A stretch of DNA of 51,943 nucleotides, counting the filler, from Streblomastix strix (taxonomy: Eukaryota): the NCBI GenBank assembly GCA_008636045.1. It is 3 parts of 3 records of this genome, joined end to end, with 100 filler letters (N's around TTAATTAATTAA, not from the genome) between each part and the next. Parts side by side here need not be neighbours in the genome. Positions count along the whole stretch, not along the records: positions 1 to 17,263 come from SNRW01000712.1; 2 more parts are not named here. The stretch is one strand, 5' to 3'. The position numbers and the translations under genes are program-made. The notes under the pieces were generated by a model. It worked only from the letters and a program-made list of their open reading frames with translations, made no database searches and had not been told where the DNA came from. This document shows positions 1 to 51,943 of this stretch, piece after piece; the stretch's first letter is position 1, and each line of letters opens with the position of its first letter.

Positions 1-746
1 AATTTAATAAAAATTAATTTTAAGAAACTATTCGAATAAATAGTGAATATATCAAATAAAAATGCTTGTGAAAATAAATTATGCTATTGAAAAATATGTT
101 TCAAATTATAAGGCAAAAAAATTATTAGGGAAAATAAAATATTCAAAAAAAGAGTTATTTTTATTTGTTTTTATCCGATCATCAAATGGAAAAATAAATT
201 AAAAAATGTCATTTAAATTGCACTAAATAAATTCGTGATAAAGATGATTTCATTAATGTGACACTTAATCGTAAATATTATAAAAAATTATTTGATATAA
301 TATAAAAGCATCATTTATGGAAAAAATATGTAGAACTATTGTGATTATAAGTTCTTGAAAATTTCGATTAATTTGATGAAGATTAACAACCAGTATTATT
401 TTATGATGAATTATATTCAACATTTAATTGTCGAGGATGTTATATTCATCCAATTTACTTTCATTTATATTATAATATATAGATCCAAATTATAGTGTAT
501 GAATCCAATGAAATGCTTATTTACTTGTTATTCGAGTCAAATAGACTTTTGGTATATAACAGAATGCACAATATTAAAAACATGTGGACGATGCTAAATT
601 CAAACATAATAATGAGAAAACATTTTTCTTAGTCACGTAATAAAATATGAAAAAATGAAAGATTTTTAATGAAAAGTGAAATTATACTTTATAAAACCGA
701 TTTTTTTGGAAGAATAAGACTAATAATTATAAGTATAATTGATTAA

Positions 747-1080
747 AAAAGTAACCAATTTAAAGTCAAATTTCAATTGTATTATAATCTGTATTGAATT
801 TATCATTCTTGAAATTTTAAATACGTTTAACTACAATAATTTTGAAAAAAAACAATTGTTGATTAATGAGGTATATTTTAATAAATATAAATGTGTAGTG
901 AAAAAGATATTTTTAAAGTAAATTTGTGATTTTATCATGTGCAATCTTAAATAGTCTAAATATGGTGATAAAACAAATAAAATATTATTATATTGCACAT
1001 TGAATACAAATTACGAAATATTAACATATTTTCGCGTTAAAATCAAAAATTTGAAATTTGACTTTAAATTGTTTACTTTT
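747..1080. repeat. Foldback/MITE-like element with ~30-bp terminal inverted repeats
   Basis: AAAAGTAACCAATTTAAAGTCAAATTTCAA (747-776) is the reverse complement of TTGAAATTTGACTTTAAATTGTTTACTTTT (1051-1080) with one mismatch. A weaker inner inverted pair lies at ~921-945 and ~992-1012. Confidence 0.6.
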
Positions 1081-1094
1081 CGTACAAATAATTA

Positions 1095-1455
1095 GGGTTG
1101 CTGGTGAAACCAAAACCTGTGGTGAAGTCAAAACCGCACTTTTTGATTTCTATATTTTTTAAAATTTATACCAAAATTTATATGTATTTTGAAGTCTATT
1201 TTCAAATATATGTTGATTAAATTATGAGAGATATTTGTTGGTTCGCAACCCAGTGATTTTCTAAAAAATTTAGAAAAAAATTGAAAATTTTATTTTTACA
1301 GATTTTAAGAATAATATTGTATAATAATAATTAATGTGCTACATATTAAATATAATATTAAAATTTATTTACAGCTTATGAAAATATTAATTTTTTAAAT
1401 CATTAAAAAGTAAGGTTTTAACTTCACCACACGGTTTTGATTTCACCTACAACCC
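1095..1455. mobile_element. Non-autonomous MITE, Tc1/mariner-like (TA-flanked, ~50-bp imperfect TIRs)
   Basis: Left end TA|GGGTTGCTGGTGAAACCAAAACCTGTGGTGAAGTCAAAACC. Right end GGTTTTAACTTCACCACACGGTTTTGATTTCACCTACAACCC|TA. The interior is non-coding. Confidence 0.75.
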
Positions 1456-1635
1456 TATATTTAAACATAAATTAATAAATATTAAAAAACAAATTAATTT
1501 GAAATAAAGAAATATACTAGTTTATTTTAAATTTTAATCTATTGAAAGCAGAATCAATAAATATCCGTGAAAAATCAGGTGAAATTTTCATATTTTTATG
1601 ATACCTTATGTCTATTTCTACGATTTTAAAAAGTA

Positions 1636-1675
1636 AGCCTCCGGAGGGGATTAAACTCTTGACCTTCACTTTATT
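1636..1675 (-). pseudogene. Degenerate inverted copy of the tRNA-Thr 3' half
   Basis: The reverse complement AATAAAGTGAAGGTCAAGAGTTTAATCCCCTCCGGAGGCT aligns to 1865-1904 with several mismatches in the T arm. Confidence 0.7.
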
Positions 1676-1817
1676 GACATCTTTAATCATTACACTTTAT
1701 GCTGTATTATCATATTCATTATTAGTCTATATTAATACAAATATGTAGATATCTTTTTGACAGCCTTCGTAGCTAAGTAGTCTATATTAATACAAATATG
1801 GAGGCCAATTTTTGATG

Positions 1818-1904
1818 GCCTTCGTAGCTAAGTAGCATAGCGTCAGTCTCGTACTTAATTTTCGAATAAACTGAAGGTCAAGGGTTCGATTCCCTTCGGA
1901 GGCT
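1818..1904 (+). tRNA. tRNA-Thr(CGT) with a 15-nt intron at the canonical 37/38 position
   Basis: Acceptor stem GCCTTCG/CGGAGGC, D stem GCTA/TAGC, anticodon stem TCAGT/ACTGA, anticodon CGT 1850-1852, intron 1854-1868, T arm AAGGG-TTCGATT-CCCTT, discriminator T, then a T run. The D loop lacks the usual GG. Confidence 0.85.
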
Positions 1905-2185
1905 CATTTTTTATTAATTTTATTCATATTGAACTAAAGAGGCTCGCAATATATGCAAAAAGTCAATAAATGACTATTCATATTATTCAAATCTAAATTC
2001 ACATTTTATTTTACATTACAGCATAATTCTCAATCAATATGCTACAAAAATATTTAAATATTTATTAAATCATTTTATTATTAAATGATTGCATTATTTA
2101 TAGAATTTTTTTAAATATAAATGTAGAAATGAAACATTTAAATTGAATTTAAAGTTTTTTTTTTATTTTGACAAAGATATTCAAA

Positions 2186-5100
2186 ATGTTCAATAATATT
2201 TATCAATTTCCTCCTTCATCCGTATAGTCAAATTGGCAGAATCCTTAAAACTATTTTTAATAATTAAACGCATTGATGAATTCTACTGGCGAGTCACAAA
2301 ATATATTTCTGAAAGAAATCAATAATATCTGTTTATCTTGTATGTATATATTTTAATTTCTAAAAATTTTAATAGAATTTCTGTTTTATAACATATTTAT
2401 ATATTTCAGCTCATGAATATTGCTTACAGTTAGTTAGACACGGCCTTGTTGAGAAAATTTGTGAAGTTTATAATCAAAATTAGACTAGAGACACAAAAGT
2501 ATTTTATTAGAACTTTCGATTATTATTCTTCATACTCTTAATTAACAAATTTCTATTTCATTCATAGAATTTATGTATTCATTGCTTGAATGCGATTGGA
2601 ATAACTCAAGGCGATCCTGAATTTGTAGGAGGAGGTTGCAGTCTAGCTCTACAGCTGATTGAAATATCTTCTGTTTGCCATTATTATATTTTTAAGTAGT
2701 CTTATATTTTTCTTAGAGCGCCAACGAAGAAGTAGGAAGAGCAGGGAAGAGAGAATTTTTCAAGATCGCAAGTACAAATGGTTGGAATAAAGATGATTCG
2801 TATATTGCTGGAGTTCTCAATGAGTGGTTTCAACAAGCATGTAATTATGAGCCTCAAAGCACATATTTTTAATTTGACAATTCATTTCAAACAGAAGTAA
2901 TAGAAGATTAAAATATTTAGTAAAAATAAATGCATCTGAATGAAGAATAAGAAAATATTCAAAATCAGACCAATGAAAAGATTTCAGATAAAGATGATGA
3001 TGAATAAGACGAAATATCTGACCACCAAATACAGCACCAAAAGCGAACCCACCAAAGATTCACCAACACAACAAGTAAGAACCGTAAAGCTGGAGATGAC
3101 AACAGCATCCAAAGTTAAGATTCAAGTGTTATTAATATGAATACAGTTGATGGACAAGATTAAGAATAAGAATAAGAATAAAGTGATGATGATCATGATA
3201 AGAGCGAGAGTGCACATCACCATAAACATCAACAGCACACTAATTACAGATCAAAGAAATAGCAGATCAATGAAACTAACAACAGTGGTACTGATCAAGA
3301 TGCTACTTCACATAAGCATAAAAGTTCGCATCACCACAAATGAGGATAGAAGCATGAAACTGGAAGACACAAGAGATAGGATGGGAAGAGAAGTGAAGGC
3401 AAAAACAAATAGAAACACAATCGTAAGAAATAAGACAACAGTTCGGATGAAGAATAAGAAGAAATAAATGAAGTAAACTAAATTAAAGAATAAGACGAAT
3501 AATAATAATATTAAGAAGATGATGAGAATATTAAGAAATAGAAATAAGAAAGAGAGTAAACATGTTATGATGAGAGACAGAAGAGAAAAGAGAAGAGGAG
3601 AGGATAATCAGACAATGAAGGAATAGAAGATGTAGAAGAATAATAGGAAAATGAAGAAGGAATAGTTGATTAGATCTAAAAAGATGGATAATATCAATAA
3701 ATGGATGAATAAGAAAGATAGGAATAGATTTAATAGGAGAGATAAATACAATAATAATCTGAAGCATCTGCACAACCTGTGAAAACGGTATTTCTCAGAG
3801 TTGATGAAGAATCAAAGAAAAGATATGAAAGAGCATTTTAATTTGCCTGGATTATACACCATCAACAGGTATTAGAGGAAGGAATGTTTCGTATGGGAAT
3901 TCTTCGCCCAGAATTACATTCAAAATAATATTATTAGCTTTAAATGTAATAAGAGTAGAAGAATAATGAAGAATAAAGAAAAATGGATAATGTTAAATAA
4001 GAATAAAATGATAATGAAAATAAATAAAATGAATAAATAAATAATAAAGAAACATAATAAGAATAATCAGATTCAGATTTTGATATGGATGATGATGAAT
4101 TTCTGGAATGTTTCTATGAAGGATCAATTGATGATGATGATGAAGAATATGATACAGATGAAGATGAAGTTGAAGATGAATAAACAGAGTAAATTAAAGA
4201 AGAAGAGAAATAAGTTGAATAAAAAATAGATAAACCGGAGTAATTATAAGAACATCAACAATCTATTGATGTGATACAATAGCCAACACCAGAAAAATAA
4301 GAGATTACAAAAGATAAATAAATAAAAATTGCTGATGAATAACAAACAATTAAAAAAGTTGAAGAATCTAAATCTAATGAAGAAATAAATGAGAAATAAG
4401 AAGATTTGCAGGAAGGGGACATTACTTTTGATGGATAAGTGTATCATAATTTGGAAGATAAAGAAGATGAACAATAATTCATTAAGCAAGGATTTATTGA
4501 ATATAAATAGGAATAAAAGATAGATAATATAGGAAATGATAAATAAGAAGATAAATAAATTCAGATCGTGAAAGATATATCAGAAACAAAAGATGCACCA
4601 ATCTCATCTCAATCAACTCTATTCTATCTTCCATCTTTGGGATCAGCATCTTTTTCATTATAATCAACACCCACTCAATAAGAAATAGATATAAATACTC
4701 CTTATACATTGGAATAATAAGAAATACAACACACTCCATTAATATCATTAAACACACTGTCACTTCAGGATTTAGATATAACATCCAGTGATTCTGTTCA
4801 ATTATAATCTGATCAACCAAAACATGATAATATTGATTTATAATAATAATCACCAACGTAATAAACTGTCGATCCAGGTATTCTTAAAGATGAATCTGAA
4901 AACAAAAATGAATAATAATAATAGAAACAATCTTATCATATTAATTCACCTCCTTCCAATATACATCCATCAATACCATTGCATATACCAATACCATCAA
5001 TAAGATAACATTCTCCATATTAGTAGAATATAAATACAAATATAAATTAGAGTCAAAATATTAATGTTTATTATCCAAATCAAAATAATAAGAAAAATGC

Positions 5101-6469
5101 CTTATTTCCAACTCCACCTCCCCCACCGTTACCTCATTTATTAAATCATTAAACTCAATCATCATATTTACCTTCTTTATAATAATATTCACCATAACAA
5201 TAACAATAATAATAATAATCTTCTTTATCTCCAAAATCAGCATCATTAATATTAGATACAGATTAACATAGTTCATCCTTGATTGCATCTGAACCATTAT
5301 CATAAGAAACAAATTCAATAACATCAACAGATATTACATAATAAACAACATCATCAGAGTTATAATAGAAAGATAAATAAGATTAATCACCACTACAATT
5401 AAAGAATAATTCTTCTTATTTACTAACACAAGATTCTAATTAACAACTAAGTCCATTTAAAGTCAAACTTATTCATTCTCCATCTCCAGCTCCATTAAGA
5501 ATATCCAATTCTCCTTCAGGATCATAATTCACTTATACTGGATCAGCATCCAGGACCCCAAAATAATAAACATACACTACTCCTCCTCCAATACAATCTA
5601 TTATTCCTCTTTCTTTGCCTAAACCAACTTAGATGATTAATTAATAGTAAATAAACTAACAATAGTCAATACTTTCGCCTAAAGGGAAAAATTAATCAAC
5701 ATCTCTCCCACCAGTGAATGATTCTCCATCGTTGCAGACAAAGACATAAAATTAAACATCTCCAACTCCACAAATAATAACAACACAAGTGAATCAATAA
5801 TCAAATGAGAACTAATCACCTCCTAAAACGTCTCAATCTATGAATAAGAAACATAAGAATAAATAATAGAAATAATAACAGTAATAACAACAGTAATAAT
5901 AATAACCTTAATAATAACAACAGTAATAATAACCTTAATAGTAACCTTAATAATAAACTCAATAATAAAGTCAATAATAATAATAACTTCCTCAGTAGAA
6001 AATCCAACCACCTCCATAATCACCATAGAATGGTCAAAGATCCCCATAGATTCCCCTAATGAATACTCCCCAATCAAATATTAGATAATAACAATCTGTG
6101 AGTGTGGTGAGTAATAGTAATCCAAATTAGAACTTCAAAGAACCTGTTCTTTAATAACCATTTGCATCTGCTAAAGGAAAACCACCTTTGAAAAACCAAT
6201 TTATGTACAAAAGCACAGTTCCATTAAATAGCACTGATTCATCCTCTGTTCAATCACAACCAATTGTATAACCGAATATTACTCCATAATATGCATATGC
6301 ACCAGCAATAAATGCTTATCAACCAATTATATAACCTTATTCGATGCAAGCAGCATAACCACAGAATATGTACACCAATCAATACTTGTATAGTGGGTTT
6401 GGATTCTAACATAATAGCACTTCAACATAATTCACATATCGCTCTGGTGACAAGAAGAAGAAACCATGA
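2186..6469 (+). CDS. Large low-complexity (Q/N/E/D/S/P-rich) hypothetical protein, 4 exons
   Basis: ATG at 2186 and three short GT-AG introns, then a long exon from 2717 whose frame matches the TGA at 6467-6469 when TAR=Gln. No domain recognised. Confidence 0.7.
5868..5990 (+). repeat. Coding AAT/AAC-rich tandem repeat (Asn-rich tract)
   Basis: Repeated AATAATAACAGT and AATAATAACCTT units inside the CDS. Confidence 0.7.
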
Positions 6470-6625
6470 CATGAACTTTGTTTATTTATTTGCATTTAAA
6501 CCAGTAAGAAACTTTTATGATTTTTAATAATATTATTAATAATTTTTATTTAAGTAATTCTTCAACTCACTATTTATTATTGTATGATTACTGTTGTATA
6601 AATATCAATAACAAATATAACATTA

Positions 6626-8437
6626 TCAAAGTTCATCATTTGTTTTAACACCAGACATTCCACCGAATGGATTTTATTGCCTTTATTTTTCTTCTTCTTT
6701 TTTTCTCTTTCTTTTTTCTTCCTTTTCTTTCTTCTTTTCTTCTTATTCCTCAACACGAATAGCTTCTTCATCAACTGCAATTGCTAAGTTAGGAATCTGA
6801 TTCTTCAGGAAACGGCGGATTCTCTGTGGTGAATAGAATATTCCGAAGTATATTGGATGTGTCTTGTCTCCAGCTGGAAACAGATACAGTGTTGGAAATC
6901 CATTCATTGTGTATACAGGTGGGTAATCATTCAAAGTCAGATCCATAGTTGCAAACACGACTCTCTTATCCTCTTTGACTTCTTCAGCCATCTCCAAAAG
7001 TTCAGGTTTGAGTTTCTTGCATTTATGGCACCATGGAGCAGTGAATGCAACAAACTAATATTTATCTTTAGCTTCATCTGAGAGGATTATTTCATTGAAT
7101 GTATCACCAACCATATGAATAAGAGCATTAGAGGGTTCTTTTGGGATTGGTTCAGATCTCAGTCTTAATGGAATCTCTCCAGAAAGAAATTATTCAACAT
7201 AAGCAGTTATAAGCCATGAATCTACACATGGAACTGGTTTTGGTGTTTATTGCTCTTATTCAGTCGCATTCTAAACATTTGATGCTTTTTCTCCAGTTGC
7301 TTCTTCAATTCTCTGATCTTTTGGCTTATTATCAACTGGGATCTTCCAATCACTGACATTCCAAGGTCTGTTCAATTTCTTCCTAATCTCTTCTTCTTCA
7401 CGTATAAGTAATGGATAATGAGCTCTTGTTCCATTAATTGGCGATGGATAAGGCTGCTCAATTGTGAATCCAGGAAGATTATCACCACTGAGACCCAATG
7501 ATCCTATTAAACGCCAGTGTATGTTGTTATCTACAAAAGTGAAGATCATTTTTCCTCGAAATTTCTTTGCTACAATTAATGCTTCTGAATAGAAATGGTT
7601 CATTTCAGTCTGGTTCTTATCAATGAAGTAGAATCCAACTGGTCCTTAGGATTCCATATACAGCTGCGCATTGTACGGAGATATCTCTTCAACTAAAGGA
7701 ATCCTGCATTAGTCTACCCAATCAATAAGTTGATAAAGTAAAGTAAATTATTTCTTGTTTAACAGTTGTTAATTTAATGAATTCTCTTAACTTGGAGGTA
7801 TCTTCTTTGTCTCATTATATGCAAAGTCTTCAATAAAGGCCTCGCGTATGTGATAAAATTGAAATGAGCTCTCCTGTTGATTATCCTCAGCGTCAACATA
7901 ACAATATACATCATCATTCGGATTTCGAGTGTTATAAGCAGTATTAAAGAAGGCTTCTTTATCTTTCTTCCTATTTGGTGGTATCTATGCTACAATGACA
8001 TGTTTGTAGAATTGGGAAATTTGCTCGATTTCGTTTGTGTTGTTGAAGTGACGAGGATAATTTGACGTTTTATCTCTTATCCAGTTATATATATCTGGTT
8101 TATTAATTTATCCATAAAAACCATCATTTTCAACCCTAAGCATATATAAAATAAAATTTATTTATCATGATAACAAATATAAGGCAAACATATAGACACG
8201 CATCATTGGCAGTTATTTAACATCGCCCCTTTTACAAGTCTGAACATCTTCCACACAATCTACTGATATCATATTTATTCCCAAGAATTATTTGCTTTTT
8301 TATATATCAGTAAATATTTTCAAGAAATTTTCGCTTTCTTCATCACGGGAAATGTAATAGAGAACAATCTAATCTTGCTCATCTTCGAAACCAACAGCAT
8401 AAAGAAGTGAAATAGCAAAAATAGCGAAAAGTAGCAT
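6626..8437 (-). CDS. Protein disulfide isomerase family protein (a-b-b'-a' type), 1 intron
   Basis: Signal peptide MLLFAIFAISLLYA. C-terminal thioredoxin domain FTAPWCHKCKKLKPE...GFPTLYLFPAG. ER-retention end NDEL, then TGA. Confidence 0.9.
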
Positions 8438-8796
8438 TTATATTCTAATCAAAAATACAAATAAAACAATGTAAAACATGAAAAATAATTGAATAATTGA
8501 GAATATATGAGTTTATTACTTTACAATTTAGTAGATGAAGAGAAAATGGCATTAGAATTTATTATTTTTTCCATTCGTTAATATCTAATTTTTATCTCTT
8601 AAAAATACAACATTTTTGCTTAAACATACTCAAATATAATAAATTATTTATTTTATACATCAATATTACTTGGATGTAGAGTAAATCGGCAGGAAAATTT
8701 GCTAGAAAAAAAAATAAAAAGTTCATATTAAAGTTTTGTATTATTACATTACATAACATTTTGACTTTGAGAAACACAAAACAAATGGTGAGCAAT

Positions 8797-8931
8797 TCAC
8801 GTTCCTAAGTCCTGCTCCCAGATTTCAATGCTATCTTCTTTGATTCTGAACCCTTCTTTTCTCAAAGCTTGTAATATCTACTCGCTGTGCTCAGATCCGG
8901 CTGTGTCTACAACTAAAAATAATAAATAATA

Positions 8932-8989
<58 letters not shown>

Positions 8990-10150
8990 TATATTAATTA
9001 AAAATAGCCCACCCATGTCAATCTCCTAATATCCAAGTTTCATTCCCTAATGTTATCTTGTTTGGTTTATATTGAAAATATTTCCTTTATTATCTCCAAT
9101 AACTGAGGCGAGACGGGACACCTGCCCCACCTTGTCATCTATTATAGCCTTGAAGCGTATACGCCTCTTTGATGATAACAATCCTCGATCTATAATACTA
9201 GATATGGTTGTTACATTGATGTTTCCACCTGCAATGAGCAAACATACCTTCTTGAATTAAGAAGGGATCTTCCCAGCTAACATTGCAGCAACTGGAACAG
9301 CACCAGCTCCTTCAGCTACAACATGCTGGTTCTCAAGAAGGAATAGAATGGCTTCAGATATTTCATCTTCAGATACAGCCAATATTCGTACTTTATGGGG
9401 TAATGTTTGAAGGAGTGAGAAAGTTTTAGTTCCTGCAGCTCTTACTTATATTTCATCTGCTATTGTAACTGCCTTCTTAAGTGTTACAAGGTGCCCCTAA
9501 CTAATGCTCTCTTACATGGCTGCAGAAGATGCAGCTTGTACTCCAATGATCTCAATATTCGGGTTAATTGATTTAGCAGCTATTGCAACTCCTGCTATTA
9601 GACCTCCTCCACCAATTGGAACTACAATACAATCTACATCTGGAATAGAATCTAATATATCAAGACACAGGGTACCTTATCCAGCTATGACTAACTCATC
9701 CTCAAATGGATGTATATAAGTGTATTTATTTTCATCTGCAAGTCTTTTCGCTTCTTCATAAGCTTCGTCATAATCATTTCCTTTTAATACAACTTCTGCT
9801 CCATATCTAGAGCAGGCTTCGATCTTGACATATGGGGTTTCCTCAGGCATACAAATAACAGCATGAATACCAAATTGTTGAGCAGCAAGTGCAACTCCAT
9901 GAACATGATTACCAGCGCTGCTAGCAATGATTCCATGTGATTTTTCTTCATCACTCAAGTTTGCTATCTTGTTGTATGCACCACGAATATTGAATGCACC
10001 TGTTCGTTGTAGACATTCGAGTTTCAAATACACTTACTGCGTTTTTGTGCTCAATGCGTCTGATCTGACCATGGGTGTTTTTTCTAGAACAGGTTCAAGG
10101 GTTGTTCTCGCTCGTTTAATATCTTCGATTGTTATTACACCACTACTCAT
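8797..10150 (-). CDS. Threonine/serine dehydratase (PLP fold II plus C-terminal ACT domain); catalytic Lys replaced by Asn
   Basis: Motifs [56 protein letters not shown], then an ACT domain. One intron at 8913-9012. Confidence 0.92.
8935..8986. repeat. (TA)n microsatellite within the dehydratase intron
   Basis: About 25 TA units. Confidence 0.95.
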
Positions 10151-10357
10151 GCAAAATGACTATAAAAATAATATAACGATTAGTAAAATATATTAAAATT
10201 GTTTCGTGCGAGAACAACAAGTGTTTTAAAGAAAAACAATTTCGGAGCTTTTTCTAGAATAGATGTGAATAGAAAATAGCTAAATATGATATTTTATAAT
10301 AGAATTATACAATTACAATAATTAATATAATTTATTTTTAATTAATATATTCAGATT

Positions 10358-11445
10358 ATGGCAGAAAATAGCAGTGAGCGTTTCTGTTTGATATAGTTAT
10401 ATTATAATTTAACAATCATAAAATTACATTACTACTGTATTAATATTATAATATTTATCCTGTTTTAAATACAATAATCACACAATCAAACAGTTTGTGA
10501 AATAACAATTTTTAAGTCCATTTTTAGCGCCTGTTATCTTGTAATTTCCTACTTGTTAAACATTTCTTTACACACACATATTTTTATCATTATTTTAAAA
10601 GATATCATGAATTTTACTATTTGACTCGTGTATATATTAAATTCTAAAATAAATCGCTTATTAAACATCAAATAATAATACACTTTCATTAATTCATATA
10701 AATTTTTACAGTTGTTTTTATTTAGCGTCAAATAGAAATGAATAATCCAAAAGTTGCCTATATCCTTAGAAAGACAACTATAAAAGGTCCAACAATGATC
10801 AGCACAATAGGAAAGAGGGACCAAATTGGATATTTTCTAAAAAGACAGAAAAGTTTGATCCTTTATTATCATTCATTTTATTTATTTTATTTTTAGTGGA
10901 AGATAATGAACAAGACGAAACAGCTTCAAAATGTTCAGAAAAATGTATTTTATTATTTTATTTTATTCATTTCAGAATAAAAAATATTTATAATCATTTG
11001 ACATAATTAGCACGACAAGTTACACACACACGAAGATTCACATGTATATTTATTTACATTATTTATTATTATTATTTGGTTCATATATTATAACTAAGCA
11101 TCATTTCTTTCACCAACACGAAAACAAATTGAAGATGCGAAGTTTAAAGTGAATGAATACAAACCTGGAGTTGGTAGATATACAATTAACTATAAGAGAG
11201 TTGATTCTGAAAAGTTTGTTTTCATATCTTTTTTTATATTAATAAATATCTTTTATTATAACATCAGATATAAACCCAATCCATTTGCTGAACTTTCACC
11301 AGCATTTTTATCGACTGTCAGAGTGGAACCTGGGGATATGAATAAAACAGGACGTGGATGGCTGACAACCAGATCAAATAGCACAGATACTAAAAGGATA
11401 CAAAGTCAGAATAATAACACATTAATTATTGAAGATTAATTCTGA
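10358..11445 (+). CDS. Multi-exon small protein with a SHIPPO/STPG-like PGxGxY motif (possibly axonemal); 5' end uncertain
   Basis: Exons bounded by GT/AG encode SFLSPTRK...EYKPGVGRYTINY and ELSPAFLSTVR. Stop TGA at 11443-11445. Confidence 0.5.
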
Positions 11446-11727
11446 AATTCATTTGATTGTTATTTTTTAAAATAAATTCCTAAAGTTAATAAAGTTTAAT
11501 TATTATTTGTAAATAAATTTGTGAAATATCAATAAAGAAAATAACATGATGAATATTTAGATTCGTTGAAGTGTTTATTATGATGAATATGATATGTTAG
11601 AATGATATGTTGGGAGAAAGTGTATGAATGTATTAGGTCAAAATTCCTCATTATTGAAAATTATTCAATTCTTCGCTCAATGTTGATTTATTATTTTCCT
11701 ATTTTCATTTTCTTCTTGTTTGTTTAT

Positions 11728-14700
11728 TCACTGAATCCATTCTTTTCCCCATTCCCATCCCTAAGAACCAGGTACTCCACGAGCTGATGGAGAAGAAAGC
11801 TTTTCAAATTTTGTGATCTGGAATGAGGAGTTAATATCATGTATATAGGCCTGAATAAATTATTATACGTTTTAATAATAATAAAATAAATTATAATATG
11901 TTATTAAAATAATAAAGCAAACGAAAACACGGACAGCACTTGGAATGTTAAAAACGTAATTCGGTTGCTCAACTCCCTCGACAAAGAATACGGCAGTGCG
12001 AGGAATAGTGGACATGTTTACTTCAACTGACAAAAGTTAATTTTGTTAGAAAGCATTATTTTATTTATTACCATAACTAAATCCTTTAATAATATGAGAT
12101 AAGTTTCCTCTGAAAAATATAAATTAATTGTCATAAGAAAATAGAATTTAAAGAAATAAAAAAATGTAATAAATAATAAAGTTAAAATAATCACACTTAC
12201 TACTATAACGGACTGTCTCATGCCCATCTATAAAAATAACATAATAATGTAAAATAATATAAAAAAATTAATAAATAAATATTTTTTTAATAGTAACGAA
12301 ATAATTTATTCATACTTCCTAATAAAACATGATGGTTGATGATTTTTCATTTTATTCAAATAAATTATAATATTTAAATAAATTAATTATATATAATATG
12401 ATAGTTTTAACAAACTTGCTGTTGATCCATTAAGATGATATAAATAAAAAGATCAATAAAAAAATTTTATTAATAAAATATAATACATTAACAGAGATTT
12501 CATATATTATCCATACAATCTGGTAATTATATTTAAAGAATAATATTTTGTGAAATTTAATCAAATAATATATAAAAATATGTTAATTATATAAAGGATG
12601 CTTATTTATTCAAACTTGCTATTTTTTATTTAAAAGAAAGAAAATATAGGCAAATATATAATTTAATTAATAAATGAACAAAATATGAATATAATAATAT
12701 ACAATAATAATAAAAAAATTCAATATTCATACCATCTATTATTTCATTTTGAAGAAAGGAAATATAAAAACAAGCATAAAATAAAAAATAAATAAAAATT
12801 TATTGATTGATTATTCTATTTTTAATAAACACACTCACTAAAATTTTATAAATATTTAATATCATGAAAAAATCAACCATGAAACATGTTAAATTTTTAA
12901 AATATAATAATAATAATAAATGAATTTTAATAAATAAAACGATAAATCTAATAAATTCTTAATCAATACAATAATAATATTCATATTTCATACTTGCTAA
13001 TATTTAAATAATATAATAGTAAAAATGAAAGGTTCATAATTATTAAATGAAAAAATTTTTAAATAAAAAAATTATTTAAAATTAATTGAAATAATTATAT
13101 TTATTATATACCTTCTGAAATTTTCAAATAAAATATATAAATATACAATTATTCATAAAATATTATATAAAATTTATAAGGAATAAATAATAAATTAAAA
13201 ATAAATTTAATATATATTTATAGTTAATTCATACAATCTGAAATTTCATGCAAAATGTTGATATTAAAATATTAAAATTCAATAATTGTGATTTACATTA
13301 CAATAAGTTAATAAAAAAATGAAAATAATATTTAATTAGATATAAATAAATTACAAATAATAATAAGCATACTCATTGAAACTTTATTATAGTAAGTAAT
13401 AGCAAAATAAATATAATAAAAATACAAAAAAATAACATAAAAAAATTATTATCAAAAAATGATTTTAATAATTACAACAAAAAAAATATAGTTATTATTA
13501 AAGAAACTATAAATATTCTAACTATTATAATTATTTCAAACTTTCTGATATTCCATTTGGATTAAATGGAAAATGTAAATAAAATCGAAAATTGAGATAA
13601 AATTTTTAATATATAAATTAAATGAATAATAAAAAATTGCTTTATAAATTTTAAATTATTATTACTACTTATTTATTCAAACCTCCTGATAATATTATTT
13701 ATTAGAAATAAAAATATAAGTACATATAATAATAATGAATAAATTTTATTTTATTTTGTAAAATGTATGGCAAACTTGCTATTATTTCATTATAATAAGT
13801 TAATAAATAAAAAATAAAAATAAAATAAGAATAAAAAGATTAATAAAATATTTATTAATAAAATATAAGTTTTATGTCAAATAGTTTTTCATACTCCCTG
13901 ATTCATTATTTAGGTAAAACATAAAGCAATAATAATGTTTATCAAATAAAGACATAAAAACTAAATTTTAGATTTTTTTTAAAAAAATTAATAATAATAT
14001 TTTAATATTATATAATTTCTTTTAATCACACCTTTCTCTGGTGTTTATCCTTTGTTAAATATACAAGATGATTCGGCAATACCAAAACCTAATAAAATAA
14101 TTTAAATAATAAATTATTATTAAAAATAATAAAAATATTAATACTCACGGGCTCATGAGAATAATTATTTCTTTTGAATACAAGTTCACATCGAACTATT
14201 CCTTCTCTAATTATCGGGTCAACTGTAATTGCACAAGAATAATTATTGTCACTTGAATGAATAAATGAAGTTTCCTCAATACGACTAGTTGTATCTCCTA
14301 CTGGAAGGTTAAGCTTTGGTACAATCTGAGCAAGAATTGTGGTTTGATTTTGAAGAGGTATTGGAGCAGAAGCAGGAATTATTGCTCGATCGAGAAATGG
14401 GTATTGAATAGCAGGTTATTGAAAAAATGATGAATTTAAGTTCTGAGCAGATTTCAATCTATCATTCTCTTCTTTCAGAAGTTTATTCTCAGCATCTTTT
14501 GCCCACAATTATTCTTGAATTTCTCTTCTTTATTGTTCAGCTATTTTTACTCTTTATTCAGAAACTTTCAACTATTCCTATGTTTAGCGGAGTTATTCCT
14601 ATGTTGTAATAAGCTATGAATATACATCCTATTGAGGTTATTAACCCAGAAAAGGTGGATATTGAATGGGGATCTGAGTTTGATTTTGATTTCATGGATT

Positions 14701-15138
14701 ATTTGGAGGTGATTTTGATGTTGGACGATTAACCTGAGCTGGTTGAGGTTATTGGTTCCAAGGAATGACTGGCGGTTGAGGTTATCCTTGAATAATAGGA
14801 ACATTAGAATGATATAGATCACGGTCCCATTAAGTCTTTATTAGTCTGAATTTGTGAATGTTTGATGTTTTGGGGAGAATCTCACATTCAAATTCGAGAA
14901 CTTTTTTATTACCCAAGTATGTGATCAGTTCATCTTTATATGGATTCGATCTTTCCACAACAATTTGAATTGGTTAATCAGTAGATGCCTGTGACAATGC
15001 AGAATCAAATTCGATTGTATAAATAACTGATCCATCATTTTAGTTCTTTTAAGACTGAAGCTTCCCACTCAATTTCGTTTTCCACCCAACATAAGCAGCA
15101 GGATTTGCAAAGTACTGTTGCAGATGAATTGAACTCAT
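11728..15138 (-). CDS. SPRY/B30.2-like domain protein with a microexon array; in-frame TGA at codon 149
   Basis: Exons 15138-14145, 14088-14032, [microexons], 12227-12197, 12109-11923 and 11850-11728 join in frame. They give ...ITVDPIIREGIVRCELVF...SFGIAESSCIF...ETVRYSSKGNLSH...LSVEVNMSTIPRTAVFFVEGVEQPNYVFNIPSAVRVF...GWEWGKEWIQ*. The N-terminal part has a globular region, a P/Q-rich linker and a coiled coil. Confidence 0.8.
12316..13897 (-). other. Array of 14 candidate 3-nt microexons (yAG|NNN|GT)
   Basis: 5' to 3' on the minus strand: GGA 13895-7, CAA 13776-8, GAG 13683-5, AAA 13542-4, TGA 13373-5 (acceptor AA, defective), ATT 13235-7, AAG 13112-4, CAA 12994-6, TGA 12835-7, ATG 12733-5, CAA 12616-8, ATT 12517-9, CAA 12416-8, GAA 12316-8. 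Spacers are 88-166 nt. Confidence 0.85.
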
Positions 15139-15408
15139 TCTATAATTATAAAAAATAATATAATAGTATTAATTGAATAAATAAGATATTTAATCTGAAA
15201 TTTGATTTAATAATTATTAATTTAAAGTATTGATATTTTGGGTCTCAACAAGTGGATAAAAAATTAAAATTAGATATTAATTTAGTAAAATGAATTAATA
15301 TAAAAAATATTAAGTATTCGATTAGTTAAAAAAATGCTGATTGATTAGCAAATTGCTAAATTAAGCGAAAAAAATTCAATACGATTTTGGTTTGCAAATA
15401 TATTAATA

Positions 15409-17263
15409 ATGTTATGTATTAAGTACAATAATTATGAAAATTAAATTCATAATGATAAATATTGCAACATTATGTTAGAGAAGTTAGTAGTGAGACGTAA
15501 AATCAAGGTAAAGTAAATTTTTCTTTATCTCTGCATAAAATGAATTATTAATTAGAATAAGAGAAAATAATTATATTTAAATAATCTTTATAATTCAGAA
15601 ACCTTGTGCTGCTGCAATAAAGACAAATGGGCAGCGGACAATTGCGTTCCAAATCTTTATTTTTGCTTCTCACTTTACTCTGTTATTAAATTTGTATTTG
15701 GAAGGGTTATTTATAATTATTATATAACAACTATTTTTCTATAGCATATCTATAGAGACAAAAAATAATGAATTAAAATTAGTCAAGAACAAGAAAGCAA
15801 ATTTTATGTCCTTATTTAAGCCACAACAACTGCAACATAATATAATCCAAATTAACTTTCCTATTACAATTTATATTATTTATTCAATATTAGTATAATA
15901 TACTTTAATCATATTAATTTAATACTATAAAATGACTTTTTATAAGTCGCTGAAAAAACGTACTGCAAACGCTTTAAGATAAACCATTAAAACTTTGTTT
16001 AATTTTATTTGTATTTAATGTTATTTCTTAATAGATTCATTAGAAAATATAAATATTTTAATTCTATGGAGTGGCAAACGAGGTTCCGAAACTTTGGTCA
16101 GAAAGAAACAAAGCTAATGAGCATGCTTGCCTTAGTAGAAGGTGTAAATTCTGCAAATAGTAGTTAATAAAAAAGTTCTACCAATTCTTAATGTAATAAC
16201 CAGAATTCTTAACCTAGTACAAACGAAATAAATCAGAATTTATCAATCGAAGTATAAAATTTCTTATCCTTTTTTTATTTAGTTGATACTTTTTTCTTCC
16301 TTATTCATTTTTATTTATAAATCAGGATTTATAACAACTTCTTCTTTCTCTTCTTATCAAGAATCAAAACATTACTAATACGAAATCCATATCTACAATC
16401 GTTTTTGTTGACATACCTTGTTTAACACAAGAATATTTCAATCCATTTATTAATAAAGTTAATGAATAGGATTAGAAATTAAATAAAACAAATGAAAAAG
16501 TTGAAGATGAATAATAAACCATAAAAACTTAAATTATTAATAATACATCAAAAGAAGTTGAATAATAAAATAAATAAGAAAATATAAATAAAGAGTAAAT
16601 TCATCAATAAAAATCAAAAGGAAAAGGAAAGAAAAACAAATTTAAGAAATAACAGGATGAATCAAAATAAGAACCTTAATCAATAAATATATAATAGTCA
16701 TTAAATATTTAAACATCATCAAAATATTAGTAATAATTCAATTCAAAATAAAAATGGTCAATTCTAAATATTCTCCAATAATAATAAATAAACAATTAAT
16801 CTTCTAATATTCCATCATCAAATCAATCTTTCTCTTTATCCTCATAATCATATTCATTATAATCCATTCATTCAGTAGAAACAAATCCAACAGTCTATGA
16901 AAAAGAAGTCTTCAATTTGAATGGGAATACATTAGATCCTTATTTGACCAAATTAGAACAATTTGTGAATGAAAGAAACAGAATGAAAAAAGAAATATTA
17001 AATTTATAATAAAATAATACAAATATTTCTAATAATAAGAAAAACAATAAGAATCCAACTTTATTTTCACTTCCACCTCCTCTTCGTGGACCACAATGGA
17101 GGCAGATTCAAATTCAATTGAATTAATAAATCAAATTAAAACAAACAAATAAGAAACAAAATCGGATTAAATTAGAGAAATTGATTCTGAGCCGACAGGA
17201 AATGATTGAAAATGAATATCCAATTACATTTTATGGAGATTTAGAGCAAAGAAAGAAAGAAAT
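15409..17263 (+). CDS. N-terminal part of a probable REX1/Rnh70/REXO5-like RNA exonuclease, truncated by the contig end; 5' exons uncertain
   Basis: DLQQLLLSLL...ISTIVFVDIPCL (~16325-16425) and LILSRQEMIENEYPI (~17180-17225) resemble the motifs that precede the DEDDh domain in this family. The catalytic domain is not visible. Confidence 0.45.
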
Positions 17264-17363
17264 NNNNNNNNNNNNNNNNNNNNNNNNNNNNNNNNNNNNN
17301 NNNNNNNTTAATTAATTAANNNNNNNNNNNNNNNNNNNNNNNNNNNNNNNNNNNNNNNNNNNN
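17264..17363. other. Artificial contig linker (N44-TTAATTAATTAA-N44)
   Basis: Exactly 100 nt and identical to the linker at 34616-34715. Confidence 0.97.
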
Positions 17364-18995
17364 GCTTCAAAACTATGAAGTTTGCCTTTATGTTTGTTGA
17401 AAATGCACAAGAAAGTTAGTAATATAATTGGGATTATATAACACAGCACTATGAAAATAGTTGCAATAATAACTTTGAGTTATCGCATTGATCCACGCTA
17501 ACGAACAGATGATGCCCACATATATATTATTAAAAGAAAGCATGACACATATGCATATTAAGCAAGTGCACTGATGAATGCATCACGTGGTTTTTATTCT
17601 ATAAAAATAACAAAAAAATACATGAAAAAATATTGGAATATTAAAAAAAAAAAACTATACATAATAATTATTGGCAAGCAATTTTAGTAAATATGCACAT
17701 TGCCAAACGGATCGTTTATGAGAGTGGAATAAGTATATGGAATAGAGTTGATGGATGGACAAGACGCTTCCAAGAAAATTACTCCTGGAGTCGATATATA
17801 ACCTCAATCCTAATCAGTTCTTCAATTGAAATGATAGAAGAAAGTGCAAAGCATGCTCTGATAAATAAATATAAGGATTATATATTTTTTAAAATATAAC
17901 AAAATTATAAAATAATTATTAATGGATTAAGAAAAGGGCATGCATTTCTACATATCTTACTTGACAGTCTTCGTCGGTTGCCATCGATGAGCAAATTATG
18001 ATCTAATTATTAAAATATAGTTAAGTATGAAAATTAAATAATAAAAATGGAAAAATCATGAAAATTTCATCTGGTGTAATATCGGTAAATGCAGAAAAAA
18101 AACAAATCAAAGTATGCTTGTATAGTCATAGATTCAATAAAAAAATAAGGTTAATGCTACTAAAACTATTATAAATCAACAAATATATGTTTATAATAAG
18201 GATATAGATACAATTTCAGTTTAGGAGTGGAGTTAAGATTTGAATTGCTTTTTCTTCATGACTAAAGGGTTAAACAATTAATTGATTAGCAATCAAAAAT
18301 AAATTAATATTTTAATTTCAATATTTAACTTAAATATTGTTGAGTTAGCAGGAATGCTAAGCAATTTGTTTTTACTTTATGAAGGATTTAAAATTGTTCA
18401 TTTATCACTTAATTTATGAATTAAAAATAACTATATAATAATAATAATTTTTTCATAAATCTTCCTTTATATCTTATTAATTGGAAATTTGAAAATAGGC
18501 ATAAATTTCTGTTAAATTTTACTCATTGACAAATGTCTAAAACTGTTAGTACCGAAGTTTATCTGAACACTTAAGTTCTTCCATAGTTACTTCCAGCTGT
18601 CGAAGCATTACTAAAAGAGGCAGGCTTGCTTAAATTTTTATTTTTTATAATTATTATTTTGTTTTCCATTTATTTTGGTTTAGAGAAACCAGAAAATCCA
18701 GAACAACCTTTAAATCCACTTCATTGGCTTGCATCATACTTAATAAGAAACAATACAGGAGCTAAATGAATAAAAGGAGCAATGAAACTGCTTGCAACGT
18801 TGGAGCACAGTTTTCATTGCACACGATAATGAATTTATGAATTTCGATTGCATTTCATCTTCTTCATTAATATATTTCTTAAAATTTCTTTATGTGGAGC
18901 TCTGAACATTCTTTTCAACTTTTATATTTTTCAAAAATTAAAAATGATAGTGTTTGGTAGTGAAATGTTTTCTGAAGTGGCATATCTAGATTAAA

Positions 18996-21900
18996 TCAAA
19001 ACGGCTTGTTATAATCGCCATTTTCTTCATCACTTCGTGAGCTATTTTCCCCTTCATGAGCTTCATCTTCATCTATAACCTCTCCTCCTATGAATTCGTC
19101 GTCATATGCGTCTTCTCCTTTATTTTGAGCAGCTTGATAATATTACTCTCCACCAATAAATACACTATTCCCACCTCCTCCTTATTGTTATTCATCTCCA
19201 CCTTACTCAACATCATTTGGCATATAACACACAGTTATATCCACTTCACCAATCTTCAATCCTAAATTGTTGTTAATGCCTTGAAAGACTAAAGTGAATT
19301 GAACATGATTATTGAAAAAATCACGAATCTGATCATCAAAAAAGAAATGAAAATAATGATTAATAATATGCATTATAAATAATTGTATATTAATACTGGA
19401 ATTGTTACTTTTCCCATCTGATCATCATTTTCTGAATTTGAATCATAATCCCAAAGTTCAAAGAGAACAACTCTATCTTTTGTTTCAGTAGGATCAAAAT
19501 CAAACGTGAAAGCTTGATAATAAATAATATAAATAATAAGAGAAAATGATGATAAATAATAGACAATAAAAATTTATAATCATTATTACAAATTTAAATA
19601 TATACTTTCATCAAATCGAGCATTATTTGTTTATTAATATCTTTTTGTAATTCCTTCGTATTCTCCAATAATAACTTTAATAAATGGATTGCTTTCTGCA
19701 GGAGATTATTGCTGATATAAGAATAAAACATAATGATATTATAGCAATGAGAAACAAAAAAGTTTAATCTGAAATTAAATATCAAAATATTTAAATTAAA
19801 CTAACATCTTCGGATCTTTTGGATAATTGTAGGTTTCTTGCTTCTTCAAATGTTACTTCAATTATTCCTAAAAATGTTAACAATATTTATTAATTAAAAA
19901 TATTTATATAAATAAAATAATAAATTTGATTGAAAAAAATATATATTATAAATATTTTTTCTTTCAAATTAATTATCCATTTTTCAGTAGTTGATTTATT
20001 TAATAATCAAACCAGGAACATAATTAAAATCATCTTCTTCTTCTCCCTGTTCAATCTCTTCTTCTTCTTCTCCTTCTTCAACTTCTGTATTCTCATTCAA
20101 ATTCAAATTCTAGCTTTCTTTATCTTATTGTTTATTATTCTAATTATCCACTCTGACATTATTATTATTCTCTTCATTTTTCTTTACAATAAACTATTAT
20201 TATTCATTAATCTGTTATTGCAATTATTATTATTAATAATTTTATTATTCATGTTATTATTCATTGATTTATATTTCAACTTTATTGTTTATCTAATTTT
20301 AATATTAATTCTGATTTTATTATTATTGATCAAAGGCAACTTAATCCAATAATTTCATTTATTCTTTTTCTTCTTATTCATTTTCTTCTTATCTTTTCAC
20401 TTCAGATGAAGACTATTTTCTCATTTCTTCAGAAAGAAGTTTTTATTTTAATGATAACATTTCTTATTCATCAATTGTTGGTAATTATAGATTTTAAATC
20501 TCTTTTTCTTTTAATTCTTTTTCTTTTTATTCTTTTTCCTTTAATTCTTTTTCTTTTAATTCTTTTTCTTTCAATCCTTTTTCCTTTAATTCTTTTTCTT
20601 TCAATTCTTTTTCTTTCTATTCTTTTTCTTTCTATTCTTTTTCTTTCAATTATTATTCTTTCAATTATTATTCTTTCAATTCTTTTTCTTTCAATTATTA
20701 TTCTTTTATTTTTTATTATTATTCTTTCTATTCCTTCTCTTTTTATTCTTTCAATTCTTTTTCTTTTTCTATTTATTCTTGAATCTGTTTCTGTTTTTGT
20801 TTCTATTTCTCATCCTCTTATTAATTCTAATTATCAAAATCTCTTTCTTTGTCTTCTTATTTATCTTTCTAAGATTTACGTTCATTATTTTTTTAATTAT
20901 TAATATCTTTATCTTGTTCATCAGCTTATTCTTCCTCTTCTTCAATAACATTCATTTATTCACCATCCATCAAATATCTTAACAATATATCCAGTTCTCC
21001 AACATTATCTTTTCCTTCTAGTTTATTTAATCCTTCAAAATGAACATGAAGAAATCCTGGATCTTAACCTGTGTAGAGCGCAAACTAAATAATAAATATA
21101 TGAATAAATAATAGAATTAGAATATATTTTTACAAAAAAAGTAAGAATAACAGAAAAATGTTGAATATGTTAGAATATATGCTTAAATTTATTATTATAA
21201 CTTTTTTCATAGTTAATTTAAATTAATATAATAATAAGCCATTTAAATATTTTATATTACAATAATACGTAATTAATATAATCATACAGGAATGCCAACT
21301 TATCCAATTTATTCATCATCTTATAATGTTTCATCATAATCCCATAATTCCAATACAACTTCTTTTTCTTATTCTTCTGTTGTCTCAGGATCATATACAA
21401 ATGCAAAGTCTATTAAATAAATAAATAAGAGAAAAAATAAGAGAAAAAATATAAGAATGAGAAATAGAAAGTAATAATGATGTTTATTCCATATTAATTC
21501 ATACTTTCATTAACTTGAGTAAATTCAGTATTTTTCTATCGCTTTGATAATCCTTCATAATCTCCAACAATAACCTATTTTGATTTAATTGTTATTATTA
21601 TAATAAATTATATATATGATTAACAGAGTAATAAAGGCTTTATTTCATTCAAAATTAATTTCACTATTTTTAATTTAATTATTTACTCAATTTAACAATA
21701 TAATAAATAATACCTTCATATAAGGTTCCTATTTCCCTTATACTTTCTCATCATGGCAAACAATATTCTTAGCATCTAACAGAACAACATCAATCTTTCC
21801 TTTCTTATATTTGAAGTCTTTTAAAATTCCATCTATATTTGGTTGTTCCTTATCAAATGTGGTTGCAACAACATTATGATTGGTAGAAGACTAGAAAAGT

Positions 21901-24713
21901 TTGTGCAAAGTCTGCTAAAGAAACGATTCTTCCCTTCTTGATGTTTTTGATTCCTATATTTAAATATCTTATTATTATTATTCCTTAACTAATTATAAGT
22001 CTGGAGGAGGCTATAAATTCATCTTCTATAATTCTTTGAGATACCTTTCTGTCTCTTTCTAAATCTCTTTATCCAAATAACTCAACTCTTTTTGTCTTTT
22101 TGATAATTCATCTTTTCTTTTCTTATCTTATTCGTCTCTCCTTTATTTAAGTATATCTTCTATTTCTTCTTTTTAGCATCTCTATGATTCTGTTTCTAAT
22201 TATTGTTTCAATTCTTCTAATTCTTTATTCTTCTTCTCTTCAATTTCTATTTATTTCTTTATTTCTTTTCCCCTTGATGATAATAATGGCTTCTTTGCTT
22301 TCTTCTTTTCTTATTATTATTCAATATCCTTATCCTTATCCTTATCTTTATTCTTATCTTTATCTTTATCATTATTCTTATCTTTATCTTTATCTTTATC
22401 TTTATCTTTATTATTGTTTTTATCTTTATCTTTATTATCAATATCTTTATCTTTATCTTTATTCTTATCTTTAATCATCATAAATATCCTTTTATTTTTA
22501 TCTTTATTATCAATATCTTTATCTTTATCTTTATCTTTATTTATGTCTTTATCTTTATCTTTATTATCAATATCTTTTTTCTTTTCTTTTGGTTTCTCTT
22601 TAATTTCATCTTCTTTATATTTCTCTAATTTCTTTTTCTATAATTGAGTTGGAGTTGGTGTCTTTTAATTCAGATTTTATCTCTTAATTTGTTATAATGC
22701 ATTTTCTACTTCTTATTCTTCTTTCTTCTCTTTTTCTTTTTCTTTTTCTGTTTTCTTCTTTTTAAGTTTTTCTTTTTCTTTATTTGGTTTCTTATTTTAA
22801 TCATAATCATCATCTCTTTAATCATCATAAATATCTTTTTATTTATCTTTATCTTTATCCTTATCTTTATCCTTATCCTTATCTTTATCTTTATTATTGT
22901 CTTTATCTTTATCTTTATCCTTATCTTAATCTTTATCTTAATTGTATTCTTTCTCTTTCTTCTTCTTCTCCTTTCCATCTTCTTCTATTAATCCTTCATT
23001 CTTCTGGTCATCATTAAATAATTGTTTCTTTATTTCATTTACAATCTTCTTACATTCATTGAATGTTAAATTAGTTGGATGGTTTCTTGCTTATTCATCC
23101 ATGAAATCACATAATTCCTAATTATTATATAATAATATCACATAAATAAATAAATAATAAATATAAAATTATATATATATATATATATATATATTCATCA
23201 ATCAATCATACCTAATCACTCTTGTCATCCATAGTCATTAGTTTCTATAACAATTATCCTTTATAAATTCCCCTATTAATCTTCTTCTCTACTCCCAAAG
23301 TCAGCATCTTAATCCTCTCTATCTCTTATTCTCTCTCATAATCTCTTTCTCTTTCTCTTTCTCTGTTATTTCTTTCTTTCTCTTTATCTCTTCTTTCTTA
23401 TTCTTTCTGTTATTATAACTTCAACACTCTGTATGAATTCCTTTCTTCATCATCCCATAGATTCTCATTCTGTGGTGACTTCATGAATTCTGGTGATGAT
23501 TGTGGCTTATAGGGGGTTTTATGGGCAACTATTATACAATGAATATTAATAAATAAATGAATAAGAATAATATAATATTATTGTAAATCTATTTACATAT
23601 TATATATTTAATTATTTATGTTTTCCAATAATATTTAATTTTCTTTCATTTACACCAATAGATTAATAAGGGGTACTTCATTAAGAATCTGCATATCTTG
23701 ATGATTTATTAGTTCTATTAAATTCCATCACTGTAGATGATCTTGTTTTACCTGGTTAATAACAGTTAGTGAGATATAAATGAAAGAAATATTAATTAAA
23801 TGCATAAAACAATAAAATAGATAAATTAAAAAATAGTTTAATGAAGTAATAAAACCTTGTGATTATATTTGAGATAAATCAATTTCAGAGCCTGATCTAC
23901 CTATTATAAACAATAATATTAAATAACAATATTTAATTATTAATATAACAATAAATAATAATAATACTCATTGGATCAATTGGTATAACTGATCCTTATG
24001 TTATTCTCTTTCTTCCCATAATATGAATAACCTTATTAATATATTATAATATAAATAAGTAAATATATTATATTATATTAAATATTATATACTTCAGTTG
24101 GATCTTCAGTTGCTTTCTCATCTTCTATTCTTTTCTTAAGACTTGGATATATTGTTGCATCAAATGGATTCTTTCTTCTTTCAACAAGATTGTTGCTATT
24201 GACGATCCTCCTCTACATATGATGTACTCTATTATAATGCTCAACTGATTCAAATTGTTCTTTACGATTGGCTGTATGAAATTTGCTTATCTTGTCTTTC
24301 CTGATTGATATAATTATAATGTTATATTATATAACTCAATAATTGTATGAATATACATATCATATGTGTGAGGTTAAGAATTATCAACTGATGGCTTCAC
24401 AAAGTTTGAACGACGAGCCGCTTCACGGACTTCAATGAATTAATCAACAAGTGGCCTTCGCTTAGGGTATACTTTAACTGGAGTAAGACGAGCATCAACT
24501 TCTGATTTCATCTTCTATACGCCATGTATATGGTTAAACCTAAGATTATTTAGCCATTATAATGAAAATTTTCTAAATATGATAATTAACGTACATATTT
24601 TCAAGGATTATTATTTATCCGGTTTAGCTACGTCCATCTGCCACTAATGGTTATTAAGCCCTCCAATCTTGCATTGGTGTAGCTCGAGAGTTACGAGATT
24701 TTCCAGTGCTCAT
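18996..24713 (-). CDS. Large multi-exon protein with two C2 domains and charged repeats; N-terminus weakly SPATA7-like
   Basis: ATG at 24713, TGA at 18996-18998. C2 #1 (~20960-21810): KGKIDVVLLDAKNI...EPYMK...LELWDYDETLQDDEQIG. C2 #2 (~19220-19870): GIIEVTFEEARNL...NPFIKV...FELWDYDSNSENDDQMG. Confidence 0.8.
20495..20780 (-). repeat. Coding ~18-nt tandem repeat (K/E/R-rich coiled coil)
   Basis: Repeated TTCTTTTTCTTTCAA-like units on the + strand. Confidence 0.8.
22320..22940 (-). repeat. Two blocks of coding hexamer repeat (Asp-Lys/Asp-Gln dipeptides)
   Basis: (TTATCT/TTATCC)n at ~22320-22570 and ~22840-22940. Confidence 0.85.
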
Positions 24714-25279
24714 ATTATCTTAAAATTAGTATAAATTATAAATATTATAAAAATATTATAAATATTATAAGAAATAATTGTTATAATAAGATTTTTGTTG
24801 AGTAAAGCATGCAAAAACTTGATTTTAAATAATAATTGAAGTGAGTTTAATTCACTTTCATTTTTTGACCGAAATGAGAATTTTCAGTTTTATTTAAATT
24901 ATGCATTCCAAATAATAAATTAACATAAAATAATTTATACGATTAAAATTCAAGATTAAGAAGTATGTTTTGTAAAAAATGCTTGTCGTACGTTAATTTC
25001 CGATTTTTTAGTGTTCTACTCGTGAAATGATGATATATAAAGGCATAAATTTGAAATAAAGAGTTATATAATAAAATATGTAGGTAATTAAAGAAGAAAA
25101 AACAATCTATGAATGTAGAAACGATTTGAATTAATTTGGCCATAAAACATGAATAATAAGTTCGATGAGATTTGGTATCGTTAAAAATTGTCTTAAAACA
25201 AATGTATAAAGTATATAATATATATAATTTGTTTGCTATAATTTTATTTACAGAATTATAGAAAGAAAATAAACATTTA

Positions 25280-28200
25280 TCAAAAAGAGACTAATAATTC
25301 ACCTAGGGTTGGTAAATTAAAAGTTCTCTTATTCATCACATCTGTGCGACTCGAAAGAAGACCACTAGTTTAAGTTAGAGGCATTGAATTTTAAGTGGGT
25401 TAAGAAGAAGAAGAAGAAATTGAAGCACTTTATGAAGTCCTATTTGTATCTGAAGGGAGAGGATAGTATCTTTGTATGTTAAAAGTAGTATTTTATGACT
25501 AATTGGGAAATAAATATCTTGAAGTGGATGATGTTGATGGCACAGATGAATAATGAGTGCTTTGTGAATAAGATCCCTAAGATCTTTGTGTATGTGGTTA
25601 GAAGGAGAGAAGATTATCATAGAAGGCAATTGCAGATGATGAATATTAATAAGGAGGAATTGATGTGTTATTACTTCTAACTGATTCAATCTCACTTCTG
25701 CTTGTGTGTGAAACCGGTTATGATCCTTTTTTAATGTTTTAATGAAGATCAAGTTTCGGAAGAGTAAATTATTATTATTATTAATTTGAAGTTGGAGTCA
25801 AAATTTTTGGAGTTTAATGAACTAATTAAGGTGTATTAATTGAAGGAGATGTTGATTATGTTGATTATAGTGGTTTAATAGAATGAATGCTATCCTAAAC
25901 ACTACGATCTGTAATTTATTCTTTTAAAACAGTTTATTTCTATTCTTCAACATTTTCATCTTTTCTCTTTGCCTATTAAGGGCTTCTAATGCGAGGTCTG
26001 GTACTGTGACGAAATAATGTTTATAATCCAACATTTTCAATCTTCATTGCATTTCCATCCTTGTCCAATAATCTGAGATTCTCATTCTCATTTGTGAAAA
26101 CTGATTTAATTTTACTTCCAAGATCTTTTGTTGACTAACTTTGATCTAAGTCTGCACTAAGTTGATTGTTTTGTTATGATTATCTTTAATTAGGCATATT
26201 TATTGGAGGGAGAATTACTAATTAGTTATGCTATATCGTTTAAGGTGTATTAATTGGTTTTATTTCTTAATATGATTTATTATCATTTGCTTTTGAAACC
26301 ATATCTTATTTCTTTTATAAATAATTCATTCTTTCATTTTATTTCTTTTTCAGTGCAGACAATCTCTAACTTCTCGAATTTGCTTACTCTAATAATGATT
26401 CCATTCTGGTTTTTCTAGTATTAAATCTTTGAATGCGTTGAGTTCTTGTAGAAAATGGTGGTAAAATAATGTCTGGGAATTTAGCGAATGATTAGTTAGC
26501 TTATAAAATATATGAACCTTCATCCATATCTCCAGATTTAAATTCAGAATCAACTTTACTTTAATTCTTTAGAATCTATTATTATTTCTTCATTTCTAAA
26601 GCTTCTTTTTCTTCAGCTTCAGTTTTCTCCCAAGCTCTTTCTACAAGAGCCACCTTATCAATATCTTTCTCTACTTCCATCTGCTCCAATTCAGTCTGAA
26701 CTATTCTTTAGTATTCAATATTCATCCTTTCCATCTCTTCTTCTCCAGATCTCCCAGTTAGTTCATCACTTTCTGGACTAAAGAAGTTGGCTCTATTTAT
26801 TATATTCTCAACTGTTCTGAAAGGAGGTTTAATTGGCTTAAGATATTCTTTCTCAGATAAGATCTTCTTAAGTTTATTTAATTCACCTTATTTCTTCTTT
26901 AGATATTGACGTTATAAGTTGTGCGACTCTCTAAATATGTACATATCATTCTTTTCATATTAATATGGAGGAGTATTATTCATATTATCAGATTATTATA
27001 ATTGATTAGTTTTATTCTCTTCATTTACACCTTCTGGACTTTATTCACGATTAGTGACTTCTTTATTTCTCCGAATTACATCTGAATCTTATTCTGCTAA
27101 ACCTTAATCTTAATTATCAACATCTTTCTCATCAAATAATTTTAATTTCTTTCCTTACATTAACCTCTTTGCATTATCTGCTATCTTCATAACATTGGCA
27201 ATTTCTAAGTCTTTGAAATTCCACCAATTCATTTGATCTAAATAACTTTCATTGAAATATACTGATTAAGAAGGAGATTCAGAATGATCTGGAGTTAATT
27301 ATTGCTAATTTGAATCAATTGATTGTTTTTGAGTTAATTCATTCTAATTTGCTTTATTCTATGATTAGTTCTGTTATTGATTATCTGAAGTATTGGATTA
27401 ATTATCATCACTCCAATTGGCTAATGCAACAGCCAGTAAAGGTGAATTAGAAGCAGCAAAGTCCAGAAGTGGATGAGCTTCAGCTGCTCTTTTCTTCTGC
27501 TACTTCTCTCTTTCTCTTTATTTAGCTTTCTCTTTCTCTTTCTCCATCATTACTTCCAGATCTCCACTTTATTCTTATTATTAATTGGATGCATTTAATT
27601 TGGACTATCCTTCATCAGTATCTGCATTCATAGTCTTATCTCCTATTTATGGCATCCTACTTCCCATTATGTTATTCAATTCCTTCCTGATTTCTGCATC
27701 AAATCCTTTTTCTCTCAAAGATGGGATAACTTCTATGCAGAAATATATGGTATAGTCTAATAGATCTTTGAAGAAGCACTGCATTACTTGGTCAGAGTAC
27801 CTCTATCCATGAGTCTCAGCAAAGCATGCATGTATTACTACAATGAAATATGCTTATGAAGCCATCATGAAGTATCGATCTAAACAATCTTTAATCCTTC
27901 CTTCTCTTCCTGGATCTCTCATATGCGCTATCATTTTCTTAGCAGCTCTGAATAGAGGTTATAATAAATATTAATGAATTTATTAATATACAATAAATTA
28001 AGCATACAATGATGGATTTTTCTTATCTTTCATCGTAATCATATCGTTTTAAAAGATTCTTTATTCATAAAACGCTTAGAAGTAAAGCATAATTGACATA
28101 ATAAACTTGTTAAGTACTTCTGATTCATGTTGGTAGAACTGCTAAAATAGTTATCCCAATGGACTCTTCCGATATAATTCCATTTCACCAAGAGCTCTTT

Positions 28201-28500
28201 CTTTGACCTTTTTCAAGCTCTTATCATCATACTGCTTGAAGCTTAAGTCTATCTGTTCATGTACTATTAGAAAAAATAATCTTAAATAAATAAATTAGCA
28301 TCAACATACCAAATGGCGTTATATTTGGTACTGCAAACAACTTTTAACTTGCTAATAAGAATTTTTCTTGGTTTTTACTCATAAATTACCTATTCCTTGA
28401 ACTGAAATTATATTATTTAATTAATATATAAGTATATTCAATGAATGATAATATTTTGTATTAATAATAACTTACAGAAAACTAGAAGCTGGCAAATAAT
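25280..28500 (-). CDS. Hypothetical protein with a PPP1R36-like domain and a low-complexity tail; 5' end uncertain
   Basis: The long terminal exon from ~27960 ends in frame at TGA 25280-25282. The segment DQVMQCFFKDLLDYTIYF...DAEIRKELNNIMGS resembles the PPP1R36 core (from recollection). Confidence 0.5.
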
Positions 28501-28776
28501 AATAAAAACTAAATTTGAAACTAACAATAACGTATTGATTAAATTAATTTATTTAAATTTATTTGTAAATATTTATATTAAAATAATAATATAGAAATGC
28601 AACGTTATTGTGCACGCTGACAGACAAGCTGTTTTGGAAATAGATTTTAATTAACTTCCCTGTGAGTGTTTATTTATCCTTAATTCATTTGAATGTATCT
28701 ATATAAAATTATTAAAAAATATATATGATAAATAAAAACCAAGAAGCATATAAACTCATTAAAGTATGTTTATTGT

Positions 28777-31700
28777 TCAACATCCCACGTACGAGCTTCG
28801 CCCTCCAGAGTTGTGAATCCCAGTCGAGAAATTGGGTGGTGCAGATGCTGGAAGTGTGGATGCAGGCTTTGAAAGACACCATTCATACCATACTCTGTGT
28901 TCATCAACCACTCTCCACATCTCAAAAATAATTCTATCTCCTCTTTGCACAAAAACGGCTGTGTTTAGTGGAAACCATATTGGAAACCAAGAGTACATAT
29001 CATGTGATGGACATGATGGATGTGTTGAAAGAACAACAGTTCGTCCACCTTCCTCTTTGTATTGATCAATCCTACTAGTAACTTTATTTTATCTCTCGAT
29101 TTACTCTTATTATGATCCATCAACTTTCTATGTAACTTTATCTGAGAAAAGTTCTGAAGTGAAATATCCAGCAAAACCATGGCATCTGGCAGTCTCCATT
29201 ATATCAAATTCAAGTCTAATATAGCGAGAATTGTGATTATTGTTTGGTTACATGGAATAGAAAGGATGTATTTTGATTCGTTAATGATCAAGTTATTATT
29301 TTATGTTAATTTAATCTTCTGTTTTTATTTCATTTTATTCTAAATTTAATTTCTTAGGAATATCATCAATCATAATATTATTATCAAATTAATTGTAATT
29401 ATTATCATTGTAATTCCATCCAATTTCTGCTTCATATGAAGAAGGATGATTGAAAGTGAAACATTCTTATGGTTTACTAAGTAGAATATGTTTGTTAAGA
29501 AGTACCACATATGGAGTTTCAAAGACTGTCATTGCAATCTCTTTTGGACGAACAGTACTATAGTATATATATAATATGTATATAATATGATATAATTAAT
29601 AATATGTATATATATTAATAATATTATCTTTCATATGAACAATACCCACTTCCACCTTCTGCACCAACATCCTTATGTTGAGATGTAGAAAGATTGCATA
29701 TCTCATTATACAATATTGGACAACTTATTGGGACTAAATAGGATGTTGATTATTATGGAATTGAAATACCTAATACATAATAATATACATTAGTATATAT
29801 TAATAAATGAATAATGCATATATATCTTATATGTATATTAATAATATACCTGTTTTCCATCTTAGGAATCTCTATCCACCATCAAGACATTCAGGAGACA
29901 ATTCATTATCACCAAATGATCCAAGAAGTTCAGATACAATTAAATCAGATTATCCAAATAATGTTGAAGGATGGATTGATTAGGATTAAGATGTTTAGTT
30001 TTATTCATTTATTAATTTCTTGAATGTTGGTGCTGTACAATCACGCATATCTGCAGGAAGTATCTAAACTGACTTAGGCCATTCTTTCCCTATAGTAAAT
30101 AAATTAAGTATTATAATAATAAAAATGAAACATCTATACATATACAAATTAATTCATTAATATATACCAGTCAAAGCTTTCAATGTTATTATTGCATTAG
30201 GATTCTTCTCTAATGCGATTACTCTTGGTTTGAGAGGAAGAGAAAGAAGACGTGTGAGTAATTCTTATTCTTAATCATCATATTTATTATCTTAACTTCC
30301 ATTATCAGATTCTAAAGGTGATAAAATCCTTCTTATCGACTCTGGAATAATAAAACTTCTTTATTTTTCTATGTTATCATCATTTTCATCTTTATTTATT
30401 TTCTCTTCCTTTTTAACTTGTCCATCTTCTTAATCTTAAACTTTCCTTTTCTTATTTTCTTTTTCTAATGTCCATTAACTAGCCATTAATTTTCTGAATA
30501 TAAAATAAAATGAAAATAATTAATCAATAAAAAATAATCATCTATTATCAATAAAGATATTCAGAACCTTAATTAATTTGCTTTCTTAACAGCTCTGTAT
30601 ACACATCTTATAATTGGTCCTCTTCCTGCACCAAGAAGCATAATAAGTGGAGAAATAGATTATAATAAAGATGAAGATGAAGATGAAGAAGAAGAAGAAG
30701 ATGAATTAATGTTTGTTAATTAATTAAGTAAAGTAAATAAATCTGTTTCTTATTTATGTGACTAAGGTTAAGATTCAGGACTCAATGATTTCTTTATTTA
30801 AATTCTTTCTTTCCTTCGTTATTCTATAAATTGAATAACTTCTGCTCCAAATACTAATTAGGGAACTTCACAAAGTGCTCTTGTAACTGCCTATCAATAA
30901 TAAATAAATTAATTTATTAAAATTACAAATTAAACAATATTCAAGAATAAAAATGATGTAAAATTTCGGTTTTTTAATTAATTTAATATTAAATTATACT
31001 TATTAATAGAGTTGATATTTGACAGGATCCTTCTCAAATGTTTCATATGTCTATAATAACAAATAAATAATATATAATAATAATAATATAAGAAAAAATT
31101 AATATTTTCCTTTATTTTTAATATAGTAATTATTTTCTCTCTTCAAACTTGTGTATCGAGATGATCTTTAAGAGGTTGCAGGGGTGATTGAAGATAATCT
31201 CTAATTGAAAATGCATTATAAATAAATAAAACAATTAATGATATTATATAAATAAATATAATTTATTCTTCTCTCACTATTGTTATAAAACATAAACAAC
31301 CTATAAGACATTAAATAAGACTCAACAGAAGTGAATAATGAAGGATAAATGGTCTTAGAAATATATTATAGATATGTTTTATATAACATATGCATTTCTC
31401 TATAAAGAAGAATTTTAGATTAGTTTTATTATTTCAATTACTTCTTAGAATTTGAATCTTGTTTTGTTGATTACTGATGAGAATTCTAATTAATTGATGA
31501 ATGAGATTCAGATGATGAAGATGATTAAGAATTAGAACATGAATCATCATCACCTTCTTCTTCTTCATTATCATCATCTTCTTCTTCATCCTCTTATTAA
31601 TCTTTTCTTCTTCCTAATCCTTATATTCTGTTTATTATTAATTCATTCTTATCTGATTTATTATCTTTATTCATCTCATTAATTATATTTTAATTCTTTT

Positions 31701-33127
31701 CTTTCTTCTTCTTCTCTTCTCCTTCATTTTCTTTATCCATTTAACTCTTCTCTAATCTCTTATTTTCTTTCCTCAACTTCTTCTTCAATTTTCTTCTTCT
31801 TCTCTACTCAACTATTCCTCCAACTACATCTCCTGATTATTAATATATAAATATAAATATGAATATATAATAATAATAATAAAAGATCTTTAGATTTATA
31901 TTAATCCAATAATTAAACCAGGAATTTCTCCTTATTCTCCAGGCCTCGGTGCAACGAGATTCAATTTACCAGAATTCAATGTTGTAAAATCAGGGTTTCT
32001 ATTTGAACTGATATTGTTAATATCATTATTATTATTATTATCATAATCTTCTTCATCATCATCATCATCTTCATCTCCTTCTTCATTATCTTAAATCTTT
32101 ATTCCATTATCTTATTAATTAATTGGTTTCCCTTCATTATTCAATTATAATTTTTCAAGTAGAGTTGTTGGACGATGAAGAGGTGGACCACTAACAAGAA
32201 TCTATAATTGGAATAATTAAATAAATAAATAAACTAAATATTAATATATAATTAAATAGATATTAATATTAAACCTGAATATTTCCAACTCTCAACACCC
32301 TTCTGAGCAATTCTTAATATTTACGATGCAAACATGGAAATCCCATTTTATTAGTGGCAAATATGGATGTTGGAAATACAACACATGCAACAGGTTCAGC
32401 TAACCATCTTTGGATATCACGAATGAATTCATCTGAAATAATACAATATGAATTTAGAAATGTTAAATAGAAGATTATTATATTTATTTCAATATTAATA
32501 TTAACCTGAAGTTACAAATGGATTTGGGTCAATGTCTGGCATTCTAAGTGCAATTCTAAGATATGAATTGTTCTCACAAAAATTTCTTATCCAATCCCAA
32601 ATAAGCCATGGATCACAATATTATTTATTTTCATTAGATTGTGTCTGTTCAATTGCATTTGGTATAAGAGGTACTTCCAACCATAGCAATACTGAAGCAG
32701 AAGATCGAGATATGCATCTATTTATTATGTGTGCTAGATTAGAAGGATAATTTGATTTTGGTGCAGGAATATACATTGTTGGTAGACCAAGATGTTGAGC
32801 CCACTCATAAAGCTGCAAAAATCTTGTCTATGCAGCAGAGTTCACTTCTGGAATTGGACTTTCAATGTTGGCAACTAGCTCTGAAGGAACTGAAATTACT
32901 GTCTAATTACTCCATGCAGATGCAAGTAATACAAAGTCTGCATCAACAGCTACATTCTCTCCGTTATCTACAGCATATGCTGGTTGAGGCAGAGATGTAA
33001 CACTGAAATCGACCTGGAGTGCTTGAACTTCCTGGAATGCGAGGCAAAGATTAGGTTTATTCTTGGGTATGAGAGGGTGTGAAGGGTCATCTAAAATGTA
33101 GCCAACAGAGAGTTGTCCACCTGACAT
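28777..33127 (-). CDS. PRMT5: Protein arginine N-methyltransferase 5, multi-exon, with long low-complexity insertions
   Basis: Motifs DYLQSPLQPLKDHLD, YETFEKDPVKY, LGAGRGP, ALEKNPNA, IVSELLGSFGDNELSPECLDG, FETPYVV, MYSWFPIWFP, VWYEW, IHNSGGRS. Confidence 0.95.
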
Positions 33128-34055
33128 AATTTGTAAACTTACATATATTTATAAAAAGATATAAAATAATTTTAATAAATAGAGTTTAAGACGGATAGGG
33201 ATTCTGTTTTTAGTAAATGTTTGAATCTGGCTTGATAAACGCATTTATCATAATATTTTAACTTTAACTATTATAATATAAATTTATTTAATGCAAATTA
33301 ATTAGTTTAAGTCATATAAATATTGAAATACAGCTCAGAAAATGAATTTTTTTTTAAAAATGAGATATAGTGTTGTAGTTTTACAACCCTTTTTATTTAA
33401 TAATATTAAGTCAATATTTACTTACTTGTATATATTAATTAAGGTTAATTAGAAATTTACATTTAAATATTGGTAGAAAACTTTCCAAAAGTTTCAAATA
33501 TTTATATACAAACATTTTATTACAATAGATTTGTTTAAAATTATAATAGCTCATTATGGAGGATATTAATAGAAAGCATTATTGAGTTTTCATTAGAAAA
33601 TGGTTTGTTGAAAATTCTTTGGACGCAAATTATGTAATCGGCATTAATGCCATAAATAAGTAAATACTCATGCTTCTTAATTGATTATTAATCACATTTC
33701 CTACATTATTACCCTTTCTAATGAGATTTCAGAAGTTTTTTTGAAAATACTTATATATCAAATTTTTAGGCGTGTGTATAATTAGTTAATATCTAACATA
33801 ATAAATGATTGAATATACTCACATTTTAACTAAATAATTACAAATATACACATAACTCAAAGTAAATACTGCTGTTATTAAGATTTTAATGATTTTATTA
33901 CTCTTTTTTCAATTTTTTAAGCACAGGGTAAAACGCAATTTTTATCTAATCATAAATAATTATATACCCACATAACTCTAACTGGCCCACCCAGCCAACC
34001 TCCTCTGGGTTGATTTGACATCCCATAATTCATTTTTTATTCATTATTATTAGAT

Positions 34056-34615
34056 ATGACAAACGAAGCGGAGAAACTTCTCCTCACTCATAAAGAATAA
34101 TTCTTATGGGCTATACTTACATCGTGCGATGGAATGAAACCAATCCCACGAGTTGTTCATCTCTGTCACAACAACGAGCTCGGTTTCTTCATATCGACTA
34201 GAAATAGTTCTGCAAAAGTTTCGTAGATTGAGAAAAATCCATTCGTGGCAGTTAGTGTTTATCCAGGGCAGGGGTATGAATCTGCAGTTGCACATTGTAC
34301 TGCTCAAATAACTGCAGAACAACGAGTACTTGATTCAGCATGGAGTGATGATCTGAAACAAGTTGGATACAGTGGAAAGACAGATCCATAACTTCGTGTT
34401 ATTCTATTCACATTACATTCAGTAACATTTGGAGATAAAACATATTCAGGAGCACCAATAGACAAAGCGATCTACAAGAAGATTGCACCTTAAGATGTTC
34501 CAGCTCTTGCTATTGGTCCATTTTAGACAAAATAAGTAAATGAATTACTTAAGGAATTATTCAAAACGAAAATGAATGCTCATCTTGCAACATTGAATGG
34601 TGTGGGACCCGAAGA
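34056..34615 (+). CDS. Pyridoxamine 5'-phosphate oxidase-like FMN-binding split-barrel protein with tandem domains, truncated by the contig end
   Basis: AILTSCDGMKPIPR...FFISTRNSSAKVSQIEKNPFVAV...AWSDDL...YSGKTDP. A second domain begins at AHLATLNGVGPE. Confidence 0.8.
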
Positions 34616-34715
34616 NNNNNNNNNNNNNNNNNNNNNNNNNNNNNNNNNNNNNNNNNNNNTTAATTAATTAANNNNNNNNNNNNNNNNNNNNNNNNNNNNN
34701 NNNNNNNNNNNNNNN
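34616..34715. other. Artificial contig linker (N44-TTAATTAATTAA-N44)
   Basis: Same 100-nt structure as 17264-17363. Confidence 0.97.
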
Positions 34716-34946
34716 TTCAATCTCAATTTTACAATTCACCAGCAACAAAAAGATAAAATAATAAATTAGTGCAAACTTCACCCCTATATACTACTGCGTA
34801 ATCAGACAACACACAGCGGGGGCCACTGATTCAACAATGCCCCATCCATTACTGTTTTTAATTACCTAGTATATATAATAAAATAAAAAAAATAAAAAAA
34901 TAGTGATAAACGATAATATTAAATTTTAAATGTATAACATTTGAGT

Positions 34947-35532
34947 TCAAGCTCTCATATATAATTCGTATTCATACATTTATGGAGCAGGTTATGGTTA
35001 GGGTTCTGGTTTTTCTTCTCTAATTTCTTCCTTTTAAATAATATATTTAGGCTATTTATAACCTTTTATTTTTTGCTTATATTTCTCTACCTATTTTATT
35101 GTGTCTTAATGTTATTATTTTATAAATGAGTTTTCAGTTCTTAATCGTATCAGTTCTTCCAAATCGAGCAACAGATTAGTATAATTAATCTATGGCTATT
35201 TTGAACTTTTAACTGTTCGCTTTCTAACAATTTTTTTGATGGCTTTCTCTTACTTCGCTTTAACTTTATGAGCCTTCCGTCTCATTTTCATATTCTGCAG
35301 CCTCCTCATATTCTTCCTCAATAGGTTTTTATGTCCTCTTTTTTTCAATGCTCCCACTTCTCGCTTATAAAAGTAATTTATTTTATTATACGGAAGTTAA
35401 TGCACGCGCTGATTTTTTCCCATCTTCATAAACTTTAATTTTATCTTTAACTTACATAATATATCCATTATCGAAATATTCGATTTATGTTCCATTCTCA
35501 ATCAAATTTTTTAATGCATGTGCCTAATCCAT
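34947..35532 (-). CDS. Viral hypothetical protein (probably frameshifted)
   Basis: TAAATG start, MDQAHALKNLIENG..., charged low-complexity middle. Confidence 0.5.
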
Positions 35533-35696
35533 TTAATATTTTAAAAATTATAAAATGATAAAAGGAATAGAAAGAAATTAATTGCGCATGTCAAAGTCAA
35601 AAAAAATAAATGTCTTAATTAAAATAAAAAGAACTATAAGACCACGATAAAATAAAACTATAAATATTCGATGAAGCAATTAGCTGAATAAAAATA

Positions 35697-36257
35697 ATGC
35701 CCACAGACGACTCAACAATTGAAAGGTCATTCGTGCAGCCTACAGAAGAATAATAATCAGCAAGAAATCATAAAAAATATGACATTAATAAATTTAAAGA
35801 AGTGGAACGCACTACTGCATAAGTTGAGCCAGAAGAGGCTACATAAAAGCTTGCAGAAGAACAACCAAAAAATATATATTTGTCTCATCCAAATTTAGAA
35901 GTTTAAAAGTTCGAGATTGATACGATATGGCGCACTATCACCAAAAGACAACGAGGCGATGACTTCGTTTTTTCCTCTGATAACTTCATCAAATTTTGGG
36001 CACTAATCACTTAGAACGATGAGGAGGATGTTGAAATCGTATTAGAGGAAGCCATTATTTAGCCGCATACTTGCATACCTAAAAAGCTAAAGAAAAAGGA
36101 CTTGATTAGAGTATAGGATATTTTAATAAAAAACGTATCCTTTAAAGTAATTGATAATGTGCTATTTAATTCAATAAAAAAATTATATAGGGTAAATTGT
36201 GATTTTATCCGTCTCAGTGATACACCAGAGACTGAAATAAATGAAAATGATTTTTGA
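35697..36257 (+). CDS. Viral hypothetical protein
   Basis: Open with TAR=Gln from MPTDDSTIERSF to ...ETEINENDF*. It may once have started at 35588. Confidence 0.6.
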
Positions 36258-36300
36258 AACATTAATAGAAACATTTATTTTTGTGTTATATAAGTTATAA

Positions 36301-37347
36301 ATGGACACATAAATTTTAAGCGATTTATAAAATCTTGATGAGGATGATTTAGCTAATGAACAATAATAATTTCAATTATTGAAATAAAAATAGGATGAAC
36401 AAATGAAATAAATATAGTAAAAAAATTAATTAATGACAATCACTGATAATCAAACTCTAAAATGGTTCGCTTATCTATCTCAATTTTTTAAAAAAGCTGT
36501 TGGGTTTTTTAATCTAAAAACCAATCAAACCATATTGGGAATCAAAACATTTTTATCACCTATTTATGGAACTAAATTTATTTTGACTTGTGGCACAAAT
36601 AATTAAATTCTACTCGCTAATGGTGAAACAATAGATATGGGTGATTTTTTACCTAAATATTATCCTCATGCGATGGGTTAATTGATTATAGAGCCGAATG
36701 ATGATATACGCAATTAGGGCATAAGGATAATGAAAAATAAAGCGAATTGGGATAGTTTCGTACTCACTGGCTGCAACGCTGACCCCACAGATAGAGATGG
36801 AGTATGGAAAATGTGATCAACGTCATCATAATTTAGGATATAAAAATAAGAAGATGATGCATATGATTATAAGGGTATAATTATTGATTTCGATTGCACA
36901 ACATTAAAATTTAATAATTAAATTGTAGCTCCATTACCTGTTCCCCCTATTGAATATGCAATATATTAATCTATTGCTTATAGAATGTATGAATAATTAA
37001 TTTGGGGCACTGTAAAATCATAAAAAGACCGTGTACATATATCTGTGTAAATAACTCATTCGGATCCAAATACATTAACAGAGTCAGGATATACTATGTT
37101 TTCAATTGTTAATAATGCCATTAAACCAAAATTTTCTAGCACTACGCATAATATACCCCTTAATGCTGTTATGTTTTCGGTTAAAAATATTGGTTATCCT
37201 ATATGTTGGAATGGTGCTATTCCTATTGATTGCTTCATTAATCCTAATGGAAATGTTATAATAAATACAATGTGCCAGATTAATTTACCTGATGATTTTT
37301 GCGTATAGGTTTGCGATTCTTATGCTGTTTATAATTAATCAGTTTGA
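36301..37347 (+). pseudogene. Fibre-like viral protein with an internal TGA (36814-36816)
   Basis: NQTILGIKTF...GTKFILTCGTNNQILLANG and QGIRI motifs are shared with the 40644-43005 fibre gene. Confidence 0.65.
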
Positions 37348-37532
37348 TAATTTTAATAATATATAAATGGAAGGCTTTAATGAAACTATAATTTATGCCC
37401 TTGATTAATTAAATACAAATTGACATGCTATATTTAAAACAATTTGGGAAGCTGCAATAAAATACGCTTGCGAATCTAAAATTTACCTTTGAAAATTAAT
37501 TAAATTTTATTTTTATGTTACATAAATTATAA

Positions 37533-37673
37533 ATGATTTGGGAAATAATAACCAGCATATCATTAATGATTATCGCTTGTAATAATTTGCTTGGTTGTAT
37601 ATTAATGACAATATAAATAAAAATAGATAGTGAAGAAATAAGTGAAGAAGTTAGAAATTCAATATATGGCTGA
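37533..37673 (+). CDS. 46-aa viral peptide with a hydrophobic N-terminal segment
   Basis: TATAAATG start. MIWEIITSISLMIIACNNLLGCILMTIQIKIDSEEISEEVRNSIYG*. Confidence 0.5.
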
Positions 37674-37718
37674 AAAATAATTATTTTTCATCCGTGCCGA
37701 TTTCATCTGCCGGGGCTT

Positions 37719-39677
37719 TCATCCGCTCCGAACCATTGAGCCTCTAATCTCTCCAATTACCTCCATACTTAGCACTTATGGGTCAGGTGCATCATCAAAC
37801 ATAAAACGAACGACAGCATCACATAAATAGTGCATTAATGGCGTAAAATTAAGCAATAAAGGGCTAGGATAAGAGCGGGTAAAGCAAAATTATTTAAAAT
37901 CATTTTATTATTATTTTTCATTTATCAACATAGTGTCGTTAATTTCTCTTATTAAATTTCCATGTAAAATAACTTATATATTTGTTCTAGTTCCGAATTA
38001 TGTAGAGTTATATCCTCGTTGAAATGAATCATCAGTTGCTTATTTCCATGCTAGCATAAATTTATTAGGATACATTGTCTTAGTTGCTTTTGAACCTTTA
38101 TATAACGTAGTAGTATAAAATATGTTGCCGCCTCCATTAGGTGTTCCATAATATTGATTATCCCCATCGCGTATATTAGTATTTTCAAATGTTAATGAAT
38201 GATATAAATCGCTGGGGCACTTACCACATCCTATACAACAAAACAATCAAACATTTAGCTATTAACAATTTGCGTAAGTGCTTCGTATGGTGTAGGTATC
38301 ACGTGCCGCTAGTTAATGATTAAATCAAAGCCTTAAAACAATACGGGGAAAAACCAAGTAGGATATTAAGGCATCGCAAACGTCATAAATATTGATTTGA
38401 TATTTGAAAATGACATAATACTTTATAATGAATTACCAGTCTTGAAACCAACAAATGGATAGTTAGTGGATTACGCTCGCAATACTTGAGTTGGGAAATT
38501 AATCAATCTTTAGTTCCTTATGAGTTCAACAATTGCCTCTTCATTTTCCACGTTAAAACAAACATTTTAGATCTCTAATTTATTAAATTTTGCATTTTGT
38601 ATTTAACTGATTGTCTTTTATGGTTCTTTAGCATCCGCAGCAGAACCTGACATATTTACAATTCTAACGATATATCTTTCATAGTTAATAATATCTTCTG
38701 CTTGTGCAAGCATTAAATAAACTATATCTGGGTTCTCTGGTGGTATCATATGATAAGCTAGATGGTTATTTTTTACCATATCTGTTTTATTTAACCATAC
38801 AACTTTTAAATCTTGCAGGAAATCCTACATCCAGAGTTATAAATATAATGATGCGTAGTTTCTGGTCAATACAGGAAAAGAATTAAATATAGGGTTCAAT
38901 TAATTCAAATCCAAAACTCCACTAAACGTTATATCTTCAGGTATTAGATAATAATATTCTGTTTTGGGGGAAAGTGGAGGCCCTGCAGCTGTTGCTTTAG
39001 CATTAATATCGCTCATTTTCACGTCTATAAATACTCCACAGTGGCGTTTCCCTGCAATGATACTTTCAAGGGGTGATACACTGACGGAGTTACTAGTGCA
39101 TAAATCACTTAATGAGTTTGAACATATGACGGCTTGCTCTCTTGCATAAATTGATGTACCCCATAATTTCGTATTATCTTTACATATTGCAAATTAATTA
39201 AAAGGACCGCATGCAGTAGAGAATCCAAGCCAAAAGTGTAATAATTCTTCAGGATGATAACCTTATACTGCTTATGTCATTTTTTCGGCCGCTGCAGTTG
39301 GGTCTTCATCAGCATTAAAGTTATTAGCTGCGTTTGCAGTTGGGGCATCATCGACGTCAGCATCAGCGGCTTTATTTAATTATATTGTTAGTGTATTTTT
39401 TGGTATCGTAATTGTCCAATTTACCTAGCAAGTTTGAACCATAGAACAGGTAGCGGTTCCTCTAGCTGCAGGGGGGGGGGGCACGTGTATATTTTACACC
39501 TGTAGAAGTTAATAAATCCATGGGTTGGTCAAAGAATTATTATTTTGATATTTCGAATGATTATGCGTTTATGCTCTTTGTTTTCTATACCTCGCCCATA
39601 GCCATATAGCCACTAATATAGTCCGAGTGTTGCATTTTCGTCAATCTATTTAAATAATCGCTTGCTGAGAATGACGT
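37719..39677 (-). pseudogene. Probable major capsid protein (double jelly-roll); start mutated to ACG and frameshifted
   Basis: About 650 codons, beta-rich, with LHFWLGFSTACGPFNQFAICKD...AREQA and GVLDLNQLNPIFNSFPVLTRNY. The call rests on size, context and recalled similarity to metamonad Maverick capsids. Confidence 0.65.
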
Positions 39678-39784
39678 TTTTAAATAAATAAAAATAAATA
39701 AAAAGCACTCGCAAGCATTTACTTTTAAAATTTTTATTTTAAACTTATTTTTTATTTTTTTTTATTTTTTTATCAGGGTATAAA

Positions 39785-40351
39785 ATGACATAGGAAATAA
39801 TCGAATGGCAAATATTAATCGTTGATACTGATTATGAAATATTAACTGAAGAGCCGCATACAATAAAAAGAAGAAATAACAATTATATTCCAAAAATTTC
39901 AATAAATAATTGTGGGTATTAATAAATTAATTTATCAAATTAATTGTATTTATTGCACAATGTAATAGCATCATAGTTTATTCCAAATCCTGATAATTTA
40001 CCTTAAATTGACCATATAGACTAAAATAAATTAAATAATAGTATAAATAATCTCAGGTGGATTTCAACATCAAATAATTGCAAAAACAAGTCAAGTAATA
40101 ATAAAATAAAATATGAATATTTTGACGATTTACCAAATGGAAGTTAAAAATTAGATATATATAATGGACATGATTTAGAAGGTTATAGTTTTGATTAAGA
40201 ATTGAATGTATATTTCAATAAAGTGCTAAAATTTAGGAAATTAATTATTCGTTTAAAAGAATAAAAATATCAATTTATCAGTGTAAGAGATATATAGGAT
40301 CATAGGGTAGAGGTTTATTTAGACAGATTACGAAATAATAACTATGAATGA
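39785..40351 (+). CDS. HNH homing endonuclease-like protein (188 aa, intact)
   Basis: LHNVIASQFIPNPDNLPQIDHIDQNKLNNSINNLRWISTSNN is the HNH_3 signature. Confidence 0.9.
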
Positions 40352-40385
40352 TTAGATGCTTTTTTATATTTTTATTATAAAATAA

Positions 40386-40592
40386 ATGGGTTTTTCCTCA
40401 AAAATAGCAAATTTTGGTTCGAAGATACTTGGTGGCGTTAAGCACGCGGCGTAATGGGTTGCTGCTGCTCTCCATAAAGTTCTTTCAACTGTAGCGGGCC
40501 CCGTAGGAATGATTCATCCAGCCGTCGGGTCAACATTAGGCGCAGGTGCAGGACTGGCTGGGGCAGTTGATAGACTGGTAAATAAACGCTGA
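40386..40592 (+). CDS. 68-aa Gly/Ala-rich amphipathic peptide, candidate membrane-penetration protein
   Basis: MGFSSKIANFGSKILGGVKHAAQWVAAALHKVLSTVAGPVGMIHPAVGSTLGAGAGLAGAVDRLVNKR*. Confidence 0.75.
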
Positions 40593-40643
40593 CAGAACCA
40601 AATTAGGAACAATTAACGGAGATTTATTTTTATTTTTATATAA

Positions 40644-43005
40644 ATGGGTTTCCAGCCGCAGGCGGAGGCCGTGCCGACCTATTGAATCCATTTATGACTC
40701 TTTTATTAGTGGAAATTATATTTTTACAATTCATAAATGATAAAAAATAATCCAAGTCTATATTAATAATAGATTCGCGCAGTCCGTTAATTTATCAGAA
40801 ATGATATAGCTTAATATATCCAATACTCGAAACGTGGTAGAAATTCAGGTAGTGGCCAATTGTAAAATGAAAACTATTAATTATTTATAGATAATGATAA
40901 CGCTTTAGTTTATGCTGCCAATAATTAATTCATTGATGGCTAAGCTTCATATTTTGCGTTAAAAATTGCCGCTGATAGTTTGCTGACGGTATATAATTTA
41001 AAGGTTCTAAATTTTGATTTCGTTGCTTAAATTAATCAATTAATTAATGAAGTAAATTAATTATAATCTACTGTCGGATCTATTGATGCTGATATTGTTG
41101 GGGTAAAAAATGAGCTGCTGATTATACGACATGAACTTGCACGATAGCAGCATTTTAGGGGATATTATTTATTGAACTCAGATATAACTTCACTCCCTGA
41201 TTCCGCTGATGGAGATTTTGCATTCAGTGCCGAGAGTGGGACAGTATGGATGTATGATACTGCGTGGTATAATAGCGGATAAGTAGTTCCTGATTAAGTT
41301 TCTCCTGCCAGTGATGCGGTGCCATTAGTAGATAACGCAACAGGTGCTGCGGGTATTAGCACAGCATACGCCAGACGGGACCATTAGCACCCACTTTAAA
41401 TTTCCTCTGTCTTGCCTTCCGCTGATACAGCTACAGGTGAGGCGGGCACTGCTAATATTTATGTTAGATCTGACCATACCCATCATGTAAATCTAAGTAA
41501 TGATATACCACTAAAAGATTCAGGAACAGGATAAGCTGGATCGTCTTATATTTATGCCAGTGCTCAGCATTAACACCCCCCTAAAATCAATCCTACAGTT
41601 GTGAATGTGCCACTGGTAAATGCTACCGCTGCCGCTAATGGGATGAGTGATTTTTACAGTTGAAATGACCATGTGCATCCTCAATAATTAGCATATGACG
41701 GAAACATTACCGCAACTAAATTTATTAAGATTGGCGGATTGGCTACAGAAATTTTATGCGCTAATGGTGATACAACTACAATAGATAGCAAAATTTCTAG
41801 AACATACAACAGTAGTGGAGGTGGATGGATTAGATTATGTATATTTCCTGCTGGTTCTAGTGTTTGAAATCCATTCATCGAATTTAAAGTATATTCATAG
41901 TATAATGCTGTTCAAACAATTAGATTAGTACTTTATTATACTGCTAATGGAATCAATACTATATATATGGTATATTTACAGCTCCAACTAAAGTTAGTAC
42001 TAACTATGCTATAGATAATGGTGTAAATTAACTATTTCATACTCATTCTGGATCAGGTACATCAGCTATTTATTCAGTATATGTTAGAATAGAATCAACT
42101 ATTTCCATTATAATAGTGGTATCTGATTAAAGCACTTATTATACTAATAGAATAACAGAGATATTAACATAGGATGTAGTTACAACAGTATTAAGTGCAA
42201 CATAAATACCAATTACTTATGATTTAGGAAATGGTGGAATAATAAATAATATGATATAAGTTAATCCAACAGGTCGAACTTATGGTACATATAATAATGG
42301 TATTAGAATTGGAAACTATAACTCTGAATACTCTTCTTTATATTTAGGATGTTCAACTACAGCTATAAATACAACTCAAACAGGTTAATGGGAAATAAGT
42401 AAAACAAATGATAATGCGCTTACAATAAATCCATCATCTTTACGATTAGCTGACCATAGCGTGGGGCTATCGATTAACAGTGATAGTTCAATAATAAAAT
42501 TTAATGGTAATGAATTTGTGAATGTTGGAACTGATTAAACAATTAATGGAAGAAAACATTTGAAGGTACTACTTTAGGAAGTATTTAACTAAATCCAACT
42601 GATGTATCATACGGTGAAGGGATAAGAATAGCAAATAGTCCCATTTTTAATGTAAGCGCTATTTATATAGCAACATCGACTAGTTCATCAAGTGAAATTG
42701 ACGGATAATGGACAATAATAAAAAGAAATGCTGGCGAATTATATATATGTAGAACAGCTGACTAAAATATTGATAATACAGGACTAATGATCTCAGCCGA
42801 TGGAAACACATTAACATTCAACGGGTCAGTTATTGCTGGCGTAGGTGCAACGAATGGAGCAACTAATGGGTCAGTTAATTATTCAGCAGGAAATCCGATT
42901 TTATGGGGTGTAAATAGTGTAGGCACAGAAGTGGGATTTTATAGCAATGGAACAAATATATGATGGCGTGCTCGTCCAATAACATTAGGCTCTGTTCCTC
43001 CGTGA
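40644..43005 (+). pseudogene. Phage-tail-fibre-like protein with four HxH repeats; disrupted
   Basis: Repeats YARRDHQHP, YVRSDHTHH, YASAQHQHP and YS*NDHVHP, then ITATKFIKIGG...ILCANG. TGAs at 41661, 41865 and 42961, plus frameshifts. Confidence 0.75.
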
Positions 43006-43036
43006 AAACCAAAAGGATTATTTTATTTTTATATAA

Positions 43037-43480
43037 ATGGATAAGCCTATAAAATAATTATTTAATGAACTTGTTAAATGTCATTTTGAAAATGAGGATA
43101 CAATAAGAGTAGCCATCAATGCACTAAATAATTTGCTTATCAAAGAAAGCAAAGAGCCACATCACCCACTTTTGAAAGAATTACAGAGAATAAGTAAATA
43201 ATTTCTAAATTTATAAAATAAATTATAAAGCATAAAATAATAAGTTGATGAGGAGGAATATAAAAATAAACTATTTAATGAACAGGAGAAATATTTTAAA
43301 AATATATACAATTAAATTAAAAAATAATTGGATTAAAATAATCAACCCATGCTAATCAAAAAATATATAATATCCGAAGCTAATGAAATAGAGAAATAAA
43401 TATATGCTGACTTTGTGAATGATGCGTAAAATAGTAGCTTGGCCAATTATTATTAACTTTTTTTATCAAAAAAATGCTGA
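43037..43480 (+). CDS. Viral hypothetical helical protein (147 aa)
   Basis: TATAAATG start, open to TGA with TAR=Gln. Confidence 0.6.
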
Positions 43481-44532
43481 TCAATGATCAACTTCTTTTA
43501 AATTCATAAGTAAATTGAGATATTGGATATATTTAATGATTTCTATTGTTTTATCCCCGAGAGATTCCACAAATGTATAATGGTTTTTGAACTTTTAATA
43601 AATTTATTTTTCATCTTCATTTAAATTATTGTTTTCTATTAAAGCTTCAAATATTTTAAATATCTCGTAATCTGTTGCGTTATATTAAAGGCCGATATTT
43701 GTTGCCAATTAATAAATTTACTCCATTTATATATTAGATAAAATATAAAAATAAAATATTTCATATCCCGCATTATTATTATTCTGTTTTGGTTTCATCA
43801 ATATAGCTATTGATGGATTCATTTATAGCCTTCTTTTTATGATTCGATTATATAATTTGTTTTATGCTTATTTTCTATTCATTATTATTCGTATCATTAA
43901 TGAATATATATTTTTCGTTATATTTCCCGTATTATTTTAACTTTCTATAATATGTATAATCGCTGTTTTTGGCTTTGGTTAATTGATAGAATTGCAAGTT
44001 CCATAAACGGAGTTCATTAAATTATATGCCGTTGATCTAATAGATTAGTTGCCCGTCTTTCTTTACTTGGTCTTGGCTAAGGTAGAATTCCAGTTTCTCA
44101 AATTGATTTGTTATTTTATAGATAGATAAAAAAATAAAAAATATTAAAATCAAACTAAATATTTATCTGGGGAGTTTAATAATTTTAAATATAAAATATA
44201 ACGGAAATGCTCAGCTAATTCGGCATCCTTTTATGCAATCGCTTCGTTTAAAAGTGCCTCAATTTATTACTTTGTTAATTTATTCCAATGAATTATATTT
44301 TGATTCTTTCCCATTTTCCTTCTAAAAAAAATTATATTATATAAATTGTAATATTAAGGGGAACCAATACTATGTCTAAATACCCCCATGATTATTTGAT
44401 TAAATTAACTGTATCCGTTAATTTATCGGGTATCGATACGGATAAAATAGATATAATAAAATTGAAGCCATAAAACATATAATTCATACAGGCTATAATC
44501 AAATTCAAAATGTTCATTTTATCCAAATAAAA

Positions 44533-45549
44533 ATGATATTTTCAGATTTACAAAATATTTAATTTGCAAACTAAGATTTATTGAACGAGTATAAAACGCG
44601 ACCACAAACGAAAAATTCATTGTTCCTCGTCAATGGTAAACATTATATTGTTGGAGCTGTTGGCTCAGGTAAAACAACGCTTATGTCCAAGCTGATTGTT
44701 ATGTATAAAAAAATCATTGACCCATATATTATTTATTTCTCTAATTTTGGAGCGGACGAAACAATGGCCTTAAATTTAAATAGCAAAGGAATATAAATAG
44801 TGAATATAACATATGGCGAGGCTATGATTTTTTTGCCAGAGTTTGACGAGGTAAAATATAGCACTAAAGAGGTATAAACTTATTATAAGCTGCGGGAATA
44901 AAATTTTGATTACAATAGCGTTTTTATTAAACGAATGAAAGAAAAATTAATAGAAGCAAACCCAATAAAAAGAGATGAAAAACCATTAGTATATTTCGAT
45001 CGAATTGCAAAACTATTTTAATCTACAATAATAGAGACCATAAATAAATATTCATAACCTTTTGAAATCCTGAGGTTCAAAGTTCCCCCCGTTATTTAAA
45101 ATGTTAGCTATCAAAAGAAATTGAAAGTCATTGATGATAAATAAACAGCAGACATAAAAAATTAAAAATTCCTATCCTAAAAGATGCCCAGCTATTAAAT
45201 ACATTGATGTTGTTTGATGATATAGGATCCAATGCTGATATATATAACGTTTTAGTTCGTCATTATCTAAGACCATTACCCATTTAGTTAGTGATTCACA
45301 ACATAGTAAAAATACCATATTTTTTATAGCTTAACGGCCCAGTTATTTATTTAAGGCAGCAAGGATATTGTCGCATGTCATTTGTTTAGGAGTCAACCTA
45401 GGCGAGAGTGATTTGAAATAAGTATATGAGGAGAATAGCATACAGGGCCTAGACTTCGAAGAATTTTTATTATTATATAGCATTCTAAATAAATATGAAT
45501 TTATAGTTTAAACAAGTGGATCGGAAAATTTGAAATACTGAGGAATTGA
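44533..45549 (+). pseudogene. A32/FtsK-like genome packaging ATPase, frameshifted
   Basis: Walker A GAVGSGKTT, Walker B LMLFDDIG (~45205), and FFIAQRPSYL...ARILSH. The usual R-H motif reads SDSQH. Confidence 0.88.
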
Positions 45550-45601
45550 TAATAAATAACGTTTATTTTTTTTTATTTTTCATTTTATTATTTTATATAA
45601 A

Positions 45602-46444
45602 ATGGAATCAACAATAGCAACCACTAAATAAATTACTTCAAACAATCAGACTTTCACTATTGGCTCCTATATGATGTTCGAGATAATGTTACGAGATAAG
45701 GATGAATATATTAATGCAACTAAATTAGTAGCTTTAATTAATGAACGAGAACATATAAATAAATAATTAAAGAATATTACTCGCTCCCCTATGTATAGAG
45801 ATTATAAGTATTTTATGTTAAAGGGGGGCCAGCTCAATTTGAGCCAGCCCCCATTTGAATATTAACTAGTAAATGAATATATTAACGATGTAAGGGGAAC
45901 ATATATACATAAAGATTTAATAAATATAATATGTATGAAGACATCAATAAAATATTTATATATAGTCAATCAAATAATGGATTCAATTAATGAACGCATA
46001 TAATCATCTTATGATGATGTAGCAAGTATATAAGTCTTCGCTGAGGATAAGATTAATTTGGTTATTGAAGAATAATAAATAAAGATAAACGAATAAAATT
46101 ATGAAATAAAACAATAGAAACCTCGAGCTGTTCCTGATAGCTATTAAACCGATTATGTACTCGCTGTTCAAGTAGAAGATGACGATGAAAACTATAACGT
46201 AGTTCTTAATATCCGAAGGAGAAAAAGATATTGCACTAGTAATAAATTAATGAAAAAATTAAAAGAAAGTTTATTATTCTATGATAAAATACCTATATGC
46301 ATGTCAAAAAATTATGAGATAAAAAAGCAGCTCACATAAACATTTGGTGATAAAATAAAATTAAATTAATGCAGATACATCTTTAAACCCAAACTAATGG
46401 ATGAGGTCATTAATTTTATAAAGGGCAAAATGGAGAATAAATGA
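45602..46444 (+). CDS. KilA-N domain DNA-binding protein (280 aa, apparently intact)
   Basis: RDKDEYINATKL...RGTYIHKDL...SIKYLYIVNQIM, followed by a coiled coil. Confidence 0.88.
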
Positions 46445-46464
46445 AAAATTTTTATTATTTTTAC

Positions 46465-49400
46465 TCAATCAATTATATAATCATTAACTTTCAAGCCGAA
46501 AATATAAGGACAACAGCTTTAATCTTTTAATACTATTGCTTTGGTGTGTATGCCAGTGATTCTATTTTTTTCTGTATCTATTTTAGACATAATATAATTC
46601 TTCTGTCCCAGTCTCATATTTATTGCTTTTGTTATCGCTCAATCTTTGATATTATCCGCTATGTTTCATTTACTTATTTTTATTGTCTTCTAATTGACAC
46701 CTTTTAATTTTATCTTTTCTTTCTCACCAACTTTTATATAATAATTTTTAGGCGCTAGTGCAATCATTTCGGTTCCTTCATTTTCAATAGCCAAACCAAG
46801 TATTTTTTTCTCATCGAGTAAATCATTTTCTAATGTCGGGAAGTAATATTTTGCATTGTCATCATAAAATTATTTATCTTTAATTATGTAGTTAAATTAC
46901 TATTAATGTCCTGCGTCAGTTGAGCCACTAACCGCCCAATAAGCCGAATCAGTATCACCCTCTACGAAATGAAGTTTCGTCAAGTCAAAAGCTTTATGCT
47001 TAAAATTAAATATGAAATTTACATAATGATATTTAGCATTATTTAATACAAAATATGCTTCCTAAATTGGGGTCTTACATGTGCAGGTCTCGGGGTTCAT
47101 TTATACCGCGTAAGCATTATCTGATAATTATTATTCATTCATAAAAGAATTTGACAAATGAGACTTTAACGCTCTCTTTTTATCTAGTATTTATATATCC
47201 GTATATTTCTCCGTGTTCATTCCATCAAATCCATATGAGGAGTTCATGGATATTTTACAAAATTATTCTGGTCCTTTATTTACTTCTATTTTCGCTTATA
47301 TTCTCTTGCCTATAAATTCCTTGACGAACGGATTAAATCCCCCATGTTTATTAAATAAAATTAATTGTTTTACATTATCAATAATAAAATGACAGTCATC
47401 AATCAAGAATCATAAATAGTAAGAACTGAAGGACATAAACTAATCCATCGTAGATAATAGATTTGTTAATTTTCTTTATTTTTGGTATGTTTTAATGTTG
47501 TTATTTTTCATATGATTATAAATATAGGACCCAATCGTATTCTCGCTAGTGGTAAATGTATAATTTCATAAAATAGGTGGGAAATTAATAAAATTATTAA
47601 TATATTTTTTGTCGATGTGCCCCTTTAATTCAGCTATAAATAACTAATCTCTTCCATTAATGATATTCATTAATTTTTGTTTATCGTCAGTTCTTCCTAT
47701 CACGCTTCCTGCCATATATATTTTGCCACCAGTATATTTTATAAATTTATGCTACTCGGATGACATAACGCTGGGATATAAAGAATTGAAATCAACACCA
47801 GCAATATGAGAAATTAAATTATTTGAAGTTTGAACAAGAACTTTCTTAATCATGGAATCATAAACGAATTATTTTATTGTGTCTTTTCCTGCTATATTTT
47901 CCCTATGCATAACATAAGATAAGCCGCCAGTTATTCCATTAAGAATCATTTTATAATCTTCTATATTTGTTAAATTAATAAGGAGACATTTAAGCATGCA
48001 AAATCTGTGAAGTTAAATAAATAATCGGCATATATTTTTATCTTTATTTGAACAGTACTTATTGCAATAGAGGCAGCAAGGTTATACACTATCTTTTGTA
48101 TGTGGAAGCGCATTGTTCGTCCTATCTAATGTTGGCTTATTATTTACTGTAAATTTATCACCACAAATAGCACAAACAGAGGATTCGAGCAATTGCTTAA
48201 AATATTCGAAGTCATTAATGGATACGTTATTCCAATAATCACGTTTTTTAATTTGGTCTTGGAATCTATAACCATCTACTTTATACTTCCAATAAGAGGG
48301 ATATAAAACGAACTTATAAGAGTTGCCAATTACAGGGGATAATTAGCATTTATATCGAAGTCTTTATAAGCTAATGCGTATTTGATAGCATTTGCACATA
48401 CAGCTATGGACATATAGCTAAACATATCAATTTTATACTCCAGATTCATTTATATTAAATTATCTATTGGTGCTATCATTATTTTTGTATCCTGTTCATT
48501 ATAATACTATAAATAATCCCAACGATTTTTAAATTATTTTGCGTCCTCTAAATAAATTTTATATTCGTCTTCACTAATTAATGAGTTATTTAGTGTTGAA
48601 TTGAATGCTTCGATGGGGAATGGTTCCTTGATATTGAGGACATCATTAAAATTATCCGTGTTAATATATTCATATGGAAATACTCCTTTTTCATTGCCTT
48701 TTTTAATTAGAGAAATTTTAAGCAAAATCTTTCAATGTCATCGCCTGAACATAGACAATAATTTCACAAAATTTCAACTTGAATTATGAATGCTTGCGCT
48801 AAACAATAATTAATTTGGCTTATGATGAACTGCCAATATAGCTCTTTATTTCCCAGTCCAATGATTACAGATTTTTAAATATCAATGTAAAATCGAACTT
48901 TGTGCTATTGAATCCAACGATTGGAACCTCTAAGTCATATGGAATATGTGAGTCTTCATAAATATTATCAATCTAAATTTATTCCGCTTCTTTAAATATT
49001 TATTTGAGCCATTAATTAATAAAATCATCTCCATTTCTTAAATCAAAATAAATCGTTTTTATACCTTATTTATTCTTAATTGTCGAGGCCACAGAAAGAG
49101 GAACCAATTATGAAATCTGTTTGCTTGATTTGCCAAAATGTTTATTAATTACTTTCTCCACTGTTTCAAAATCATAAGTGATTTAGTAGTTCGTTGGTTT
49201 AAATTCGTTCTCTCTATTATTTGCTAGTAAATAAACGTATGTTTTGTTCTGCATTATATGAGTACAAAATGGCTTTTGGATAGCCTCCAGTTTTACCTCC
49301 TTTATTATTTTTCCTTCGTTAATTTCGCATTTTTTGATGGGTCTCTCATAATGTTCTACGAAATGATGTTCTTTAGGGTCGAATGCTTTTGATTTACAGA

Positions 49401-50798
49401 ATTGGCGAAATTTCAATCCCGTTAATATTTCTTTATTCTAGATATAAAAGGTATGAGTTTCGTTATCTGTTGATGAGCATACTAATACGTTAAACTCTGG
49501 CACAACCCCGAAGTGAAGGTCTAAAGACCTGACAGGCTCATCAATTGATTCATCGCTGGACTCCTTAACTGTTTCATCAATTGATTCATTAAAGTTAAAT
49601 GTCTTTAATTAATAACATATTTTTTGCTCTGTGTCATAATCATAAATATTTATATTAATTTTGTCGTCTTAAATGAACTTTTCAATCTCTGAATCAATAT
49701 CGAATCCTTTAAATTCTTATATCCATGATTAAAATTATTAGATGGATACTTTATAATATTTCATCATGTGCTCCTTTGCTATATGCTCGCGTGAATGTTC
49801 CCTGATTCTTTATAGAGGTGAATCTGGAAATTTAAATAAATTATAAGCATAGAACCAGCATATATTATATTTGCATCTTGTCGTTCTCAAACAGTTCTTA
49901 TGTCCCTATAAATGAAAGTCTATTAATTCTTTTATGCTGCTGCCTACGCGAAACTGTGGAAGAGCAAACGTTTTAATCATCATCAAATAAATGGCTATGA
50001 ACCACTATTTTGTGCTATCTAAATTAAAGTTCTACATCTCTATTATTTCTGATTTAACTTATTCCTTGTATTTTTTGATGTCTTACTCAGTGATTATAGA
50101 CTTGGGGAAATGCTTTTATGTTCTGGCTTCTTGGGGTAAAATATAATCGTATGACACTATTAAATTTCCATTTTTGTCTGAATTTTGCTTCTCATAAATT
50201 ACTCCAAAATCAAAGGTAATTTTAAATAGTTTATGATTCTGTTTTTAATATACTGAGTCAATAAATTTATTTCTCTCGTCTAATGAATAAATCAAATTAT
50301 TATAATATGTGCTGCTAATTTCTCCCTATATGTCTTTCTAAAATTGATACCCCTGCCGTGCTCTATCAGCTGTATCTATAAATTTGTCCCAGTCTGCAGG
50401 AGGGGAATAAAGCAAAGTATCAGAGTAATGATTTTGTATTTCATTTACTTACTCATTACCATATTTATTAATTTTATCGCTAATCTCTTCATTCTGTATC
50501 ATGTCAATATAAAGCTGAGGTAATTTGAAAGCGTTTTTGTCTCAAAAAAGTTCTGAGGCTTAGTAAATTATTTAGTCTCATTTAAAAAATGCCTTTGGAT
50601 TTCTTGCTCTTGTTCAATTCGTTTATTTTAGGCATCAATGAATTTATTTAGTGCATTAAAATTATTCCTTCCACGTTTGGGAAAATTAAATTCGTTTAGT
50701 TTTTGGTCAAGCAATTATTTTAGTTCATTTCTTTTTAATTTGCTTTTAACGTTTGAACCTAATAATTTGATGATTTCACTTTTCTTTAAGTATGGCAT
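46465..50798 (-). pseudogene. Protein-primed family B DNA polymerase (pPolB), disrupted
   Basis: ExoI YDFETVE, ExoII GFNSTKFD, KGVFPYEY, ExoIII YNEQDT, motif A DFNSLYPS, motif B KISMNSSYG, motif C EGDTDS, ALAPKNY. In-frame TGA at 47410-47412 and frameshifts near 48720-48870. Confidence 0.93.
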
Positions 50799-50869
50799 AT
50801 TTTTTATAAATTAAAAAAATAAAAAATATATAAATAAATTTAGTTAGGATAAAATAAATATAAATTAAA

Positions 50870-51180
50870 TCAATCTAACATAAATTCTTAGTTTATTATG
50901 TCAAATTCATTTTTCAATTCTGGATAAGCTTGATATAAAACGTCAATGATTTCTTTATTTAAATATAGTCGTTTTTTATATAATTTTATATAATTTTATG
51001 CTTCATCAATAATTTCATTAATGGGAACCTCTATTTATAAAGCACTTTGCCATGGCCCCACTGTTTTTTTTGTTTCTGGGTGAATTATTTAATCTTTATA
51101 TTAGTTTATCCTTTTGATACAAAACGCGTATTCTATTGCCGCCGTTTAATAGTAATCGATTTTTTATTTAATTTATCCAT
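50870..51180 (-). CDS. Small viral hypothetical protein (frameshifted)
   Basis: TAAATG start, ending ...LYQAYPELKNEFDIINQEFMLD*. Confidence 0.45.
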
Positions 51181-51205
51181 TTATGATAAATAAAAATAAT
51201 TTAAT

Positions 51206-51943
51206 TCATTAAAATTAAATTTCTAGTAGTAAATTATTATAATAATCCATATATTATGTCGGTATCTTACGACAAAAGTTATCATATAATGTAAATATAA
51301 TTGATTTATTCTAGTCGATTAAACATTCTTAAGACATCATGTTTTGGCCCCATAAAACAGGGGCATCAATCAAGTTCTATTTGAAGCTTACATTATTAAA
51401 CCCATTACCTCCGACAATTTCCATCGTTATACCCTTTAATTAATTATTTACGCATATAATTAATATCTGTGGATATTCTATAAAATTACCTATGAATTGG
51501 CAAAATATTGGTAAAATCAGGAATCAAACTATTAAATGTAAATTTAGTCTTATAAAACCATGTCTCCAAATCAATCTGTTTTATTGACGATGCAAAATTA
51601 ACTAATTAATTTGATCCATTCTCATTTAAGCCTTCATATAAATCTAAACTTCCCAGTAATTGATAAAATAAATTTGGAAATAATATTATTTTTTTTGCAT
51701 ACCAATTAACGTGTTCAACCGCGGTATACTCACCAACAACTTCAGCGATGAATTAACCATAAAATCTTGTCCTTCCAACAGCTGCATAAATATTCGTCCA
51801 TTCTTGGAAAGTTAGGGCTGGTAGTGAGCATATTATACGCATGGGAAACGTATTTATATTATTGATTACTTATTGCATGGTCTATTATTAAACATCAATT
51901 GGTTAATCGTCAGACGTTGTAATTACCCCCGCTGAACTAATAT
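51206..51943 (-). CDS. Probable minor capsid (penton-like) protein, C-terminal part
   Basis: Beta-rich frame ending SIIFTLYDNFCRKIP...NNLLLEIQFQ*, a pattern typical of Polinton minor capsid C-termini. TGAs occur near the window end. Confidence 0.5.

Follow-up and report, generated by a model that had tools for sequence, protein, structure and literature searches.

INTRODUCTION

The closest described counterpart of the locus analyzed here is found in the truffle Tuber melanosporum, whose nank genes (NACHT-ankyrin NLR) carry tens of alternatively spliced, codon-sized (3-bp) exons according to PMC4986451, PMC9815663, and PMC13449251, citing Iotti et al. 2012 (Fungal Biol 116:261). The description of Schistosoma MEGs (10.1101/2023.06.21.545858) gives exons of 3 or 6 to 81 bp, mostly 15, separated by introns of 0.1 to 5 kb and encoding most of a secreted protein. 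Variation of the domain concerned here is known from TRIM5alpha, TRIM21, and the fish finTRIMs, where the strands of the SPRY/B30.2 fold are connected by hypervariable loops that make up the ligand surface (PMC2657112). Finally, the diglycine/triglycine switch of cytohesin-1 is an isolated 3-nt microexon that changes the binding specificity of its domain (PMC6314551).

Here, we analyze a 51,943-nt stretch of the Streblomastix strix genome (GCA_008636045.1; "the window"), which joins three parts of three records, positions 1 to 17,263 coming from SNRW01000712.1. An initial annotation had proposed, for positions 12228..14031, 14 three-nucleotide microexons within a SPRY-like domain as a candidate splicing-based diversity generator.

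RESULTS

Candidate one-codon exons in a long intron

The intron at 12228..14031 (minus strand) is 1,804 nt long, has 12.7% G+C, and is bounded by GT...AG ends (Table 1). It contains 13 YAG-NNN-GT units, compared to a mean of 0.57 and a maximum of 4 in 5,000 dinucleotide shuffles; the initial annotation had named beforehand, as grounds for abandoning its proposal, a motif no more frequent than in shuffled intron sequence. With the donor widened to GT[ATG]T[GA], the real intron still holds 13 units, while shuffles have a mean of 0.11 and at most 2, and even when the best spacing from 0 to 15 nt is picked for each shuffle, the mean is 2.1 units and the maximum is 5. In the real intron, spacings from 0 to 15 nt other than 3 nt give at most 4 units each, and GT lies exactly 3 nt past YAG at 13 of the 21 YAG. 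Each of the 14 GT[ATG]TG words of the intron has an assigned place, one being the true first donor, 12 serving intact units, and one serving a broken fifth unit, which leaves no stray donors. A second array was not found in the window, 4 per kb being the highest density at other spacings.

The triplets, their order, and the 88- to 166-nt spacing reported in the initial annotation were reproduced exactly on re-reading. Its count of 14 microexons holds for 13 intact units; unit 5 has CAA where YAG is expected, with its GTATG donor intact, and an AAG located 9 nt before that donor could yield an in-frame, stop-free 9-nt exon. The units divide the intron into 15 sub-introns that are ordinary in length and composition (8 to 17% G+C). 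With respect to the donors, the statement that their types are shared with ordinary introns is borne out within the SPRY gene, where GTGTG (two) and GTTTG (one) also serve three other donors; it rests on these, the window-wide intron census being crude and noisy. In the GAG and AAG units (microexons 3 and 7), AG directly abuts GT, so that a zero-length splice is possible there.

The spacers between units resemble each other at near-background level (mean pairwise z of 0.68, with z > 5 in 2 of 105 pairs), and Tandem Repeats Finder detects only AT-rich repeats of 6 to 21 nt in the intron, with no period of about 100 nt. Maintenance of the splice signals and of the exact 3-nt length while the spacers diverged points to selection on splicing, and the 13 three-base pieces are likely one-codon exons.

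Table 1. Features of the SPRY gene and its array intron (window coordinates)
Feature	Position	Strand	Details
Large 5' exon	14145..15138	-	ATG at 15138, in-frame TGA, Gln/Pro linker, predicted coiled coil, start of SPRY
5' region	15138-14695	-	148 aa, unclassified
In-frame TGA	14692..14694	-	Upstream of SPRY domain
Exon before array	14032..14088	-	57 nt, ends in phase 1
Array intron	12228..14031	-	15 sub-introns and 14 candidate microexons
Microexon 1 (candidate)	13895..13897	-	GGA
Microexon 2 (candidate)	13776..13778	-	CAA
Microexon 3 (candidate)	13683..13685	-	GAG, AG directly before GT
Microexon 4 (candidate)	13542..13544	-	AAA
Unit 5	13373..13381	-	TGA at 13375-13373, GTATG donor, CAA for YAG; possible 9-nt exon 13381-13373
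Microexon 6 (candidate)	13235..13237	-	ATT
Microexon 7 (candidate)	13112..13114	-	AAG, donor GTATA, AG directly before GT
Microexon 8 (candidate)	12994..12996	-	CAA
Microexon 9 (candidate)	12835..12837	-	TGA, read out of register, no stop
Microexon 10 (candidate)	12733..12735	-	ATG
Microexon 11 (candidate)	12616..12618	-	CAA
Microexon 12 (candidate)	12517..12519	-	ATT
Microexon 13 (candidate)	12416..12418	-	CAA
Microexon 14 (candidate)	12316..12318	-	GAA
Exon after array	12197..12227	-	31 nt
SPRY exon	11923..12109	-	187 nt, preceded by 87-nt intron
Last exon	11728..11850	-	Terminal TGA, preceded by 72-nt intron

Coding consequences of inclusion

The exons flanking the array are in phase 1 on both sides and the spliced model is open, in agreement with the expectation that the frame would be kept. 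With junctions in phase 1, every added codon would draw on two neighboring exons, so that skipping an exon would alter residues as well as length. Counting those with a stop, 6,479 distinct translations arise from the 8,192 possible exon subsets. Long frames and Pfam matches of neighboring genes require TAA and TAG to be read as Gln, and under this code (code 6), the only stop is the one predicted, from ATT joined to the last GAA, though it affects 1,040 of the 8,192 subsets (12.7%); under the standard code, the claim of a single possible stop fails, and 2,832 subsets contain one. The form with all 13 exons adds 13 residues to the exon-free form, or 16 with unit 5 included as a 9-nt exon, and both are stop-free. 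A stop-free all-13 frame is also found in 71 to 80% of shuffles and is thus uninformative on selection. The array contributes 39 nt to a gene that also has exons of 994, 187, and 123 nt, and whose other introns measure 56, 87, and 72 nt.

The host gene encodes a SPRY-like domain

The spliced model, built from the exon before the array and the three exons downstream of it, matches its best homologue at 46% over 172 aa (E = 2e-47). HMMER returned 164 relatives at E ≤ 0.001, while word-index protein searches found no homologue; the 10 relatives that were looked up come from Streblomastix (7), Blattamonas (2), and Monocercomonoides (1). Judged by these matches, the gene is a member of an oxymonad-expanded SPRY-like family. 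The Pfam scan of the window gene pieces gave no SPRY match. Among family members, 7 of 41 aligned match PF00622 at E values up to 0.1 (best, 0.0014), and the first family member scores 13.4 bits, below the curated Pfam SPRY cut-off of 26.3.

The homologue P0009, which is 47.6% identical to the spliced model, has a predicted structure with a pLDDT of 95.9. The PDB chains listed as its matches bear SPRY (TM of 0.54 to 0.67), and 195 matches were obtained at E ≤ 0.001. Together with a profile match to TRIM67 (E = 0.0089) and a comparison score of 0.96 to SPRY clusters in the Atlas, this agrees with the domain named in the initial annotation, and a SPRY/B30.2 beta-sandwich fold is supported by way of the homologues. 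The array junction corresponds to residues 55 to 57 of P0009, which in the model form a coil between strands 36-41 and 61-65, and not a buried strand, the placement that would have spoken against the proposal. The loop is predicted to lie on the variable face of the SPRY domain, and, going by the alignment to TRIM67, it may correspond to the TRIM v2 loop.

No paralogue was found within the window, and scans for the family confirmed none of 594 pattern stretches in metagenome contigs and gave 0 of 32 related loci in viral contigs. Alignments of 10 of the 167 homologues start at query residues 80 to 89, around the junction, which is a weak, query-biased hint of an intron. In P0006, P0022, P0002, P0021, P0079, and P0080, the family sequence starts at about the array junction and the N termini are unrelated; these models may reflect a long or microexon-bearing intron mishandled by gene predictors. 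The 148-aa front region of the SPRY gene has no Pfam family and no match among 150 homologues, and many homologues carry a kinase in its place.

Loop lengths in homologues and the ancestral register

Loop lengths were compared over 99 anchored alignments out of 167, with the exon-free form as the reference. Relative to this form, homologue loops are equal in length in 22 cases and longer by one residue in 30, by two in 38, by three in 3, and by four in 2, with 4 being shorter. Among the 22 closest homologues (at least 40% identity), the +2 class is the largest (16), followed by +1 (4), +0 (1), and a single +4 that is a mis-anchored +2. The longest loop found by a second method is +7 (1 of 52), and the +13 of the all-exon form lies beyond every homologue loop seen. 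Because these loops are taken from predicted gene models, in which exons of 3 nt would go undetected, the absence of longer ones counts as weak evidence.

At the last junction codon, all 38 homologues of the +2 class have N, Y, H, or D, as do 10 of 30 in the +1 class and 8 of 22 in the +0 class, and these four residues are the full set encodable by xAT, that is, any base followed by the downstream AT. DGN is the commonest triple (11 of 33) and is rebuilt by exons 10 and 14, a match that is not significant alone (chance of 0.10 to 0.17); over all exon pairs, the mean family fit is not above the nulls (P = 0.25 to 0.65). The exon-free form is also family-like, sharing its loop length with 22 of the 99 homologues, 5 of which have D at the site. 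The prevalence of +2 loops, the residues at the last junction codon, and the DGN triple suggest that the ancestral loop had about two 3-nt exons and was expanded later, and a loop with a few exons included is supported by the homologue lengths better than one with all of them.

Possible damage to the allele

Two features of the 5' exon were overlooked in the initial annotation. An in-frame TGA is located at 14694-14692 on the minus strand, 148 codons after the ATG. Splicing it out with the frame kept would take one of 26 GT-AG introns, all of which have 32 to 40% G+C, compared to 8 to 17% for the array introns; no in-frame Met was found downstream of it. In addition, the 3' end of this exon is ambiguous, lying either at 14145 (donor GTATTA at 14144, frame kept) or at 14149 (donor GTGAGT at 14148, frame broken), with the 314 codons past the TGA being open when the 14144 donor is used. 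The allele may be dead or in early decay, and the TGA could also be an assembly error or a single-allele variant.

Similar patterns in metagenomes and other window content

In a DNA pattern scan of metagenomes for three units in a row, 10 of 64 parts supplied 116 loci, and the overall number is estimated at about 780. Varied triplets with a spacing of at least 45 nt occur in 6 of the 116 and a G+C content below 25% occurs in none, nor was a SPRY-family match found among them. Two loci, L074 (7-1222, plus strand) and L075 (259-1650, plus strand), consist of near-identical tandem intron-like units of 71 and 61 nt, respectively, separated by variable 3-nt pieces; these units pass gradually into diverged introns in which the spacing of 3 nt is retained. 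A similar tail is seen in L065 (302-868, plus strand), and the ORFs of these loci did not reveal their host genes.

Elsewhere in the window, genes with Pfam matches on the minus strand encode a thioredoxin/PDI-like protein (6629-8164), a PLP enzyme of the PALP family (8894-10477), and PRMT5 (28780-30153). Positions 37900-50600 form a broken block in which KilA-N (45542-46441) is the sole Pfam match, three other pieces having none; from its DNA-polymerase-like pieces, P-loop ATPase-like frame, and capsid-like frame, it resembles a polinton by eye. Two pairs of 44-nt N runs, at 17264-17363 and 34616-34715, lie at the joins between parts.

DISCUSSION

How the array may work

We see an even chance that the array consists of real one-codon exons that are variably included, changing the length of the loop and, via the phase-1 junction codons, its sequence. 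The flanking exons would supply G and AT on either side of the D-G-N-like triple of the family, and because of this, the ancestral loop would have had about two 3-nt exons. Intron-plus-exon units would have been duplicated long ago; the introns would then have diverged, with selection preserving the splice signals and the length of 3 nt. Since splice sites 3 nt apart would not be engaged simultaneously, the exons would be joined successively, with some being skipped; each skip would alter residues of the loop as well as its length, through the neighbor codons, and the loop would participate in partner binding. Against variable inclusion, 12.7% of the subsets carry a stop, the exon-free form is itself family-like, and skipping requires the removal of introns of at least 200 nt, compared to 56 to 87 nt for the other introns of the gene. 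PMC1501061 gives 46 to 229 nt for 21 Streblomastix introns, and given this range, long skips may be disfavored.

A constant, near-complete inclusion, by which the array would write one fixed loop that is 13 (or 16) residues longer, is possible and on the unlikely side. Sequential removal would be the simplest path through sub-introns that are all ordinary, the full forms with and without unit 5 lack stops, and a set with CAA four times and ATT twice is a poor design for diversity. However, 13 extra residues fall outside all 99 anchored homologue loops and the +7 maximum, and the open all-13 frame, being common in shuffles, is no sign of selection. The stepping-stone alternative, in which the units would aid a piecewise, recursive-like removal of the long intron and the three bases would normally be lost, appears very improbable to us. 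Exon-free joining is in frame with a loop length that matches 22 of the 99 homologues, and AG directly precedes GT in two units. Recursive splice sites have AG followed by GT without a spacer; only two such sites exist, both within units. A spacer of precisely 3 nt, repeated 13 times, is sensible only if the bases reach the mRNA, and the closest homologues are mostly +2.

That the array is a relic, once working and now situated in a decaying gene copy whose allele yields no protein, is improbable, and it concerns the allele, not how the array works. The in-frame TGA with overly G+C-rich candidate introns and no later in-frame Met, the lost AG of unit 5, and the wrong frame that follows from the GTGAGT donor at 14148 would all fit such decay. 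Against this, use of the 14144 donor leaves 314 codons open past the TGA, any decay must be recent since 13 of 14 units are intact, and the TGA is possibly an assembly error or present in one allele only. Chance, or a satellite repeat that carries the motif, is barely conceivable: 110 of the 116 metagenome loci with three units are indeed repeats, with uniform triplets or short periods, but the Streblomastix intron has no periodic repeat, its spacers are diverged, none of 5,000 shuffles comes near it, and it lies in frame inside a gene. As the spacers are not tandem copies and Tandem Repeats Finder gives no periodic repeat, a satellite was ruled out.

Variable inclusion of one-codon exons would also be the basis of a further proposal, namely, that the oxymonad lineage independently built a splicing-based SPRY receptor-diversity generator with hundreds to thousands of loop variants for symbiont or virus recognition in the insect gut, which we consider doubtful. 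Were splicing of the array variable, one locus would let a single-celled eukaryote vary a binding loop residue by residue, and even if it is constitutive, 13 consecutive 3-nt exons would probe the spliceosome at splice sites separated by only three bases. Judging from the divergence of its introns, the array seems to be old and maintained. Furthermore, 3-nt exons are invisible to gene predictors, so annotations of the family may err at this loop.

Comparison with known systems

In the open literature searched, there is no report of oxymonad microexons or of a Streblomastix SPRY protein, and neither SPRY nor microexon occurs in the main text of PMC6759080. The view of the initial annotation that no such system had been described is contradicted by the alternatively spliced 3-bp mini-exons of the Tuber melanosporum nank genes, which are already in print.

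Like the Schistosoma MEGs, the array is a run of very short exons with potentially variable products; unlike in MEGs, all exons here are 3 nt long, the introns measure about 100 nt, and the array is confined to a single loop within a folded domain of cytosolic type, and we do not find the secreted protein with most of its coding region in 6- to 81-bp exons and introns of 0.1 to 5 kb that defines MEGs. TRIM5alpha, TRIM21, and the finTRIMs share the SPRY/B30.2 fold, but owe their diversity to positive selection on point mutations and duplicated genes rather than to splicing. Cytohesin-1 has a single exon and two isoforms in place of an array.

In Tuber nank, a candidate recognition protein from an expanded family has numerous codon-sized exons, and its recognition domain is proposed to be varied through alternative splicing. 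The array resembles it in presenting a long series of 3-bp candidate exons, each bounded by canonical splice signals. The two differ in that a fungal NLR is concerned there and the SPRY loop of an oxymonad-type protist is concerned here; NACHT and ankyrin Pfam families are absent from the three gene pieces. At best, the SPRY array would work like Tuber nank by analogy, without being a member of that group. Codon-by-codon loop diversification is reported, in the literature searched, only for the truffle NLR genes. Should the diversity generator prove true, it would, with the fungal and other protist cases, mark single-codon exon arrays as a path to variable receptors that microbial eukaryotes have taken repeatedly. 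While the principle is thus already in print, what is new here is the lineage, the domain, the diverged introns, and an ancestral two-exon register that can be reconstructed.
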